In this document: in pieces, positions 1 through 64,000 of the stretch
Position numbering within the stretch: position 1 is the stretch's first letter
How the letters are laid out: every line of letters starts with the position of its first letter
NCBI GenBank assembly: GCA_023150835.1
Contig: JAKLKB010000020.1
Location: 1 to 64,000 of the forward strand
DNA length: 64,000 nt
Source: Myxococcota bacterium
GTDB lineage: Bacteria > Myxococcota_C > UBA6777
Direction: 5' to 3'
Translations under genes and position numbers: made by a program
Notes under the pieces: generated by a model
What the model saw: only the letters and a program-made list of their open reading frames with translations
What the model was told of the DNA's origin: nothing
Databases searched by the model: none

Positions 1-40
1 AGTATGCTTTTCTCGCATATTCGATGCAAATTTTCTGAGA

Positions 41-156
41 TAGGAATTACGCAGTTGAAAAGGGAAACCGTGAAGAATCAACCCGTTGTAGGGGCGGTTC
101 GCGAACCGCCCGCGCCCGAACATGGGCCTTTTTCGTATCGAACTGCGTAAGTCTTA
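41..156. mobile_element. 116-bp MITE/REPIN-like element with 16-bp imperfect terminal inverted repeats and an internal GTAG-type REP palindrome
   Basis: TAGGAATTACGCAGTT (41-56) pairs with AACTGCGTAAGTCTTA (141-156) with 2 mismatches; internal hairpin GTAGGGGCGGTTCGCGAACCGCCC (88-111). Confidence 0.7.
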
Positions 157-201
157 TGAGAATAAACTTCGTTCATTGCATCAAACATTCGGAGAATTTC
201 A

Positions 202-2598
202 ATGACAAAGATTACGCCTTCCGCCTCGCAAGTCGCCCAAAAGTACCAAATCGAGACCCAAAAGCTTTCGCCCGAACAACTCCAAAAGCTTGACACCGAC
301 AAAAGCGGGCAGATCGAAGCAGGGGAGATGGAGGCGGCCCGAAAGCTGACGGATACCAACAACGACGGAATGATCGATCAGCGCGAAAACAAGATTCTTC
401 AAACGCTCCTTGGAAAAGAAGACAGGCCTCAAGACATCGCACCTTTTTTGGAAGCCAATCTCTCACAAAGAGCGGCGACGCTTGCCAAAGACAGCGAGGG
501 CGCAGAGCAAAAAGCCATGAGCCATCTACAACACTCGGAGACCAAGCTCCATACAGCGCGCAGCGAGATGACCAAAGCTCTCAATCAGGCCCCTCTCTCG
601 CTTGAAGGGACCCCCGAACCTTCGAGCGATCTCAAAACCCTTCAAAGCGAGCGAGCCAAGAAACCCTCCGCAGAGGCGATCCAAGTCGAAGAAAAAAAGC
701 TTTCTCAAAACGAAGAGCGACTTCAGACACTTGAGCAAGGCTACAAAGAAGCCGGAGCCACCGTCGAAAAGATCCGTCATTCTCTTGGTAGAAGCCGAGC
801 TTCGGTGGACGATCTGCTCAAAACCAAAGAAAAGCACGTCAAGCATTTCCAAGAAGAAATCGAAAAACTCCCTAGACTTTCTCAAGATTACCCGACATCA
901 GCAGCCAAAACAGAGGGACTCAAAAAGCTCCGCACGCAGATCGAGCAGATCGACAAAGACATCAGCAAGCTCAACAAAAGCAACCCAAAAAACGAGGCAG
1001 AGAGGACGGCCAAAAAAGAAAAACTCGAACATTTAAAGACGGCTGAAAAAGAAGCCACCGCTGCCCGTGACGAGTTGAAAAGCTTTGATCCAGCCTCTGC
1101 AGAACGCGATATCAGGCACGCCACAAAGCGACTCAAGGAGCTCGAAGGCGATATCGCTGAACTGAAGGGGGCCAAGAACACACTCGACGCCTACCCGATA
1201 GCCAAGGCCGAGCTTCAAAAAGAGATCCAAACGAGCAAGGAGATCATTGAGCCGACAAAGGCCTTGGATCGGCAGATCGCCTACGCCCAAGCACTCGAAG
1301 GCCCAAAGCAAAACCTTCTCGCCGCAGAAACGGCTGTAAAAGACGCGAAAGGTAACGTCGGCCAAGTCAAACAAGAACGCCAAACGCTCCAGACACTCTT
1401 GTTGGAAAGCCAATCGAAGGAGTTCAATGCGATCCGACACCAAGAGGCCGAAGGCATGAAGGCTCTTGAAAAGGCCGAAGCCGCCCAGACAAACTTTGAG
1501 AGTCCAGCCGTCCAAGGGCAGATCAAAACTCTTATGACGGCCAAGCGTGTTGATTCGCTTGTCGATCAAGGCCATCTGAAAGCCAAAGACGTGAATTGGG
1601 ATGTTCTTGATCGCGATCTCAAGGTGTCCCAAAAGGCAGTGGATCGAGCTTCTTCAGAGATGGAAGAAGCCGCCAACGGAGTGATCCAAAAGCTCGAAGA
1701 TCCGGCCTTCCAAGCCGCCCTTCAAAAGATGCCCGAAGACAAACGCGACGACATCATGGGCCGAATGCTTCTTTCGATCTCCAAAACCCAAGCGGGACAA
1801 GCGTACTTCGACAAAAACGTCGCCCCAGCCCTCGAAGGCGATCCAAAAGCCCCGCCGCTGTGGAGAAATGCTTACGATGGACTCAAAAACGGACAAAAGA
1901 GCACCCTCAACCTCCTCGAAGCCTCGGGTGCGATGCTTGCTTCACGCGAAGTCGGAAAAGCCTCCAAGCTCCTTGATAGCGGGATGTCACGAGCCTTGGG
2001 AATCAAGCCTGATCAACTTGGTGTTGTTGAAGAAGCTGCCTCTCTTTACAACAAAGGCAACGAAACAGCAGCGAAAGAGCTTTTGAAAAGATCTGATCTT
2101 GGGCACCTCGGTTCGAACCTGACAAAGATTGCCGGAACCTTTACTGTCTTGACGGGCCTCGTTGCAGTCGCGGATCTTGTGCAAAATCCGAATCTCAAAA
2201 ACATTGCTTCGACGGGCAAGTCGGCACTCGAAGTCACTTCGTTGGCTGGAAAACTTGTTGAAGAAAGCACACGTTTTGGTCGGTTTGCAAAGATCGCAGG
2301 AAAAGCAGCACCACCCGTCGATATGGTTTTGGGAGCGGTCGGTTTGTTCGGCGAAAAAGGGGCGATTCATCGTGGAGACATCGGGGGTACGATCGGAAAC
2401 AGTCTTACGATGGCTGGAGGAACCGTCGCAGCAGCGGGTTTGGCCTTGTCAGCCACAGGCGTCGGCTCGGTTGGCGGCGTCCCCATCGCTGCGATCGGAG
2501 CGATCATCTCCGGTGTTGGCGGCCTCGTCGATTGGATCTGGGGCGATTCGAGTACCACCAAATGGCTCAAGGAAAATGCCCCCGAGTACGTTCGCTGA
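202..2598 (+). CDS. EF-hand-containing coiled-coil protein with a Gly/Ala-rich hydrophobic C-terminus; function unknown, possible pore-forming effector
   Basis: 798-aa ORF with RBS GGAG upstream; EF-loop-like motifs DTDKSGQIEAGE and DTNNDGMIDQRE; long E/K-rich heptad region; C-terminal MAGGTVAAAGLALSATGVGSVGGVPIAAIGAIISGVGGLV. Confidence 0.75.
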   Translation: MTKITPSASQVAQKYQIETQKLSPEQLQKLDTDKSGQIEAGEMEAARKLTDTNNDGMIDQRENKILQTLLGKEDRPQDIAPFLEANLSQRAATLAKDSEGAEQKAMSHLQHSETKLHTARSEMTKALNQAPLSLEGTPEPSSDLKTLQSERAKKPSAEAIQVEEKKLSQNEERLQTLEQGYKEAGATVEKIRHSLGRSRASVDDLLKTKEKHVKHFQEEIEKLPRLSQDYPTSAAKTEGLKKLRTQIEQIDKDISKLNKSNPKNEAERTAKKEKLEHLKTAEKEATAARDELKSFDPASAERDIRHATKRLKELEGDIAELKGAKNTLDAYPIAKAELQKEIQTSKEIIEPTKALDRQIAYAQALEGPKQNLLAAETAVKDAKGNVGQVKQERQTLQTLLLESQSKEFNAIRHQEAEGMKALEKAEAAQTNFESPAVQGQIKTLMTAKRVDSLVDQGHLKAKDVNWDVLDRDLKVSQKAVDRASSEMEEAANGVIQKLEDPAFQAALQKMPEDKRDDIMGRMLLSISKTQAGQAYFDKNVAPALEGDPKAPPLWRNAYDGLKNGQKSTLNLLEASGAMLASREVGKASKLLDSGMSRALGIKPDQLGVVEEAASLYNKGNETAAKELLKRSDLGHLGSNLTKIAGTFTVLTGLVAVADLVQNPNLKNIASTGKSALEVTSLAGKLVEESTRFGRFAKIAGKAAPPVDMVLGAVGLFGEKGAIHRGDIGGTIGNSLTMAGGTVAAAGLALSATGVGSVGGVPIAAIGAIISGVGGLVDWIWGDSSTTKWLKENAPEYVR

Positions 2599-2688
2599 TC
2601 GCAAGAGGGAGGCTGATTTTGCCGTCCACTTAGGACGGGGTGTAGGGGGCATTTCGTAGGATTGCGGATGAAACAGCACAATTACCCT

Positions 2689-4518
2689 CTAGGGACGGGG
2701 TGGGGGGGCAGGTGTGCGTCGTCGTGGGGTGGGTGGGGTATCTTCTTTAAGTCGGCGCTGACGGCGGCGCTTGATCATGGCTCGAATGCGCGCAGCATCG
2801 GGGCTTTTTGGATCGAGCGTCATGAATTTTTTATAGCTACGCTCAGCGTCCATACATGAATCGTATTGGTAGGTCGGATTCGTGGGGGGAAGATTGCAAT
2901 GGCCCATCTTGTCGTAAGCATCGCCGATCAGCGCATGGATCTTGTGTTGGTCGGGTTCTTTGGAGAGCCAGCGTTCGTAGCATTTGATGGCTTCTTTGTG
3001 GCGATTGCGTCGGAGATGGCTCGCGCAAATTTGTTGGAGAGAATAACGGCGCTTGGGAGGGGAAGATGCTTTGGTTTTTTTAGGGCGACGTTTGGGTTCG
3101 GTATCTTCGGGGGTTTGGCCGAGTTGTTGTTGGAGGCTTTTGTGGATCTCTTGGGCTTCGGAGTATTCGGGGTCTAATTCTAAGATCGCGGCGCTAAATT
3201 GGATGGCTTCGTTGGGTCGGTTGTTTGCGGTGGCTGCTTTCAATCGGATCATCAAGGCGTTGATCGCACGAGGCGTAAGGCGTTGGCGATCTTTTTGGAC
3301 TTGTTCGATGTAACGGCTGGCTTTGTGAACTTCTTTGAGGCGATTGAGCGCCGCGTAATAATCGTTCTTTTCTTCGAGATCATAGGCTTCTTGAAGGATC
3401 TTTCGCTGTTTCTTTTCAAAGAAGATCTTGTCTCGGAGTTCTTCGGCTTCTTTCCAACCTGCGCGTTTTTGTAAGGCTTCTTCGACAAGACGTTGGCTCA
3501 TCTCGTAGTTCTGGTGTTCGTACAGATCGCGGGCGCGTTGAAAGAGCAGTTCGGCCCCTGTTGCGGAGGGTGATTTTTTGGGATCGACTTGGCGGACTTC
3601 GATCGGGGAAGGCGGGCGGGGTTCGGTTTTTTTCCCCATCACAGGGGTTGTTCGGCCCGCTTGAAGAAGGTACACGATCGCAAGGATGCACACCAAAAGC
3701 ATCCCCGTGACGACTCCCGCCAAGACCATCCAACGAGAGCTTTGTTGGGCCTCGTTGGCGGCAACCGCAGCGATCATCATGTTGGGATCATCGGGGAAAT
3801 GAAGTTCAACTTGGTTAGATTCGCTTGCGGAGGCGAAGCGGATCCGAACGTGTCCAAGCTCGACGATATCGCCAAGCCGCAGATCACAACGCTCAAAGTC
3901 TTCACCGTTGACACGGACACCGTTGGCGCTGTTGAGATCTTTGATCTGGAACGTACCGTCTTGAAAGGAAAGTTCGGCGTGTGCGCGAGAGACGGACACA
4001 TGGTCGATACAGATATCGTTGTCATCCGTCCGACCGATCGTCACCTTGTCTTTCTTCATTGGAAACCGCTGTCCCGCAAAAGATGTGCTGATCACGATCA
4101 GTCGGATGTCTTGGGGCTGGAGTCCATGTTTCCCCGAGATAGCGGGGATCTCATGGGCGGGGGTTTCTTTTTCCGAAGACTTTTTGGGGGGAGCCGAAGG
4201 TCGGGCATCGACCTCTTCTTCTTGAGAGGCGTCTCGCAGCGTAAGGTGATAATCGCCGATTTCCACAAGGTCGCCTGCTTTTAGCGGGGATTGGGAGTCG
4301 ATCATCTCACCGTTGAGAAAGATGCCGTTGTAGCTGTTGGCGTCTTCGATGCGGATGATCCCGTCTTCCACAACAAGACGTGCATGGACCCGTGAGATGT
4401 TGCGCTCGTTAAGGCGGATCGCGTTGCCCTCGCCACGACCGATGGTGATCTGGTTGCGGATGAGAGGAACAACGGTGGTTTTCCCTTCGTCATCTTCGAT
4501 GATCAGCTTGTACATCAT
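2689..4518 (-). CDS. Tandem-FHA domain membrane protein with C-terminal TPR-like region
   Basis: Two FHA motif sets (ITIGR...ISRVHA...NSYNG; VTIGR...VSRAHA...NSANG); one TM helix (WMVLAGVVTGMLLVCILAIVYLL); helical TPR-like repeats after the TM. Confidence 0.85.
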   Translation of the reverse strand: MMYKLIIEDDEGKTTVVPLIRNQITIGRGEGNAIRLNERNISRVHARLVVEDGIIRIEDANSYNGIFLNGEMIDSQSPLKAGDLVEIGDYHLTLRDASQEEEVDARPSAPPKKSSEKETPAHEIPAISGKHGLQPQDIRLIVISTSFAGQRFPMKKDKVTIGRTDDNDICIDHVSVSRAHAELSFQDGTFQIKDLNSANGVRVNGEDFERCDLRLGDIVELGHVRIRFASASESNQVELHFPDDPNMMIAAVAANEAQQSSRWMVLAGVVTGMLLVCILAIVYLLQAGRTTPVMGKKTEPRPPSPIEVRQVDPKKSPSATGAELLFQRARDLYEHQNYEMSQRLVEEALQKRAGWKEAEELRDKIFFEKKQRKILQEAYDLEEKNDYYAALNRLKEVHKASRYIEQVQKDRQRLTPRAINALMIRLKAATANNRPNEAIQFSAAILELDPEYSEAQEIHKSLQQQLGQTPEDTEPKRRPKKTKASSPPKRRYSLQQICASHLRRNRHKEAIKCYERWLSKEPDQHKIHALIGDAYDKMGHCNLPPTNPTYQYDSCMDAERSYKKFMTLDPKSPDAARIRAMIKRRRQRRLKEDTPPTPRRRTPAPPPRP

Positions 4519-4775
4519 TTTCCCGTTATGGTCCCGCAGCGTGGGCGCAAGCGATCAATTAAATTCTGCTCTTGGCCGTCTTCACGACAAAGAGTGCCGT
4601 TCCAACGGCCACTTTGCCAAAGAGCCTATGTTGGTTGCGTCGCCTTGTCAAGAACATCAACCGACAGGCAGGAAAAGCATCAAAAAGGAAGGGGTGAGGT
4701 GGTCTTGTGGCGGGGCTGCGAGAAGAAAAGGCCGATGGAAAAAGCGCAAGTTCAAAGACAGCGAATCGTGCGTTG

Positions 4776-6719
4776 CTATCGAGAGAACAGATTGCGGATA
4801 TCACCAGCGGTCGCCCAGATCAGCAAAGAGAAGATCAAGACGAAGCCGACGATGTGTGCGTATGTTTCGATCTTGAGGCTCCACTTTTCGTCCACACCGA
4901 CGGCACGAAAGCCTTGTTGAAGAACCAAAAAGACGATCCGACCGCCATCAAGCGCAGGGATCGGTAGTAAGTTAAAAAACGCAAGATGGATGCTGATGAC
5001 CGAAACAAAGATCAAGAAAAAGAACGCGCCTTGGCGGACGGCTTGGTTCGCCATATTGACGATCCCAACGGGGCCTGTGAGATTGGCTTGCTCTTTTCCA
5101 CGAAATATCCGCGACAAGCCTTGCCAGATCCGCACATTCCACGTCCACGTTTGCTGTAAAGCCCGAGAAGAAGCCTCGCGAAGCCCCGAACGTGCAAGAG
5201 GAAAGTCTAACTGTGGCTGAAAGCCTAGCTTCCAATCAGACGGCTTTTGTGCGACGGGTGCTTTTAGCGACAAACGCTGGCCTTTGCGCTCGACCTCGAT
5301 CGAAACATCCTTGTAGATACGAGCCCGCAGTGCCGCAAGCAGATGTTCGACGGTACTGATCTCGATGCCGTCGATGGCGAGGATGCGATCGCCTGCTTTC
5401 ATGCCGATCTGTTTGGCTGTTGAACCCGCTAAGGTCTGCATCACCAAGACCCATTGGGTTGGGCGCAAGTTCCATTGGAGATCGCTGACTTTGAGACCTT
5501 TGGGCCAATCGATCTGCACAGGCTTGTTGCCGCGCACCAACAAGACTTTAAGCGGCTTTTTCTCTGCACGACCAAGCAAGACCAAAAGCTGTTCGTTGGG
5601 CGAGATCTCAGGACGCGAGGCCAAGGGCGCACCCTCCACAGCAAGCACACGGTCCCCTTCGCGCAAGCCCATTTGATTCCCTTCGATCTTCACGGCCCCA
5701 AGCCACAGTTCTTCTTGCCCTTCGAGGCGCAGCCCTTTGCGCAAAGGAGCCGTCTGTTGGACTTTTGCGACATGCGTCTCAAAGGTTCGATCCGCCCGTC
5801 GAAAACGTACCGCGACTTTTTCTTTCGCATCGCCTTGGAGGTAGCGGAAAAGATAGTTGGGTTCGCTGGCTTCTTGCCCCGCGATCTCCAAGATCACATC
5901 GCCCTGCTGAAGGCCGGCCTTGGCGAGCGGATGTGCGCTGCCCACCGAACCAAGCAAGATCACTTGGCGCGGCTTGAAGGTGACAAGACTGAAAAAGGGC
6001 TGTTTCTTGGTATTGGGGATCTGGATCTCTTGCGTCCCCGCAAGCCCTTTTACCGACGAAACGGCAGGAGGGGCCACAGGCGCGGTGGGTGCGGGGCTTG
6101 AAGTCGCGCTTGGTTGAGATGCCGCAGAAGACGTTTGTTTGGGCGGCTGTTCTTTCGAGTGAGAAACGCGCTGTATCGTCAAGCGAAAGGGCTTGCCTTC
6201 GCCTTGTTGGTGTATCCTCTCCGTGAGGTGTTGGCCCAAAGATCGCGCAGGGTGTCCTGTAATCGCCGTCCCATCGACCGCAGCAACATAGTCCCCTTGT
6301 TTGATCCCCAAGGTGCTTGCTTGGCCTTTGGCTTCGACCTGTCGGATCTGCACATGGCGATCAGGAACGCCCCAGTATCCGAAGACAAAGAGGAAAAGCG
6401 CAAACGCAGTGATGTAATTGGCCAACGGACCGGCAAAGATGGTCGCAAATCGCTTCCACGGTGCGCTCATCAGAAAGCCTTGTGGATCGTTGGCGTCTTC
6501 TTCTTCGGGGTGCATCCCAGCGATACGGACGTATCCGCCTAGAGGGATCGCACGAACAGAGTACTCGACCTCTTTGTGTTTGAATTGAAACAGCAACGGA
6601 CCAAAGCCGATCGCAAACTCGTACACCTTCATCCCACACCAACGGGCCACAAAAAAATGACCCGCTTCGTGCAAGACGATCAACAAACCCAGAGCAAGTA
6701 TCGCGTACAAATAATTCAT
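4776..6719 (-). CDS. rseP: Site-2 protease (M50B) RseP with about four PDZ domains
   Basis: HEAGH zinc motif, FAIGFGP, AIPLGGYV, AGPLAN, NLLPIPALDGG; four G(I/L/M)xxGDx(V/I) PDZ-type segments. Confidence 0.93.
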   Translation of the reverse strand: MNYLYAILALGLLIVLHEAGHFFVARWCGMKVYEFAIGFGPLLFQFKHKEVEYSVRAIPLGGYVRIAGMHPEEEDANDPQGFLMSAPWKRFATIFAGPLANYITAFALFLFVFGYWGVPDRHVQIRQVEAKGQASTLGIKQGDYVAAVDGTAITGHPARSLGQHLTERIHQQGEGKPFRLTIQRVSHSKEQPPKQTSSAASQPSATSSPAPTAPVAPPAVSSVKGLAGTQEIQIPNTKKQPFFSLVTFKPRQVILLGSVGSAHPLAKAGLQQGDVILEIAGQEASEPNYLFRYLQGDAKEKVAVRFRRADRTFETHVAKVQQTAPLRKGLRLEGQEELWLGAVKIEGNQMGLREGDRVLAVEGAPLASRPEISPNEQLLVLLGRAEKKPLKVLLVRGNKPVQIDWPKGLKVSDLQWNLRPTQWVLVMQTLAGSTAKQIGMKAGDRILAIDGIEISTVEHLLAALRARIYKDVSIEVERKGQRLSLKAPVAQKPSDWKLGFQPQLDFPLARSGLREASSRALQQTWTWNVRIWQGLSRIFRGKEQANLTGPVGIVNMANQAVRQGAFFFLIFVSVISIHLAFFNLLPIPALDGGRIVFLVLQQGFRAVGVDEKWSLKIETYAHIVGFVLIFSLLIWATAGDIRNLFSR

Positions 6720-6908
6720 TTTTTAGAAAAACTCCCGAGTGACGGGGACTTTGGGTCCACCAAACCAAAAAGCGCGATTTGTTCTAGCAAATGCCTTCCC
6801 CCCGCGCAAGGCACGACTTTTCGCCCACTTCGCCAAATAGCGATCCTGTTGCACACGACGGCATACCACACCGATCCTTCAAACCCCCAAGGCACCCGCC
6901 CTTTTGCA

Positions 6909-7820
6909 TCATCTCGCAACGATCTCCACTCGCGTTTGTGGAGCGAGGCAGTTGTAGAGAGACACCGCGTGGTGTGGAAACAAGGTGAGACAACCCGCCG
7001 AACCATCGAGATGATACGAGGCATGGATCTCAATGCAGCTTCCTGTACGCCCGCTTTTTTGGTCGGATTCGTTCGGATAATCCAAGGCCATCACCGTAGC
7101 ATAACGCCCACCATACGGGCGCAACCACAGTCGCTCATCGCGTGGCCCTTTGTCACGGCGAAATTCGCTCAAACGGGTGACGCGGTTGTGCATACAAAAA
7201 GCCCGACGAGCCACGATCCGATAACGCTGTCGCTGTCGCTCGATCTTGTCGGATAGTCGGGGTTCATGGCGAGCCGCCATCCACGTGATGCGGTACGTGC
7301 CAAGCGGCGTCTTTTTGTCCCCTTCACGCTGTTTGCCGAAGCCCTTTCGCCCATGCCCCACAGGCCACGTTCGCAAAACACGATCACCTCGACAAAGTCG
7401 CATCGTCTTCTCGCTTGCCACCACCACCAAAAACACGTCGTTGTTCTTCGCTTTGTTTGCATAACGACGACATCGCTTCGAAGGTTTCCCTTTGGCTTTT
7501 TCCCACAAACATCGGCGTTGTTGTTGCCACATGCGCGCTTTTTGCTCCCATCCTTTGGGCAAGAGGCGTTTGCGTGTAGTTTCTTTCGAGCCATCCGACA
7601 AGATCCGCTCGCTCTTTTTGGGGTCTCGTCCCTTCGACGGAGCCCGTGTCTCTGGAAGAGACTCTGCAGACGCTTGTTGTCCGCTTCCCCCCACCCAGAC
7701 GATTCCCCCGTACACGACCCAACACCCGAACCACCCGAACCATCCGCGCCATCCGCGCCACCCGAACCATCCGCGCCATCGCCTCTGCGACATCCACATC
7801 TCCCTTGCCTCACAACCCAC
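6909..7820 (-). CDS. L,D-transpeptidase (YkuD family); start codon uncertain
   Basis: KQREGDKKTPLGTY, ALDYPN, IEIHA...SAGC catalytic His/Cys motif. Confidence 0.85.
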   Translation of the reverse strand: MGCEAREMWMSQRRWRGWFGWRGWRGWFGWFGCWVVYGGIVWVGGSGQQASAESLPETRAPSKGRDPKKSERILSDGSKETTRKRLLPKGWEQKARMWQQQRRCLWEKAKGKPSKRCRRYANKAKNNDVFLVVVASEKTMRLCRGDRVLRTWPVGHGRKGFGKQREGDKKTPLGTYRITWMAARHEPRLSDKIERQRQRYRIVARRAFCMHNRVTRLSEFRRDKGPRDERLWLRPYGGRYATVMALDYPNESDQKSGRTGSCIEIHASYHLDGSAGCLTLFPHHAVSLYNCLAPQTRVEIVAR

Positions 7821-7823
7821 ACA

Positions 7824-7944
7824 GATGATATCCGAAAAAAGTGTGCTCGAAACATCGTTGCGGTTCGCTGTGATGGCCCTATTTTTGGGCAGCCACCGAG
7901 GCTGCCCCTACATATACCGATCACACGGATGGGCGGATCTCGTA
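7824..7944. mobile_element. Degenerate copy of the ~113-bp MITE/REP-like family (copy C)
   Basis: Ends GATGATATCCG and CGGATCTCGTA; internal hairpin GGGCAGCC-ACCGA-GGCTGCCCCTAC; GATCACAC motif shared with the other copies. Confidence 0.6.
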
Positions 7945-8080
7945 GGGCCTACGCAAGCATCGCTGGCTGCGGGTTCGCACCCTCCGCAAGATATCGCCCA
8001 AAGATAGACGCTCCCTTGATAAAAAGCAAAATGGAATGTTTGGTGGTGGGGCCGAAACGAGAGATGGCGCGGAGGGCGGA

Positions 8081-8887
8081 CTAGGGTCGATGGACAGCGT
8101 GGAGGATCAGCATCGCTCGTCCATTTTTGTGCAAAGGCCCCATCAAAGCGAGCTTGCCGCCATTTTGGAGGCGAAACAGAGTCGTCGCATAACGGACGAA
8201 GCGCTTTGTCTGAGGGAGATCGGATGCTTTTTGGGGATCGGATGCTTTTTGGGGATCGGATGCTTTTTGGGGATCGGATGCTTTTTGGGGATCGGATGCT
8301 TTTTGAGAAGAGTTCGGTGTGGTTTGGGAAGGCTTGCGTTCAAGGCGAAGAAAGGTCGCACGGATGCTGATCTTGCGTTCGCGTTTGTTGTAGGTTTGGG
8401 GAGTCAGTTGGATGGCGTAACGCGAGTTGACTTGGATGTGGACGGCGTTTTTGTAAGAGATCTGGTGGTTTTTTTGTTCAATCAAATGGTAGTTGTTGAA
8501 GTCGTAGAGTCCGAGGCTTGGGATATCTTTGCGCAAAGCAGGATCAAGGTACTTGTGTTCGCTGGTGTACGCATAAACCAGCTTGGCGCGAAGAGAAACG
8601 GTGGGGGATCCATACGTTTGAAACAAACGGATCTGCGCAAACAGCGGCTGCATCGCGGTGTACCACATCTGAATCGTTGACTGAGTGATGTGCAACGAGG
8701 CAGGGTGGGAAAAGAAAGAGGCTGCGTTGTTCGTGTCTGCCGAACGAAGCGGGGCGATCGAGTCCGTCGAAAGCGTCGTAGGGGTGGGGAGAATGGAGTG
8801 CAAAGGTTTGGCACGAACGGGGAGAGGAAGGAGCAAGCCCACAACAAGCACCAAAGCCATCGGGAAGCGCGTAGCGATCACGATCAA
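8081..8887 (-). CDS. Secreted hypothetical protein, translationally coupled to the anti-sigma gene
   Basis: Hydrophobic signal-peptide-like N-terminus; 4-nt overlap with the stop of 8884..9582; internal QKASDP repeats. Confidence 0.7.
   Translation of the reverse strand: MIVIATRFPMALVLVVGLLLPLPVRAKPLHSILPTPTTLSTDSIAPLRSADTNNAASFFSHPASLHITQSTIQMWYTAMQPLFAQIRLFQTYGSPTVSLRAKLVYAYTSEHKYLDPALRKDIPSLGLYDFNNYHLIEQKNHQISYKNAVHIQVNSRYAIQLTPQTYNKRERKISIRATFLRLERKPSQTTPNSSQKASDPQKASDPQKASDPQKASDPQKASDLPQTKRFVRYATTLFRLQNGGKLALMGPLHKNGRAMLILHAVHRP
8218..8305. repeat. 18-bp in-frame tandem repeat, about 5 copies (encodes QKASDP on the - strand)
   Basis: GATCGGATGCTTTTTGGG repeated. Confidence 0.9.
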
Positions 8888-9582
8888 TGTCCTTGTGTTT
8901 TTGGGGGAACGGGTGCTTTGTTTGAGTTGGAGATACGAGGTGTTTTTTTGGTGGAGGCGTTGGGTTCGGTGTCTTGCTCATCGAGAGCATCGGGTTCATC
9001 GACCACGATGACGGTCATTTCTTGGCCGGTGGCCTTGTTTTGGGTTTGCAATACAGCCACTTGCGAGCGTTTGCTGCCGGCGGCTTCGTCGACAACGCAA
9101 TCGTTGGGGGCGGGGCCGGGATCCATCCAGAAGGGAACCGCGACAACCAACAACACCACGGCAAAAGAACCTGCTGCGACAGACACGACAGGGTGGGCGC
9201 GCAGCCATAAGATCACACTTTCCCAAAGGCTTGGGCGAGGTTCTTCTTGGGTTGCGGGGGTGGCCTTCCAAAGGGCGACAGGAGCGACAGGGACGGCGAT
9301 CGGTGCTTCTTCTTTTGCGGGCGCAACAACGGGCTTTTGGATGCCTTGCATAATGCGTCGAGTCAAGCGGTCAAAGTCGACGTTGGCTGCGGCTTCTTCG
9401 GCTTTTTGATTCACCGATTGGCGGATCCATTGACGCATTTGACGTTGTTGTTCGAGGAGTTGTTGGGCCTCGCGATGTTCTGCGAGATGCGCTTCGACTG
9501 CGGAGCGTTCGACAGGGGAAAGCTCCCCGTCGAGGAATCCATCAAGTTGTTCTGGGGGTGGGATGCGATCTTGAGCAGACAT
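8884..9582 (-). CDS. Transmembrane anti-sigma factor with a zf-HC2/ASD-like N-terminus lacking the cysteines
   Basis: LDGFLDGELSPVERSAVEAHL motif; single TM (VVSVAAGSFAVVLLVVAVPFW); directly downstream of the ECF sigma gene; start re-called at MSAQD (9582). Confidence 0.8.
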   Translation of the reverse strand: MSAQDRIPPPEQLDGFLDGELSPVERSAVEAHLAEHREAQQLLEQQRQMRQWIRQSVNQKAEEAAANVDFDRLTRRIMQGIQKPVVAPAKEEAPIAVPVAPVALWKATPATQEEPRPSLWESVILWLRAHPVVSVAAGSFAVVLLVVAVPFWMDPGPAPNDCVVDEAAGSKRSQVAVLQTQNKATGQEMTVIVVDEPDALDEQDTEPNASTKKTPRISNSNKAPVPPKTQGH

Positions 9583-9830
9583 AATAACACCTAAAATCCT
9601 TCCTTGGTTGTTTGGGTGGCTCCCGATGGAACGTGGCTTCTCCCGTGCGTGGGAGGTTGTTTGATCAAAAAGGCCCTGATCGAAAACAAGAGGATCAAGA
9701 GGGCAGCAAGGGAGCGCCGAGGACACACAAGCCTTCGAAATCTCGTTCGTATGGGGTGATGTTGCAAGCTGTTTTTGCGATCGCGGTGATCACCTTGGCG
9801 AAATAGACCGAAAGACAAACCGTATAGACG

Positions 9831-10607
9831 CTACTTTTTGCCAGATGCTTCAACTGCGTGTGAAAGTTTTTGTGGAGGGGTGTGGATCGGGGTTTCTGAG
9901 GCGGGTTTTCGGTGGTTGGGGATATGACGTCCTGCTTGAAGATAGCCTTCGAGCAAGCGACGCATGTGGGCGCGGGCGTGATGCAAGCGGCTCATCACCG
10001 TGCCTTTGGAACATTGGAGGGTTTGGGCGATATCTTCGTAGCTCATGCCTTCGATCTCGCGCAAAAGGATCACGGCACGATGATTTTCGGAAAGGCAACG
10101 GATCGCGGTCCAGATCTGTTCTCCGAGTTCTTTGTTGTTGAGGGCGCGTACAGGATCTTCGGGGGGGAGGGCGCTAATGCTTCCGTGATCTTCGGAGGCG
10201 TTGTCGAGGTTATGTTGAAAAGTGTCGTTGTAGTCGAGGGTTTGGTGCTTTCCTTCGCGGCGGATAAAGTCAATACAAAGGTTGATCACGATCCGATACA
10301 TCCATGTGTAGAAGCTCGAGTTCCCTTGAAAATTGCCGAGATAACGGTGGGCTTTCAGGAAGGCTTCTTGGACGATATCGAGGGCATCTTCGGTGTTGTG
10401 GAGCATTCCATAAGCTGCGGAGAAGAGTTTTTTTTGGTAGCGTTGGACAAGGCAGCAAAAAGCTTCTTCGTTGCCATCACGGCAGCTTTGGACGAGTGTG
10501 TCGTCGTCAAGTTCCACGTCGGCGCTCCGCAGGGAGGAAAGCAAGGAGGACGGTTGTGTGGATGTTGTATACACTTGGTCATCCTGTGGTGCAAAAGAAA
10601 CAAACAA
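9831..10607 (-). CDS. ECF RNA polymerase sigma factor (RpoE-like)
   Basis: Region 2 (DALDIVQEAFLKA...SSFYTWMYRIVINLCID) and region 4 (LREIEGMSYEDIAQTLQCSKGTVMSRLHHAR). Confidence 0.93.
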   Translation of the reverse strand: MFVSFAPQDDQVYTTSTQPSSLLSSLRSADVELDDDTLVQSCRDGNEEAFCCLVQRYQKKLFSAAYGMLHNTEDALDIVQEAFLKAHRYLGNFQGNSSFYTWMYRIVINLCIDFIRREGKHQTLDYNDTFQHNLDNASEDHGSISALPPEDPVRALNNKELGEQIWTAIRCLSENHRAVILLREIEGMSYEDIAQTLQCSKGTVMSRLHHARAHMRRLLEGYLQAGRHIPNHRKPASETPIHTPPQKLSHAVEASGKK

Positions 10608-10821
10608 AAGGCTCGGGGATCATAGCACCCTTGTTGATCCGATTCAAGTATCGAGTGAAAGACGAGCGAACAAGGCTAGGGTTGACTTTTTTGTGGCCTC
10701 TTGTAGGTTGACGGTCGAGATCTGTACATCGCAAAGGTTTGTGGAGTGCGTTGGTATCGACGAGATATCCGCGAAGGTTCTTTGTGTCTGAGAAGGTTGT
10801 TGTGTAGAGGAGAGGACGAGC

Positions 10822-12675
10822 ATGGCGGAGTTGGTGTTTCTTCGTCGAGGCGAAGAGGTAATGCGCTACCAGTTGGACGGGATGATCACAACGATCGGGC
10901 GGGGAGGGCGGAATGACATCGCGTTTCCCGAACACGAGCCCTATATCTCACGCGAACACGCAAGCGTCGAAAAACGCGGGGGTGGTTTTTGGTTGCGGGA
11001 TCTCAGCCATGACGGGATTCTTCTTGACGGGTTGAGCGTCAAAGAGGGGCTTTTGCGGGATGGTGCGCTGTTTAGTCTTGGGAAATGGCAAGTGCGTTTT
11101 CAAGCCAAGTCCGCCGGGATGGATCTCGGGACGTTGACGCGTGGGGGGGGAACTCTGCCTGTTTTTGATCGCGATCAACAAGGTGAGGCGGGCAAGGCGT
11201 TTTTGTGTTTCGAGATCGACGGTGAGCGTTTCGAGCGCCCCTTCACATCGAGCGCGTTGACGATCGGAAGCTCACCCAACAATGAGCTCCGCTTGTCGAT
11301 GCCCTATATATCGAGCTTTCATTGTCGGATCTACCAACGCGACGGGCGCTACTTCTTGCGCGATTTGGAAAGCAAGAATGGTTCGTGGATCAACGGCTTG
11401 CGCACCATCGAAGGGGAGATCCCCGAAGGGGCGGAGTTGTATCTTGGCAAGTTTCCGATGCGGTTTGTGATCCGAAAAGAGTCGCAAAATGCGGAGTATC
11501 CGGGATTTGCGGGGATCATTAGCCGTGATCCTGTGATGGAGCCGATATTTGAGTTGATCCGCCGCGTGGCTTCGCATGATGCAACGGTCTTGATCTTGGG
11601 TGAATCGGGGAGTGGAAAAGAGCTTGTAGCCCGCGCCATCCACGATGTCAGCAATCGCCAGCGCGAGTCATTTCGTGCGCTAAACTGCGGTGTGATCTCC
11701 AAAGAATTGATCGGAAGCGAGTTGTTTGGTCACGAAAGAGGCGCATTTACGGGGGCTGTACAGTCCCACCAAGGCGCATTCGAAGAAGCGGGCGCGGGTA
11801 CGTTGTTTTTGGATGAGATCGGCGATCTGCCTTTGGAGCAACAAGTGGCCTTTCTGCGCGTTCTTGAGGTCGGAAGCTACCGTCGATTGGGCGGAGCCAA
11901 GGACTTGGCCAACCAAGCTCGCATTGTCACAGCCACCCACCGCGATCTTTGGCAATTGATCCGCGCAGGAACCTTCCGCGAAGACCTCTATCATCGGATC
12001 AGTGTCTTGCCGATCGCGCTGCCTCCCCTGCGTGCTCGGGTGCAAGATATCCCCTTGCTTGCGCAGTTTTTTATCCAACGCTTTGCGCAGCATCGCGATC
12101 TACGCCTCAGCGACGAGGCTTTGTTGGCCTTACAGACGTATTCTTGGCCCGGCAACGTCCGTGAACTTCGCAACGTGATCCAACGCGCCATCGTGATGGT
12201 CAACGGTCGCGAGATCAACGCTGCGGATCTACTCATCCGCCCCGAGTATACAGACAACGCACTTCACTCTACCGCCTCAGGATATCCGAGCGGATCCGTT
12301 CCGTACCACGCTGCGGGTTCGGGTGGACACACCTATTACCCCAGCCACCTCTCCCCCCCTGCTCATCCCTATCCTTCGGCCCAACCGCATCCTGCGATGA
12401 GCGGGATGCTACCAAACGCTGCAACAGCCCATCCATCCGCGCACTACGGAGATATCAACACACACAGCCCCTCGGGTGGCGTCGCCTTACAAGATCACAC
12501 GGCCAATTCCGCGACCTCTCTTGACGAGACGGAACGCCAAGCGATCGTGCAAGCCCTTGAGGGTTGTCGAGGAAACGTGACCGAGGCCGCAAGACGCCTT
12601 GGCATCGGACGTTCGAGCCTTTACAGTAAAATGAATCGTCATGGTATCGTGTCTGTCCACTACAAGTCTCGTTGA
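10822..12675 (+). CDS. Sigma54-dependent enhancer-binding protein with two N-terminal FHA domains and a Fis-type HTH
   Basis: FHA motifs (TIGRG...ISREHA; TIGS...ISSFHC...SKNG), Walker [30 protein letters not shown]-terminal [18 protein letters not shown]. Confidence 0.95.
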
Positions 12676-12727
12676 GTCAAGATGTTCTTGTGTCTGTCCA
12701 CTACAAGTCTCGTTGAGTCAAGATGTT
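12649..12727. repeat. 38-bp perfect direct repeat (41-bp period) spanning the EBP stop and the Omp85 start
   Basis: GTGTCTGTCCACTACAAGTCTCGTTGAGTCAAGATGTT at 12649-12686 and 12690-12727. Confidence 0.9.
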
Positions 12728-15458
12728 AAAAAAGACGTTGGTATTTTGTGGCTTGTTTTTGTGGTGTGGGATGTTTGGTGTGGTCGTATTCAACGAGCCA
12801 ACAGCCTTCGCCAAACCAAAGATGCCTCGCGGCTCACGCCTCTATTCGTTGCGCCTGACCTTTCCCGTACAGCAACGCCTGCCTTATACGGATGGCCCGA
12901 AGACGACACGCTTTCGGCTCATTGCACAAAAGCCCGAACCGCCGCGTACGTCGCCCCCGCCTCGCGATATCCCTGCATCCAAACCCGCTGCATCCAAACC
13001 CGCAAAGACCGATCCGCTCGACGATATCGAAGAGCCGCCCTCCCCCACGCCAACACACCTCACACCGCCACCACGAACAGCCGCACCGCCCTCCTCTGCT
13101 CCTGCACCGACCTCGCGCCCTCGACCCAAAAACACGCAACCGCCCGTACAGAGGGAAGAAGCACCTCTGATCACCACCATCCACATCCTCGGACTACAGC
13201 GCGTCACCCGCACAGAAGTCAACCGCTACTTGTTTTCTCAAGAAGGCGATTTTTTTTCCCGCGAAAAGCTCGACAAAGACACCGCCCGCTTGCAGCGAAG
13301 CGGCCTGTTTGAAACCGTACGCGCCTCTTTTCAGATCAAACAAGGACTCGCGGAGATCACCTTCGCCCTCAAAGAGCGCGAGCTGATCTTGATCCGAGAG
13401 ATCGCGTTTGTTGGAAACCGCATTCTCCAAGCCCCCGATCTTCAAAAGCCACTCGAATTAAAGGTGGGGGGCTACTTTGAAAACGCCGCCCTCAAGCGCG
13501 ACGCCCACCGCATCCTTAAAGCCTACAGCCAGATCGGTTATTTTCGTGCGCGATTGTATGTGCAAGGCTACTGGGGAACTCAAGCAGGACGACGCACCGT
13601 CAAATTGGAGTATGTGATCCACGAGGATCTTCCCGCTCGGATCCGACGTGTGGAGATCCTCGGCAATCAGATCACCAAGACAGCGGATATCTTGGCTGCG
13701 TTGGCCTCCAAACCTGCCGACTTTTTGACCAACTTTACAGGGCAAGGGATCTACCATCCCTATTATGTGGCTCAAGATCGTTATGTTCTGGACAATTTCT
13801 TTATGGATCGGGGATTTTTGGAGCGCGAGATCAAAGGGCCGTATCTGTTTGTTTCGCGAGATCGACGGCAAGTGGATCTGCGCTACCACATCAAAGAAGG
13901 CCCGATCTATCGGTACAATGCGATCGCATTGCGCGGTGAATTGTTGGGAGGAGAAGCTGCGGTTCGAAAGATCTTGACGATCCACCTCGGCAAGATCTTT
14001 GATCGCAGCGAACTGCTCGACAAGACCGTGGCGAGTCTGCGGCGACATTACCAAGATGCCGGATACGCCTTCGCAAAGATCGAACCGATCCCCTTGGTCG
14101 ATCAACAGCGCAAAGCCTTGGGGATCGTCTTTCGCTTTCAAAAAGGGCCATTGGTACGCATCGCAAACATCGAGATCGTCGGGAACGCAGAGACCCAAGA
14201 TCATGTGATACGCCGCCGTTTGTCACTCAAAGAAGGCGATCTGTACAGCGACACGCGATTGCGACAAAGCCAACGTCGGATCTTTGCGCTCGGTTACTTC
14301 GAGAAAAACGACGACACCTATGGCGTACAAGTCCAAGTAGAAAAAACCTTGGACCCCGATCAAGTCAATCTGCGGTTTGTGGTCCGAGAACGATGGACTT
14401 GGACGATCCTTCCGAGTTTTACGTATCTTCCGGGCTACGAAGCGATCTTTTTGGCGCGTGTAGGCAAAGAGAATTTTCTTGGATTGGGGCAATCTCTGTC
14501 CTTGACGGGTGTTGCGGCAACTTCGGGGCGCTTGTTTTCGCTTTCACTGGTGTTTTTCGATCCGTCGATCGCGAATAGTCCGCTGAGTTTGTCTTTTTCT
14601 GGCTATTTTTCGTACAACGCGATCCCAAACCTTGGCTATGCGATCGAGCGGCTGGGCGGGACGTTGGGCTTGGGGATCGCTCTCGGGACGCCTGCGCTTC
14701 GTTTTCATTTATCCTACAGCATCGGGCGTTATGGACTCAGCCCACAGGAAAACTTCGGTTTGCAGATCCAAGGATTTTCGGCGGGGAGTTGGTTGCGCAG
14801 CGGTGTCGGTGGGCAGCTAATCTACGACGATCAGGGATTGCGGCCCCATGCGTTTTTGCAGATGCGCCACAGCGTCTCGTTCTTTCATATCGCGCCCTAT
14901 CTTGGGGCTAATTACAGCCTCAACCAACTGGATATCCAGCTGCGTTTTTTTCTGCAATTTCACAAACGTGTGACGCTGAAACTGGCGGGAACGCTTGGGT
15001 GGATGTTTAGCTTTGATCCGTTCGGTCCCCCGTCCTTTGAGCGTTATCGGCTTGGTGGAGATCGAGATATGCGAGGCTATCCGATCCAATCGTTGGCTCC
15101 TTTGCGCGTCGTGCCTTCGCGTGCGGAGGCGACGTTTACACCCGTCAGGGTCAACTGGGGCGGATCGAAGACAGTGATGGGAAATGCTGAGTTAGAGATC
15201 GTGTTGGCGCGTCGAGCGGGCGTTTCGATGGTGCTGTTTTACGATGCCGGAAACACCTACGACGATCGAGAAGCCTTCTTCCAAGATCTGCGCAACAACG
15301 GGCTTCCTCTCGGGCTGTTTATGGACGTCGGCTTTGGCATACGCTGGCGGATCTTGGGGGCTGGATTGTTTCGCTTTGAATTTGGTTTCCCCCTCAACCC
15401 TCGCCCGGGCGATCCACCCGTACAGTTCTGGGTGACGATCGGCGAATCCGTATTTTAA
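12723..15458 (+). CDS. bamA: Omp85/BamA-family outer-membrane protein with POTRA domains and a Pro-rich N-terminal linker
   Basis: Signal peptide; repeated POTRA starts (IREIAFVGN, IRRVEILGN, IANIEIVGN); ENFLGLGQ; GGDRDMRGY (VRGF-type motif); FYDAGN; C-terminal Phe. Orthologue versus paralogue not resolved. Confidence 0.8.
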   Translation: MLKKTLVFCGLFLWCGMFGVVVFNEPTAFAKPKMPRGSRLYSLRLTFPVQQRLPYTDGPKTTRFRLIAQKPEPPRTSPPPRDIPASKPAASKPAKTDPLDDIEEPPSPTPTHLTPPPRTAAPPSSAPAPTSRPRPKNTQPPVQREEAPLITTIHILGLQRVTRTEVNRYLFSQEGDFFSREKLDKDTARLQRSGLFETVRASFQIKQGLAEITFALKERELILIREIAFVGNRILQAPDLQKPLELKVGGYFENAALKRDAHRILKAYSQIGYFRARLYVQGYWGTQAGRRTVKLEYVIHEDLPARIRRVEILGNQITKTADILAALASKPADFLTNFTGQGIYHPYYVAQDRYVLDNFFMDRGFLEREIKGPYLFVSRDRRQVDLRYHIKEGPIYRYNAIALRGELLGGEAAVRKILTIHLGKIFDRSELLDKTVASLRRHYQDAGYAFAKIEPIPLVDQQRKALGIVFRFQKGPLVRIANIEIVGNAETQDHVIRRRLSLKEGDLYSDTRLRQSQRRIFALGYFEKNDDTYGVQVQVEKTLDPDQVNLRFVVRERWTWTILPSFTYLPGYEAIFLARVGKENFLGLGQSLSLTGVAATSGRLFSLSLVFFDPSIANSPLSLSFSGYFSYNAIPNLGYAIERLGGTLGLGIALGTPALRFHLSYSIGRYGLSPQENFGLQIQGFSAGSWLRSGVGGQLIYDDQGLRPHAFLQMRHSVSFFHIAPYLGANYSLNQLDIQLRFFLQFHKRVTLKLAGTLGWMFSFDPFGPPSFERYRLGGDRDMRGYPIQSLAPLRVVPSRAEATFTPVRVNWGGSKTVMGNAELEIVLARRAGVSMVLFYDAGNTYDDREAFFQDLRNNGLPLGLFMDVGFGIRWRILGAGLFRFEFGFPLNPRPGDPPVQFWVTIGESVF

Positions 15459-15510
15459 CGTATAGCGTTTGCAGAGTGGGGTGACGATCAGCGGATCTGT
15501 GTTTGAGCGT

Positions 15511-16824
15511 CTAGCGTTTGGCAGGCCGAAACCCCGCATTGACGGCGTCTTGTACGTTGCAAAAGAAGACGGTGTTTTTGCTTTTGCTGCTGAGCGCTCG
15601 GGCGTAGCCTTTGTTTGTGGGGGTGCGGTAGATCTTGCTGCGAAGATTGCCGACGATCGGTTGTTCGACACGACAGCGTTCTGCAAGAGCACGTTTGCTG
15701 CGTGCGTAAGTTCCGGTCGATGGGGCGGGTGTGGGTTCGGGTGTGGAAGTAGCGGTGTATTCGCCTCTTCGCCCCGAGCGTCGGTATCCTGCGGCTTCGG
15801 CTTCTTGAACGGATTGAAAGATACGATATCGACCGGGACGCAAGACGCGGTAGGTTTTGCGGGTGGGATGGCCCAAGATCAAGGAACCTTGGGGATTTGA
15901 AGCGACGCCGCTTGGGGAGGGATCTGAAGAGTGGGTGGGAGCAGGTGGAGGAAGATCACGCGGCCCGATGCGATCTTGTGGAGAGGCCGAAGATTGGATC
16001 TCGGAGGAAGTTTTGGGGTGCGCGTTGGGGTCGAAGGGAACGCGGTAATCGGAAGGAGCCGCTCGAAAGCCCGCAGATTCGGCCTCGTTGGAGGAGCAAA
16101 ACAAACGACGGGTTCGATAATCGGTACGAAAGAAAGCGCGATGGCCTTTGGTAAAGTAGTAGCGTGTGCGTTGATCGCCGATCACCCAGTCAAAACGACG
16201 AACACCCAAGCGTTGGTTGCAGGCGCTACGCAATTGACGGTAGCGTTCGTCTTCGGCTTGCATCGCTGTCACTTTTTCGGGGTGCGCCCACATCCCCCGT
16301 CTTGCGGCCTTTGCGGCTTGTTCGAGCTGAACAAACCGCTCCATGTAAGTGTGCGGATAGCGCGTCATCGCAAAGGCATAGCCTTCTTCGATCATCTGCG
16401 TGTTAAACATCCGACCATTGGGCATAAATATGTACACAAGCAAGCGACCGTAAACACCGCGCTGTTGGCCTTTTCGGCCTCTGCCGCTCGGACGGCCTTG
16501 AAGGGCCAAGATCACGTTGTCGCCGATACGCAACAATTGCTTGGCGCGACTTGAGGCTTCGGGTCCGTAAAACTCGACAGGTTTGAAGGGATGTTTGGTT
16601 TCGGGCGTGTCGATGCCGACAAGTCGGAGCTTTTCGAGTTTATCGCCACAAAAGACGTGAGCGGTATCGCCGTCGACGACTTTGTGAACGCGGCAAGGGG
16701 TGCGCATAAACCAAAGCAAAGGCCACTCGCGCTTGAGCTGGTGCCATGAGGTTTCTGCGTGAGAGTGAGGAGGAACGAAGCAGAAGAGGGTGCAAAAGAA
16801 GACGCCGACAAACAAGCGAAGCAT
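15511..16824 (-). CDS. Secreted thermonuclease (SNase family) with three C-terminal Ada-metal-binding-like modules
   Basis: VVDGDT...LRLVGIDTPE, YGRLLVYI, EGYA, ARRGMW; three repeats ending EAESAGFR, EAEAAGYR and DAVNAGFR. Confidence 0.88.
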   Translation of the reverse strand: MLRLFVGVFFCTLFCFVPPHSHAETSWHQLKREWPLLWFMRTPCRVHKVVDGDTAHVFCGDKLEKLRLVGIDTPETKHPFKPVEFYGPEASSRAKQLLRIGDNVILALQGRPSGRGRKGQQRGVYGRLLVYIFMPNGRMFNTQMIEEGYAFAMTRYPHTYMERFVQLEQAAKAARRGMWAHPEKVTAMQAEDERYRQLRSACNQRLGVRRFDWVIGDQRTRYYFTKGHRAFFRTDYRTRRLFCSSNEAESAGFRAAPSDYRVPFDPNAHPKTSSEIQSSASPQDRIGPRDLPPPAPTHSSDPSPSGVASNPQGSLILGHPTRKTYRVLRPGRYRIFQSVQEAEAAGYRRSGRRGEYTATSTPEPTPAPSTGTYARSKRALAERCRVEQPIVGNLRSKIYRTPTNKGYARALSSKSKNTVFFCNVQDAVNAGFRPAKR

Positions 16825-16927
16825 GATTGCTTTCTCCCTTGTACTGGGGTGAAACGAAGGCCATGCGACGAGGCACGGCGCATCAAGCTAATGCGCAAAG
16901 AGGTTGGGCGTCAAGAGAGAGACGGTG

Positions 16928-17740
16928 TTAGCGATTCCCACCACGAGGCGCTTTGTCATCGGAGCTTGGTTGCAGATAAGCGCGGATCGAGCGCATGACT
17001 TGGTTGATCTCGTTGAGTTCGCGTTCGGGGATAACGGCGATGCTACGGGCTTCACGGGTGAAACCATCAAGGCGTTTGCGGACGCGTTCGAGCGTTTCGT
17101 TGGTGTGTTGCTCGACGATATCGAGACGTGCGCAGATATCGATCCATTCGGATCGAGAGATGGAGGTGGCTTGAAGACGATCGATGCGCTGTTCGATCTG
17201 GTCCAGTCGTTCTTCGATCAGGGAAAGGCGCTGTTCTAGGGCGTCGAGACGTGGATTTTCCGTTTGCACGCGTTCCTCTTGTTTGCGACGGCTGGCTTGG
17301 AGGTTGGCATTTCGTTGCATATTGACCTCGTGTTGGTCGGGAGTATCGGTGATCTCGATCGTCGCACCATCAAGGGTGGTCAATCGCCGAGGTGCTGGGA
17401 CAGAGAAGCGAGGCGTCTTTTCAGATGTCGCATGAATCATCGGAGTATAAGCGGGCATCGGCAACGAGTCAAGTAATGCGCTATCTTGGTACGTTTGTGT
17501 GCGTGAGATATGCGAGTGGGTATCTTCGGATGGTGCGGGTTCTGCGACCAATTCCATCATCGCAGCGATGGCTTGATCATCGGGGACGTTGTTCGGCTGG
17601 TTGGGGTCGACAAACCCCCAAGGATAGCGTGGAGGACGCGAAGAACAGATACCGCATTTTTGGCGAGGACGGCCTCCCGGACGTGGGTCGACGTACCAAA
17701 AGGTTTTTTTACAGTCTTGGCATTCAGTGAGCTTTTTCAT
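16928..17740 (-). CDS. Hypothetical protein with N-terminal Zn-ribbon and C-terminal coiled coil
   Basis: CQDC...CGIC; heptad stretch RLDALEQRLSLIEERLDQIEQRIDRL; RBS GGAG upstream. Confidence 0.7.
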   Translation of the reverse strand: MKKLTECQDCKKTFWYVDPRPGGRPRQKCGICSSRPPRYPWGFVDPNQPNNVPDDQAIAAMMELVAEPAPSEDTHSHISRTQTYQDSALLDSLPMPAYTPMIHATSEKTPRFSVPAPRRLTTLDGATIEITDTPDQHEVNMQRNANLQASRRKQEERVQTENPRLDALEQRLSLIEERLDQIEQRIDRLQATSISRSEWIDICARLDIVEQHTNETLERVRKRLDGFTREARSIAVIPERELNEINQVMRSIRAYLQPSSDDKAPRGGNR

Positions 17741-18119
17741 CGAAAAAATCTCCAGATGGATAAAGAGTGGTACGCGCTCAAAGGAGGATGGGGCTTCGAG
17801 TAAAAAGCCCGAGGGTTCGAGTGTTTTGCGATTTTGTGCTGAATGTTCGCCGCCAAAGCAGAAGCCAACAACGGGAAGATTTGACGAGCAGTTTCAACGA
17901 GCCTCGGGCTCTTTGATGACAGGATCGCAAGGTGGTATGGATCACAAAGCATAAGATTCATTGGGGGTTGTTTTGGTTGCGAACGAGTAGAAAAAAATTC
18001 TGTGCAACCAAGGTGATGCAAAGACAGGCGAGGCAAGACGTCAAACCTTTAAGGGCAAAAGGAAAAGCAATGAAGCGTTGGGAACAACGCGAATGATCTC
18101 GAAAAAAACTGAGGTGTGA

Positions 18120-18235
18120 TGCGAAATCCGCCCATCGTGCGATCACAAAACATAGGGGAAGCCCCCTGTGGCTGCCCAAGAATCGGGCCGCTGCTGCTTT
18201 TTGGGTGTCGACTCAAATTGGCGGCGTATCTCCGC
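18120..18235. mobile_element. Copy of the ~113-bp MITE/REP-like family (copy D, inverted)
   Basis: Reverse complement reads GCCCGATTCTTGGGCAGCCACAGGGGGCTTCCCCTATG...GATCGCACGATGGGCGGATTTCGCA, matching copy A; right end degenerate. Confidence 0.65.
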
Positions 18236-18314
18236 ATCAGCCCCCTGTGACTGCGCAAGAATCGGGTCGCCACAGAGGATCGCATCCGCGATCACGCATC
18301 ACTCGGAACCGCAT

Positions 18315-19748
18315 TTAGGGGGCTGTGCAGAAGCGCCCGTTACCACAAACAAGACCTTTTGGACAGTCCTCATTTTTGGCACATGAATATCCGCACAGGC
18401 GGATACCATCTTGGCGGTTCAAGTTGCAAGAGGCGTTGAAAGGCATCGAAGCGCAGTCTTCGTTGGTCAGACACTGCGCGCCACAGTAACCGCGCCGTTC
18501 TGCGCCAGCCGTTGTTGTGGGGACGCAATTGAAGGGATGTTCGCAGGCTTGGGCGGGGGTAGTGTTACAGAGTTCTCCCGCTTTTCGAGTGCCTTCGGGC
18601 GGAAGAGGAAAGCAGATCTTGGACTGATCGGTGAGCGTCGAACACTCTTTGCTGTGCCCTTCCAATTTGCAGTCTGCTTGGGACTTGCAATCGCGTTCAA
18701 CACAGTATCCCGCAGGGCCAAAGGCGCGGCAGATCATGTTGGCCCCTTGTTTGTGAAGACAAGTTCCGAGCGGATCGCTGAGTTTGCAGTCTTTCAGGCA
18801 GATCTCGATGGATTGGCCGTTGTTGGTGAATCCGACACAGCTATGAGCGCGCTCACACACACGACGAACGCCGCTGCTTGGGTTGTTTCGGTCGCAACGA
18901 TCTCCTTCAAAAGCAGGTACGCCTTTGACGCATTTGTTGGTGCTTGGGTCACAAGCGAGTCCTGCATCAGCGTTGCACTCGACGGGCGGAGACTGGCCAT
19001 CAGAACAATCCTCCCCTTCAAGATTGAGGATGCGCGCCGCTGAACAAGTGGCGCTGATGCAGATCAGGTGGGGGTTTTGGTTTCTGGCGCAAAGAACGGC
19101 CTGACGGGGATCACAGTTTTCGTCTTTCTGTGCGAACTTCGCACAAACACGGATCGCGGAAAGCGCATAGCGTTCGTAACTGACGCGAGTGCATTCGTTT
19201 CGACCATCCGTATTGGTCGCACAAACAGACGCATTGTCGGTGCAATCTTGCAAACATCGCGATTCAAGGCTGTTGACCCGAACGCAGACCAGCCCTGTTC
19301 GGCAACGATCCTTGGGGGCTGCGCCACGCAACGAGAGGCAGGGTTCGAAAAGTGCGCGTAAACCATCTTGAACAGGAGTCGTGTCGGGTTCGATCACCTG
19401 CTCGGGTCCGATCACCTGCTCGGGTTCGATCACCTGCTCGGGTTGGGGTTCGGGTTCGGGGTTGGGTTCGTCGGGTGGGATCTCAAACTTTGGTTTTTCC
19501 GGAAGCTTCGAGCGATCGATACATTTGGAAACAAAGCAAGCGTACGAAGATCCGAGGCGTTCGACGCAATCGCGATCTCCTTTGCATTCGGGAGGATGGG
19601 CGCAGGTAAACGCCAACAGCGGCAACACAAAGGAGCCGAAAAAAACCAAAAAAAGACCGAGAGGAAGGACGTGCTCCGTACGATTCGGCTGAGTATGATT
19701 CGGATGAGTTTGGTGATGGTGTCTCACTGGCATACCCCGTTGACGCAT
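18315..19748 (-). CDS. Cys-rich exported or lipid-anchored protein
   Basis: Hydrophobic segment ending LLAFTC; many Cys in repeated disulfide-rich modules; EPEQVI x3 linker. Confidence 0.8.
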   Translation of the reverse strand: MRQRGMPVRHHHQTHPNHTQPNRTEHVLPLGLFLVFFGSFVLPLLAFTCAHPPECKGDRDCVERLGSSYACFVSKCIDRSKLPEKPKFEIPPDEPNPEPEPQPEQVIEPEQVIGPEQVIEPDTTPVQDGLRALFEPCLSLRGAAPKDRCRTGLVCVRVNSLESRCLQDCTDNASVCATNTDGRNECTRVSYERYALSAIRVCAKFAQKDENCDPRQAVLCARNQNPHLICISATCSAARILNLEGEDCSDGQSPPVECNADAGLACDPSTNKCVKGVPAFEGDRCDRNNPSSGVRRVCERAHSCVGFTNNGQSIEICLKDCKLSDPLGTCLHKQGANMICRAFGPAGYCVERDCKSQADCKLEGHSKECSTLTDQSKICFPLPPEGTRKAGELCNTTPAQACEHPFNCVPTTTAGAERRGYCGAQCLTNEDCASMPFNASCNLNRQDGIRLCGYSCAKNEDCPKGLVCGNGRFCTAP

Positions 19749-21031
19749 TGTTTCCCCCCTGAACAGGCGTTATCGTCGATCTTGCCGTTGCAATCGTCGT
19801 CTTCGTTGTTGCATATTTCGGGGTTGTTTTGGGTGGGTTTGCAAGAGAGTTGGCCCTGTTCGCAAGCCCATTTTCCGGCACGACAAGCACCCGTAAGCGA
19901 AGTCGTACAATTGTTTCCGATGCGGTTGTCTGCGTCGTCGATCTTGCCGTTGCAGTTGTCGTCCTTGCCGTTACAAGAATCCGCCCCGTTGGCGTCTGGA
20001 GTGGGCTTGATCTCGTTGATGCAAGCGGCTTCCCAGCTTTTCAGATCTTTGCTGCATTTTTGCGCGCCGCCTCGACAGATCCCTTTGCATTCGTAGGCAC
20101 TCGTTTGTGGATTGAGGCTACAACCCGTTGCGCCTGTGTAGCAGGAGCGTGTAAGGGTATAGTCTTCGCCAAGCGGGTTGTTGTCGATCTTGCCGTCGCA
20201 GTCGTCGTCGATGCCGTTGCATTCTTCGGGCTTGGGCTGCACCGTTTGCTTGCATTGAATGCGACCATTGAGGCACTCGGAGATCCCCTTTTGACAGGGG
20301 CCACCTTTGACGCTTGAGACATTGCACTCTTTGCCGATGTCTGTAAGCTTGTTGTCGACTTGGCCGTCGCAATCGTCGTCTTTTCCGTTGCAGGTTTCAA
20401 GCGCAGGGATGACCTCGCCTTTGCATTCACCGATCCATTGGCCGTCTTTGTTGCAGGTTTCGAGTCCGTCCTTGCAGATCCCGCGATTGCGAAAGCCGGG
20501 AAGCGCAGAAAAACAAGCTCTCGTCTCGCCCGGATTGCACGCGCAATTCACGCCGTTGTCGACTTGGCCGTCGCAATCGTCGTCTTGTTGGTTGCAGATC
20601 TCGGTGCGTGGTAGGGTCTCGCCAAGACACGGTCCCCAGATCTGTTGGGCACTACAAGTCTGTTTTCCTTTTTTGCATATCCCCGTCGCTTCGCGCCCTG
20701 CGGGACCCGTAAAGCAATCTCGGATCTCTCCATCCCGACAGGGCGGCATGCAGACTTGCGCGAGGACTTCTTCTTTGGTGGTTTTTTCGACACATTCTTC
20801 GTTGAGAGCTTCTTGACAATCGGCTTTTTCTGTGCATGTCCCACGACAAACCCCTTCGACGCAAAGCAGGCCGGGGGTACATTCGCTTGTGGTTTCGCAA
20901 CCCCATCCACGCGTTTCGGGAACAGCCGTGATAAAACAGGCCGAAAAAAAGAACGGGCTGAAAAGAAGCATCACAGCAGCCGAGTAGATCGGGCGTTTCG
21001 CGGGGTGGGCACGTTGGGTGGATGGCTTCAA
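19724..21031 (-). CDS. Cys-rich lipoprotein with putative metal-binding (MopE-like) ExCNGxDDDCDG repeats
   Basis: Lipobox-like FFSAC; five repeats (EICNQQDDDCDG, ETCNGKDDDCDG, EECNGIDDDCDG, DSCNGKDDNCNG, EICNNEDDDCNG). Confidence 0.88.
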   Translation of the reverse strand: MKPSTQRAHPAKRPIYSAAVMLLFSPFFFSACFITAVPETRGWGCETTSECTPGLLCVEGVCRGTCTEKADCQEALNEECVEKTTKEEVLAQVCMPPCRDGEIRDCFTGPAGREATGICKKGKQTCSAQQIWGPCLGETLPRTEICNQQDDDCDGQVDNGVNCACNPGETRACFSALPGFRNRGICKDGLETCNKDGQWIGECKGEVIPALETCNGKDDDCDGQVDNKLTDIGKECNVSSVKGGPCQKGISECLNGRIQCKQTVQPKPEECNGIDDDCDGKIDNNPLGEDYTLTRSCYTGATGCSLNPQTSAYECKGICRGGAQKCSKDLKSWEAACINEIKPTPDANGADSCNGKDDNCNGKIDDADNRIGNNCTTSLTGACRAGKWACEQGQLSCKPTQNNPEICNNEDDDCNGKIDDNACSGGKQCVNGVCQ

Positions 21032-21855
21032 AAGGCACCTCCCACAGAAGAAAAAAGCGTTTGGCCCGAGCTTTTGCTGTTTGGAGGTGCTGTGGGAGCA
21101 GGAGCACGACCGATCGTGATCGCGAGGATCACGCCCGTTGCAGCGACCACACCGCCAGCGATGTAAAGAATGTTTGCAGTGATGGCGTATGTGTCGGCTT
21201 GGCTATGGAGAGTGTTGATCTCTTTGGCGTTCGGGGGATTGTTTAGATTGAACTGCCCGTTGGGTGCGATCTCTTGATGACGGGCATCACGAGCCGACGC
21301 GGTGCTTGAGGCCAAAAAGCCCACGACTCCGCCCGCGATCACGGCGGCCACCCCGAGCCCAAGGACAACAAAGGGGAGGGGACGCAAAGGCCCTTCTTTC
21401 GGGATCACAGGTTTTTTCGGACGCGAGGCGATCACTTTTCGCGCAAGAACCAACATCCCCTCCACTTCTTTGACGCGCTCTTCAGGGCCGCGCAACGCAG
21501 CGCTTTGCGTTCCTGCGCGCAGATATTCTTCGAGCAGAGGCTGTGCTTTTTCGTGTTGATCGCTTTTGACGTAGCTTTTGCCGAGAAAGTAGCGCAAGCG
21601 TTGAAGAGCAAGGGCTTTGCGCTCAGGCGTCAGTTTGGGGTCTTGCGCGATCAAGCCGTAGGCAAGGGCCAATTGGATGGAGGCTTCTTTGTACCGTTGG
21701 GCGTTGTAAAAGCGCATCCCTTCGACGTAGATACGGCGAGCGGTGGGGAACTCTGTTTGGTCTTGAGCCGTGGCATGGCGAGCGAAAGAGATCGTCCCCA
21801 AAAACACAAGCCCGAGAAAAAAGACTGGGGATCTCAAAAAAAACACAGATCGCAT
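21028..21855 (-). CDS. Exported TPR-like protein with two C-terminal hydrophobic segments
   Basis: Signal peptide; helical ARRIYVEGMRFYNAQRYKEA; two Gly-rich TM-like segments; 4-nt overlap with the downstream gene. Confidence 0.75.
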   Translation of the reverse strand: MRSVFFLRSPVFFLGLVFLGTISFARHATAQDQTEFPTARRIYVEGMRFYNAQRYKEASIQLALAYGLIAQDPKLTPERKALALQRLRYFLGKSYVKSDQHEKAQPLLEEYLRAGTQSAALRGPEERVKEVEGMLVLARKVIASRPKKPVIPKEGPLRPLPFVVLGLGVAAVIAGGVVGFLASSTASARDARHQEIAPNGQFNLNNPPNAKEINTLHSQADTYAITANILYIAGGVVAATGVILAITIGRAPAPTAPPNSKSSGQTLFSSVGGAF

Positions 21856-21907
21856 GAATGTACTATCCCTACAAAAAACCCTTCAACGTTTGAGGTTGAG
21901 GGGGTGA

Positions 21908-23734
21908 TCACAACAAGTCCTCGATCAACTTGAGACTACGCTGTTCGTTTTGATTGGCTTGCCAGCGGAACTGGAGATCGACATACCCTTGCTTTTTGAG
22001 TTTGATAAAAGCGTGCTTTCCCAAAGGGATCTTCGCTGTATAGGGGGTTGTGCCTTTCAGTTCACCGTTGACGAAGACTTGAGCACCGTTGGGTTGACTG
22101 ACAAGACGAATGGTGCGGATCTCCGAAGGAGAAGCGACTCGAACCGTCGGAGCATTTCGGGGGGGGGTTCGCTGTTCGGGTTGAGAGCGTTGTTCGGGTT
22201 GAGAGGTTTGGCGATTGGCGACGGAAACGCGGCGCTTGCGCCTTCGTGTAGAGCGGCGCTTTTTGCGAAGGCGACGGCGTGTCGGGGATTTCTTGACTTC
22301 GTTATTGTCTTCATCGCCGCCGTTTTTGGGTTCTTGGGTGGGTGGATTGGTGGGTGTTTGGGGTTCAGTCGTGCGTGTTTGGGGTTCGGTGGTGCGCGTT
22401 TGCGTGCCATGAAGAGAGGAAAGCGCGGGAGGACGGGGTTGAGAAGCGACGGGCTGCGTGGGTTGAGCCGTCTGGACGAGGCTGGTTTTGAGAGGCTGCG
22501 ACGGATTCGGAGGAAGCGCAAAGAGTCCGATCACAAGGGCAAGCAACAAACCAATCCCCACCCCGCTCCAAAGAGGCCAGCGATTTTTGGGAGGTGAGGC
22601 CGGCACAGCGGGGAGATCCGTCATCGAGGCAAGCTCTTCGGGAGAGATCTTTTGCCCCAAGACCTGAGAGGCCGTACTGTTGGCCGTTTCAGCGACCTCA
22701 CTTGCGCTAACGCCCGTCATCAGGGTCAGGAGGTTTGTAGAAGTCGCGGTGAGGTTTTCGTTCCATGTGGTTTCTTGATCATCGGGCTGGATGCCTGCAT
22801 CGCGCATGGCGCGTTCGAGATCGTCGTAGAACTCGCTCGCGGAGGCGTAACGTTCGGAAGGCCGCTTGGCAAGGGCACGATCGACGACAGATTGCAGCAT
22901 CGGAGGATATTCGCGTTTGGGATTGAGTTCGATCAGCGTGGGCGGAGGCGTGTCGATCTGTTGGCGTAAGATCTCTTTGGGATCTTTGGTTTGGAAGAGC
23001 CTTCGGCCCGTAAGAAGTTCGACAAGGATCACTCCGCAAGCATAGATATCGGCCCGATGATCGACGAGGCGTTCTTGTCCGGCGGCTTGTTCAGGAGACA
23101 TGTAATAAGGCGTGCCGATCGCAAGGCCGCTGCTTTGCGCACTTTGGCCGACGATCTTGGCGATACCAAAGTCCACGATCTTGACGATGGTACGGCCTCT
23201 TCCGCCTTTGGTCATCATCAAGTTTTCGGGCTTCATATCGCGGTGAACTACCCCCCGACCATGCGCCAGTTCAAGCGCATCGAGCAACTGCGAAAACAAC
23301 GCAAAGACTTGACCTGCGGGAAGAACACGCTTTTTTCGCCAATAACGGTGCAGCGTCGAGCCTTCGATCCACTCCATCACAAGGTAAAAACCGATACCTT
23401 CGATCTCACCAAAGTCGACGACTTGGACGACGTTCTCATGGCGCAATCCCGCAAGGACCATCGCTTCGTGACGAAAGCGTTCGACAAACTGGACGTCCGC
23501 AGAAAAACGCGGATGAAGGACTTTGACTGCAAAAGGGTTTCCGAGCTCGACGTGCTCGGCGCGATAGACATCGCCAAAACCCCCTCCACCGATGCGGTTG
23601 ACCAACTGGTAGTTCCCTACGCGCTGTCCAAGCAAAGAAGCCCCAAGACCTGCACCGACTTGGGGAGCCAAAAGGTGGGGAGAATGGTCACTCATGGAAA
23701 AAAACATCTCCAACGCGAAAGAGAAAACAATCAA
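21908..23734 (-). CDS. Hanks-type Ser/Thr protein kinase with TM helix and C-terminal PEGA domain; true start probably ~23695
   Basis: IGGGGFGDVY, AVKVL, HRDMKPEN, DFG, GTPYYMSPE; TM helix; SQPNGAQVFVNGELKGTTP (PEGA). Confidence 0.95.
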   Translation of the reverse strand: MIVFSFALEMFFSMSDHSPHLLAPQVGAGLGASLLGQRVGNYQLVNRIGGGGFGDVYRAEHVELGNPFAVKVLHPRFSADVQFVERFRHEAMVLAGLRHENVVQVVDFGEIEGIGFYLVMEWIEGSTLHRYWRKKRVLPAGQVFALFSQLLDALELAHGRGVVHRDMKPENLMMTKGGRGRTIVKIVDFGIAKIVGQSAQSSGLAIGTPYYMSPEQAAGQERLVDHRADIYACGVILVELLTGRRLFQTKDPKEILRQQIDTPPPTLIELNPKREYPPMLQSVVDRALAKRPSERYASASEFYDDLERAMRDAGIQPDDQETTWNENLTATSTNLLTLMTGVSASEVAETANSTASQVLGQKISPEELASMTDLPAVPASPPKNRWPLWSGVGIGLLLALVIGLFALPPNPSQPLKTSLVQTAQPTQPVASQPRPPALSSLHGTQTRTTEPQTRTTEPQTPTNPPTQEPKNGGDEDNNEVKKSPTRRRLRKKRRSTRRRKRRVSVANRQTSQPEQRSQPEQRTPPRNAPTVRVASPSEIRTIRLVSQPNGAQVFVNGELKGTTPYTAKIPLGKHAFIKLKKQGYVDLQFRWQANQNEQRSLKLIEDLL

Positions 23735-23953
23735 ACGCTATGATAAGCGCCTTTGCGGGCCTTCGCAACTTCTTGGTTTGGTCTCGCCGCGAGGCTGTGT
23801 TATAGACACAACGACATCAAGGTCTTTTCGATCTGGTTTGGAATGGTGCATCGTTTGGGGTGCCGTACCATGAAAGTCGTGTAATCAAGCATATTTCGGC
23901 TGATTTTGCAAGCCTTTTTTGTTTGCGAAAGAAAAAGCCAAGAGAGGGAAACA

Positions 23954-26608
23954 GTGGACATCTCGTCAAAAGTGCCAGTCGAACGTTTTGGATGGCGTGC
24001 AAGTATCGGAGTAGGTGCTTTTTCTTGCGGCGTCTTGCTTTACGAACTGTGTTTAACACGCGTACTTTCGGTGGTGTTCTATTACCACACCGCATTCCTT
24101 GCCCTGTCTTTGGCGATGTTGGGGTTAGGAGCGGGCGCGGTGTGGGTATATTTGCGCGATGCAGCACTCTCGATCGAACCGACAACAGAAACGAAACCAG
24201 AATCTCCAACGAAGGATCTGTTTTCTGTTCGGGCTTGGTTATTGGGAGCGGCATGGGGGATGGCGTTGATGCCGCTCCTTTTGGGTTGGCTGCGTTTTTC
24301 GACAGATCTGTTGGAGTCTCCATTTCAGCCACAATTTTTGCTGATCTTTTCGATGGTTGCGCTGGCTGCGCTGATTCCATTTGTGTGTTGTGGAGTCGTG
24401 TTGTCGCGGTGGTTCGTGGTGTATCGAAGGGATGTACCGCGCTTGTATGGTTGGGATCTTGCGGGAGCAGCGCTTGGAGCGTTGTTGTTGGTGCCTTGGA
24501 TGGGCTGGTTGGGTGGCCCGATGGGGTTGCTGGGTTGTGCGGCTTTGATGGTGGCGGTTCATTGGTGGATGTTCGCCGAGCAAGGAGGCTTGTTATGGCG
24601 ATGGGCCGCGACATTGGGCATCGGCGGCTTGTTGATGCTCCAAGGATTTTTCGCGATCTGGACGATTCAAATCGACTTTAGCCCCGACGCCAAAGAGCGC
24701 AGAATCCTTTACAAGAAATGGAATGCCTTTTCGCGTGTGGTGTTGCTGCCGCCTCAGTCATGGGATAGAGCGATCTCCGATCAACAACGTGATGCTTGGC
24801 AAGGCCGCCTTCCTGAACAACGCGAGGCGCTGATCGATATCAACGCTTACGCGCCATATTTGGCGTTTGATGGTGATCTGCGGAAGGTTCGTTATCTTGG
24901 AGAGTTGGTGTCGAACGCAGCCTATCACCTTTTGCCACAAGGCCAACGCGTCGTCGTACTCGGGCCGGGGGGCGGCAAAGATATCTTAGGGGCCTTGCTG
25001 TTTGCACCCAAGAAAGTGACCGGGATCGAGTTGAATCCGCTCTTGATCCACGACATCCTCAAACACCGCCTGCGCAAATTTTCGGGAAACTTGATCGAGC
25101 ATCCAAAAGTCCGATGGATCGTGGGAGAAGGGCGTTCTGAACTAGAACGCCTTCACGAGACATTCGACGTGATCGTCGCAAACTCTGTAGTCACGTGGGC
25201 TGCCCATAGCTCGGGGGGAATGAACCTCGCAGAACACAGCTTGTACACACGCGAAGCCTGTGGGCTGTACATGGATCGATTAAGTGAGCAGGGGATCTTG
25301 TCTGTTTCGCTGTGGGATCTTGGCAATCATGCGCTGATCTTGCGATGGATCCGAACTTGCGAGCAAGCCGCCAAACAACGCGGCATCGCTTCGCTTGCCG
25401 ATCACACGATCGTCTTGAGCAACGCATGGTCTCCCAGAGCGATGTTTTCAACGGTGCTGATCAGCAAATCTCCGTTTTCGCCCGAACAGCGGCTTACAGC
25501 AAAAATGTTCGCAGAACAGTACGGATTTGTGGCCTCTTATCTTCCTCCCGAAGCATCCGAACCCACCGAGCCTTGTCCCCCCCCAACAAGCACGTCCCAA
25601 CCCACAAGCAAACTCACCACAACTGCGCCCACACACGCAACTGCGCCCACACACGCAAATGCGCCCACACACGCAAATGCCGCTCCTCCCACACGGATGC
25701 AAGGTAACGAAAAAGAAGAACAAGAAGCGCATCAACGAAAACGCATGGAACGCCAAGCCAGCGAACGCAAGCTACAAGCCTTGTACGAGCGATACTTTCG
25801 CGATAGCGATGCGATGGTTCATACTTTTCCCGGCGCGATCGACGCCGCAACGGACGATCGACCCTTCTTTTTGTACACGGCCCGCCTGCGTGACCTCTTT
25901 GGTGGAGATTCAAGCCGATGGCTCGGAGAAAACGCAGCCATCATCAGCCTTGGGATCAGTTTGTTGGTTGTCAGCTTGTTGTTGCTGGTGATGATCTTTG
26001 GGCCGCTGTGGTGGAGTTCTCGCCACGCGATCCACACGCTTCCTTGGGGGGCTTTAGCGTTTTTTCTGTGCCTCGGCTTGGGCTTTATGTTCCTCGAAGT
26101 CCCGATATTACAACGGCTCTCACTTTTTCTCGGACACCCGACCTACGCCCTTACGGTGGGATTGTCGTCGCTGTTGCTTTGGAGTGGGCTTGGTAGTCTG
26201 TGGATCGGGCGATGGAAGGATCCCACCGATCTTCTGCGTTGGATGCGGATCTTCTGGGGGGTGTTGTTGCTGATCTTCGTCATCGTCGGGATCGGATTGG
26301 ATCCGCTGTTGCAAGCGACGATGGGATGGCCGCTTTGGGGCCGCATCCTGTTGGCTTTCGCACTCTTGGGAGCGTGCGGTTTTGGCATGGGCATGCCTTT
26401 GCCTGCGGGGATGTCTTTGTTGGCGGCGCGGATGCCTCATGCCGTTGCGTGGGCGTGGGGATTGAACGGTGCAGCGGGTGTTGTGGCCTCCGTCAGCATC
26501 TTGTGGGTCGCCGCAGAATGGGGCTTTTCCATCGCCTTTGTGATGGCTTGGTTCTGCTACCTTTGCGCGGCCTACCTGTTTTGGCGGATGGTGCGCACAC
26601 TCCCCTAA
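23954..26608 (+). CDS. Polytopic membrane protein with a central spermidine-synthase-like SAM-binding domain
   Basis: Many TM helices; VVVLGPGGGKD...GIELNP, GEGRS, FDVI, SLYTREA, ATDDRPFF; start re-called at GTG 23954 after GAGGGA. Confidence 0.85.
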   Translation: MDISSKVPVERFGWRASIGVGAFSCGVLLYELCLTRVLSVVFYYHTAFLALSLAMLGLGAGAVWVYLRDAALSIEPTTETKPESPTKDLFSVRAWLLGAAWGMALMPLLLGWLRFSTDLLESPFQPQFLLIFSMVALAALIPFVCCGVVLSRWFVVYRRDVPRLYGWDLAGAALGALLLVPWMGWLGGPMGLLGCAALMVAVHWWMFAEQGGLLWRWAATLGIGGLLMLQGFFAIWTIQIDFSPDAKERRILYKKWNAFSRVVLLPPQSWDRAISDQQRDAWQGRLPEQREALIDINAYAPYLAFDGDLRKVRYLGELVSNAAYHLLPQGQRVVVLGPGGGKDILGALLFAPKKVTGIELNPLLIHDILKHRLRKFSGNLIEHPKVRWIVGEGRSELERLHETFDVIVANSVVTWAAHSSGGMNLAEHSLYTREACGLYMDRLSEQGILSVSLWDLGNHALILRWIRTCEQAAKQRGIASLADHTIVLSNAWSPRAMFSTVLISKSPFSPEQRLTAKMFAEQYGFVASYLPPEASEPTEPCPPPTSTSQPTSKLTTTAPTHATAPTHANAPTHANAAPPTRMQGNEKEEQEAHQRKRMERQASERKLQALYERYFRDSDAMVHTFPGAIDAATDDRPFFLYTARLRDLFGGDSSRWLGENAAIISLGISLLVVSLLLLVMIFGPLWWSSRHAIHTLPWGALAFFLCLGLGFMFLEVPILQRLSLFLGHPTYALTVGLSSLLLWSGLGSLWIGRWKDPTDLLRWMRIFWGVLLLIFVIVGIGLDPLLQATMGWPLWGRILLAFALLGACGFGMGMPLPAGMSLLAARMPHAVAWAWGLNGAAGVVASVSILWVAAEWGFSIAFVMAWFCYLCAAYLFWRMVRTLP

Positions 26609-26827
26609 ACGCCCACAAGCCACTCCTAGCGCAAAGATCGTGGGGGTAGCGTTTGCGAAAAAACGATGGATAAAGCGTCGCTCTTGCGCGTCAACCTGCC
26701 TCGAAAGCAACCTTTGGGCAAGTCCGCCCGATAACTGTGAACGATGTCACAACAGATCGCCCACATCGCGCAAATGCCGATAAACACAACGCCGATGTGG
26801 CCCTACTATCCCGATGGAGAACGAACG

Positions 26828-28057
26828 ATGAAGATCGAACGCAAGCCACATCAACCCCCACAACCGACCCCAAGCAAAACCCCCGCAGCCAAACCCCCCG
26901 CCGCACAACCCGCCGAACAAAAAAGCGCTTTCCAAAGCAACGACAACCGCGCACAACAACGCGACAACTTGCTTGGAACCCAAAAACAACCGACCCAACA
27001 ACCTTTCTTCGAGCGTTTTCTTGAAGATCAAAATCGCCTCCCCAAACCCGGCGGTGAGATGACCACCATGCGCTATCCTTCCGACAACGAAGGCGGCGAA
27101 GTTCAGCCCGGAAAACCCGGTGGTGAGATGACCACCATGCGCTACCCCTCCGACAACGAAGGCGGCGAAGTTCAGCCCGGAAAACCCGGTGGTGAGATGA
27201 CCACCATGCGCTACCCCTCCGACAACGAAGGCGGCGAAGTTCAGCCCGGAAAACCCGGCGGAAATGAAGTCACCACCAAGCGCTATCCTTCCGATTCGGA
27301 AGGCATGGAAACCCCTGTCAAGCCCGGCGGAAATGAAGTCACCACCAAGCGCTATCCTTCCGATTCGGAAGGCATGGAAACTCCAGGGAAACCCGGTGGC
27401 GGCGAGATGACGACCATGCGCTATCCTTCTGACAACGAAGGCAGCGAAGTTCAGCCCGGAAACCCCGGTGGTGGCGGCATGACCACCATGCGCTATCCTT
27501 CCGACAACGAAGGCAGCGAAGTTCAGCCCGGAAACCCCGGTGGTGGCGGCATGACCACCATGCGCTATCCTTCCGACAACGAAGGTGCAGAAACACCGAT
27601 CCAGTCGGGTGGTCCGGGACGTGAAGCTGTGACGATGGCCTATCCCTCCGATGCTGAAGGTACAGAAACCCCCATCAAGCCCGGTGGTCCGGGACGCGAA
27701 GCTGTGACGATGGCCTATCCCTCCGATGCTGAAGGTGCAGAAACTCCCGTCAAGCCCGGTGGTCCGGGACGCGAAGCTGTGACGATGGCCTATCCCTCCG
27801 ATGCTGAAGGTGCAGAAACCCCTGTGAAACCGGGAGGTGGCGAGATGACCACCATGCGTTATCCTTCCGACAACGAAGGGAACGAAGTCCAACCCGGAAA
27901 CCCCGGAGGTGGCGAGATGACCACCATGCGTTATCCTTCCGACAACGAAGGCAGCGAAACAACAGAAAACACGGGTGCTGCGGGCGGTGCGAAACAAAAG
28001 AAAGCTCTCCCTGCATGGGAATTGTTGGCACAACTCGCAAGCAAAGACAAAACATGA
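26828..28057 (+). CDS. mdnA: Microviridin-family (group 1 graspetide) multicore precursor peptide with 13 cores
   Basis: Leader motif PFFERFL (27002-27022; canonical PFFARFL); 13 TxxYPSDxEG cores separated by xPGG/SGG linkers; RBS GGAGA before ATG 26828; adjacent to an MdnC-type ligase. Confidence 0.92.
   Translation: MKIERKPHQPPQPTPSKTPAAKPPAAQPAEQKSAFQSNDNRAQQRDNLLGTQKQPTQQPFFERFLEDQNRLPKPGGEMTTMRYPSDNEGGEVQPGKPGGEMTTMRYPSDNEGGEVQPGKPGGEMTTMRYPSDNEGGEVQPGKPGGNEVTTKRYPSDSEGMETPVKPGGNEVTTKRYPSDSEGMETPGKPGGGEMTTMRYPSDNEGSEVQPGNPGGGGMTTMRYPSDNEGSEVQPGNPGGGGMTTMRYPSDNEGAETPIQSGGPGREAVTMAYPSDAEGTETPIKPGGPGREAVTMAYPSDAEGAETPVKPGGPGREAVTMAYPSDAEGAETPVKPGGGEMTTMRYPSDNEGNEVQPGNPGGGEMTTMRYPSDNEGSETTENTGAAGGAKQKKALPAWELLAQLASKDKT
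27047..27955 (+). repeat. Coding tandem repeat array of 13 units of 69-75 bp (graspetide cores)
   Basis: Repeated ACCACCATGCGCTATCCTTCCGACAACGAAGG and variants. Confidence 0.95.
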
Positions 28058-28104
28058 TCGATTGCGGATGAGCGGAGAGGATCGAGATTGGAGGGGAGAA
28101 CGCT

Positions 28105-29103
28105 TTGTCGAAGCCGCAAGTTCTTTTGATCACCCACACAAAAGATAACCAGAGCATCCCGATGGTCGAAGAAGCGATCCGACGGCGTGGAGGCGAGCCG
28201 ATCCGCCTCGATACGGATCGCTATCCGTTGGAGGTCAAGATCAACACCCGTTACGAAAACAGCGGTTGGTCGCAACGGCTGAAAACGCCGAACGGAGACA
28301 TCGATTTGACCCAGTTGACGGCGGTGTGGTATCGGCGTTTCTATGCAGGTCACGGTTTGCCCGAAACACTCGGAGATCTGTACGATCCTTCGATTCAAGA
28401 GTCACGAAGGACGTTGTGGGGGAGCATCGCCTCTTTGTCGTGTTTCCAACTCGATCCGCTGTCGAGTGTACGCCGCGCTGATCACAAAGAAGTCCAAACC
28501 CGCAAAGCGATCGAGCTTGGATTGGATATCCCTCGCAGCTTATTCACCAACGATCCAGACGAAGCCCGCGCATTTATCGAATCCATTGATGGACCCGTGA
28601 TCACCAAGATGCAACATCCGTTTGCCGTATACCGCCAAGGCATCGAGAATGTGGTATTTACAACGCGCATTCAGCCCGATGATCTAAGTGCATTGGAAGG
28701 ATTGCGTTTTTGCCCGATGATCTTCCAAGAAGAGATCGTCAAGACCTTGGATGTGCGTGTCACGATCGTCGGCAAGCAGATCTTTTCTGCTGCGGTCGAT
28801 GCGCAAACCAAAGCTGAGACGCAAGTGGACTGGCGTCGCGATGGCGTCGGGCTGATCCGCTCTTGGAAACCGTACACCCTGCCCGAAGATATCCCCCCCA
28901 AGCTCCTTGCGCTCCAAAATTTTTTGGGGCTGAATTATGGGGCCATCGACTTTGTTGTTTCTCCTGAGGGTCGCCACGCCTTCCTTGAGGTGAACGCAGT
29001 GGGTGAGTTCTTTTGGCTTGTTGATACCCCCGGCCTTCCGATCCCTGACGCGCTCGCTGACACGCTTTTGGGCCGCGTCGAACGTATCCCCGCCGTTGTT
29101 TAA
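28105..29103 (+). CDS. mdnC: ATP-grasp RiPP maturase of the MdnC/MvdD (omega-ester-forming) type
   Basis: VLLITHTKDNQSIPMV...RLDTDRYP, AVWYRR, VITKM..FAVY, LEGLRFCPMIFQEEI, DWRRDG, GLNYGAIDFVV, FLEVNAVGEFFWL, colinear with Microcystis MdnC as I recall it; TTG start with GGAGG RBS. Confidence 0.93.
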   Translation: MSKPQVLLITHTKDNQSIPMVEEAIRRRGGEPIRLDTDRYPLEVKINTRYENSGWSQRLKTPNGDIDLTQLTAVWYRRFYAGHGLPETLGDLYDPSIQESRRTLWGSIASLSCFQLDPLSSVRRADHKEVQTRKAIELGLDIPRSLFTNDPDEARAFIESIDGPVITKMQHPFAVYRQGIENVVFTTRIQPDDLSALEGLRFCPMIFQEEIVKTLDVRVTIVGKQIFSAAVDAQTKAETQVDWRRDGVGLIRSWKPYTLPEDIPPKLLALQNFLGLNYGAIDFVVSPEGRHAFLEVNAVGEFFWLVDTPGLPIPDALADTLLGRVERIPAVV

Positions 29104-29372
29104 GTCCGACTGAACTTCTCTCCCTTAACTTCTCTTTAAGTCTTTTGCCCCCACCTAAACCACACCGAGCATGGCGTATGTTGGCCGAGTTGTGGCGTGC
29201 GGCCCCACACCCCGCAAGGGAGCTTTGGCCCCTTGACCTCGTATTATCGGGGTGTTCCGACGATTTTCAAACCAACGAAGAATCTGCTTGGAGTACCGCG
29301 AACACGAGCGTTTTTGTCAACGAGTTTCGCTTCTGTTTTCAAGCAAGTCTTCTTTTTTGTTCGGAGGCTCCG

Positions 29373-30932
29373 ATGTCTGCTCGACGTGCGTTATTTCAAA
29401 TGGTTTCTTGTGCCTTGTTTTTGTTGGTGAGTCCTTTTCTCGCGGGGTGCGGCAACACGCCGCTGTGCCAATCCGAAAAGGATTGCATGGGCGATCAATA
29501 CTGCTACCAAGGGACTTGCGCTCCGTTGTGCAAAAACAGCGGAGACTGCTTGGGCAACGATCAGTGCAATACAACATCCAGCCGTTGCGCCCCCAACGGC
29601 TCCATCGAAAAAGCCCCTTCAGAGCAAGCTCCCGCCGAACAAACCACCGCCGAGACATCCGAACAAGAAAACACCGCAGATGCCCATGACTCCGAGCCTA
29701 CGGCGGAAAACGATCAAGAAAAAGAAACCATCGCAGAGCCTCTTCCCGAAACAACGCAAGAATCGGCTCCAGAATCGCTTTGTGGGAACGGTCAAATCGA
29801 TGCAAACGAAGCATGCGATGGGACCAACTTTGGCGAAAAAACGTGCGAAAAGCTCGGATTTTCGGGAGGCTTGCTGAAGTGCAATGCTTGTGCAATCGAC
29901 ACATCGGCTTGCACCAAGACCAACACCTCGAACTTTGGGAAAACTTGTCCAAGCAGCGGATGTGGAAGCGGTCTTGTTTGTGTAAAATTCGATACAGACC
30001 TTTCGATCTGCACAGCTTACTGCGACGCCAACACCCCCTGCCCGACGCAACCGGCGGGGGCATCGTGTCGTTTTACGCTCGAAGGTAGCGGAAAAGAGAT
30101 CTGTGGGTGGGCCACAGAGTCAGGCGCTCCGCCCGTTTGCGGAAACAACCAAACCGATGCAGGCGAAGATTGCGATGGGAACTCGGTGTTTGCGACGTGC
30201 AAAGGTCTCGGTTATACAGGCGGAACACTCAAATGCGATGCTTCGTGCAAATACGATACATCCGCATGTAGCGGACAAACCCTCTGCACGAGCCTCCCTC
30301 CCCGCCACTGCACCGATCCAAGCTGCTCACAGATCATCGCTTTTACACCGACCGCTGATAACGGATACATCGCGCTTCACGGCAACACCTTTAGCTGGCT
30401 GCGCCGAGATGCAGTGACGTTCGTCAAATATGCCACCGCGATCGTCAGTTGCGTCTTCCCCAACACACCGCCCCTTGGACTTGGGGACATGAGTATGCAA
30501 AACGGCCAAACACCCGCCGAAAACGGCCAGCTACGCCACCCCCAAGGAACACACGTCTACGGAACCGATATCGATCTCGCCTACTATCAAACAAACACCG
30601 CGAACAACCATCTACGGGCCGTTTGCGAACACTACACCAACGGGCAAGATCAATATCACTGCGTCTCACAACCCACCCTGCTCGAACCCAAACGAACGGC
30701 CTTTTTCCTCGCAAACATCCTTGCTTCTGCAAGAGTCCGTGTCATCGGCGTCGATGGAAAAGTCGGTCCCAAGCTTTTAACTGCGATCGATGAGTTGGCG
30801 CGTGATGGCCTGATCTCACCTGCCGCCCAACAACGCTTCAAAAGCGGCACCGTGACGTGGGAGGAAACCGACACCAAACGCGGCTGGTTCTATTTCCACC
30901 ACCACCACACGCACATCAGCTTTACGCGCTAA
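29373..30932 (+). CDS. Cys-rich lipoprotein with a C-terminal MepA-like (M74/LAS-type) murein endopeptidase domain
   Basis: Lipobox FLAGC; Cys-rich repeats (CGNG..D.NEACDG); GLGDMS...HPQGTHVYGTDIDLAYY and terminal HHHHTHISF; start re-called at ATG 29373 after GGAGG. Confidence 0.75.
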   Translation: MSARRALFQMVSCALFLLVSPFLAGCGNTPLCQSEKDCMGDQYCYQGTCAPLCKNSGDCLGNDQCNTTSSRCAPNGSIEKAPSEQAPAEQTTAETSEQENTADAHDSEPTAENDQEKETIAEPLPETTQESAPESLCGNGQIDANEACDGTNFGEKTCEKLGFSGGLLKCNACAIDTSACTKTNTSNFGKTCPSSGCGSGLVCVKFDTDLSICTAYCDANTPCPTQPAGASCRFTLEGSGKEICGWATESGAPPVCGNNQTDAGEDCDGNSVFATCKGLGYTGGTLKCDASCKYDTSACSGQTLCTSLPPRHCTDPSCSQIIAFTPTADNGYIALHGNTFSWLRRDAVTFVKYATAIVSCVFPNTPPLGLGDMSMQNGQTPAENGQLRHPQGTHVYGTDIDLAYYQTNTANNHLRAVCEHYTNGQDQYHCVSQPTLLEPKRTAFFLANILASARVRVIGVDGKVGPKLLTAIDELARDGLISPAAQQRFKSGTVTWEETDTKRGWFYFHHHHTHISFTR

Positions 30933-31045
30933 TACGATATCCGTAAGAAGCGTACACAAAGCATCATTCGGAGACGCCCGATTATCGGGCAGCCACAGGG
31001 GGCTGCCCCTACATTTTGACGATCACACTATGGGCGGATTTCGTA
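30933..31045. mobile_element. 113-bp MITE/REP-like element (copy A)
   Basis: Ends TACGATATCCG and CGGATTTCGTA; internal hairpin GGGCAGCC-ACAGG-GGGCTGCCCCTAC; begins immediately after the TAA stop. Confidence 0.75.
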
Positions 31046-31209
31046 TAATCTACCACCACGCGCACATCAGCCCAACCCGCCAATCCACGACAACCACGTA
31101 CACATCCGTTTTAAGACACGGGGTTTTTTTGAGAAAAAAGAATAAGGGGGAAGGATTGTTGATTAGCGAAGGACAAAAAACAAAGGGTGGGAAAATGGGG
31201 GGATTTGTA

Positions 31210-31282
31210 AGCGGGAGACGGGGATCGAACCCGCGACCTTCAGCTTGGGAAGCTGACGCTCTACCAATTGAGCTACTCCCGC
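31210..31282 (-). tRNA. tRNA-Gly(CCC); CCA not encoded
   Basis: Reverse complement GCGGGAGTAGCTCAATTGGTAGAGCGTCAGCTTCCCAAGCTGAAGGTCGCGGGTTCGATCCCCGTCTCCCGCT folds as a cloverleaf; anticodon loop TTCCCAA. Confidence 0.96.
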
Positions 31283-31713
31283 AGATAGGGCTAGGGTGTA
31301 GCGCAAGCAGCGCAGGTTGTCAAGAGCAAAGATCAGCCGCTGCAAGACTGAGCAAGGATTCATTGTTTTTGAAAGAGTGGGCGGAGCGGATCAAGCTAGA
31401 CGGATGGGGAGAGAAGAGAAGAAGGGCAAGGAGAACAGAGCAAGCGGAGCAAAAACCAGTCTTGACTTTCTGCGGGAGTCTTGGTAAGAGCGCTTGCGTT
31501 TACGGGCTTGGATGTTTTTTGCAAAAGAGACGGATCGCGCAAGCGCATCGGTTTCAGGGTGCGGAGCATCAAGGGAAGCCGAAAGAGTCCATGAAGAGAA
31601 GCGAATGTTCGACGGGCGAAAGATCGCCTGCCTTTTGGAAGCTCTGAAACCACGATCCGTTGGGGTGGATGGGCCAGAGCGATAGACAACACCAGCGATT
31701 GAGGAGAGTGCAG

Positions 31714-32994
31714 ATGGCACGCAAAGGTATTCGTGAATACGACGCCAAGCGGATGTTGGCCACAGCCCTGACCGGTTACGATGGTCGGGTTGCCTTGGTG
31801 GGTCCCGGTGAAGATCTCAGAAAGAAAGCGGAAGAGTACCCTTGGTTGAAGACCGAGAAGCTGGTGGCGAAACCGGATCAACTTTTCGGAAAGCGCGGAA
31901 AGAACGGTCTGATCTGTTTGAACAAAGGTCTCGAAGAAACAGCGGCTTGGATCAACGAGCGCATGAACAAAGAAGTGACGCTGTTGAGCGGCGTGAAGGG
32001 CGTGTTGACGCACTTTATCGTGGAAGTGTTCACTCCGTTTGACGCGGATACACGCGAATATTACTTGTCTCTCGATCTGGATGTGAACGGCGATATCCTT
32101 CGCTTGTCCAATTCGGGCGGCATCGATGTGGAAGAGTACATGGGCGACGAGAACAAATTCGTCGAAGTGATGCTCAACGGTGACAAAGCCTTTGATCCCC
32201 AAGATGTCGATGCAGCGGTGAAAAAGCTGTTTCCTGCAAATCACCACGCTTCCGTGCATCGCTTTATCAAAGAAACCTACAGCCACTTTGTGGCGGGTGG
32301 TTACACGCTGTTGGAGATCAACCCCTTTGTGGTGTTGGGCGATGGTCGTGCGCAACCGCTCGATATGGTCGCGAAAGTGGACGACACCGCAGCGTTCGAG
32401 ACCCGCAAGATGTGGGGCGACAATCTGGAGTTTCCTGCTGCGTTCGGTGAACACCTGACGCCCGCCGAAGAATTCGTGCGCGAGTTGGACTCCAAGACAG
32501 GCGCATCGTTGAAACTGCGTATCCTGAACCCGAAAGGCCGTGTGTGGAACATGGTTGCGGGTGGTGGTGCATCGGTGATCTATGCGGACACCGTGTGCGA
32601 CTTGGGCTTTGCCAACGAGCTTGCGATGTATGGCGAATACTCGGGCAACCCCGACACCAACAACACCTACCTATACGCCAAGACGGTTCTTGAGCAGATG
32701 ACCGCAGAGAAAGATCCCCAAGGACGGCCCAAGTTCCTGCTTTTGGGCGGTGGTATCGCGAACTTTACGGACGTGGCCAAGACGTTTACGGGCATCATCA
32801 TGGCGATGCAAGAGTTGGCAGAAAAGATGAAAGAGGTCGATGTGCGCGTGTTTGTGCGTCGTGCAGGTCCCAACTACAAGGAAGGTCTCATCAAATTGAA
32901 GGCCGCCGGCCAGCGTTTGGGGATCCCCATCGAAGTGCATGGCCCTGAAACACACATGACTCAGATCGTGGCTGATGCGCTGTTGCGCAAATAA
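31714..32994 (+). CDS. aclB: ATP-citrate lyase, ATP-grasp/citrate-binding subunit
   Basis: MARKGIREYDAK, LVAKPDQLFGKRGKNGL, LEINP, SLKLRILNPKGRVWNMVAGGGASVIYAD, YGEYSG, GGGIANFTDVAKTF, VRRAGPNY. Confidence 0.95.
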   Translation: MARKGIREYDAKRMLATALTGYDGRVALVGPGEDLRKKAEEYPWLKTEKLVAKPDQLFGKRGKNGLICLNKGLEETAAWINERMNKEVTLLSGVKGVLTHFIVEVFTPFDADTREYYLSLDLDVNGDILRLSNSGGIDVEEYMGDENKFVEVMLNGDKAFDPQDVDAAVKKLFPANHHASVHRFIKETYSHFVAGGYTLLEINPFVVLGDGRAQPLDMVAKVDDTAAFETRKMWGDNLEFPAAFGEHLTPAEEFVRELDSKTGASLKLRILNPKGRVWNMVAGGGASVIYADTVCDLGFANELAMYGEYSGNPDTNNTYLYAKTVLEQMTAEKDPQGRPKFLLLGGGIANFTDVAKTFTGIIMAMQELAEKMKEVDVRVFVRRAGPNYKEGLIKLKAAGQRLGIPIEVHGPETHMTQIVADALLRK

Positions 32995-33056
32995 TGGCTG
33001 CGCTGCTTCGAAACGACACAGCGAATCGCAAATCGCGCACATAAGGGAGAAAACAG

Positions 33057-34901
33057 ATGAGCCGACCCAGTTACCAGCTCTTCGATAAAAATACCACCGC
33101 GCTGATCTACGGGATGCAGACCGCAGCGGTGCAACGTATGCTTGACTTTGACTTTGCTTGCCGTCGCGCCAAGCCCTCCGTTTCCGCGTTGATCAACCCG
33201 GGTAGCGAAGGCTACGAGAAGATCTTTTGGGGCACAAAAGAGATCCTTCTACCCGTGTTTCCTGATATCGCCTCGGCTGCCAAAGCCTGCCCTGAATCCG
33301 ATGTGTTGATCAACTTCGCCTCGTATCGTTCGGCCTATCCGACGACGCTCGAAGCGATGGCGATCCCCCAACTCCGCACGCTCGTGATCATCGCCGAAGG
33401 CGTTCCCGAGCGCCGCGCCCGTCATCTGCGCGGTCTCGCCCGTGAGAAGGGTATCAACATCATCGGTCCCGCGACCGTTGGTGGGATCAAAGCAGGTGTG
33501 TTCCGTATCGCCAACACGGGCGGAACCATCGAAAACATCGTCAGCTCCAAACTGCATCGCCCGGGTTCTGTGGGCTTTGTGTCCAAATCAGGCGGGATGT
33601 CCAACGAGTCCTACAACGTGATCGCCCAATGCACCGACGGCGTCAACGAAGGGATCGCGATCGGTGGCGATGCGTTCCCCTGTTCGACGTTGCTTGATCA
33701 CCTGCTGCGTTTCCAAGACAACCCTGACATCAAGATGATGGTGTGTCTCGGTGAAGTGGGCGGCGAAGAAGAATACCGTATCGCCGAGGCCATCGCGAGC
33801 GGACGCATCACCAAACCCGTTGTGGCATGGGTGACAGGAACCTCGCTCGAACACCTGCCCCAAGGCGTACAGTTCGGACACGCCGGCGCAAAAGCCGATG
33901 TCAAGCGCGAAACCGCACCCGCCAAAAACGAGGCACTGCGCAAAGCCGGTGCGATCGTTCCCGAGTCTTTCAACGACTACGGCAAAGCGATCAAAGACAC
34001 CTTCGACAAACTCGTTGCCGAAGGCAAACACACGCCGATCGCAGATGTCGAACCACAAAACGTCCCGATGGACTTCAAAAGCGCTGTGGCGCTCAAGATG
34101 GTTCGCCGTCCCACCAACTTCATCTGCACGATCACCGATGATGCGGGTGATGAACTCAACTACGCAGGCCACAAGATCAGCAAGGTGATCAGCGAAAACT
34201 ACAGCATCGGCGATGTCTTGTCGCTGTTGTGGTTCCGCGAGCGCCTTCCCAAGTGGGCCACCGACTTCTTGGAGATGGTGATCAAGTTGACTGCGGATCA
34301 CGGCCCCGCAGTATCGGGCGCACACAACGCGATCGTCACGGCTCGCGCAGGACGCGATCTGATGAGCGCGGTGGCGTCGGGTATCTTGACCATCGGTCCG
34401 CGTTTTGGGGGTGCTGTCGCAGGTGCCGCAGTGATGTTCAAAGATGCGTACGACCGCAAGCTCAATGCCGTCCAATTCATCGATGAAAAGAAAAAGCAAA
34501 ACGTCAACGTTCAAGGGATCGGCCACCGCATCAAGTCGCTGCGCAATCCCGACATGCGCGTTGTCTTGCTCAAAAAATATGCAGACGAACATTTCCCCCA
34601 ACATCCCCTGCTTGACTTTGCTCTCGAAGTCGAACAAGTGACGACACAGAAAAAAGATACCTTGATCCTCAACGTGGACGGTGCCATCGGCGTGTTGTGC
34701 GTCGATATGATGTACGCATGCGGCTTCTCCGAGCGTCGCGTGCAAGACGTTGTCGATGCAGGCGCACTCAACGGCTTGTTCTTGCTTGGCCGTACCATCG
34801 GCATGGTCGGTCACTTTATGGATCAACACCGCCTCAAAGCGCCGCTCTATCGCCATCCTTGGGACGATATCCTCTACGACTTGCCCGCAGACGCAGAATA
34901 A
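33057..34901 (+). CDS. aclA: ATP-citrate lyase, CoA-binding/phospho-His/citryl-CoA lyase subunit
   Basis: QRMLDFDF, IIGPATVGGI, SKSGGMSNE, QFGHAGA (phospho-His), ADHGPAVSGAHN, GIGHRIKS, LILNVDG, LYRHPWDDI. Confidence 0.96.
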   Translation: MSRPSYQLFDKNTTALIYGMQTAAVQRMLDFDFACRRAKPSVSALINPGSEGYEKIFWGTKEILLPVFPDIASAAKACPESDVLINFASYRSAYPTTLEAMAIPQLRTLVIIAEGVPERRARHLRGLAREKGINIIGPATVGGIKAGVFRIANTGGTIENIVSSKLHRPGSVGFVSKSGGMSNESYNVIAQCTDGVNEGIAIGGDAFPCSTLLDHLLRFQDNPDIKMMVCLGEVGGEEEYRIAEAIASGRITKPVVAWVTGTSLEHLPQGVQFGHAGAKADVKRETAPAKNEALRKAGAIVPESFNDYGKAIKDTFDKLVAEGKHTPIADVEPQNVPMDFKSAVALKMVRRPTNFICTITDDAGDELNYAGHKISKVISENYSIGDVLSLLWFRERLPKWATDFLEMVIKLTADHGPAVSGAHNAIVTARAGRDLMSAVASGILTIGPRFGGAVAGAAVMFKDAYDRKLNAVQFIDEKKKQNVNVQGIGHRIKSLRNPDMRVVLLKKYADEHFPQHPLLDFALEVEQVTTQKKDTLILNVDGAIGVLCVDMMYACGFSERRVQDVVDAGALNGLFLLGRTIGMVGHFMDQHRLKAPLYRHPWDDILYDLPADAE

Positions 34902-34920
34902 TCGTCGTTATCTTCTTTTA

Positions 34921-34956
34921 CAGCGCGCTCCGCTCGGGGCGCGCTGTTCTGCTTTT
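34921..34956 (+). terminator. Probable intrinsic terminator after aclA
   Basis: Stem CAGCGCGCTCC/GGGGCGCGCTG followed by TTCTGCTTTT. Confidence 0.6.
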
Positions 34957-35151
34957 CTCCCACAACATCGCTGCTTTTCGCACCCTTCGGATGTACACCA
35001 CCACGATACTTTTGCGAAAAGAGCGATCTTCAAAAAAATCAACAAGCGACACCCTAGAACAACATTCTATCCAACACACGATAGCGCCCGTCGCATCGAG
35101 TCAACGAGCCTCGATCGCTGACGACGGCCTGACAGTACAGAGGAGACGAGT

Positions 35152-36891
35152 ATGTCCCAAATCGATGTCTTGTATTTTCCCGGTGATGATCGTGCAGAAG
35201 ATGCCAGCGAAGTCGCCAAAGACGTTGCCAACGCTGCACTTGCGCGTGCCAACGAGATCGTGGGTTCGAGCCACAAGTTCAACTGGATCTCTGAGAACGA
35301 AGATCCCCGACTGACCGTGGGTTTGCGCCTGTGGTTGCGGTTGAAAAACCAATTTGACCTGCCCGTTCTCAACGAAAACGACGCACGCGATAAAGAAGTC
35401 CTCAACTTCATCTTGAAGTCCGATATCACGGACATTCAGGCCAAGTACCCCAAAGTTCAGGCGTCTGATCTGGCCTTCATCCGCGACGCGGCGCAATCGT
35501 TGTTGGACATGAACGTGTTGGTGCCTTCGGATGGCGTACTCGAAGCGTTGAATCGCGTGGGCTACTCCTACAAAGGCGCGACCGGCACGCTCTCTGGCAA
35601 AGGCACCCCCGCAAGCATCAACGTGTTTATTCGCCAAAAACTCGAATCCGACGCTTGTGTGCGCGATTTCAAAAACGTGGCCCCTCGCAAACACAAATCC
35701 GTGGATGTCGATATGGCCGTATTTGTGGGCTGTGAAGGCGTGACCTCCGAGTCTGAACACCTCGTCGGAACGGGCTACACCGACGCCAAGATCATCACCA
35801 AAAAATCGGCAGCGGTGATCCAAAAAGCCTTTGAATACGCCAAAGCCAAAGGCATCGACAAGGTCTATGTTGCGGAAAAAGGCAACATCTTGAAAGAGTC
35901 GGACAACGCCTTCATCGATCTGGCAAAAGCCGCAGAAGCCGAAACAGGCGTGAAGATGGAATACATCATCTTCGACAACTTCTTGCAACGCATCACCAAA
36001 AACCCCGATTGGTTCAAGGTGGTCGTCACTTCTCGCTTCAATGGCGAAGAGTTCTTGGTTCCCCTTGCCGTCGCCATGTTCAACGAAGTCGAACGCGAAG
36101 ATCTCGGAAAAGATGTGGGCGTCTTCTCCCGCTACGTCGGCAAAAACATCGACTACACCAAAACCAAGATCGACACCCGCTGCTATCGCCAAAACAACGA
36201 GTGTTTCTACATCGGCGAAGACAAACGAACCGAAACCGAATCCATCAACTTCCGCCGCATCACCCGCAAGATGTCCGAAAATATCATCCGCTACTCGCTC
36301 GATGATACGCTTGTGCGCGGTGCAAAACGCTTGTTCATCCTGTATTCACCGTACCTCGCAGGCGACAAGCTCTTCCTCCAAGTGGGCCGAGAGATCGCCC
36401 GCGAAGAAAAGTACAAATCCATCGATGTGGTGTTTATGACCATCGGCGACTACTGCTGGTACACCGTCCATCGCCCCGAATCGGTCGAAGGCGTGGTGGG
36501 AACCAACTTGACGATGGACTTTTTGACCGACGCAGAAGCCTCGAAGATCGGTGGGATCGGGATGATGCCCAGCTTCAATTACACCCTTGAGACGGGCATT
36601 ATGGTGTCCGAACCCGGCCACGGGACTGCTCCCGACCTCCAGCCCAACCAGATCAACCCCGGTGCTTCGATCTGGGCGATGGCTGCGTTGCTTGAGCGTA
36701 TGAGCGACGACCTCAGCGGTCGGATCACTCCCGACCAAAAGAAAACACTCGCCAAAGCCGCAGAACTCGTCTACAAAGCCACCACGCAATTCTACTCCGC
36801 AGGCCAAAACTTGACGGGTGATCTCGGCGGAACCGGCACCACCACAGGCGTCGGCGATGGCATCAAAACCATCCTCCATTCCCTCCAATAG
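35152..36891 (+). CDS. icd: Isocitrate dehydrogenase-family protein with an internally duplicated small domain; probably NAD+-dependent
   Basis: FPGDD, KGATGT...SINVFIR...ACVR, KGNILK, IFDNFL, RQNNECFY, NLTMDFLTD, EPGHGTAPDL, INP, LTGDLGG. Confidence 0.8.
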   Translation: MSQIDVLYFPGDDRAEDASEVAKDVANAALARANEIVGSSHKFNWISENEDPRLTVGLRLWLRLKNQFDLPVLNENDARDKEVLNFILKSDITDIQAKYPKVQASDLAFIRDAAQSLLDMNVLVPSDGVLEALNRVGYSYKGATGTLSGKGTPASINVFIRQKLESDACVRDFKNVAPRKHKSVDVDMAVFVGCEGVTSESEHLVGTGYTDAKIITKKSAAVIQKAFEYAKAKGIDKVYVAEKGNILKESDNAFIDLAKAAEAETGVKMEYIIFDNFLQRITKNPDWFKVVVTSRFNGEEFLVPLAVAMFNEVEREDLGKDVGVFSRYVGKNIDYTKTKIDTRCYRQNNECFYIGEDKRTETESINFRRITRKMSENIIRYSLDDTLVRGAKRLFILYSPYLAGDKLFLQVGREIAREEKYKSIDVVFMTIGDYCWYTVHRPESVEGVVGTNLTMDFLTDAEASKIGGIGMMPSFNYTLETGIMVSEPGHGTAPDLQPNQINPGASIWAMAALLERMSDDLSGRITPDQKKTLAKAAELVYKATTQFYSAGQNLTGDLGGTGTTTGVGDGIKTILHSLQ

Positions 36892-37005
36892 TACGAGATC
36901 CGAGTGATCTGTGATCGAAGGGGAGCGCGGAGACGCCCGATTGTAGGGGCAGACCCCTGTGTCTGCCCCCACGTCCTTACGATCACACAACGGGCGGATC
37001 TCGTA
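36892..37005. mobile_element. 114-bp MITE/REP-like element (copy B) filling the entire gap between two convergent stop codons
   Basis: Perfect 11-bp TIR TACGAGATCCG/CGGATCTCGTA; internal hairpin GTAGGGGCAGAC-CCCTGT-GTCTGCCCC. Confidence 0.8.
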
Positions 37006-38865
37006 TCACAACAAGATCGAAAAACTCAACACGATGCTTTGATCAAAAGACCACTTGTCTAAGCCCGCAGCAACGGGCGTTGCAGGGTCGCGTCGAACAC
37101 GTAGCCGATAGAACAACGACGCATAATGCGACAAACGCAGAGTGATCGTCGTGCGCCATGTGATATCGAAATCATCGAAGGCTGTAAACGGCGCAAGCAT
37201 ATCGAATTCGGTGGTGAAGGTCAGAAATCGGGTGATCTGTCCTGTCGCAACGACGGCCAATTCGATGCCTTCGCGGTGAGACCACGTTTTGCGAAAAAAA
37301 CGCAAATGGATGTGTTGTTCTTGGTTCGCGGTGTTGGGGCAGCGCGAAGTGTTCCAAGGAGCCGAAGGATCGCGCAGATCGGGATCACGACAACGCGCAG
37401 AATAGTCACTCGTCGTCGTCGATCCGCCCTGAAACACGGCTCGCGCCACTTCTTGGCGAAACCCAACCCCCACCAAGATCCGCAGATCCAACCAAGAATA
37501 CTGCAAAGCTTGAAGATTCACCCCAAGCCCTTGCTTGATCAACAAGGGATCCCAAAAGTCACTCAAATCGATCCGATCCGCTGCGCTTCCCTTGGCGTCT
37601 GTCAAAAGAGAACAAGCTGCCTCTGTTTCGCATCGAAAGATCGATGCTCCGATCGAACGTTCTAGATCAGAGATGTAGTACGTCCCCGGAAAGATATTGC
37701 TCTCCAACCCCACCCGCGCATAAGGCCCCAAAAAGCTCAAGATCCGATAGATATAGATCGCTTCTAGCTCCACACGATCCGCGCTTTTTCGCAGATCGAT
37801 CTGATCGATCCGCGAAAAGTTGGGGATCGTAAAACCCAGCTCGACGTTTAAAAAGCTCCGAAAGAAGTGACGCTCCGTGTTGTACGTTGCACGGCCTGTA
37901 AAAAACGTCGTCAAGCTAAAGCGATGCCCGGGCGTTGTCGCAGGTACATTTTCCACATTGTTCCACAAAAAGTTTCCCGACAACTGCAAACTCCACGTCC
38001 ACGCCCCTTGTCGCTCCAGACCCAACTGGCGCAACAACAACACCCCTCCCCCTCGCACACGACCATCGTTGCGGTCTTTGATTAGCCGAAAAAAAGTCAC
38101 TTCTCCTTCGTTTACTTGTACGGTCAGAAAGTCTGTCCGCGCCAGATAAGTATCCCCCACTTGAACGATCATATAAAGTCCGGGTGGCAACAACCACGGT
38201 CGCACTTTCTCGCCGATCCGCTCGTCTGCGCCGATCCCCGTCCCGATACCACGCCGCGATTCAAGGTGGATCAAGTCGTACGTTCCGCGAAACTGCACCA
38301 ACGATTCATCCTGCACCAAGATCACCAACGCCGCCCAAAGCGCCCGAATGATCGTCAGTTGCGAGGCATACACGCGAACATGATAACGCGGCAACACCGT
38401 ACCTGCACGTGAGCCGATCTGCACCGTGTAGCGACCGGGATAAACGAAGGCTTTCTTGCCTGTCGGGTTGGTTGCGACTTGGCGACCTTTGGTATCATAA
38501 ACAATGTAAGAGGTTTGCGAGACATTTTGCTGCTGGATAATACGCGGAACAAAGATCGCGCCCAAACGCGGAGGGATCGGCACAGGGTCGCTACCGATTT
38601 GACGGCGCAACTCGTCCATCTCGTCTGATTTCACGAGAGAACGGATATCTTCGCGCAATCCGGCCATCCCTTTCTCTAGCTGTTGGGGTGTCAAGACCAA
38701 GACGTTCTGAGGCGTGGCTTCGCGATCGGAAAAGATCCCGCCCCCCGGGATCGCTTGGGGAGGCGCTGCAATACTCTCTCGCAGACCTCCCCACACGACG
38801 CCGCTCACGATCAAACACACCCACCAACACCGTGCAAAAGCATCCATCCAAGCACTCCAATCCAT
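37006..38865 (-). CDS. Exported protein with a probable C-terminal beta-barrel (outer-membrane protein, function unknown)
   Basis: Hydrophobic N-terminal segment; amphipathic beta-strand pattern in the C-terminal half; the 5' part of the listed ORF lies inside a repeat element, so the start was re-called. Confidence 0.65.
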   Translation of the reverse strand: MDWSAWMDAFARCWWVCLIVSGVVWGGLRESIAAPPQAIPGGGIFSDREATPQNVLVLTPQQLEKGMAGLREDIRSLVKSDEMDELRRQIGSDPVPIPPRLGAIFVPRIIQQQNVSQTSYIVYDTKGRQVATNPTGKKAFVYPGRYTVQIGSRAGTVLPRYHVRVYASQLTIIRALWAALVILVQDESLVQFRGTYDLIHLESRRGIGTGIGADERIGEKVRPWLLPPGLYMIVQVGDTYLARTDFLTVQVNEGEVTFFRLIKDRNDGRVRGGGVLLLRQLGLERQGAWTWSLQLSGNFLWNNVENVPATTPGHRFSLTTFFTGRATYNTERHFFRSFLNVELGFTIPNFSRIDQIDLRKSADRVELEAIYIYRILSFLGPYARVGLESNIFPGTYYISDLERSIGASIFRCETEAACSLLTDAKGSAADRIDLSDFWDPLLIKQGLGVNLQALQYSWLDLRILVGVGFRQEVARAVFQGGSTTTSDYSARCRDPDLRDPSAPWNTSRCPNTANQEQHIHLRFFRKTWSHREGIELAVVATGQITRFLTFTTEFDMLAPFTAFDDFDITWRTTITLRLSHYASLFYRLRVRRDPATPVAAGLDKWSFDQSIVLSFSILL

Positions 38866-38924
38866 CCGCAATTCCGTCGTTTGGCCAACAAAGGCTCGGA
38901 CACCCAAGATCCGACCACAGCTTG

Positions 38925-39037
38925 TACGAAATCCGCAGTGCGCGTGATCGCCAAGAGGTCGGGGCAGACAGGTGTGGCTGCCCAATAATCGGGCGTTTAC
39001 GTACTCTCCTTTGTGGATACATCACTCGGATATCGTG
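38925..39037. mobile_element. 113-bp MITE/REP-like element (copy E, inverted)
   Basis: Ends TACGAAATCCG and CGGATATCGTG; internal hairpin GGGCAGAC-AGGTGT-GGCTGCCC; abuts the mlaD stop codon. Confidence 0.75.
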
Positions 39038-40276
39038 TTATTCCTTGACAATCAGACCGCCTTTTTTGTTTTCATCCCGCGAGATCACAAGGCGAATCAA
39101 AGAACGAAAGATCCGAGAACGCTTGACTTGGCCCAAGATCGCTTTGAAGTCCTCAAACGCTGTTGGGTCGTTGATCAATGCCCCCAAAGAGCCTTTCCCT
39201 GTGCGGATATCCCGTAAGATCGTGCGGATATCGTCGGTGGATCGGTTGAGATTGGTGAGGATCTGGCTGGTTTCTGGATCAAACAACAGCTTGTTTAACA
39301 ACGTTCCAGACTTGCGCGGCGCTGAAAGCAAAACTTTGAGCGCTCGCGTGATATCTGCCGCTCCCTTCGCGGTGTCTTCGAGCGAAGTCAGTAACACGCG
39401 GCCTTCCTTGGACAACAACATCCGATGCAGCATCGTCCCGGGACGCTGAACACCTCGCAAAAAGCGAGAGACCTGCGCCCCCGTATCTGCGAGTCCTTGG
39501 ATGGTTCGGCGCACCTCCACAACAGAACCTTGGACGCTGCGGGAAAGCTCTTTGGAAAACAACAGATCGTGCGCAAGGCCCGGACCTGTGCGCACCTTGC
39601 TCATCATCCCATCCACCGAAGCAACGATGCCTTTGATATTTGCCGTAAGCTGTTGGTCTTTGTATTGACCAAGGATATCGTTGATCAAAGACACGGTCTT
39701 TCCCGCATCTTTGGCGATATCCTTGACCTGCACAAGGATCTCCGAAAGCCCTTTGGGTGTTTCACCTTGGACATCTCCTTCTTCTTTCAGGTTCGATCCC
39801 TTCGTACCGATCGAGATATCCACCAAGGAGTCCCCTAACAGCCCTTTTCCTTTGACGTTCGCAACAGAATCTGCCCGAATCTTGGACAAGATCGAAGAGT
39901 CGATCTTCATCCGAACGCGGATACTACGAGGGTTAACCTTCGGTGTGCTTTGAAGCTCTTTGGGGATGGCCTGTCCAGCATCTTTCAACAACGCGATCAT
40001 CTCTTGGTTTCGCTTGGTTTCGCGCTCAAGATCTTTTTGCTTTTCTTCTGTAGACATCAGCCAGATCTTATCGACTACGCCGATCTTGAATCCCGAAAGC
40101 GTCACCATCGATCCCACGCTCAAGCCTGCGACGTTCTCAAACGACGAGTACACCGAGACTTGCTTGTCAAAGGCTCGGTTGGCGGTCCCCACAATAAAAA
40201 TGATCACCCCGCCGATCAATAGCGCAGCGATCAAGAAGACACCCACGCGGATCTCTATGGTTCTTTCCGAAGCCAT
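39038..40276 (-). CDS. mlaD: MCE/MlaD family lipid-transport periplasmic protein
   Basis: EIRVGVF + TM; FENVAGLSVGSMVTLSGFKIGVV; ADSVANVKGKGLLGDSLVDI; helical tail with GKGSLGALIND. Confidence 0.92.
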   Translation of the reverse strand: MASERTIEIRVGVFLIAALLIGGVIIFIVGTANRAFDKQVSVYSSFENVAGLSVGSMVTLSGFKIGVVDKIWLMSTEEKQKDLERETKRNQEMIALLKDAGQAIPKELQSTPKVNPRSIRVRMKIDSSILSKIRADSVANVKGKGLLGDSLVDISIGTKGSNLKEEGDVQGETPKGLSEILVQVKDIAKDAGKTVSLINDILGQYKDQQLTANIKGIVASVDGMMSKVRTGPGLAHDLLFSKELSRSVQGSVVEVRRTIQGLADTGAQVSRFLRGVQRPGTMLHRMLLSKEGRVLLTSLEDTAKGAADITRALKVLLSAPRKSGTLLNKLLFDPETSQILTNLNRSTDDIRTILRDIRTGKGSLGALINDPTAFEDFKAILGQVKRSRIFRSLIRLVISRDENKKGGLIVKE

Positions 40277-40282
40277 CTCGGA

Positions 40283-41671
40283 TTACTCCTTGTCTTTTTG
40301 GGCATCGCCCTTGCGTTGAGAACGCTCTTTGTTTTCGGAGCCGATGAAAAAATGCACCGCCGAAGCCCATCCTTGTAGGTTCTTAAGCATGATCACCAGA
40401 TCCGCGTACGCACTTGCATCGTAAAGAAGCGCTCCGATCGATCCGCGACCGTTCCGTAATTTTCGGATGATCCGACGCATCTCGTTGCTTGCGATGCGGA
40501 TGTTCGCAAGCATCTTGGCGGCTTCGGGATCAAACAGCATACGATTCACAAAAGTGCCTTGCCGCTGCGGTGCTTTGAGCAACAGATGGACTTCTTGTAA
40601 CACCAACGCCGCCAACGCCAACAGTTCTTGTGAGAGCGCCAACAAACGGCGACCATCCGACGAAAGCAGCAGGTGTTGAATCAATGTCCCGCGTTCTTGC
40701 GCACCTTTCAAGATCTGACTGACTCCGCCACCGAGATCCGCCAGATGACGGATCGCAAAACGCACATCGTTTAATAAGACCCGTGCATCGCGTGCCAAGC
40801 GACGAGAGGTCAGCAGATCATGAACCAGACCCGAACCACGATTGCCTTGTGCAAGCATCTGATCCGTATGTTCCAAGATGCCCTTGAGATGGCGCCAAAG
40901 CACAGGATCACCCAACTCAGCGAGAAAATAATTGATCAATTTCAGACTGCGCCGAAGCTGATCCGCGATCCGATTGATATCACCGATCACTTCGACCACT
41001 TGGGCATCTGAGGCCCCTTCCAGCTCTGCATCACGCGGTAGATCCATCGATGGCACCACACCACGCAAGAGGCTCGTCGAGATATCGACCACCGCACGCC
41101 CCAACATCCCCTTGCCTCGGATGGTGGCCACCGAATCTTTGCCTAGCCACGAAAAAAAAGAACGCGACACACGCACGCGCACACGCAAAGAACGCGCAAT
41201 CATCGGCACTTCCCAACGTACATCCGTCCCTTTGGACGTCTTCACCCGCGCCTTACGCAAAAACTTGGGCAAAGCTTGCTCCAAAGCAGCCTCGATCTTG
41301 CCCTCACGTTCGGCAAGATCAACGATATCTTTGAACTTCTTTTGGATGCCTTCGAGATGCAGTACACGCACACGCCGCAACATCAAGGGCCGCAGATGCT
41401 CTCGTCGTTGCGCTTGTTGCGCAAGATCTCTTTCTTGCTCATCAGGCCGAAGTAGCCGAACACTTTCGACCACCCCCACATTCATCCCCGCGATGGTCGC
41501 AAAAGCGCCTTCGTAGATCCCCTCCACAGAGCGGTAGTTTGCGCTGATGTAGCCGCGTTCCTCGAATAACTTTGTTGCCGAACCGATCAAATAGACTACC
41601 CATGCCGTACACAACAACGAAGCGAGACAAAACAAAAACACCCGGATGTACACGGATATCGATAGCTGCAT
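40283..41671 (-). CDS. mlaD: Second, divergent MCE/MlaD family protein
   Basis: N-terminal TM; VEGIYEGAFATIAGMNVGVV; DSVATIRGKGMLG; GRGSIGALLYD. Confidence 0.8.
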   Translation of the reverse strand: MQLSISVYIRVFLFCLASLLCTAWVVYLIGSATKLFEERGYISANYRSVEGIYEGAFATIAGMNVGVVESVRLLRPDEQERDLAQQAQRREHLRPLMLRRVRVLHLEGIQKKFKDIVDLAEREGKIEAALEQALPKFLRKARVKTSKGTDVRWEVPMIARSLRVRVRVSRSFFSWLGKDSVATIRGKGMLGRAVVDISTSLLRGVVPSMDLPRDAELEGASDAQVVEVIGDINRIADQLRRSLKLINYFLAELGDPVLWRHLKGILEHTDQMLAQGNRGSGLVHDLLTSRRLARDARVLLNDVRFAIRHLADLGGGVSQILKGAQERGTLIQHLLLSSDGRRLLALSQELLALAALVLQEVHLLLKAPQRQGTFVNRMLFDPEAAKMLANIRIASNEMRRIIRKLRNGRGSIGALLYDASAYADLVIMLKNLQGWASAVHFFIGSENKERSQRKGDAQKDKE

Positions 41672-41682
41672 CTTGCCCTCGC

Positions 41683-42489
41683 TTATTCTTCTTCGTCTGG
41701 AATTCCACGAAGAAAGTTTTGTAAGATCTCATCCTCCGCGTTGCGCATCTCTTGAACTGTACCGATGCGATGGATACGCCGACCAGAAAGAAACGCGATC
41801 CTATCGGAAAAATAAAAGGCCCCTCCCATATCGTGCGTGATCACCATCGCGGTCACGCCCCGTTCTTGTTGTACGGTACGGATCAGCTTGTTGACACGAA
41901 CCGTACTTTCGGGATCGAGACCCGTCGTGGGTTCATCGTACAAAATAACCTCGGGCTGCATGACGATCGAACGCGCCAGACCGACCAGTTTGCGCATCCC
42001 CCCCGATAATTCGGAAGGATAACGCGCAGCAAACGAGCGCGGAAGATTGATCAGATCGAGTTGCGCTTCCACGCGCTCGCGGATCGCCGTCTCTTCCAAG
42101 CGTAGATGTTCGCGCAATGGATAGGCGATATTCTCGAAGACTGTAAGCGAATCGAAAAGAGCCGCCAACTGAAACACCATCGAGATCCGCTTGCGCACTT
42201 CGATGAGCTGAAACTCCGACAGATGGGTCAGATCCACCCCCCTATACAAGATCTGCCCCGTATCTGCGGTCAGCAAACCGATCAAGATCTTGATCATCAC
42301 GCTCTTGCCTTGCCCCGATCCCCCAAGGATGGTCAGCGTCTCCCCCGACAAGACATCGAAATGCAGATCTTCGTAGATGCGCTTGCTGCCGAAAGCTTTT
42401 TGCACGTGAACATAACGGATCAGCGGTTCTCCCGCAGGAACGGGCGTTTCATCAAATTGAACTGCGAAGCCTGCACACATACATCCCAC
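41683..42489 (-). CDS. mlaF: MlaF-type ABC transporter ATPase
   Basis: GGSGQGKS, VFQLAALFDSLTVFENIA, LSGGMRK, LYDEPTTGLDP, ITHD. Confidence 0.93.
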   Translation of the reverse strand: MGCMCAGFAVQFDETPVPAGEPLIRYVHVQKAFGSKRIYEDLHFDVLSGETLTILGGSGQGKSVMIKILIGLLTADTGQILYRGVDLTHLSEFQLIEVRKRISMVFQLAALFDSLTVFENIAYPLREHLRLEETAIRERVEAQLDLINLPRSFAARYPSELSGGMRKLVGLARSIVMQPEVILYDEPTTGLDPESTVRVNKLIRTVQQERGVTAMVITHDMGGAFYFSDRIAFLSGRRIHRIGTVQEMRNAEDEILQNFLRGIPDEEE

Positions 42490-42495
42490 CCAGCC

Positions 42496-43290
42496 TTAGC
42501 GAAAAACCACCAACAAGATCTGCGTCAAAAAGAAATCGCTGATCAACACACTGATGCTAATCAATTCAACGGTTCCCGTTGTGGAAAGCCCCACGCCTTG
42601 GGTGCCGCCTTGGGTGTTGAAACCTTGGTAACAACCGATCACAGCCACCAAAAAGCCGAATACAACAGCCTTAATCAAGCCCGTAAAAAAGTCACCTAGA
42701 TCCACAACGTCCAACGACGATTGATAGAAAAACAAGGGGGGGATATTAAACTGACTGGACGAAAGTCCTTGGGCAGCCAAAAACCCCGTAATATCGGCAA
42801 AAACAGTCAGCATCGGCATGATAATCAAACTGGCCGCAAGACGGGGTACGATCAGCTTTCGGATCGGGTCCGCACCCAACGCACGGATCGCGTCGATCTG
42901 CTCCCCGACCTTCATCGAACCCAACTCCGCTGCCATCCCACTACCGATCCGCCCTCCCACGATCAAAGCCGTCAACACAGGAGCCAACTCACGAAACAAA
43001 GAAACCGCAACCACCGGCCCCACATAATCTTGCGCACCAAACTTCCCAAGGCCGTAGGCAAATTGAAGCGCCATCACGCCACCGATCGCCGCAGCCGTCA
43101 ACAAACCGATCCGCAAAGAGCGAACTCCCAAAAGCTCGATCTGAGCGATCACTGCGCGTAGATCATACGGCGGCAAGACCATGCGCCACGCCGCCAAGTA
43201 CGACAACCGCGTGATCGAACCCATAAACCAGATGTATTCGATGGCACGCGCACCGACCGTTTGAAACAAAGAAACAAACCAAGCGCTCAT
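42496..43290 (-). CDS. mlaE: MlaE-type ABC transporter permease
   Basis: RELAPVLTALIVGGRIGSGMAAELGSMKVGEQIDAIRALG, PRL, GGTQGVG. Confidence 0.95.
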   Translation of the reverse strand: MSAWFVSLFQTVGARAIEYIWFMGSITRLSYLAAWRMVLPPYDLRAVIAQIELLGVRSLRIGLLTAAAIGGVMALQFAYGLGKFGAQDYVGPVVAVSLFRELAPVLTALIVGGRIGSGMAAELGSMKVGEQIDAIRALGADPIRKLIVPRLAASLIIMPMLTVFADITGFLAAQGLSSSQFNIPPLFFYQSSLDVVDLGDFFTGLIKAVVFGFLVAVIGCYQGFNTQGGTQGVGLSTTGTVELISISVLISDFFLTQILLVVFR

Positions 43291-43880
43291 TGTGACAACA
43301 CCCGAAATCCCGCGATCACACGATAAAAATCACCCACACCAAGGCCAAAATTCCACGGAAGCGTCACATAAGCCATGTCATAGATGCAGCGGTTTTTTTT
43401 CATCACCAAAAGCGCCGCTTTGACGGGACGACCATCCATGCGCGCAGTCATCTCTGTGTACAAAGCATCGCGAGCATCGATACGACGGCGCTCTTGCACC
43501 AGCACCTTGCGATGCGTCAGCCCGTAAAACAGGTGATCCGTCAAGATCCGCAACGGCACATCTTCGTAATCTTTCCGACAAGTCGAGTTGATCTGAATGG
43601 CGGCATTATAACCCTCATGGATGTAAGCGATGTTGTTCTCACTCACCCGCACAAAGCGCCAGTCTTTTCCGATCTCGCCCACCCGATAACGCATATCACC
43701 GTCATAATAAACGCTTCCTTTGAGGCCCGTAGCAGGGCATCCCCCCAAACAAAACCATCCCCCCGCCAAGATCGCCGCCACCCCCATACGCACCAAACAC
43801 CTCAACCAAACCAACAAGCGAAGAGACCGCAACATACTTCCATTCCTATCCAAACAACACCGCTTGAGCGCGCAAACCAC
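43287..43880 (-). CDS. Putative lipoprotein coupled to the mla operon; start uncertain
   Basis: Lipobox-like CLGGC; 4-nt overlap with the mlaE start. Confidence 0.7.
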   Translation of the reverse strand: MVCALKRCCLDRNGSMLRSLRLLVWLRCLVRMGVAAILAGGWFCLGGCPATGLKGSVYYDGDMRYRVGEIGKDWRFVRVSENNIAYIHEGYNAAIQINSTCRKDYEDVPLRILTDHLFYGLTHRKVLVQERRRIDARDALYTEMTARMDGRPVKAALLVMKKNRCIYDMAYVTLPWNFGLGVGDFYRVIAGFRVLSQ

Positions 43881-44072
43881 AACATGCCTTTACCTTTCAA
43901 GCGAAAAAGCAACGAAGAAGACGAAGGCAAGGCGATGTGCAACACACGAAGGCAATTCTCCGAAAGACACTAGCGAAAAACGCCACAGCGCGTCAAGCAC
44001 CACACAAAGCCACCCCAACCGTGAGTCCTCTCCTCCCCCCCCCCAACGCCCCCGTCGATCTTCGTTGAAAGG

Positions 44073-45518
44073 TTACCAATCTTCTTCGGGTTCATCGCCT
44101 CGACGGCGTGGGGGAGGACGACGGCGGGAAGTCGTGCGTGCGTCGGGTTGGACGCGTGCGCCGGGTTGGGTGCGTGCGGCAGGTTCGGTCTTGGTCGTTG
44201 CAGCGGGTTCTTCTTCGGGTTCTCCGCTCCCTGCATCCACGCGCAAGATCGTGGGCGGCGGCAATTCGCCTGTGGTCGGCGATAATGGACGGCCCTTCAG
44301 CTTTCGGGCAGCAGAGAACTTCATCCCAATCCGCGCAGCGATGGCTTTGATCTCAGGATTTCCGCGAACAAACGCATCGCGGATCACCCCACCACCCGTT
44401 TGAAAACCAAGCGCAAGCAAGGCTTCTGCGGCATACAAACGCACCAAGAGATGCGGATCGCGCAGTGCCGCTTCAAGCGCTTCTTGTGTCTCTGGGTCTT
44501 TGACTTCGACAAGCGCTTGCGCAGCATCAACCCGTGTATTGGGGTTGCTGTCTTTTAACAGACCTGCAAGCACACTTCCGCCCTCGCGCCGACCGAGCCG
44601 ACCGAGCGCATAACCCGCAGCGATCTGCACTTCTTTCGAGCCATCCTTGAGCAAGCCAACCAGTTTGTCTCTCGCGGATTTACCGCCAAGATCGCCAAGT
44701 GTCGTGGCTGCGATCTTGCGGGAGCTTGCAGTATCCGAAGACAAATCCGCAGTAAACAGCTTGATCCAGCTTTTATCGCCCAATTGCTTGAGCGATTGCG
44801 CCAATTGAGCGCGCACACGGCGGTTGTTGTTGCTGGCCATCTGCTCGCGCAAAAACTCCGCCACACCGCGATCTTTGACCTCGCCAAGAAAGCGAGCGCA
44901 CATCAGCTTCGATCCGCCCGTTTCTTTTTGATAGCATGTTTGTAACGCTTCCATTCCGCCCTTGTCACGGAGTTGAGCAAGCGCCAATGCCGCTTGGTAG
45001 CGCACAAAAGGACGACGCTCTTCGAGCAGCTTGCGCAACGGCTTCACGGCGCTCTTGTCGCCCAGTTCACCGAGTGCTTCGGCGGCTTTCATGCGCGTCA
45101 AAAAGTTCGGCGAGGACAACAACGGCAGCAGTGCCTTCACCGCTTCTTTTTTCTTCATCTTGCCCAAAAACTCGGCGGTCACTTGTTGGCCTTTTCCATC
45201 CGAGCCCCCCAGCAGATCGCGGGTGTACGACCAAACCAGCTTGCCCAAGACTTCGGGGTCTTCGCTGTCGTTCATCGCCACCAACACTTCGTACGCACGC
45301 AGCGCCTTTTCCACTTGGCCGAGCTGCGCAAGCGCATCCACCCGCAGGGCCACAGCCTGTTTCATGTACTTGTCGAGCTGTTTGAGCGCAGCTTTCGCTT
45401 GCCCTTTTTTGAGCTGTCCTTTGAGCGTGTCCAGTTCTCCCGCATGGGCCGGAACCCACGCGCACAAACCCCAAAGAATCCATGTCGCAAAACCAATCGC
45501 GGTGTGTCTCTGCATCAA
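44073..45518 (-). CDS. Exported HEAT-repeat protein
   Basis: Signal peptide (..VPAHA); repeated RxxAAxALGxLGD..AVxPL..LL HEAT motifs. Confidence 0.88.
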   Translation of the reverse strand: MMQRHTAIGFATWILWGLCAWVPAHAGELDTLKGQLKKGQAKAALKQLDKYMKQAVALRVDALAQLGQVEKALRAYEVLVAMNDSEDPEVLGKLVWSYTRDLLGGSDGKGQQVTAEFLGKMKKKEAVKALLPLLSSPNFLTRMKAAEALGELGDKSAVKPLRKLLEERRPFVRYQAALALAQLRDKGGMEALQTCYQKETGGSKLMCARFLGEVKDRGVAEFLREQMASNNNRRVRAQLAQSLKQLGDKSWIKLFTADLSSDTASSRKIAATTLGDLGGKSARDKLVGLLKDGSKEVQIAAGYALGRLGRREGGSVLAGLLKDSNPNTRVDAAQALVEVKDPETQEALEAALRDPHLLVRLYAAEALLALGFQTGGGVIRDAFVRGNPEIKAIAARIGMKFSAARKLKGRPLSPTTGELPPPTILRVDAGSGEPEEEPAATTKTEPAARTQPGARVQPDARTTSRRRPPPRRRGDEPEEDW

Positions 45519-45530
45519 GTCTTGTCTCCT

Positions 45531-46574
45531 TTATGGTCTCAAGTGAACGGCGGGGAGATTGCCTTCTCTCGTTGTGGGATGCAAGGAGCAAGCTCCATGC
45601 GTCGAAAAAACGGATGCGGATCGTACAGATCGGGGAGTTTCTTTGAAGACGGGTGGAAGGGGATATCGGAACAAAGACAGCGAAGCGGCCTGCAAGTATT
45701 TGCGCGCAAAGTCATCAAGAAAGCCTTGCACGCTGCTTCCGACCTGCTGCACAAAAGCTTGCTCGAATGTGTTTCCAGTGCGCATCGACCGCAACAATCG
45801 GCTCACCCCTTCTTGCTTAATCCGTTGCTGAAGTTCATCAAACAGCCAGTGACCAAGGCTATACAGCTCGTTTTGATAAAAGCGCAACGCCTCCACAGAT
45901 TCAAGCGCACGCCAAACCCGCTTGCCTTGGGGACTCGCAAAAAAAGAAGCCAAGCGCTCCACCGACAAACGGACATAACCTTGCTGCGCGGTCACAGAAG
46001 CCATTCCTTCCCGAAACCACAGGGGTATCGAGCGATTGTCCCAATCTTTTTGCTCGCAGCACATCTGAAACATCGCAACATGCGCGATCTCGTGCGTCAA
46101 CAGCTCTGTCAAAGGCCACTGATAAAACTGCCTGCGCCACGTACGAGGACTTTGCAACCAGATATCTCCATAACGCGCCCAAGCCCGTACCCATGGCAAA
46201 CGAAGCTGCAACGCTTCCTCAAGCGACTGATGCGTCGGAAAGATCCGCAGATGCAGCGGAGCTTCTAAGGTCGTCCAACGCTGATTCTCTCGCAAAGCGT
46301 ACAGTGTGGCTTTGAGCGTGTCCGAAACAACAGCGGCATCTCGCTCAAAAAACGAAAGACGCACCGAATTGGGAGCCTCACGCGGAGTCGCTCGCACTTC
46401 CAGCGGAAAATCGGGGATGATCGCCTCACGATAACAACCCACCAGCCCCAGCACCCACCCCAAGCACCACAACAACAGCATCCTCGCCTTTTTTTGCATC
46501 CATCGCTCCAAAAAAATCACCCGACCCACATCCATCGGACCAACACAATATCGTCGACGGATGTGATGGGGCAT
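45531..46574 (-). CDS. Peptidase MA-like zinc metalloprotease lipoprotein; true start probably ~46500
   Basis: HEIAH plus downstream PLWFREGMA (gluzincin third ligand); lipobox LVGC. Confidence 0.82.
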   Translation of the reverse strand: MPHHIRRRYCVGPMDVGRVIFLERWMQKKARMLLLWCLGWVLGLVGCYREAIIPDFPLEVRATPREAPNSVRLSFFERDAAVVSDTLKATLYALRENQRWTTLEAPLHLRIFPTHQSLEEALQLRLPWVRAWARYGDIWLQSPRTWRRQFYQWPLTELLTHEIAHVAMFQMCCEQKDWDNRSIPLWFREGMASVTAQQGYVRLSVERLASFFASPQGKRVWRALESVEALRFYQNELYSLGHWLFDELQQRIKQEGVSRLLRSMRTGNTFEQAFVQQVGSSVQGFLDDFARKYLQAASLSLFRYPLPPVFKETPRSVRSASVFSTHGACSLHPTTREGNLPAVHLRP

Positions 46575-46592
46575 TGCTTAGAAGCTGCGCGT

Positions 46593-47756
46593 CTAAAGCC
46601 CCCAAGAGACCGACAGGATCGGAACAATCGGGTCATTGGGGTTTAACATCTCTTGAAGATTCAAAAACACGCCAATCGAAAACTGCCCAATGATCGAGAA
46701 AAAGCGCAGACCGAACCAAAAACTCAGCCGAAAGTCCGAAGTGAACGTGTTGTCATCAACTTTCGCTCCTTGGGGCAAAGCCACCTTCAACGAAACGCCC
46801 ATCGCTCCGAACCCAAGGCTGAGATAATTCAAGTAAGGACGAGCTTGTCGGGGCATCAAAAATCGGTAAGATATCTCGGCTCCAAACAACAACGAGAGGT
46901 CGAGGTTTGTTTGAAAAGAAAACAGATCAAACCCAACGTAGGCCGAGATCAGCCACTGATCCCGAAACAAAAAATCAAGCCGAACTTCTTGACTTGTTGG
47001 CGTGATCGAATTGTTTTTGTCTGCGGCCTTGCTTCCGAGCGCAAACGAAAAGCGCGCCAAGAGATGTACTTCAAATTGAAAATAAGGCCAACCCTCCCGT
47101 TTGGCGGGCTTGCTGTGAAAAAGCGACTCGATCAGATGCCTTCGTGCCACAAGGCCGATCGGATGGCGGCGTGGCCCAAGCTCCGTCATCACCCCGATCA
47201 CACGGCCTTCTTCGTCCAACAAGGGCGCCCCCGCATACCCCCGCATCAACGGCATATTGACTTGCACGAAGTCCTTCGTGACGCGCCCAATCGCACCTTG
47301 CACAAAACTCCAGCTCAAGGCCGTTTGCGTCAGCCTTTGCACCAACCCTTCGCTGGGAAAAGGATGTCCGACCGCACCCACTTGGACGCCAACATCGACC
47401 TGTTCGACAGGCGAAAACACCAACGGTCGACCAGCCATCCGTCCCATAACACGCAAGATCGCTGTGTCGTGGGTCTTATTAAAAGCCCAGAGATCCGCAC
47501 GAATCCATTGATGATCTTCTGCGTCTCGCTGGATCCAGATATCTCGACCGCATCCCGCAACGCTCACACTTGTCACGATATGGTGACGATCAAATGCCAA
47601 AAACCCCGACCCTTTGCGCGTTCCGCAATGCACGATGTAGATCTGCGTCACGGTGGCCTTGTACACCCGCTGCCAACGCTTGTTCCCATACTCCATCGCA
47701 GGAGCCGTCATCGACAACCACACCGACGCCAACATCACCGAAACAACCGATGTCAT
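46593..47756 (-). CDS. Trypsin-like (S1) domain protein, apparently catalytically inactive, with a beta-rich C-terminal domain
   Basis: KGSGF, IVTSVSV (His absent), HDTAILR, VGAVGHP, GYAGAPLLDEEGRVIGV (Ser replaced by Ala). Confidence 0.8.
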   Translation of the reverse strand: MTSVVSVMLASVWLSMTAPAMEYGNKRWQRVYKATVTQIYIVHCGTRKGSGFLAFDRHHIVTSVSVAGCGRDIWIQRDAEDHQWIRADLWAFNKTHDTAILRVMGRMAGRPLVFSPVEQVDVGVQVGAVGHPFPSEGLVQRLTQTALSWSFVQGAIGRVTKDFVQVNMPLMRGYAGAPLLDEEGRVIGVMTELGPRRHPIGLVARRHLIESLFHSKPAKREGWPYFQFEVHLLARFSFALGSKAADKNNSITPTSQEVRLDFLFRDQWLISAYVGFDLFSFQTNLDLSLLFGAEISYRFLMPRQARPYLNYLSLGFGAMGVSLKVALPQGAKVDDNTFTSDFRLSFWFGLRFFSIIGQFSIGVFLNLQEMLNPNDPIVPILSVSWGL

Positions 47757-48165
47757 CGAGTAAACCTTCCATCAAACGAGGCTTTGTTCTCCATCGATGC
47801 CGCTTGTGGACAAAACCCCCCGCGTTCGCCCCGTTGCGAGCGACAGGATCGTTGTCTTGAAAAACCATCGTTCTCTTCGCCAAATTTATGGGGTCAAGGG
47901 GCAAAAGTCCCTTGTGGAGTGTGGGGTTTCACCCCACCAAAACCATCCACATCGCGCAAGTTCCATAACCAAAAAAGAACGCCGCCGATGCGTGGCGTTG
48001 CAGACTACCACAATCGCCTTCAAAAGAAAGCGGATGTTTCGATCCAGTTGACATCGGTACGTGTCTTTTGCAAAGCTGCGCGAGGGTTCAACGTCCGTCC
48101 TTTGCGCAGACAAGAACCCAACATGCACCTGCACAACCTCGAAAGCCCAAGCGGTAGGGGCCATC

Positions 48166-50589
48166 ATGAGATCATCGTTCTTTGTTAAGCCATTCTTTGT
48201 CGCACTCCTCGTCATCTTGCTGTTGATCGTCGCCAAGTTCGTGATCGGCACAGATTACCTCGCAGACTTCGAACAACAACAACTTCGTCAACAATTTCTC
48301 GGACGCACCCAAACTCCTGTCCGCTTTCCCAAAGACATCGTACTTGTCGAGATCAACGAAGCCAACACAGAAGCCAGCTTGCGCTGGCCTTGGGATCCCG
48401 GCAAAGTCGCGACCCTGATCAAAACACTGCGCGAAGCCAAAGCCAAAGTAATCGCGCTCTCTCTACCGTTGGTTTCGATGAGTCGAGCGTCCTACATACA
48501 AAGCCTAAAAGACGCCCTCGAACAACTCAACAAAGCCTTCCCCCCGCTTGAAAAGCTCGATCCCAACAAGACCAAAGGCATGAACCGCCGCCAAAAAGCA
48601 GACTTCCAAAAAAAGCGTGCAAAACAAGAAGCCGAAGAAGAGCGCGTTAAAGAACTCCGCAAAAAACTAGAAGAACTCACCAAAACGGACGGATACGGCG
48701 AGCTTATCAAAGAAGTCCAAGCCACCAAAAACCTTGTGATCGGTTACTACTACTACAAAACTGAAGACAACATCCCCGGGGTAGAAGCCACTTATCTCAA
48801 ACAAAAACAGCAGATACTCCACGAACAAAAGCACAACAAAGACAAGAAAAAAACCAAAAAAGACGATCGACTTGTCGATCTCTATCGCCTCGATCCACCG
48901 CAGTTTTTGCTTGGGGCGACCGTCGAGCCCGCCACCGAAGTGGCCGCTTTGCGTGAACAAGGCGATCTCGCTCGTCACCTCCGCTATCACGGCTTCCTCA
49001 ACCTCACAGAGAACCCTGACAATCCCCTTTACCAAGTCCCCTTCTTTGCCAAAAACGAACAGAAGATCTATCCGAGCTTTGCACTTGCCACGTACATCGC
49101 AGCCCACCCAGACAGCCCGCCCAAACGCCTCGTTGCAAGCAGCGGATACACGGGCCTTGAGATCAACGTCAAAGGAACCAAGAAGCTTCTGCCCTTGGAT
49201 CGCGACGGCCTATACCGCTTGAATTATTACGGGCCTGTTCAAAGCATCCCCCGCAATCAGCGCGCTCTTGCAAGCACGGTGACAGAAACCAAAGGCTTTG
49301 CCGACGGATTCTTTGAAGGCAAGATCGTATTCGTCGGGATCAATCACCCACAAAAAGGGTTACGCATCCAAACTCCCTTCCCACGATCTTTTTCGGAAGT
49401 CGAACTCCACGCGATGGTCCTTGCAAACCTGCTCCAAGGAAACCCGCTGCTCCAAGGTTCCGCGATGGTCGAGATCGCTGGGTTGCTGATCTTTGGCCTA
49501 CTGTTGGGCTTTTTGCTCAGCCTATTTCGGTACCTCCTTGGTTTCATCGCAACGATCGGCCTCAGCGTTACCTTGATCTTTTTGGATCGCTTCTACTTGT
49601 TCCCCGACAACGTCTGGTATCAATGGAGCTACACCATCCTCGGACTGGGCTTGATCTACCTCAGCGTCAGTCTAGTTCGCCGCCTCACAACCGATCGTGA
49701 TCGCAGCCTCACCATCGGCCGCTTTCGTGAACACGTCCACCCAGACGACCTCGCCAAGATCCTCAAAGATCCAAAAAGCCTCCCCACCCAAGGAACATGG
49801 CGCCCGATCGCCTTCCTTTCCGCCTATGCCCATCCCGTCGGAGACAACCTCAGCGAAGAAAAAAATGCAGCCCGCATCAGCGAGATGTTCGCACACCTCG
49901 TCACCCCCATGGGCGAAGCCATCCGCAACGCACGCGGGATCGTGACCCAGATATCCAGCCATAATTGCCAAGGACTTTTTAACGCTCCCCTTCCCCTCGG
50001 CAACTACGAAGAACAAGCCGCACTCGCCGCCCTCCAGATCCAATTTGCTTGGAATGACTTTGTTCACAAATACTGGATCGCCGAAGGGCTGTCGGAACCC
50101 AACTTTGGGATCGGACTGGATAGCGGATCGGCAGTAATCGGGAATTTTGGAGGCGAAAGCAACTACATCTTTACAGCAGTGGGCAAGCCTGTGACCTACA
50201 GCGAGATCCTACAAGACCTGACCAGCACCTACAAATGCCAAGTGCTGGTGTCCGAGAATATGCAGCAAAAGCTCCAAGCAACCGGGCAATTTGTCATCCG
50301 CGAACTCGATTGGGTGCAGATCAGCGATGCACACCCCAACATGACGCTGTACGAACTGCTCGGAAAAGCCCCCGCAAGCAGCCCGCTCCCAGAAGCCGTC
50401 GAATGGTATCAACAAGGTCTTTCTTACTACCGCTCGCGAAACTTCCAAGAAGCCCAACGCTACTTCGAAGAGATCTTGCAACGCCGCCCCCAAGATGGCC
50501 CTGCTCAAGTGATGTTGGCACGCTGCAAACAATACCTCTCCTATCCCCCCAACTTTAACTGGGACGGGACTTGGAAGCTCAAAGCCTGA
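48166..50589 (+). CDS. CHASE2-domain class III adenylate/guanylate cyclase-like protein with degenerate catalytic motifs and a C-terminal TPR
   Basis: DIVLVEINE, RWPW, GKIVFVG, TP...VELHA...NLL (CHASE2); 3 TMs; FNAP, GIGLDSG.AVIGNFG, RELD, C-terminal WDGTW; start re-called at 48166. Confidence 0.85.
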   Translation: MRSSFFVKPFFVALLVILLLIVAKFVIGTDYLADFEQQQLRQQFLGRTQTPVRFPKDIVLVEINEANTEASLRWPWDPGKVATLIKTLREAKAKVIALSLPLVSMSRASYIQSLKDALEQLNKAFPPLEKLDPNKTKGMNRRQKADFQKKRAKQEAEEERVKELRKKLEELTKTDGYGELIKEVQATKNLVIGYYYYKTEDNIPGVEATYLKQKQQILHEQKHNKDKKKTKKDDRLVDLYRLDPPQFLLGATVEPATEVAALREQGDLARHLRYHGFLNLTENPDNPLYQVPFFAKNEQKIYPSFALATYIAAHPDSPPKRLVASSGYTGLEINVKGTKKLLPLDRDGLYRLNYYGPVQSIPRNQRALASTVTETKGFADGFFEGKIVFVGINHPQKGLRIQTPFPRSFSEVELHAMVLANLLQGNPLLQGSAMVEIAGLLIFGLLLGFLLSLFRYLLGFIATIGLSVTLIFLDRFYLFPDNVWYQWSYTILGLGLIYLSVSLVRRLTTDRDRSLTIGRFREHVHPDDLAKILKDPKSLPTQGTWRPIAFLSAYAHPVGDNLSEEKNAARISEMFAHLVTPMGEAIRNARGIVTQISSHNCQGLFNAPLPLGNYEEQAALAALQIQFAWNDFVHKYWIAEGLSEPNFGIGLDSGSAVIGNFGGESNYIFTAVGKPVTYSEILQDLTSTYKCQVLVSENMQQKLQATGQFVIRELDWVQISDAHPNMTLYELLGKAPASSPLPEAVEWYQQGLSYYRSRNFQEAQRYFEEILQRRPQDGPAQVMLARCKQYLSYPPNFNWDGTWKLKA

Positions 50590-50635
50590 CCTTCCACCTC
50601 CGCCCCTTCACCCCAAACTCTCATGGGGACGTACC

Positions 50636-51331
50636 ATGCGTACAAACACCAGTTCTTGGCTTTCCCGATCTCTCGTATACATCGGGCTATGCGGCGCTTT
50701 ACTGCTTTCCAATTGCGAGTGTAGCGCTCCCGTCCGCCCTCAAGACCGCTTCAACAACGGACTGGTGTGTACAGGTGTAAGCGGAGACAACCAATGCAAG
50801 GGACTTTTCTGTTGGCGATTCAAAAAAGATCCCCCCAACGGCGATGGCGTCTGCACCACAGTCTGCACCAACGAAGAAGAAGCTTGTGCGAACGGCGGTA
50901 TCTGCCGTAAAGGCTTCCAGCCCGAGTCGCCTGATCGCGGATACTGCGTCGTCCCCTGCACCTCCGAAAAAGATTGCGCCCCCACACTTGGCTGCCAACA
51001 AATCAACAACCAAGGCGACAAATACTGCTGGCGAACAGACCCCACCACCAAACAAAACACCAACGGCAGCAAATGCACCGATGCCCGCGAGTGCTTGGGT
51101 GGACACTGCATCAAAGGCTTGTTTGAAAGCGGGTTGGCTCTATGCAGCGAGACCTGTACGAAACTCGGCGATCCGTGCAAACATCGCGGTGTTTGCGCTA
51201 TCCAAGACACACTCGGCGGCACAGCAACACTGTTTTGCTTGGTCGAATGCCAGCAAAACAGCGACTGTTCTGACAACCTTTCCTGCAACGCTTCCCCAAG
51301 CAAGCGCAAGTACTGCGGCCTCGCCCCTTAA
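50636..51331 (+). CDS. Cys-rich lipoprotein
   Basis: Lipobox-like LLLSNC; two repeated Cys-rich modules. Confidence 0.8.
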   Translation: MRTNTSSWLSRSLVYIGLCGALLLSNCECSAPVRPQDRFNNGLVCTGVSGDNQCKGLFCWRFKKDPPNGDGVCTTVCTNEEEACANGGICRKGFQPESPDRGYCVVPCTSEKDCAPTLGCQQINNQGDKYCWRTDPTTKQNTNGSKCTDARECLGGHCIKGLFESGLALCSETCTKLGDPCKHRGVCAIQDTLGGTATLFCLVECQQNSDCSDNLSCNASPSKRKYCGLAP

Positions 51332-51441
51332 ACAGACTCTTCTGCGGCCTCGCCCCTTGAACAGATCCGTCTTTGCTCTTGACGTCCGACGCGGATACTC
51401 GTAGAGTCAAGCGGTCTTTTTGCTAGGATAGAGAGGTTTGT

Positions 51442-52227
51442 ATGCTTTGGACAGATCGTATCCGTTGTTGGCTTCCTTTCTTTGGCGTGTGGATGCTCAG
51501 CGTTGCCCTCCTTCAAGGCTGCCCCAACGCCAAGATCCACGAACGTGCCAAGTTTCTACATGACCGAGGACTTCTACTGCTTCAACAAGACAAATTGGAA
51601 CTTGCAGAAGAAAGCTTCAAAGCAGCCCTTGAGTACGACGCCCGCTTTAAACAGGCCCTCAATAGCCTCGGTCTGCTCGCCGTCCGTAAAGGCAAACTCA
51701 AAAAAGCCGAAACCCTCTTCAAACAAGCCCTTGCGATCGACTCCAATTTCGCCAACGCACGCGGTAACCTTGGGTATGTGTACTTCCAATACAAAGACTA
51801 CCCCAAATCCATCCAGCTCAATCTCTCGGCTTTACAGATCGAACCCGCCCTTCACGACGCACGCTACAACCTCTCGCTTGCTTATTTTTATACCCGCGAC
51901 TTCAAAAACGCACGCAAACACCTCGTCCGATTGTTGCTCTACGATCCGAACCACGTCAACGCACACTTTGTCCTGAGTTCCATCGAGTTCGAGCGGAAAA
52001 ACTACAAGCAAGCCGCTCAACACGCCATCCGCGCCGCTCAGATCGATCGCAACCACAAACGCGCTTACGAAGTCCTTTGCAAATCCTTCTATCACCTCGG
52101 TCAATACAAGATCTCCTGCCAACAGTGCAAGCAGATCGTTCGCATCGATCCCGAAGACCCCATCGGCAAAACACTCGTCGATGTCGTCCACAAAAAGCTC
52201 CAAGAAACTGGGGAATCTTGCCAATAA
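51442..52227 (+). CDS. TPR lipoprotein, Tgl/PilF-like pilotin
   Basis: Lipobox LLQGC; tandem TPRs (ALNSLGL, ARGNLGY, ARYNLSL). Confidence 0.7.
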   Translation: MLWTDRIRCWLPFFGVWMLSVALLQGCPNAKIHERAKFLHDRGLLLLQQDKLELAEESFKAALEYDARFKQALNSLGLLAVRKGKLKKAETLFKQALAIDSNFANARGNLGYVYFQYKDYPKSIQLNLSALQIEPALHDARYNLSLAYFYTRDFKNARKHLVRLLLYDPNHVNAHFVLSSIEFERKNYKQAAQHAIRAAQIDRNHKRAYEVLCKSFYHLGQYKISCQQCKQIVRIDPEDPIGKTLVDVVHKKLQETGESCQ

Positions 52228-52518
52228 ACCTTTGTTATCCGCTGATTTCCTTTGGTATGTATGTCGTTGTTGTGTCTCTCTCTCTCGAAAACGTGGTTGC
52301 CTTTCCTCGAAGGCCTGTGCTAATAGAAAGGCCCAACATTTTCGTCTGTGCGGACTTCTCATACAAAGCGCGAACGTCTCTGTGAGGAAATCAAACTACA
52401 CCCAAAGCCTTCTTCATCAAAGACCTCACGCAACGCATGGTAGCATTCGTTTTTTTTGTGGTTGGATACTGAAACGCGAGTGAGCATTGAAACTTCAGCA
52501 CGCAGGAGCGGTGAGTCT

Positions 52519-55500
52519 ATGTCGGTAGAAGAAATTCAGAATTATTTGCGGATCCTAGAGGCCGTTCCAACGAACGTGCCTGCTTTCGAAGCCCTCAAGC
52601 AGATCTACACAGAACACCAACGTTGGGAAGAACTGGCCCAACTCGTAGAAGACCGTGCGGAACGCTTGCCTGATCGCAGTCAAGCCCCTGCGCTTTATCT
52701 ACAAGCGGCCAACACTTGGTTCCACAAGGAGCAAAACACCGAACGCGCCAAAAAGACCATCACCAAAGTGTTGGAGTTGATCCCCAACGAACGCAACGCC
52801 CTCGCTCTCTGGCGCGAACTCGCCACTTTTGAAGGGGACTTTGCAACCGCGATCAAGATCTTGCGCCAAGAGATCCAGATCACCGAAGACGCCCGCGAAA
52901 AAAGCAAGCGTTTTGTGGATATCGCCAAGATCTTCGAAGAACACATGGACAACCAAGAACACGCTGCGATGGCCTACCATCAAGCCTTCTTGCAAGACCC
53001 CGAGAATTTGGGGCCGATGGAGCAAGCGCTTCGACTCTACCGCAGCCGAGGCGATTGGCAACGTGTGATCGCAGTCCTGCGAGCGCGGCTCGAAAAAGTC
53101 TCCGAAGCCTCGAACAAAGCGCGCCTGATGTTCCAAATCGGCCAAATCTTTATCCAACATCTTGATGAAGGCAAAACTCCCGAAGGACTCGCCAAAGCCG
53201 CTCAACTTTTCCGCGAAGCCCTTAACCTTGATCCCGATCTCGATGACTTTGACAACGCACTCGAACTCTACAAAGACAACAAAGAGTGGTCTCAAGTCAC
53301 CGCACTCTTGCGCGCAAAACTCGAGGTTGTCACCGAAAACACCAAAAAAGCGCGGCTGCTGCTTGAGCTTGGAAACGTCATTCTTCAACACCTCGAAGAA
53401 GGACAAACCCCCGAAGGTCAACAAAAAGCCTCGCAATTCTTTCAAAAAGCCCTTGAGTTCGACCCCAGCCTCAACGAAGCCAAAGAAGCCATCGAAGAAC
53501 TTTCCTACGCAACGGAAGATTGGTCTTCTCTGCTCAAGCGTTTGAAGAAAGACATCCGTGACGCGGGCAAAGACGAAGATCGCGCCGCCTTCTTGAACTA
53601 CAAGATCGCAGAAGGCTATCTCCTCCGAGAAGACAAACCTGCTTACGCTGTCCGTTATTGCAAACAAGCCCTCGAACTCCAACCCAACCACACCAAGTCT
53701 CAAGACCTGTTGCAGCGCTTGTACGCGGATTTGGAACGATGGGAAGCCTTGGCGGACTTCTTTAACGATTGCACCAAAACGGCCCTTGATGCCCCGGCAA
53801 AAGTCAAGTGGCTCAAAAAACTCGCTCGCCTTTACCGCGAACAAACCAAAGAACGCGAACGCGAGATCGAAACCCTTGAACGCATCCTTGATATCCTTCC
53901 CACCGAGCGCGAAACCCTCCAACACCTCGAGAACATCTACCGCGACAACGGCCAATACAGCCGCGCACTCGAAGTGATGGACAAGCGTCTCAAAACCTTT
54001 GAAGAATCCGCAGCGAAAAAAACCCTGCTCTACGAGATGGCCACCCTCGCCAACAAGGAACTCCAAGACTCAACGCGAGCCGCCGGATACTACGAGCGGA
54101 TCTTGTCTCTTGATCCCGACGAGATGGACGCGATCGATGCGTTGCTGCCGCTATATGAAGCCGAAGCCCGTTGGGAAAACCTGATCCAAGGACTCAAGCG
54201 AAAGCTCGAACGCACCGAAGATCGGCACGCTCGCGCAACCATGCTGACACGTGTCGGCGACATCTACGCGCAACGCCTTGCTCTCTCCAAAGAAGCCTTC
54301 GATGCCTACACACAAGCCCTTCGTGAAAACCCCCAAGACAGCGATCTGACCCAAAAACTCGAAGCCCTCGCACGTCAGATCGGTAACTGGGAAGAGATGG
54401 TCGCGCTCTACCGCAACACCTTGGAAAGCGCAAACGATCCTGCCGATCAAGCCGCCCTCTACTTCCGCATCGGCGACATCTACGAACGCGAACTCCAAGA
54501 TGTCGAGCAAGCCAAAGCATCCTACGAAGAGGCTCTCGAACGCGCCCCACAACTCGGCGCAATGAACGCCCTTCAACGCCTCTATCGCCAAAGCGAAGAC
54601 TGGACCTCCTTGGCAGAGCTTCTCCAAGAAAAGTCCAAAAACGACAACCTCGATGAAGACCAACGCATCGAAGTCTTCGAAGAACTCGCTCGCATTCAAC
54701 TCAACTACATCGACGATGCCGACGGTGCAGCCGAGACTTACGAAAAGCTGCTCGACGCAAGCCCTTCGTATGGCCCAGCCCTCGAAGCCTTGGAGCGTGT
54801 CTACAAACAAAACGAAAATTGGGCCAAACTGCGTGGTGTCTACCAGCGCCGCGTGGACAACCCCAACAGCGAGTCCGAACTCAAATCGACGCTACATATC
54901 CTCGGTAGCCTTTTGATCGAACAGCTCGATGCTTTCGAAGATGCCGTCCAAGTCTACCAACAATTGCGCGTCCTTGATCCCAACGACTTGAGCATCTTGA
55001 CCCGACTCGAAGGTCTCTATCGCGACTTGGGCCAATGGGAACAATGGGTGGACACTGCGCGCCAACGCGCTGAAAGTATCCGTCGCCCCGAGCAAAAGAA
55101 AGAAGTCTTGCTGGAGATCGCCAAGATCCAAGAAGAAGAACTCGATGATTCTGTCGGAGCGATCGCTGTTTTGCGCGAACTTCACGAGATCGACAGCCAA
55201 GATATCAAGATCCTCGATGAACTTGAGCGACTTCTCGAAGTCGAAGACGATAAAGCCGGTCAGTTGGAGATCCTTCGCAAAAAGGTGAACCTCCAACAAA
55301 ATGCCAACGAGAAAAAAGTCCTGCTCTTCCGCGTCGCAGACCTCCACCGTGCGCTTGATAACGAAAGCGATATGGCCGAAGCCTACCGCGAGATCTTGGA
55401 TATCGATCCCCGCGACCTTCGATCCTTGCGCTCCCTCCAAGCCTACAACCAACTCCAAGGCGATCACGAAGGCGTCCTCGATCTCTTGCTGCGCGAACGC

Positions 55501-58500
55501 GATATCGTCACCGAAGACGCCGATCGCAGCCGCCTCACTCAACGCATTGCTCAACTTCAAGCAAACTTGGGCCGTTACGAAGACGCGATCATCGAATATC
55601 GCCAGATCCTCGCCCAAAACAACAACGACAACCAAGCCCGCACGGCGCTGGAAGAGATCGCAACCAAACACGCTGGCTGGCGCGTTGAAGCCCTCCAAGT
55701 CCTCGAACCGATCTACCGCGCAGCCCAAGACTGGGAAGCCTTGGTCAAGGCACTCGAAGCTCGCTTCCAAGTGGTGCATGACAAAGCACAACGCCTCGAT
55801 ATGGCCCGTGAACTCGAAGAGATCTATCGCCGCCTGAGTGACGATGAAAAAGCTTTCTATTGGAGTTGCCAACTCCTACGCGAAGACTTCGCGGATACCG
55901 AGATGCGCGAACGTGTCGAGATGATGGCCGATGAGATGGAGCGTTGGGACGAATTGCTCGTAGTCTACGAAGATATCGTTCGCAGCTTTGTTGATCGCCA
56001 ACAGATCGTCGAAACCTACCTGTTTATCGCACGCAATTATCAAGATCGCCTCAGCCAACCCGAAAATGCCCTGCGTAACTATCGCCGCGTGTTGGACTAC
56101 GATTCCAATAACCCCGAAGCCATCGACGCGCTCGAAGAACTGTATCGTGCGCTCGGACAATGGCGCGATCTGATCGATATCTTGCGTATGCGCGTCGAGA
56201 TGACCGCCGCCGTCGACGAAAAGAAAGAACTCCTGTTTGAAGTCGCCGATCTATGGGAAGACAAACTCCAAGATCCCCCCGAAGCCATCCAAGTCTTCAA
56301 CGATATCTTGGAACTTCAAAACAACAACCTGACCGCGATCCGTCGTCTTGCTGCGTTGTATGAGCGAGAGTCCCGATACACCGACCTCGCAGAAACATGG
56401 GAAAAAGAACTCTCCCTACTCGACAACGAAGAAGAACTTCTTTCCTTGCGCTTCAACCTTGGGCAACTGTATGCGGATCATCTCAACCGCATCGAAGACT
56501 CCCTCAAGATGATGCAGCAAGTCCTCGAAGTGGATCCCGAGCACCAAGAAGCCATCCAGCGCGTCCATGCTCTTCGCGAAGAAGACGCTTACCGCTTGAT
56601 CTGCGCCCGCATCTTGGAGCCGATCTATCTCCACCAAGAAAACTATCCCGAACTCAAAGCCATCTACAAGATCCAACTCGAAGACGCTTCACAAAACGCA
56701 AACGACCGTCGCAAGGCCCTGATGCGCCTTGGCCAGTTGCACGAAGAAAAGCTCGGCGAATTCCGCGAGGCTTTTGACCGCTACCTCCAAGTGTTCAAAG
56801 AAACCCCCGGCCAACACGGTACCCGAAAAGCCCTGTTGCGTATGAGCGAAAAGCTCGATGCTTGGCGCGAATTGGCTCTGAACTTTGAAAACGGTGTCGA
56901 TGCTTGCGAAGACTCCGAAGAAAAGATCCAAATCCACCTCGATTTGGCGCGGATCTACCGCGAACGCCTCCACGATCCAGATCGCGGAATGAATCACGAC
57001 CGCCGTGTCGTGGACGATCTTGATTCCAAAAACCTCCAAGCCATCGAAGCCTTGGAAGACTTTTATCAAGAGCGCGAAAACTGGCATTCGCTGATCGACA
57101 TCCTCTTCCAAAAAGAACAAGCCCTCCACGATGAAGTCCTCAAAAAGGGCGTGTTCAATCAGATCGCCAATATCTATGAGAACCAACTCTCCGACAAATA
57201 CCAAGCGATCTTGATCTTGCGCCAATACCTCAGCCGACTTGAAACCCAAGATCCCGGCCCTGCCCCTGTTGAAATCGCCTTGCGCGAAGCAAAAGAGCGC
57301 GAAACCAAGCTCCAACAGGAAAACCAAGAACTGATCGATGCCGTCGAGATGGCTCGCGAACAGCTTTCCAGCCTCGAAAACCAAGCCGAAGAGGCCGAAG
57401 CTTCGCTCAAAGAGTACCGTGACATCGTCGCAGAATCCATGCGCACCCCCGAAGAAGACGCCGAAGTCGAGCGCACTGAGGCCGCATGGAAACAAACGCA
57501 AGCCGCGCTTGCAAAAGCCGAAGAATCGGCGGCTGCACGCATCGCACATGCCAACGCGCTCGCTGCTGAACTTCAATCTCTCGAAGAAGCCGCTGAACCC
57601 GATGTAGACGCCATCGCAGTCAAAACAGGCGAAGTGGCCGATGCCACCGAAGCTGTGGAAGCTGCCGATCACCAGATCGAAGAAGCCCGATACATCGCCC
57701 AAGCCGCACGCACCGCCTACGAAGACGCTCAAACCGCAAAAGCCGCAGCATCCGCAGCCGGCCCCAGTTCGGATCAAGCGTCCGAACTCAAACGTCTTGA
57801 ATCGATGCACCGAATGGTTCAGCAAGCCCAAGAAGCCAAAGCTGCCGAACTGCGCGAGATGCAAGAACAACTCGATCAAGCAGAAGTCAAAGAAGCCGAA
57901 GCTGCCGAAGCCGTCCGCACCGCCGAACAAGCCATGGAAGCAGCGGCGGAGCAGATCCAAACTATCCTTGAGCAACGCACCGCCTTCAAACTCGACACCA
58001 TCCAAGAACTCGCTCGGCTCTTTGAAGAAGAAGAGCGTTGGGCTGATCTCGTCGAGATCTTGGAAAAAGAAGTCGAATTGCTCGCAGAACCCGAAGAAGC
58101 CCTGCGCCTGCGCTTCCGCATCGCTCAGCTCTGGCAGGATCAATTGCACGATGTCCCCCGTTCTATCCGCCTTTATCGTGAGATCCTCAACGACGATCCC
58201 GACTTTGAATCCGCCCTCCAAGTCATGGAAGAACTCAGCGAAAATGAAGATTACCAACTCATGGTCGCCGAATCGCTCGAAAGCTATTTCCGCGAAGGCC
58301 GCCAAGATTGGACTCGCTTGATCGAGATGGTCGAGATCCAACTCAACCACACCGCTGAAAGCGAAAAACGCTTGGCCTTCCTCAAAGAGATCGTGGCTCT
58401 CTACGAACTCGAACTCGACAACACCGATATGGCCTTCGTCTATCTGTGCCGTGCTTTCCGCGAAGCCCCCACCGATCGCGATGTCATCTCCGAACTCGAA

Positions 58501-61500
58501 CGCCTCGCCGAAGAAAACGATGCGTGGGAAGAACTCGTCGGTGTCTACGAAGACAAGGTCGAAGACATCGGCGATATCCAACTCGCCCTGCGGATGTACC
58601 TCAAGATCGCCAACATCTACGACGAAGCGCTTCAAGATCCCGAAGAAGCCATCAAAAACTACTGCAACGCCCTGAAACTCGACGAGCACAACAACGTCGC
58701 TCTCAACGCCTTGGATCGCCTCTATCGCCAAGAGCGCCAATGGGAACAACTCGTCGATATCCTTCAACGCAAGGTCTACACCAGCGCAGACACCCGCGAA
58801 CAAGTCACCTTGCTTTCTCGCGTCGCGCAGATCTGGGAACGTGAACTCGAAAACCCCAGCGAGGCCATCGGCGCATACCGCCGTATCCTCGAAGTCGACA
58901 GCCAAAACGCAAACGCCCTCTCCTCGCTCCAACGGCTCTACGAAGAAGACCAACAATGGGAAAACCTCTTCGAGATCTGCCAACGAAAAGTCGGCCTTGT
59001 CGACGCCGTCTCCGAACGCGCCAAGCTCACCAAACAAATGGCGCAGATCTGTGCCCTACATCTCGGTCGAACTGCCGAAGCCATCGAGCTTCACGAAAGT
59101 GTCCTAGCGACCTCCGAGCGCGACGAAGAGAGCTTGACAGCCCTCCACACCCTCTATGAACAAACCGAACGATGGGATGCGTTGGTCAACATCGTGCAGC
59201 GTCTTCTCAAAGTCGTGTCGGGTGTGGAAAAGAAAAAAGACTTTTACCGAACCCTCGGCCGTACCTACGGCGAACGCCTGTTTGAAGAAGAAAAAGCCAT
59301 TGAAGGCTGGCAAAAAGTCCTTGAACTCGATCCCAAAGATCGAGATGCCCTCGAAGCCCTCCAACGTATCTACGCCAACCGCGAAGAGTGGCAAAACCTC
59401 GTGGGGATCTTGCGCCGCCTGATCCCGCTTCAAACCGAACCCGCCCAAACCTTGGAGATCTACCTGCGCCTTGCCTCGATCTACCAAGAAAAAATGAACC
59501 GCCTTGAAGACGCGATCGCCTCTTGGCGCCGCGTCTTGGAGATCGATCCAACCCACTGGCAAGCCCTTGATACGTTGGAAAATCTGTTGATCGAGCGCAA
59601 CGATTGGCGCGCAGTCCTCGGCATCTTGGAAAAGAAGGAAGCTGTGGTTCAAGACAACTTCTCCAAGATCGAACTCTTGATGCGCGCCGCACAGATCTGC
59701 CAAGAGCGCCTGCGCGAGATCAACCGCTCCACACCTTACTACGAACGCATCCTCGAGTTCGATCCCACTTACCTCCGAGCCGTCGAAGCCTTGGGCTCGA
59801 TCTACACGCGCAACCAAGATTGGAAAAAGCTGGTCAACATCTTCAACATCGAAGTCAACTTGTTTGAAGAGAAAAGCCAAAAGCTTGAAAAGCTGAAAGC
59901 CATCGCAGAGTTGTACGAAAATCGCCTCTTCAACAAGGCCGAATCGTTCAACACGCTGTTGCGCGCCTTCCAGATCGATCCTGAACAAGACGAGATCCGC
60001 ACGCGCTTGGAACGTATCGCGGACGAAACCGACCGTTGGAACGACCTTGTTGGCGTCTTCGCCCAAGAGATCGATCGCATCGAATTCTTTGACACCAAGA
60101 TCGCTCTCCTGATGCGCATCGGCCACATCTACCACGTCGAGCTTCGCGAAAGCGAACCCGCGATCGTGGCCTACCAAAAGATCATGCTGATCGATGAAAA
60201 CCATCGCCAAAGCATTGAGGCGCTCGAAGAACTCTACGACGAAACTGAGCGCTGGCCCGAACTGATCGCCATATACAACAAAAAGCTCCAGATCACGCAC
60301 GAGATCGAAGAACAAAAAGATCTGCTCTTCCGCATCGCCGAGTTGCAAGAGTACCAACAAGGCGATCGCGTCGCAGCCATCGAGGCTTACCGTCAGATCC
60401 AAGCCCTCGATCCAAGCGATCGCGCTGCACTCGAAGCTCTCGAAAAACTCTACCGCGAAGAACAACGCTGGCCCGAACTGATCGACGTGTTGAATCGACG
60501 CATCCAACAAAGCACCGATCAAAAACAGATCTTCCGTATGAAGTTCGAGGTCGGTTCGATCTACGCCAACAAGCTCGAAGAACTCAATCTTGCGGTCGAT
60601 GCTTATCGCGACGTTCTCAGCATGGACCCCAACAACCTCGACGCGATGCACGCGCTTGAGCGGCTGTACACCGATCTCGAAGACTGGAATTCGCTTCTTC
60701 AGATCCTCCATCGCGAGCTTGAGATCAGTACCCGCCCCGAAGAAAAAGTCCCGCTGTATGGCCGCATGGGATTGATTTGGGAAGAAGAACTCGGTCAGCC
60801 CGGTCGCGCCATCGAATGCTTGACCTACATCCTCGAAGTCGATCGCTGGAATATCGGTGCCATCAAAGATCTCGAACGGCTTTATCGCCAAGCCCAAGAA
60901 TGGCAACGCTTGATCGAGATCTACGAACAACACATCCGCGCCATCAACGACCTCGAAGAGATGGCGATGCTCTACTACGAAGTGGGTTCGATCTACGAAA
61001 CCTACATGGGCGATGTAGACAAAGCCACAACCTACTACCTCCGCGTTCTTGATGCGGATCCGTACTACCAACCCGCACTCTCCTCGCTTGGAAAGATCTA
61101 CGAATCCGTCGGAAACTGGCCCAAATGCATCGAGATGAGAGAGCGCGAAGCCAAGGTCGCCAACGAACCCGAGCGCCTCGTCGAAGTGTACTTCAGCATC
61201 GGCAAGATCTACGAAGAGCGCCTCGTTCAAATCGACCGCGCCAAAGAAAGCTACCGCAAAGCACTCGAGATCCAACCCAACTATCTCCCCGCTCTGCGCG
61301 CACTCAAGGTGATCCACTTCTTGCAACGCGACTGGGAAGGCGTGATCCGACTTGCCCACATGCAAGAGCAATTCACCGATGCACCCGAAGAAAAAGCGAT
61401 CCTCTTCTGTGAAATCGGAAAGATCTCCCGAGAACGCCTCTCCAATATGCCCAACGCCATCCAAAGCTACGCCCAAGCCCTTCATTTGGTCCCGGGCTAC

Positions 61501-63663
61501 CTCAACGCTGCCAAGCCACTCGCCGAACTCTACATGGAAGCCAAGCGATGGGCAGAAGCAGAGCAAGTCTTGGATATCGTGGTACAAGTCCTCCAACAAA
61601 ACGAACTCAGCGAGGATCTCTATCTCTGGTATTACCAACTGGCCCTTGCTTCCGAGAAACAAGACAATATCCAAAAGGCACTCTACTACTACCAAGAGTC
61701 CTATAACCTCAACCCGACCCACTTCCCCACCCTCAACGGTCTTGGTCGGATCTACTACACCAAACAAGAGTGGGATCGTTCGCTCAAGGTCTACCAAACC
61801 ATCCTGTACCACCACCGCGCACAGCTTTCTGAACGCGATCTCAGCGAAGTGTATTATCGGATGGGTCTGGCTTTTGACCAAATGCAGCAGCCCGAACAAG
61901 CGATCGAGTACTACGAACAAGCCCTTGAGATCGACCCCGCCAACCCCCTCGTGTTGCGCCGCCTCTCCCAATACGCCGAATATCAGCAAGATTGGGAACG
62001 CACCCTCGAACTCAAAGAACGCCTCCTGCTCGTTCTCGAAGAAGAAGAAGAACGCTACCAAATCAATATTGAACTGGGTACTTTGTGCCAAGAACGCCTT
62101 GGCCGCTTGCACCAAGCTGTCGACTTCTTCCGTCAAGCCTTCAATCTCAAGCCCGAAGACCTCAATCTCCTCTACAAATTGCTCGGCCTCTACCAAGAAA
62201 CCGAACAATGGTACGAGATGATCGAGACTTTGGAGATCTTGATCCAAGCGACCCAAGAACTGGAGCAACAGCTTCAGTACGTCTATCAGATCGCCGAGAT
62301 CTACCAATCGCGTCTCCAAGACGTCGACAACGCGGTCGGATACTACAACAAAGCCTTGGATATGCACCCCGGCTATGATCCGGCCTTCCAAGCCCTCGAA
62401 CAGTTGTTGTTCCACATCCAAGACTGGGCCCGACTCGACGAAAACTACCGCCAGATGTTGCGACGCCTTCCCCAAGACGACAGCCAACCCGAGCGCAAGC
62501 TCGAGATCTGGCGCAAGTTGGGTGAGTTGTACCGCTACAAGCTCAACAATCTCGACAACGCCGTCATGGCCTATGAGATCGTCTACCAACTCGAACCCAA
62601 TGTCCCCAACTTGGAGATCCTCGCCGATCTTTACGGACAAAGCGAAAACTATCGCCCCAAAGCCGTCGAGATCCATCACAAGCTGTTGCTCCAAAACCCC
62701 GCACGCATCGATTCGTACAAATCGCTGATCCGACTCTACTACGAACTCCAACAATACGACCGTTCCTTCGCGGTTTGCTCGACACTCAAGTTCTTGCGCG
62801 AAACCTCTGCCGAAGAGGATCAGTTCTACAACAGCATGAAAGAGAAAGCCCCCGACCGCATCACTCGTGCCTTCCGCGAAGAAGAAACGTGGCGCGAACT
62901 CCTCTTCCATCCCAGCGCAAAAACACCGCTGGCCGATATCATGGCGATCCTTTACCAATTCTGCGGAACCAGCTTCGCCAAAAGCACCAAAGAATACAAA
63001 ATCAAAAAGACCGATCGCGTCGACCCAAGCCTCTTCTTCTCCCGTACCTACGACTACGTCGCCAAGGTACTCAACCTTCAGCCCCAAGAAGTCTACACAA
63101 GCACCCTTGTTTCGGGCTTGCGCGTGGTCAACACCTTCCCGCCTGTGATCTTGGCTGGCGAAGATATGTTCAAAGAACGCCATCCCAAAGAGCTTTTGTT
63201 CATGATCGCACGCCAGATCACGCTTTCTCGCCCTGAGTTCATCTTTGCATCTGTCCTCTCTTATCAAGAGTTCCGTGCGTTGCTGTCCTCGCTCTTCCAT
63301 ATGTACAACGCGAACTTCCCGCTCGAAGTCCCTCAAGACGTCGCGCAACAGATCCAAGGCCGCATCTCCAAAACCTTGCCCGCAGATCGCCAAGGGCAGC
63401 TCACCCAACTGATCCAAGCCTGTATGCAAGATCCCAACGCCATGAACCCAGACCGTTTCCTCGAAGGCATCGAGCATACCGCCAACCGCGTTGGTTTTGC
63501 CCTCGCTGGCGATATGAACATCTCCTCCAAAGTCTGCGAACGCGAAGGCCGCGATGACTTCAAAGTCGCCCACCGCGCCAAAGTCAAAGAGCTCGTCCTT
63601 TACTCGATCTCCGAAGAATACTTCACCTTCCGCGATCGCCAAGGACTTGCCGTCAAACTCTAA
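52519..63663 (+). CDS. Giant TPR-repeat protein (~3,714 aa), AgmK/GltI-like myxobacterial scaffold
   Basis: Dozens of YxxxLxxDPxxxxAxxALxxLYxxxxxW repeats; RBS AGGAG before ATG 52519; degenerate M48-like C-terminal region. Orthology to AgmK is inferred from size and repeat type only. Confidence 0.85.
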   Translation: MSVEEIQNYLRILEAVPTNVPAFEALKQIYTEHQRWEELAQLVEDRAERLPDRSQAPALYLQAANTWFHKEQNTERAKKTITKVLELIPNERNALALWRELATFEGDFATAIKILRQEIQITEDAREKSKRFVDIAKIFEEHMDNQEHAAMAYHQAFLQDPENLGPMEQALRLYRSRGDWQRVIAVLRARLEKVSEASNKARLMFQIGQIFIQHLDEGKTPEGLAKAAQLFREALNLDPDLDDFDNALELYKDNKEWSQVTALLRAKLEVVTENTKKARLLLELGNVILQHLEEGQTPEGQQKASQFFQKALEFDPSLNEAKEAIEELSYATEDWSSLLKRLKKDIRDAGKDEDRAAFLNYKIAEGYLLREDKPAYAVRYCKQALELQPNHTKSQDLLQRLYADLERWEALADFFNDCTKTALDAPAKVKWLKKLARLYREQTKEREREIETLERILDILPTERETLQHLENIYRDNGQYSRALEVMDKRLKTFEESAAKKTLLYEMATLANKELQDSTRAAGYYERILSLDPDEMDAIDALLPLYEAEARWENLIQGLKRKLERTEDRHARATMLTRVGDIYAQRLALSKEAFDAYTQALRENPQDSDLTQKLEALARQIGNWEEMVALYRNTLESANDPADQAALYFRIGDIYERELQDVEQAKASYEEALERAPQLGAMNALQRLYRQSEDWTSLAELLQEKSKNDNLDEDQRIEVFEELARIQLNYIDDADGAAETYEKLLDASPSYGPALEALERVYKQNENWAKLRGVYQRRVDNPNSESELKSTLHILGSLLIEQLDAFEDAVQVYQQLRVLDPNDLSILTRLEGLYRDLGQWEQWVDTARQRAESIRRPEQKKEVLLEIAKIQEEELDDSVGAIAVLRELHEIDSQDIKILDELERLLEVEDDKAGQLEILRKKVNLQQNANEKKVLLFRVADLHRALDNESDMAEAYREILDIDPRDLRSLRSLQAYNQLQGDHEGVLDLLLRERDIVTEDADRSRLTQRIAQLQANLGRYEDAIIEYRQILAQNNNDNQARTALEEIATKHAGWRVEALQVLEPIYRAAQDWEALVKALEARFQVVHDKAQRLDMARELEEIYRRLSDDEKAFYWSCQLLREDFADTEMRERVEMMADEMERWDELLVVYEDIVRSFVDRQQIVETYLFIARNYQDRLSQPENALRNYRRVLDYDSNNPEAIDALEELYRALGQWRDLIDILRMRVEMTAAVDEKKELLFEVADLWEDKLQDPPEAIQVFNDILELQNNNLTAIRRLAALYERESRYTDLAETWEKELSLLDNEEELLSLRFNLGQLYADHLNRIEDSLKMMQQVLEVDPEHQEAIQRVHALREEDAYRLICARILEPIYLHQENYPELKAIYKIQLEDASQNANDRRKALMRLGQLHEEKLGEFREAFDRYLQVFKETPGQHGTRKALLRMSEKLDAWRELALNFENGVDACEDSEEKIQIHLDLARIYRERLHDPDRGMNHDRRVVDDLDSKNLQAIEALEDFYQERENWHSLIDILFQKEQALHDEVLKKGVFNQIANIYENQLSDKYQAILILRQYLSRLETQDPGPAPVEIALREAKERETKLQQENQELIDAVEMAREQLSSLENQAEEAEASLKEYRDIVAESMRTPEEDAEVERTEAAWKQTQAALAKAEESAAARIAHANALAAELQSLEEAAEPDVDAIAVKTGEVADATEAVEAADHQIEEARYIAQAARTAYEDAQTAKAAASAAGPSSDQASELKRLESMHRMVQQAQEAKAAELREMQEQLDQAEVKEAEAAEAVRTAEQAMEAAAEQIQTILEQRTAFKLDTIQELARLFEEEERWADLVEILEKEVELLAEPEEALRLRFRIAQLWQDQLHDVPRSIRLYREILNDDPDFESALQVMEELSENEDYQLMVAESLESYFREGRQDWTRLIEMVEIQLNHTAESEKRLAFLKEIVALYELELDNTDMAFVYLCRAFREAPTDRDVISELERLAEENDAWEELVGVYEDKVEDIGDIQLALRMYLKIANIYDEALQDPEEAIKNYCNALKLDEHNNVALNALDRLYRQERQWEQLVDILQRKVYTSADTREQVTLLSRVAQIWERELENPSEAIGAYRRILEVDSQNANALSSLQRLYEEDQQWENLFEICQRKVGLVDAVSERAKLTKQMAQICALHLGRTAEAIELHESVLATSERDEESLTALHTLYEQTERWDALVNIVQRLLKVVSGVEKKKDFYRTLGRTYGERLFEEEKAIEGWQKVLELDPKDRDALEALQRIYANREEWQNLVGILRRLIPLQTEPAQTLEIYLRLASIYQEKMNRLEDAIASWRRVLEIDPTHWQALDTLENLLIERNDWRAVLGILEKKEAVVQDNFSKIELLMRAAQICQERLREINRSTPYYERILEFDPTYLRAVEALGSIYTRNQDWKKLVNIFNIEVNLFEEKSQKLEKLKAIAELYENRLFNKAESFNTLLRAFQIDPEQDEIRTRLERIADETDRWNDLVGVFAQEIDRIEFFDTKIALLMRIGHIYHVELRESEPAIVAYQKIMLIDENHRQSIEALEELYDETERWPELIAIYNKKLQITHEIEEQKDLLFRIAELQEYQQGDRVAAIEAYRQIQALDPSDRAALEALEKLYREEQRWPELIDVLNRRIQQSTDQKQIFRMKFEVGSIYANKLEELNLAVDAYRDVLSMDPNNLDAMHALERLYTDLEDWNSLLQILHRELEISTRPEEKVPLYGRMGLIWEEELGQPGRAIECLTYILEVDRWNIGAIKDLERLYRQAQEWQRLIEIYEQHIRAINDLEEMAMLYYEVGSIYETYMGDVDKATTYYLRVLDADPYYQPALSSLGKIYESVGNWPKCIEMREREAKVANEPERLVEVYFSIGKIYEERLVQIDRAKESYRKALEIQPNYLPALRALKVIHFLQRDWEGVIRLAHMQEQFTDAPEEKAILFCEIGKISRERLSNMPNAIQSYAQALHLVPGYLNAAKPLAELYMEAKRWAEAEQVLDIVVQVLQQNELSEDLYLWYYQLALASEKQDNIQKALYYYQESYNLNPTHFPTLNGLGRIYYTKQEWDRSLKVYQTILYHHRAQLSERDLSEVYYRMGLAFDQMQQPEQAIEYYEQALEIDPANPLVLRRLSQYAEYQQDWERTLELKERLLLVLEEEEERYQINIELGTLCQERLGRLHQAVDFFRQAFNLKPEDLNLLYKLLGLYQETEQWYEMIETLEILIQATQELEQQLQYVYQIAEIYQSRLQDVDNAVGYYNKALDMHPGYDPAFQALEQLLFHIQDWARLDENYRQMLRRLPQDDSQPERKLEIWRKLGELYRYKLNNLDNAVMAYEIVYQLEPNVPNLEILADLYGQSENYRPKAVEIHHKLLLQNPARIDSYKSLIRLYYELQQYDRSFAVCSTLKFLRETSAEEDQFYNSMKEKAPDRITRAFREEETWRELLFHPSAKTPLADIMAILYQFCGTSFAKSTKEYKIKKTDRVDPSLFFSRTYDYVAKVLNLQPQEVYTSTLVSGLRVVNTFPPVILAGEDMFKERHPKELLFMIARQITLSRPEFIFASVLSYQEFRALLSSLFHMYNANFPLEVPQDVAQQIQGRISKTLPADRQGQLTQLIQACMQDPNAMNPDRFLEGIEHTANRVGFALAGDMNISSKVCEREGRDDFKVAHRAKVKELVLYSISEEYFTFRDRQGLAVKL

Positions 63664-64000
63664 CCCTTCTCTCCACCCGCACTTCCTCCTCCCTTTTTGC
63701 TCTCTTTCCCCTCCTCAACAGAATGCTTGACAGCACACCTGCTCTGTCTATACTCTCATCCAACAAAAACAATGCCCCCCCCACGGTGGGCCTCTTGCTT
63801 TTTTGTTGAAGCAACGAGATCCTTGATTACGACACATCCACTCCAATCCATCGAAGGAACGGAGTTGACGAATACGGTTGACCAAGTTCCCCTGCCCGGT
63901 GCGTGATTGATGCAGAGAGTTTCGAACCAATGTGTAGAAAAAAGGGAGCGCAAGTTGGTTGAGAAGATGACACCACACGAAAGTGTTGGATGACGCCGAG

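Follow-up and report, generated by a model that had tools for sequence, protein, structure and literature searches.

Marinostatins (MEROPS family I10) are bicyclic, lactone-only peptides without a lactam, and occur as single peptides from marine Gammaproteobacteria. The marinostatin cluster contains one ATP-grasp ligase, the leader is of the PFFARFL type, and the acceptor of the second ester is Asp. Marinostatin E from Algicola sagamiensis (ATMRYPSDSDEDGFN) is described in PMC10125368 as a bicyclic inhibitor of chymotrypsin and subtilisin, and PMC9623506 gives Met as the P1 residue of marinostatin. The absence of MdnB has already been tied to marinostatin in reviews that cite Ahmed et al. 2017. 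In class II multicore microviridins, such as AMdnA of Anabaena PCC 7120, tandem cores joined by Gly-Gly linkers lie behind one leader, 3 of them in AMdnA and "up to five" in the class; these cores keep Lys6 and an acidic residue at position 13, and are accompanied by a second ligase (AMdnB) and usually a C39-ABC transporter. AMdnC, an MdnC-type ligase, forms two lactones per core and is reported in PMC5934393 to act distributively on 3 natural and 1–4 engineered cores. Chryseoviridin (CdnA3/CdnC, Chryseobacterium) is an ester-only multicore system with one ATP-grasp ligase. In myxobacteria, microviridin-type clusters are on record: PMC12766979 lists them among the conserved BGCs of Archangium that are uncharacterised.

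Here, a 64,000-nt stretch (the window) was analysed from a metagenome-assembled genome (MAG) of an uncultured member of the Myxococcota found in activated sludge (7.56 Mb, 239 contigs, 93% complete). According to the ORF listing, the locus of interest consists of two genes, a precursor gene followed by a ligase gene, both on the + strand. As in marinostatin, Arg stands in place of Lys6 and Met at P1 in the TMRYPSD cores, and this genome carries the single ATP-grasp ligase of the marinostatin type. In contrast to the single marinostatin peptides, 13 cores of three types lie in one precursor, and their second ester acceptor would be Glu, as in microviridins. The one leader, tandem cores and Gly-Gly linkers are shared with class II microviridins, but neither the Lys6/acid pair, nor a second ligase, nor a C39-ABC transporter was found here. 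Chryseoviridin differs in having one microviridin-like bicyclic core and four other ester rings instead of identical tandem cores. It is very likely that the locus encodes a two-gene marinostatin-type graspetide pathway of the lactone-only microviridin branch, which would form two esters per core and yield serine-protease inhibitors.

The precursor and its core array

The precursor gene (26828..28057 including the stop, + strand) encodes 409 aa, comprising a leader, 13 cores and a C-terminal tail. A longer ORF (26744..28057, + strand) would encode 437 aa. The start at 26828 is likelier, because a Shine-Dalgarno-like GGAG read from the sequence (26816..26819, + strand) lies 8 nt before its ATG, and because the ATG at 26744 is not kept in locus L006, a 98%-identical relative in which the MKIERK start at 26828 is conserved. 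No intrinsic terminator or sigma-70 promoter scored above shuffled sequences. RNA-library contigs from three studies cover 26758/26796..29150-29173, which includes both genes, and continue from the end of the precursor gene into the ligase gene, while a DNA contig extends further; RNA libraries can contain DNA, these contigs give no expression level, and flanking stretches without RNA contigs were not counted as evidence. The locus is real and uncharacterised, and probably expressed.

The precursor matched PF12559 (Inhibitor_I10) with 125.3 bits (cut-off 21) and NF033738 with 149.3 bits (cut-off 26). When whole genomes were searched, PF12559 gave no match in this genome or in any control and is therefore uninformative, and NF033738 matched the precursor from 27002 onwards. 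The same position opens the leader recognition motif PFFERFL (27002..27022, + strand, residues 59–65 in the 409-aa reading), a leader helix of the PFFxRFL type.

The core array (27062..27952, + strand) is made of units of 69–75 nt and was delimited by unit coordinates, tandem repeats and a regex count. Its 33-nt cores start at 27062, 27131, 27200, 27272, 27341, 27410, 27482, 27554, 27629, 27704, 27779, 27848 and 27920, and fall into blocks of 3, 2, 3, 3 and 2. By regex and unit table, eight are TTMRYPSDNEG, two TTKRYPSDSEG and three VTMAYPSDAEG; TMRYPSD, identical to the marinostatin E core, is therefore found in 8 of 13. T4, S9, D10 and E12 are present in all 13 cores, so that both ester pairs of T-x-x-x-P-S-D-x-(D/E) are carried. 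Position 6 is Arg in 10 cores and Ala in 3, never Lys, and position 13 is Gly throughout. Every linker contains a PGG motif, and the array has the class II arrangement of Gly-Gly-separated tandem cores behind one leader. The Tandem Repeats Finder scores (578, 421 and 236), together with the PF12559 and NF033738 matches above their cut-offs, show that the array did not arise by chance. The eight TTMRYPSDNEG cores differ from each other in 0–4 of 33 nt, all silent, and the longest exact internal repeats span 91–110 nt. In all 4 runs, one of them DNA, the assembled short-read contigs are interrupted within the array (27088..27922), so the copy number of 13 is that of this assembly alone; in L006, a near-identical organism assembled independently, 12 cores are present. 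No second multicore precursor was found by a six-frame regex scan of the genome.

The first-pass annotation, made from the sequence alone, had proposed a 13-core precursor with PFFERFL and an 8/2/3 division of core types, the retention of T4, S9, D10 and E12 with Arg or Ala at position 6 and Gly at position 13, and a ligase 47 bp downstream, all of which held. Its view that the number of cores is unusually high holds against the printed "up to five" of class II but not among public genomes, where 12–16 cores were counted in 9 of 71 loci (relatives being the best 80 of 553), a maximum that depends on the regex used (10 with strict [YFW]PSD, 14–16 with any residue before PSD). Among the loci examined, again with the best 80 of 553 relatives, 13 cores is the most for the lactone-only type.

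The ligase and the missing lactam system

After a gap of 47 nt (28058..28104), which contains a Shine-Dalgarno-like GGAGGGGAG (28090..28098, + strand, read from the sequence) 6 nt before the TTG start, the ligase gene (28105..29103, + strand) encodes 332 aa. The protein scored 407.8 bits against TIGR04184 (MvdD), 270.6 against TIGR04185 (MvdC) and 43.4 against the RimK family, and matched PF21068, the MvdD pre-ATP-grasp domain, with 125.9 bits (cut-off 27). Its TIGR04184 score lies below the NCBIfam equivalog cut-off of 475 bits, which was reached in none of the genomes searched, own and related. Among solved structures, the ligase ranked 5ig9 first (283.3 bits), followed by CdnC (269.5), 5ig8 (221.1, which we take to be MdnB), AMdnB (204.5), 7drm (48.3, presumably PsnB) and RimK (about 22). 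The top-ranked 5ig9 is MdnC (PMC7823629). In the IQ-TREE phylogeny, MvdD-type and MvdC-type ligases were split with a support of 100/100, and the window ligase fell on the MvdD side, inside a 25-row non-cyanobacterial multicore clade (100/99) and on a long branch (stem 0.59); the relatives were the best 80 of 553, none of which is an Alteromonas or Algicola record, and marinostatin's own ligase is not in the tree. All of the 65 columns invariant over 24 homologues are kept in the window ligase, by construction of the set. These profile, structure-ranking and tree results place the ligase in the MvdD/MdnC type, and not with MvdC, PsnB or RimK. Its score below the equivalog cut-off and its long branch leave room for a ring pattern other than that of MdnC.

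The locus ligase is the only MvdC/D-type ligase in this genome. TIGR04185 matched only this MvdD-type gene and, with 32.5 bits, a sequence on contig C172; since the genome is a 239-contig MAG, the absence of MvdC/MdnB is not absolute. The genome with L006 and that with one of the Archangium loci likewise have a single MvdC/D-type ligase. Pfam scans of the 36 non-overlapping window ORFs of at least 110 aa recovered no MvdC-type ligase, GNAT acetyltransferase (MdnD), peptidase-ABC exporter (MdnE) or leader peptidase, and the only ABC components in the window belong to a Mla system (41683..43329). Likewise, no cluster-encoded C39 peptidase/transporter was found in the window. The genome has one C39 peptidase, a stand-alone protein of 356 aa encoded on contig C151, which is no more than a candidate for core release. 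A Cys-rich lipoprotein gene downstream (29373..30932) had been guessed to encode a LAS-type metallopeptidase and possible maturation protease, an idea that was rejected: it has no Pfam or PDB sequence match, the RNA contigs end before it, and it is absent beside other single-ligase loci.

To compare the lactam residues with the ligase content, 81 loci were collected, the relatives being the best 80 of 553, and cores were counted in the 71 loci with a precursor. Left out of the counts were L043 and L046, single-ligase loci whose flanks show no recognisable precursor, and L017 and L033, which lie at contig ends. An ATP-grasp match in a sister genus (L087, 271.7 bits) was set aside for having no YPSD precursor within 1.5 kb. 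In the 63 two-ligase loci, Lys6 together with Asp or Glu at position 13 was found in 222 of 225 cores. In contrast, only 3 of 64 cores in the 8 single-ligase loci had the pair, all three in L030, a single-ligase locus that retains some such cores. By these counts, loss of the second ligase goes with loss of the lactam residues across the 81 loci, and at least three independent losses of the lactam system are needed to account for the ligase tree. One of these losses, independent of that in the window by the tree, concerns five uncharacterised Archangium MAG loci with a single MvdD-type ligase (L059, L060, L064, L066 and L080). Their cores, T[MK][RA][YF]PSDxE, number 5–9 per precursor, fewer than in the window, and carry the Lys6/acid pair in 0 of 33 cases; unlike the window precursor, theirs carry a long folded domain at the N-terminus and lack a C-terminal tail.

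The earlier reading of the ligase as an MdnC/MvdD-type enzyme thus agrees with profiles and phylogeny, its statement that MvdC/MdnB, MdnD and MdnE are missing from the window stands and, for MvdC, extends to the 93%-complete genome, and its idea that lactam residues and lactam enzyme were lost together is borne out by the 81-locus comparison. The bicyclic, lactone-only variant that it proposed is supported as a mechanistic reading but is not new, being the long-known marinostatin type with an identical TMRYPSD core. The occurrence in a myxobacterium, which it also stressed, is right in that the organism is a Myxococcota MAG, but microviridin-type clusters in myxobacteria were already on record.

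Predicted product and alternative readings

In the proposed pathway, the ribosome would produce the 409-aa precursor, and the ATP-grasp ligase would dock on the PFFERFL leader helix and act distributively, as AMdnC does, on all 13 cores. Each core would receive two omega-esters, Thr4-Asp10 and then Ser9-Glu12, giving up to 26 dehydrations per precursor. No lactam would be possible, because the cores lack Lys6 and an acidic residue 13 (0 of 13) and the genome lacks MvdC/MdnB. The bicyclic cores would then inhibit serine proteases as substrate mimics, in which positions 5 and 6 imitate the scissile bond. The 8 Met-Arg cores, identical to marinostatin, would act on subtilisin/chymotrypsin-type proteases, and the 2 Lys-Arg cores are expected to be of trypsin type. 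With the 3 Met-Ala cores, one gene would therefore give a set of inhibitors of three specificities.

The cores may be released at the PGG linkers by an unlinked protease. It is possible, though rather doubtful, that the same chemistry takes place on a chain that stays uncut, resulting in a fully cross-linked, polyvalent "beads on a string" inhibitor comparable with the laboratory handling of plesiocin and chryseoviridin. The lack of a peptidase or peptidase-ABC exporter in the window would fit such a chain, as would the same lack in the 19 flanking ORFs scanned beside Archangium and Solibacteraceae single-ligase loci and the short, Pro/Gly-rich linkers, which are conserved in L006. However, every linker has its PGG motif, GG is the usual release site in class II/III precursors (PMC13039773; PMC11626197), known marinostatins are described as peptides of 12–15 residues in PMC9623506 and PMC10125368, and the genome encodes the stand-alone C39 protein. 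The ring pattern invites another reading, which we consider improbable: the single ligase might depart from the two canonical esters or add to them, for example by extra esters between the first Thr of TT and the linker Glu. CdnC, a dual-function enzyme that acts outside the microviridin core, is the second-best solved relative, PMC10125368 describes four extra esters in chryseoviridin, every unit has hydroxyls (T3, Y7) and acids (Glu before the core and at position 15) to spare, and the long branch of the ligase points in the same direction. These spare residues, however, are conserved neither among the three core types nor in the Archangium cores. Moreover, ordinary microviridin cores can have TT as well and use only one of the two Thr.

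Continued production of a tricyclic microviridin by means of a lactam ligase encoded on an unassembled part of the genome seems highly improbable. The genome is 93% complete in 239 contigs, which leaves room for such a gene, but Lys6 or an acidic residue 13 is found in none of the 13 cores, which comes close to refuting this reading; the related genomes G001 and G002 also have one ligase only, and the pair is missing in 61 of 64 cores of single-ligase loci. A decaying or silent remnant without a product is hardly credible either. While accessory genes are absent and the distribution is patchy (2 of 6 genomes of the order), both reading frames are intact and each has a Shine-Dalgarno site, cores of identical sequence differ by silent changes only, the architecture is conserved in L006, and RNA-library contigs from three studies extend over both genes. 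The preferred reading remains the lactone-only pathway with two esters per core.

A putative docking helix at the C-terminus

The precursor ends in a tail of residues 376–409 (27953..28054, + strand), which contains the helix LPAWELLAQLA (residues 394–404, 28007..28039, + strand), a candidate second ligase-docking element. Both tail and helix are conserved in L006, and neither 17 other locus precursors with at least 5 cores nor 48 database multicore precursors have the tail. A recurrent sorting signal was considered for the tail and rejected, as whole-genome tblastn gave chance-level matches only (best E 0.38). The helix was predicted to bind the leader site of the ligase with an ipSAE of 0.73, compared with 0.00 for the best control, and the precursor may therefore dock at both ends. 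We tentatively suggest from this model that the precursor could be a natural two-ended docking substrate, in which the PFFERFL leader and the follower helix KALPAWELLAQLA would use the same leader groove of the ligase. In the fuscimiditide system, the engineered multicore precursor ThfA15, which has a leader at the N-terminus and a copy of it at the C-terminus, is reported to give a more fully modified product (PMC13003496). ThfA15 is artificial and from another graspetide group, whereas the second docking element of the window precursor is a prediction; the latter may be the natural counterpart of this engineered two-leader precursor reported in 2026.

The locus does not overturn current understanding. 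Its chemistry is of a known kind, and the copy number and the possible second docking helix are unusual. If the prediction holds, one gene pair would give 13 protease-inhibitor warheads with three specificities from one translation product and one modifying enzyme, a compact chassis to produce or diversify marinostatin-type inhibitors. In print, a single MdnC-type ligase handles 3 natural and 4 engineered cores; the present locus would raise this to 13, and public genomes to as many as 16. The joint loss of the lactam ligase and the Lys/acid pair, at least three times by the ligase tree, is a clear-cut case of co-evolution between enzyme and substrate in RiPPs. The one feature here that looks new, by prediction, is the C-terminal docking helix. 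If it is real, a distributive ligase recruited from both ends of the 330-residue, 13-core array could finish the distal cores, which would suggest a design rule for hyper-multicore RiPPs. The putative helix offers an explanation, open to direct test, for the full modification of very long multicore precursors.

The precursor gene, its ligase and their surroundings

The precursor lies in a repeat-rich ORF (26744..28057, +). Its translation most likely starts at ATG 26828 (MKIERK...), because GGAG is read 8 nt upstream of this codon and only MKIERK, not the upstream ATG (26744), is kept in L006, the closest relative locus. The resulting CDS (26828..28057, +) encodes 409 aa, consisting of a Pro/Gln-rich leader with the PFFERFL motif at residues 59–65, 13 units of 23–25 residues and a 34-residue tail. 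The cores are TTMRYPSDNEG (eight), TTKRYPSDSEG (two) and VTMAYPSDAEG (three), arranged in blocks of 3, 2, 3, 3 and 2. Tandem Repeats Finder gave periods of 69, 75 and 72 nt (scores 578, 421 and 236), and cores of the same type have 0–4 differences per 33 nt, all silent. Pfam Inhibitor_I10 and the NCBIfam 'microviridin/marinostatin family' both match the precursor (125.3 and 149.3 bits), and no obvious signal peptide was seen on it by eye.

The co-directional ATP-grasp ligase gene (28105..29103, +, 332 aa), called as an ORF and by its MvdD-model match, follows after 47 nt, and GGAGGGGAG precedes its TTG start. The ligase scored 407.8 bits with the MvdD model, which is below the equivalog cut-off of 475, 270.6 with MvdC and 43.4 with the RimK family, and its MvdD pre-ATP-grasp domain scored 125.9 bits. 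Against solved structures, 5ig9 (283 bits) ranked above CdnC (269.5 bits) and 5ig8 (221 bits), followed by AMdnB (204.5 bits), 7drm (48 bits) and RimK (about 22 bits); 5ig8 is presumably MdnB and 7drm presumably PsnB. The top match, 5ig9, is MdnC (PMC7823629). In a 38-row IQ-TREE phylogeny, MvdD-type and MvdC-type ligases split at 100/100, and the ligases of the window and L006 share a long stem within a non-cyanobacterial multicore clade of 25 rows (100/99). A FastTree of 146 rows agrees. The 13-core precursor and adjoining ligase described in the first-pass annotation are thus borne out by the ORFs, the core count and the family matches, and the clustering with RimK or non-RiPP enzymes that it had named as contrary to its reading is not seen in the HMM and solved-structure scores.

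No linked peptidase or exporter was found at the window locus or at the other single-ligase loci examined, and the genome encodes a single C39 protein, which stands alone (356 aa, contig C151). PGG is present in every core linker, and release of the cores at these linkers is possible; an uncut polyvalent chain is also a possible product.

By Pfam scans the neighbours are unrelated to the pathway, with a spermidine-synthase-like membrane protein gene upstream and a Cys-rich lipoprotein gene, tRNA-Gly and ATP-citrate lyase genes downstream. The lipoprotein gene (29373..30932, +; LAGC lipobox; myxo_disulf_rpt 20.4 bits) lies directly downstream of the ligase and is syntenic in L006. Sequence searches of Pfam and the PDB gave no match for its product, and a reading of its C-terminal His/Asp motifs as an LAS metallopeptidase was rejected as resemblance only. 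Loose ends of RNA and DNA contigs at about 30930..31000 suggest strain variation there. The tRNA-Gly (CCC; 31210..31282, −) is followed by two ATP-citrate lyase-domain genes (31660..34901, +), the first with Citrate_bind and Citrate_synth_N and the second with Ligase_CoA and Citrate_synt, and then by an isocitrate-dehydrogenase-like gene (35152..36891). ATP-citrate lyase is unusual in a myxobacterium, and these genes may serve a reverse TCA or eukaryote-like acetyl-CoA route. A single open frame at 52444..63660 (+, 3739 aa) is rich in TPR and ARM-like repeats.

Lactam residues and the second ligase

The lack of MvdC/MdnB noted by the first-pass annotation was checked genome-wide (7.56 Mb, 239 contigs, 93% complete). 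Apart from the locus ligase, the MvdC and MvdD models found only a match on contig C172, at about 30 bits. Neither a GNAT nor a peptidase-ABC exporter was found when all 36 non-overlapping window ORFs were scanned with Pfam, in agreement with the reported lack of an acetyltransferase and a transporter.

A scan that took one genome for each species yielded 553 relatives of the ligase; the 80 best loci were kept and, with the window added, a set of 81 was screened by script. A second MvdC-like ligase was found in 69 of the 81 loci, counting one fusion and some fragments. The other 12 have one ligase, two of them at contig ends and two without a recognisable precursor. In the screened two-ligase loci with a precursor (n = 63), the lactam residues K6 and D/E13 were present in 222 of 225 cores. 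In contrast, they were present in only 3 of 64 cores of the single-ligase loci with a precursor (n = 8), all three in L030. Well-supported branches of the 38-row tree force at least three origins of the single-ligase state, namely the window with L006, five Archangium MAGs, and L043/L030/L046, with L017 discounted because it lies at a contig end; a single origin was recovered in 0% of bootstrap trees. The genomes of L006 and of the Archangium locus L059 also have one ligase only. The core counts, the ligase tree and these two genomes therefore support recurrent loss, and the proposal that lactam residues and lactam enzyme were lost together. By the tree, the loss in the window lineage was independent of that in other lineages.

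At L030 (6239..7993, Solibacteraceae) a single ligase accompanies a six-core precursor with three TMRYPSDNED and three T[LM]KFPSDxED cores, of which the latter keep K6 and an acidic residue 13. The locus could represent an intermediate stage in the loss of the lactam system, or its second ligase could be encoded elsewhere. In L016 (5810..7996), MvdC-like and MvdD-like domains (188.8 and 400.7 bits) share one uninterrupted 729-codon frame adjoining a 15-core precursor, which may be a fused two-ligase enzyme.

The C-terminal tail of the precursor

After the last core the precursor continues with SETTENTGAAGGAKQKKALPAWELLAQLASKDKT. This tail is conserved in L006 except for two substitutions, both outside the helix. 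It is absent from all 17 other inspected locus precursors with at least five cores and from 48 database multicore precursors, none of which carries leader-like motifs at both ends; no tail-like sequence was found elsewhere in the genome. PAWELLA in the tail resembles PFFERFL in the leader at four positions: Pro, an aromatic residue, Glu and a hydrophobic residue.

A complex of the ligase (alignment A1) with tail residues 376–409 was predicted once, in three runs, with an ipSAE of 0.73 (runs 0.72–0.75) versus 0.00 for the best control. Of 157 solved complexes 116 reach this mark, as do 2 of 215 mismatched pairs; these counts are only approximate here because a custom alignment was used. At least 77% of the contacts are common to the runs, and the partner pLDDT is at least 61. 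Tail residues 389–407 are predicted to contact ligase residues 167–169, 173, 175, 179–190, 195–203 and 205. In the HMMER alignment to 5ig9, ligase V183, D192, D193 and A196 correspond to MdnC V182, E191, D192 and N195, which are published leader contacts (PMC7823629), and the predicted interface takes in V183 and A196 and brackets D192/D193. In MdnC, the residues matching D192/D193 (E191 and D192) hold a leader Arg (PMC7823629), whereas the window tail lacks that Arg. Because the MdnC–leader complex is already solved, the prediction may reflect no more than a likeness of the tail to a leader in the eyes of the model. The predicted docking gains interest from an engineered trivalent graspetide precursor, in which a second, C-terminal leader raised the fully modified share (PMC13003496). 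A natural two-ended docking design is a tentative and rather doubtful reading.

Other terminal arrangements were also observed. P0175, a six-core lactam-less precursor among the 48 from the database, has its sole PFFxRFL-like motif (PLFVDFL) at the extreme C-terminus and is a candidate natural follower-type precursor of the microviridin family. In Myxococcaceae/Archangium precursors, PFFxRFL is preceded by a conserved domain (..YTALIP.G....DPNK..F.IERSGG.AG..) some 100 residues long (loci L059, L060, L064, L066, L080, L007, L022, L025, L042, L075 and L085; database proteins P0001, P0002 and P0010). In P0009 and P0165 this domain instead follows the cores at the C-terminus, with no N-terminal motif seen; the position swap is a natural leader/follower permutation. 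P0141 and P0152 are multicore precursors of 841–948 aa with C-terminal extensions of 430–547 residues after the cores, containing helical repeats and PEI(R/A)PE motifs.

Core number, marinostatin type and occurrence

The claim of many more cores than known stands against print and fails against sequence data. Published descriptions give the multicore class 'up to five' cores (PMC13039773 and another review), and AMdnC was shown on three natural and one to four engineered cores (PMC5934393). At least 12 cores occur in nine of the 71 precursor-bearing loci (from the window and the best 80 of 553 relatives): L007 has 16, L009, L016 and L029 have 15 each, L052, L075 and the window 13 each, and L006 and L085 12 each. 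All those with more than 13 are of the two-ligase, lactam type; among the lactone-only loci of this set the window leads with 13, followed by L006 with 12 and L059 with 9. HMMER, run exhaustively on 1.84 billion representatives, matched 71 proteins, with top core counts of 15 and 14. L006 lies in a Myxococcota MAG, its ligase is 98% identical to that of the window, and its precursor agrees with that of the window in leader, block order and tail, except that the first block is one unit shorter. Real copy-number variation and assembly error both fit the difference between 13 and 12 cores, since short-read contigs break inside the array in all four runs compared; the longest exact repeat in the array is only 91–110 nt.

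The predicted lactone-only bicyclic product would, by its core residues, be of the marinostatin type and not a new kind. TMRYPSD of marinostatin E is identical in 8 of the 13 window cores. The marinostatin ester pairs, reportedly from Kanaori et al. 2005, are Thr3-Asp9 and Ser8-Asp11. Marinostatin has the lactone architecture in common with microviridin, without the lactam (PMC13039773), and reviews that cite Ahmed et al. 2017 already tie the lack of MdnB to marinostatin. Marinostatin E, given as ATMRYPSDSDEDGFN, is bicyclic and inhibits chymotrypsin and subtilisin but not trypsin or elastase (PMC10125368), and P1 of marinostatin is Met (PMC9623506). In the searched literature the string MRYPSD occurred in a single paper, in the marinostatin E passage (PMC10125368). 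The ligase and core residues thus uphold the mechanism of the first reading, a bicyclic variant, but its product is of a known type. Occurrence in a myxobacterium is likewise supported by L006 but is not novel: a Sorangium microviridin cluster is already on record (PMC5934393), and Archangium, Cystobacter and Sorangium microviridin clusters are listed as conserved uncharacterised BGCs (PMC12766979). A 2026 Myxococcota mining study demanded the motif TxKxPSDx(D/E)(D/E) (PMC12848669), a filter that would exclude cores like those of the window.

The locus stretch is present in 20 of 24 listed runs from seven activated-sludge, wastewater and bioreactor studies, and 8 of the 20 are RNA libraries. 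Three of the studies supplied RNA-library contigs that were aligned to the window, together with contigs of a DNA run. The RNA-library contigs start at 26487, 26758 or 26796, bridge the precursor 3' end into the ligase and end at 29150, 29157 or 29173, within 25 nt of one another and without loose ends; the DNA contig continues to 30961. Short of proving transcription, these contigs hint weakly at a precursor–ligase transcript ending about 50–70 nt past the ligase stop codon. Two of the six genomes of the organism's order in the collection, both of one genus, carry the locus. Of all the features of the locus, only the candidate second docking helix looks new; the locus itself is a hyper-multicore variant of the marinostatin type, uncharacterised so far and probably expressed.

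Follow-up and report, generated by a model that had tools for sequence, protein, structure and literature searches.

Isocitrate dehydrogenases (IDHs) are divided into type I, type II and monomeric classes, and the monomeric enzymes form a separate clade with <10% identity to the others, according to the classifying study (PMC4360740). The type I NAD-IDH/homoisocitrate dehydrogenase group, which includes the enzymes of Xanthomonas (6ltf/6m3s) and Methylococcus (6lky), human IDH3 alpha and T. thermophilus 1x0l, consists of homodimers or tetramers of ~335-aa chains in which the catalytic Lys and Asp are supplied by the partner subunit. Monomeric (type III) NADP/NAD-IDHs are larger, at ~740 aa, and fall into PF03971; that of Azotobacter vinelandii was reportedly described by Yasutake et al. 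in 2002. Their layout is exemplified by the M. smegmatis enzyme (4zda), a single chain with a cofactor domain and a doubled, pseudo-symmetric second domain that gives both halves of the active site. Their catalytic residues run in the order S132, N135, R139, R145, K255, D350, Y420, R547, D548, as given in a paper that also supplies the E. coli numbering of the catalytic set (PMC13660168).

The window analyzed here, a 64,000-nt stretch of Myxococcota contig JAKLKB010000020.1, encodes a 579-aa IDH whose sequence is of type I and whose architecture is that of the monomeric class, and which so sits outside the existing scheme. The gene (P0001, 35152..36891, + strand) was defined by its open reading frame and translation, and a Shine-Dalgarno motif, GAGGAG (35140..35145, +), can be read from the sequence 6 nt ahead of the ATG at 35152. 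Its product is likely to be a working, probably NAD+-dependent IDH in which a composite active site of the homodimer type is built within one chain; we infer its residue geometry, wiring, activity, cofactor and monomeric state.

Profile searches place the protein in the PF00180 superfamily (E 1.9e-36; score 126.5 bits, cut-off 27), with two matching stretches that both exceed the cut-off in a genome search. The closest sequences are type I NAD-IDHs, led by 6ltf (phmmer E 7.8e-23), and metagenomic type I NAD-IDHs share ~31-35% identity with it. NCBIfam yields 17 matches, none of which comes near its curated cut-off. The scores for NF006529 (143 vs 510 bits) and TIGR00175 (132 vs 432.4 bits) leave the protein outside the type I NAD-IDH equivalogs, and the best match, to the isopropylmalate/isohomocitrate subfamily TIGR02088 (154 bits), is likewise below cut-off. 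The word "isocitrate" draws no support from any equivalog assignment, which was counted against the single-chain explanation, and pathway reconstruction based on curated cut-offs would pass this IDH by. Twenty-eight full-length relatives (61-89% identity) define its family. Database copies are mostly nameless; the four named ones comprise two "hypothetical protein" entries, one "isocitrate dehydrogenase (NAD+)" and one "isocitrate/isopropylmalate family dehydrogenase, partial". A search of the ESM Atlas returned generic PF00180 clusters and no model of this protein, and a literature search, with most subscription journals outside its reach, found no described PF00180 enzyme with a double small domain.

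The chain comprises one cofactor-binding large domain, two small-domain units and an N-terminal helical insert. The first part of the large domain (residues 1-46; 35152..35289, +), drawn from the family alignment and structural alignments, is followed by a helical insert of ~75 residues (~47-125; 35290..35526, +) that is specific to this family and is marked by a profile gap and by helices in the model. The large domain resumes (35527..35652, +) with the substrate helix S155-x-N157-x-x-x-R161, aligned to canonical columns S80, N82 and R86. The first small-domain unit, U1 (residues 168-309; 35653..36078, +), was delimited by its PF00180 stretch, the column table, residue counts and the secondary structure of the model. 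Next come the start of an inter-unit linker hairpin (strand 311-317; 36079..36102, +; pLDDT 91-96) and the second unit, U2 (residues ~318-463; 36103..36540, +), delimited by its own PF00180 stretch and by a second profile match that starts at hmm 91, equivalent to residue 318. The C-terminal part of the large domain (36541..36888, +) carries the cofactor loop H490-G-T-A-P-D495-L496 and N502, invariant in 28/28 relatives.

An earlier note, made from the letters alone, had proposed one large and two small domains and had forecast two partial PF00180 hits. Both hits are found, overlapping, at 35629-36045 (profile 90-243) and 36166-36858 (profile 122-346), and the AlphaFold model contains one canonical subunit plus ~250 extra residues. 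In the common pattern each chain has a single small domain and a partner subunit completes the site; this protein departs from it in having two units. The small domain is duplicated beyond chance. A profile built from single-unit NAD-IDHs finds two matches in each of the 28 full-length relatives (the first at ~hmm 34-55 to 227-263, the second at ~hmm 88-106 to 330-335), and the modeled elements follow the same order in U1 and U2 (strand-strand-helix-strand-helix-strand-helix-strand-helix). Compared directly by BLASTP, the two copies show no significant similarity and align out of register (E 0.4), and profile methods were used for that reason; hhalign aligns the U1 and U2 profiles in register over 90 columns (E 7.6e-5, probability 62%, 14% identity). 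The direct sequence signal in these two comparisons is weak and was counted against the single-chain reading. The repeat proposed in the earlier note stands, with its start placed probably one strand too late: the R129-like strand with R327 would belong to it. R327 is Arg in 27/28 relatives, and its equivalence to the R129-like strand comes from a by-eye alignment that hmmalign did not reproduce.

The full PF00180 catalytic set (three Arg, Tyr, Lys and three Asp, with Ser and Asn for IDH) is present across the two units. Fourteen positions are invariant in 28/28 relatives: S155, N157, R161, R171, K243, N245, D275, R346, Y353, D456, D460, H490, D495 and L496. The first four precede U1 or sit at its start (U1, as 168-309, includes R171), U1 retains K243, N245 and D275, and U2 retains R346, Y353, D456 and D460. 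The motifs on which the split was first proposed lie exactly where they had been placed when recomputed from the translation: SINVFIR (residue 155, nt 35614), KGNILK (243, 35878), FDNFL (274, 35971), RQNNECFY (346, 36187), DFLTD (456, 36517) and HGTAPDL (490, 36619), with VGCEG, GEEFL and YSPYL at residues 192-196, 298-302 and 398-402.

The proposed complementary losses recur in 28/28 relatives and in two further families described below (family B, 9/9; family C, 2/2). Within U1, the Arg/Tyr positions are occupied by V192 or F191 and by T198, and the second Asp position by P304. These counterparts are non-catalytic throughout (F191 in 28/28, V192 in 27/28, residue 198 V/T/I/A/Q, P304 in 28/28). 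Copy 1 has accordingly lost RENxE..Y, as claimed, but its DxxxD motif has lost the second Asp and not the first: residue 300 is D in 24/28 relatives and E in 4/28. Copy 2 keeps its Arg-Tyr and Asp-Asp motifs and lacks KGN, again as claimed; its Lys position is S399 in 26/28 relatives, and its Asp position, 432, varies among A/K/D/P/R/G (G432 here). The conservation of R327 (27/28) and of D/E300 (28/28) despite their assignment to the dead half-site was counted against the single-chain explanation.

The AlphaFold model (pLDDT 89.6, pTM 0.88) embeds the whole type I subunit fold. Its superposition on 6lky_A covers 327/339 residues at 2.0 A (Z 31.8), and the top matches among type I structures reach Z ~30-32 with 317-330 residues aligned at 2.0-2.7 A. 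Alignments to dimer-type chains extend to 345 residues at most. With the monomeric IDH 4zda_A, in contrast, 475 residues align collinearly (Z 20.9, 3.4 A, 12% identity), spanning model residues 4..579 and chain residues 6..675. The model thus appears to share the monomeric layout, in which one cofactor domain and a doubled second domain follow the same order along the chain; the doubled domain would supply both active-site halves, and the catalytic residues follow the order reported for monomeric IDH. Together with conservation, the collinear superposition would place K243 and D275 near Y353, D456 and D460. The sequences are another matter, as the earlier note had anticipated: the protein has no PF03971 match at E <= 1, nor has its own genome, and the profile is absent from all six genomes of the lineage in a search whose control, Corynebacterium glutamicum, was detected. 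Unlike monomeric IDHs, the 579-aa protein has two units still recognizable as PF00180 and a cofactor motif with the Asp-Leu of the NAD type. Its R153-type Arg lies on the canonical strand (R346), whereas that of monomeric IDH adjoins the metal Asp (R547).

The proposed explanation begins with an ancestral type I NAD-IDH gene in which the segment for the small (dimerization) domain would have been duplicated. U1 and U2 would pack together as the small domains of two subunits do in the dimer, and a single cofactor-binding large domain would remain, so that of the two sites once present just one could work. The live site would draw on three sources: the segment preceding U1 for S155, N157, R161 and R171; U2, in the role of the enzyme's own subunit, for R346, Y353, D456 and D460; and U1, in the role of the other, for K243, N245 and D275; Lys and Asp would then lie in the same chain as the rest. 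Residues of the orphan second site would have decayed. The simplest wiring would insert an extra whole small domain (~178-340) into the hairpin between the R129-type and R153-type strands. Two other wirings were rejected by reasoning. An arm swap, with the first hairpin of U1 in the live site, would have the losses the other way round, with U1 keeping the R153/Y160 positions and U2 losing them; the reverse is seen in the 28 relatives, in family B (9) and in family C (2). A wiring with U2 wholly in the own-subunit role and U1 wholly in the other fails on R171, which lies 10 residues past R161 and cannot reach the far domain. A single active site per 64 kDa brings no obvious advantage, and this too was counted against the explanation.

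Residues at the substrate and cofactor positions are consistent with an NAD-linked isocitrate enzyme. The S-x-N at the gamma-carboxylate positions fits the canonical IDH set (S in 95% at that column). The H490..L496 loop, equivalent to the HG(S/T)APD loop of type I enzymes, aligns with the HGSAPDIAG loop of the NAD-IDH structures 6ltf/6m3s. The NAD+ preference read earlier from HGTAPD gains support from D495 and L496, invariant at the positions occupied by D and I in the single-unit NAD-IDH set (94% each). Other features set the protein apart from type I enzymes, including the extra small-domain unit, the missed equivalog cut-offs and two changes in the cofactor domain. The N-terminal insertion, claimed at ~70 aa, falls at residues ~47-125 between profile positions ~45 and 52, and is helical (58-68, 81-89, 92-98 and 104-120, pLDDT 92-98). 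An N-terminal strand at residues 3-9 precedes it, the first match of our single-unit profile begins after it (hmm 52, residue 126), and canonical chains superpose on the model from residues 1-5 onward. The usual GDGIGPE loop, 93-98% conserved across the single-unit NAD-IDH set, is replaced by PGDDRAEDAS, with P10, G11, D12, D13, R14, D17, A18 and S19 invariant. Either the replaced loop or the 75-residue insert could alter cofactor binding or regulation, a point likewise counted against the explanation.

Two more unnamed metagenomic families of ~500 aa contain a double unit with the same residue split. Family B (P0149, P0225 and seven more) spans 478-500 aa and family C (P0224, P0212 and seven more) 499-527 aa; the residue table covers nine members of family B and only 2/9 of family C. 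Both have two PF00180 stretches with unit boundaries as in the 579-aa family, but unlike that family they lack the N-terminal insert and keep a canonical GDGIGPE loop. A family B model aligns with 4zda_A over 470/500 residues (Z 24.2, 3.7 A). Family C has T/E and I at the isocitrate-binding Ser/Asn positions and probably acts on another substrate, because the Ser/Asn signature is missing. In a tree of single units, the two units of family B are mutual closest relatives (100/98), which suggests that this family had its own duplication, and U2 of the 579-aa family (family A) groups with a single-unit IDH (95/86). The tree favors separate duplications within PF00180, although the approximately unbiased (AU) test cannot reject grouping the first units of families A, B and C together in one clade (p 0.259, 121 columns).

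The gene also keeps a fixed genomic place behind aclBA, a sign that citrate metabolism is unusual in this lineage. Upstream lie aclB (31660..32994, +; PF16114 2.3e-78, PF24948 1.3e-57), for the ATP-grasp and citrate-binding subunit of ATP-citrate lyase, and aclA (33057..34901, +; PF00285, PF00549), for its CoA-ligase and citryl-CoA-lyase subunit. The aclA gene is directly upstream of the IDH gene in 6/6 related loci (4/4 in a further count) and aclB is upstream in 5/6, the sixth locus ending before the aclB position. The IDH gene is the sole PF00180 gene in its own genome (93% complete) and in 4/5 other lineage genomes; the genome without one is 64% complete. Searches of the gene's own genome found no citrate synthase beyond the domain in aclA and no 2-oxoglutarate dehydrogenase E1, together with two POR_N oxidoreductases, and no leuB-type gene was found in the lineage genomes. 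The 579-aa protein would be the housekeeping IDH of the lineage, alongside ATP-citrate lyase.

How the architecture arose admits a rather unlikely alternative, namely that the protein belongs to the monomeric (type III, PF03971) lineage, either as a remote member or as an early form that has survived, and that its duplication is the event that produced the 80-kDa enzymes. The shared architecture, collinear over 475 residues (470/500 for family B), and the identical order of catalytic residues would be expected under such descent, and with an AU p value of 0.259 from 121 columns single ancient origins are hard to exclude. Against this stand the absent PF03971 match and 12% structural-alignment identity; the PF00180 matches of both units and the ~31-35% identity to type I NAD-IDHs; the sister relationship of the family B units (100/98) and the grouping of family A U2 with a single-unit IDH (95/86); and the separation of monomeric IDHs from other types noted in PMC4360740. 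An origin of the 579-aa family independent of the PF03971 enzymes is favored, not proven. The chain might instead be self-sufficient and still form a dimer or larger assembly in the cell through new surfaces such as the N-terminal insert, which we consider somewhat unlikely. AbIDH2, a monomeric-type IDH that forms a homodimer in solution (PMC5979607), offers a precedent, and the 75-residue insert is conserved, confidently folded and without an assigned role.

Function raises two further alternatives. It is improbable that the substrate is a different 2-hydroxy acid (homoisocitrate, 3-isopropylmalate or tartrate), or that the enzyme serves mainly a reverse TCA cycle, as reductive carboxylase or oxalosuccinate reductase, in place of an oxidative one. 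The TIGR02088 match and the lack of a leuB-type gene point toward another substrate, but S155 and N157 are invariant at positions conserved in the single-unit IDH set, and family C, with T/E and I, exemplifies what changed specificity looks like. The missing citrate synthase and 2-oxoglutarate dehydrogenase E1 and the two POR_N genes form a reverse-TCA-like set; flux direction, however, is no rival to the architecture, and an IDH can work in either direction. That the protein is an IDH relic, catalytically dead or with a regulatory role only, is scarcely credible: the altered Gly-rich N-terminal loop and the missed NCBIfam cut-offs would suit one, yet all catalytic residues are invariant in 28/28 relatives, the gene is the sole IDH-family gene in five genomes, the aclBA synteny is kept, and the gene occurs on RNA-library contigs.

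If the 579-aa IDH is active as a single chain, it would offer a tractable case of an obligate homodimer with shared sites becoming a self-sufficient monomer whose halves can still be aligned. The route would be internal duplication followed by complementary decay, its repeatability could be tested in three families with the same pattern, and the missing IDH of a group of uncultured bacteria from wastewater and marine settings would have been found. A broader reading, which we put forward tentatively, is that doubling of the small domain monomerized IDH more than once. The 64-kDa family, separately family B and possibly family C would have come out of type I NAD-IDHs, with an origin independent of that of the 80-kDa PF03971 enzymes, and each would have converged on the same wiring and division of residues. 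Their still recognizable halves would represent an early stage of the dimer-to-monomer transition that has been erased in classical monomeric IDHs, and the 64-kDa enzyme would be the sole IDH of its lineage and a partner of ATP-citrate lyase in a TCA cycle that lacks both citrate synthase and 2-oxoglutarate dehydrogenase.

The locus is represented on RNA-library contigs. A sigma-70 promoter scan of 34850-37100 returned 0 sites. The gap between aclA and the IDH gene holds a terminator-like hairpin (34920..34947, +; 12 pairs, 9 of them G-C, and a T-rich tail), and a terminator consensus scan of the region found three sites against 3.2 expected in shuffles, a count that is not significant. Contigs from RNA libraries run across this hairpin. 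Such contigs, in which DNA carry-over is possible, cover the IDH gene in four studies, with parts of the gene lacking contig cover in runs X19 and X20. One 5,456-nt RNA-library contig (depth 215) has computed ends at ~31551 and ~37006, which coincide with the limits of aclB-aclA-idh.

The isocitrate dehydrogenase (IDH) gene is a 579-residue ORF at 35152..36891 on the forward strand, with the ribosome-binding site GAGGAG 6 nt 5' of its ATG. PF00180 is the sole Pfam family matched by the protein (126.5 bits, cut-off 27), and the match comes in two stretches. An earlier note predicted two such partial matches, and the genome search places them at 35629-36045 (profile 90-243) and 36166-36858 (profile 122-346). 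Profile positions from about 122 to 243 are thus present twice. The motif coordinates of that note are all correct when recomputed from the translation, with SINVFIR at residue 155, KGNILK at 243, FDNFL at 274, RQNNECFY at 346, DFLTD at 456, and HGTAPDL at 490. NCBIfam yields 17 matches, all under their curated cut-offs, led by TIGR02088 (154 versus 410 bits) and NF006529 (143 versus 510). A single-unit profile, built on 249 homology-search matches with one unit each (325-350 aa), matches each of the 28 full-length relatives (family A) in two places, one running from about hmm 34-55 to 227-263 and the other from about hmm 88-106 to 330-335. One of the 249, P0031, is a family A fragment, which was kept in the profile and removed from the tree and consensus. 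Direct BLASTP of the first small-domain unit (U1, residues 168-309) against the second (U2, about 318-463) detects no significant similarity (E 0.4), and the two unit profiles are in register along a 90-column alignment (hhalign E 7.6e-5, probability 62%) with 14% identity; the duplication is therefore old.

Catalytic residues were matched to the E. coli IDH numbering of PMC13660168. S155 (S113), N157 (N115), R161 (R119), and R171 (R129), N-terminal to U1, are invariant (28/28), as are K243 (K230'), N245, and D275 (D283') within U1. The R153 position of U1 is occupied by V192 according to hmmalign or by F191 in the printed alignment to 2d1c, the Y160 position (residue 198) by V in 16 relatives, T in eight, I in two, and A and Q in one each, and the D311 position by P304 in all 28. 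Conversely, R346, Y353, D456, and D460 of U2 are invariant (28/28), while its Lys position (S399) holds S in 26 relatives and T and N in one each, and its Asp position (residue 432) holds A in 11, K in 10, D, P, and R in two each, and G in one. The proposal that the two units have undergone complementary losses largely stands: U1 keeps the Lys and Asp without the Arg, Tyr, and second Asp, and U2 does the reverse in 28/28. The first Asp of the DxxSD motif, by contrast, is not lost from U1, where the D307 position is still acidic (D in 24, E in four). H490, D495, L496, and N502 of the cofactor loop are likewise invariant (28/28). In the single-unit set, HG(T/S)AP is followed by D (94%) and I (94%), compared with K344 and Y345 in the E. 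coli NADP enzyme (PMC13660168); D495-L496 therefore indicates the predicted preference for NAD+ that had been read from the HGTAPD motif.

A search of 5.8 billion clustered proteins gives family A 28 full-length members (61-89% identity, 578-586 aa) plus four fragments. The next match, an ordinary 339-aa NAD-IDH, falls to 35% identity and covers 40% of the query. When 1.84 billion representatives were searched exhaustively, P0009 (70% identity) was the only protein past E 1e-30. Source names are absent from most of the 32 database entries; the four named ones, whose MAGs bear the labels Myxococcota, Myxococcales, or Deltaproteobacteria, read "hypothetical protein" (two), "isocitrate dehydrogenase (NAD+)" (one), and "isocitrate/isopropylmalate family dehydrogenase, partial" (one). 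Proteins of roughly 500 aa also came up in the exhaustive search, each with one alignment across both units, and four of them have two PF00180 stretches. Follow-up searches define two families of metagenomic, unnamed proteins, family B (nine proteins, 478-500 aa; P0149, P0225, P0270-P0276) and family C (nine proteins, 499-527 aa; P0224, P0212, P0388-P0394), and the single-unit profile draws unit boundaries common to families A, B, and C. The complementary residue split recurs in 9/9 family B proteins and in both of the family C proteins tabulated, out of nine members. Family C lacks the isocitrate signature, with T/E in place of the Ser and I in place of the Asn; it probably acts on another substrate and may be a single-chain dehydrogenase. 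Single-unit relatives conserve the Gly-rich GDGIGPE loop at 93-98%, and families B and C retain it; family A instead has the family-invariant PGDDRAEDAS (window 35179-35208, residues 10-19).

An AlphaFold2 model built on the 28-sequence alignment (pLDDT 89.6, pTM 0.88) has an identical succession of strands and helices in U1 (185-309) and U2 (341-463), which are joined by a hairpin (311-317, 323-331). The model bears out the expectation of one large and two small domains, containing a full canonical subunit (6lky_A, Z 31.8, 327/339 residues, 2.0 A, model 3..577) plus an extra unit. Among 48,161 representative chains, dimer-type IDH/IPMDH chains align over at most 340 residues, with a maximum of 345 (3flk_A) on re-check of the Foldseek matches, and 4zda_A, the monomeric IDH of M. 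smegmatis, aligns over 475 (Z 20.9, 3.4 A, 12% identity, model 4..579, chain 6..675). In the model, the extra unit therefore takes the position that the doubled domain's second half has in a solved monomeric IDH, and the chain traverses its parts in the same order. A family B model (pLDDT 82.6) aligns to 4zda_A over 470/500 residues (Z 24.2, 3.7 A). The catalytic order of monomeric IDH is S132, N135, R139, R145 / K255, D350 / Y420 / R547, D548 (PMC13660168), and here it likewise runs S155, N157, R161, R171 / K243, D275 / R346, Y353 / D456, D460. The duplicated small domain and divided residues are confirmed, and the reading of a split site completed within a single chain is supported at the level computation allows. 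By prediction, the enzyme is a new structural IDH variant in which a type I scaffold arrives at the known "monomer by domain duplication" solution. No PF00180 enzyme with a doubled small domain is described in the full-text literature covered, a scope that includes PMC5979607, PMC13660168, PMC4360740, and PMC11976288 and leaves most subscription journals outside.

A tandem duplication would give the chain the order N-U1-U2-C. R171 comes 10 residues after R161, so its strand would have to remain beside the large domain, as would the D456/D460 helix, since this helix runs into the C-terminal large-domain part. If the chain crossed to the far domain after the second strand of U1, Arg and Tyr should be kept in U1 and lost from U2; the opposite is found in 28/28 and in families B and C. 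The pattern of losses instead fits a crossing in the hairpin loop, which would be equivalent to inserting a complete small domain (about 178-340) into a canonical subunit, between its R129-type and R153-type strands. R327 (kept in 27/28) and D/E300 (28/28) fit the hairpin-loop crossing poorly, as both would be placed in the dead half-site.

How often the duplication arose was addressed with a tree of 75 single units and 121 columns, drawn from 8 of 28 family A, nine family B, two family C, and 37 single-unit representatives (<50% mutual identity). With bootstrap not fully settled, the tree groups the two units of B together (100/98), U2 of A with a single-unit IDH (95/86), and U1 of A with U1 of C (98/90). 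Separate duplications give the best tree; a single duplication is also compatible with the AU test, where joining all first units in one clade is not significantly worse (delta lnL 18.5, p 0.259). Independence from the known monomeric (type III) IDH family, PF03971, is argued by three lines of evidence: neither the protein nor its own genome matches PF03971, as predicted; both halves keep 31-35% identity to type I enzymes; and monomeric IDHs are reported to share under 10% identity with other IDHs (PMC4360740).

The phylum-rank group of this genome comprises six species genomes, five of which carry the gene (69-100% identity); the sixth is 64% complete. In each of the five (G000, from the window's organism, and G002-G005; 6.6-10.8 Mb), both PF00180 matches fall in this single gene and no other PF00180 gene is found, so the search detects neither canonical icd nor leuB. 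The missing leuB-type 3-isopropylmalate dehydrogenase would fit leucine auxotrophy in these five genomes. PF03971 occurs in none of the six. The ATP-citrate lyase genes aclB-aclA (window 31660-34901) precede the IDH gene: aclA is directly 5' in 4/4 and 6/6 loci in two surveys, and aclB precedes aclA in 5/6, the sixth locus being cut off. In G000 (93% complete, 7.6 Mb, labelled myxobacterial), the aclA domain is the sole citrate-synthase-type match, 2-oxoglutarate dehydrogenase E1 was not found, and two POR_N oxidoreductases and two aconitases are encoded. This gene complement suggests a TCA cycle that runs in reverse or in both directions, and in such a cycle the IDH might also carboxylate.

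RNA-library contigs from four studies cover the IDH gene. Run X1 contains one 5,456-nt contig (depth 215) that shows no differences from the window. By record coordinates it extends from about 31551 to 37006, starting about 109 nt before aclB and finishing 115 nt past the IDH stop. These are the limits expected of a single aclB-aclA-idh transcription unit, although contigs cannot prove a single transcript and DNA carry-over is possible. A 3,003-nt contig in run X9, from a related strain (39 differences), spans the aclA-IDH junction. A strong G+C-rich hairpin of 12 pairs with a T-rich tail lies between aclA and the IDH gene (34920-34947); since RNA-library contigs read across it, the hairpin may act as an attenuator and not as a complete terminator.

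Elsewhere in the window, a 437-aa ORF within 26744-29103 matches Inhibitor_I10, a family of microviridin-type protease inhibitors (E 3e-36). None of the stretches passes individually, suggesting that the match is made up of many short repeats. The next gene encodes an MvdD-type ATP-grasp ligase, and the region may be a multi-core microviridin-like RiPP cluster. Convergent with the IDH gene, a 659-aa ORF on the reverse strand (37006-38985) has no Pfam match and, among related loci, is seen only in the same-genus genome. The same strand carries an Mla-like lipid-transport cluster at 39038-43290, made up of two MlaD-domain proteins, an ABC ATPase, and an MlaE permease.
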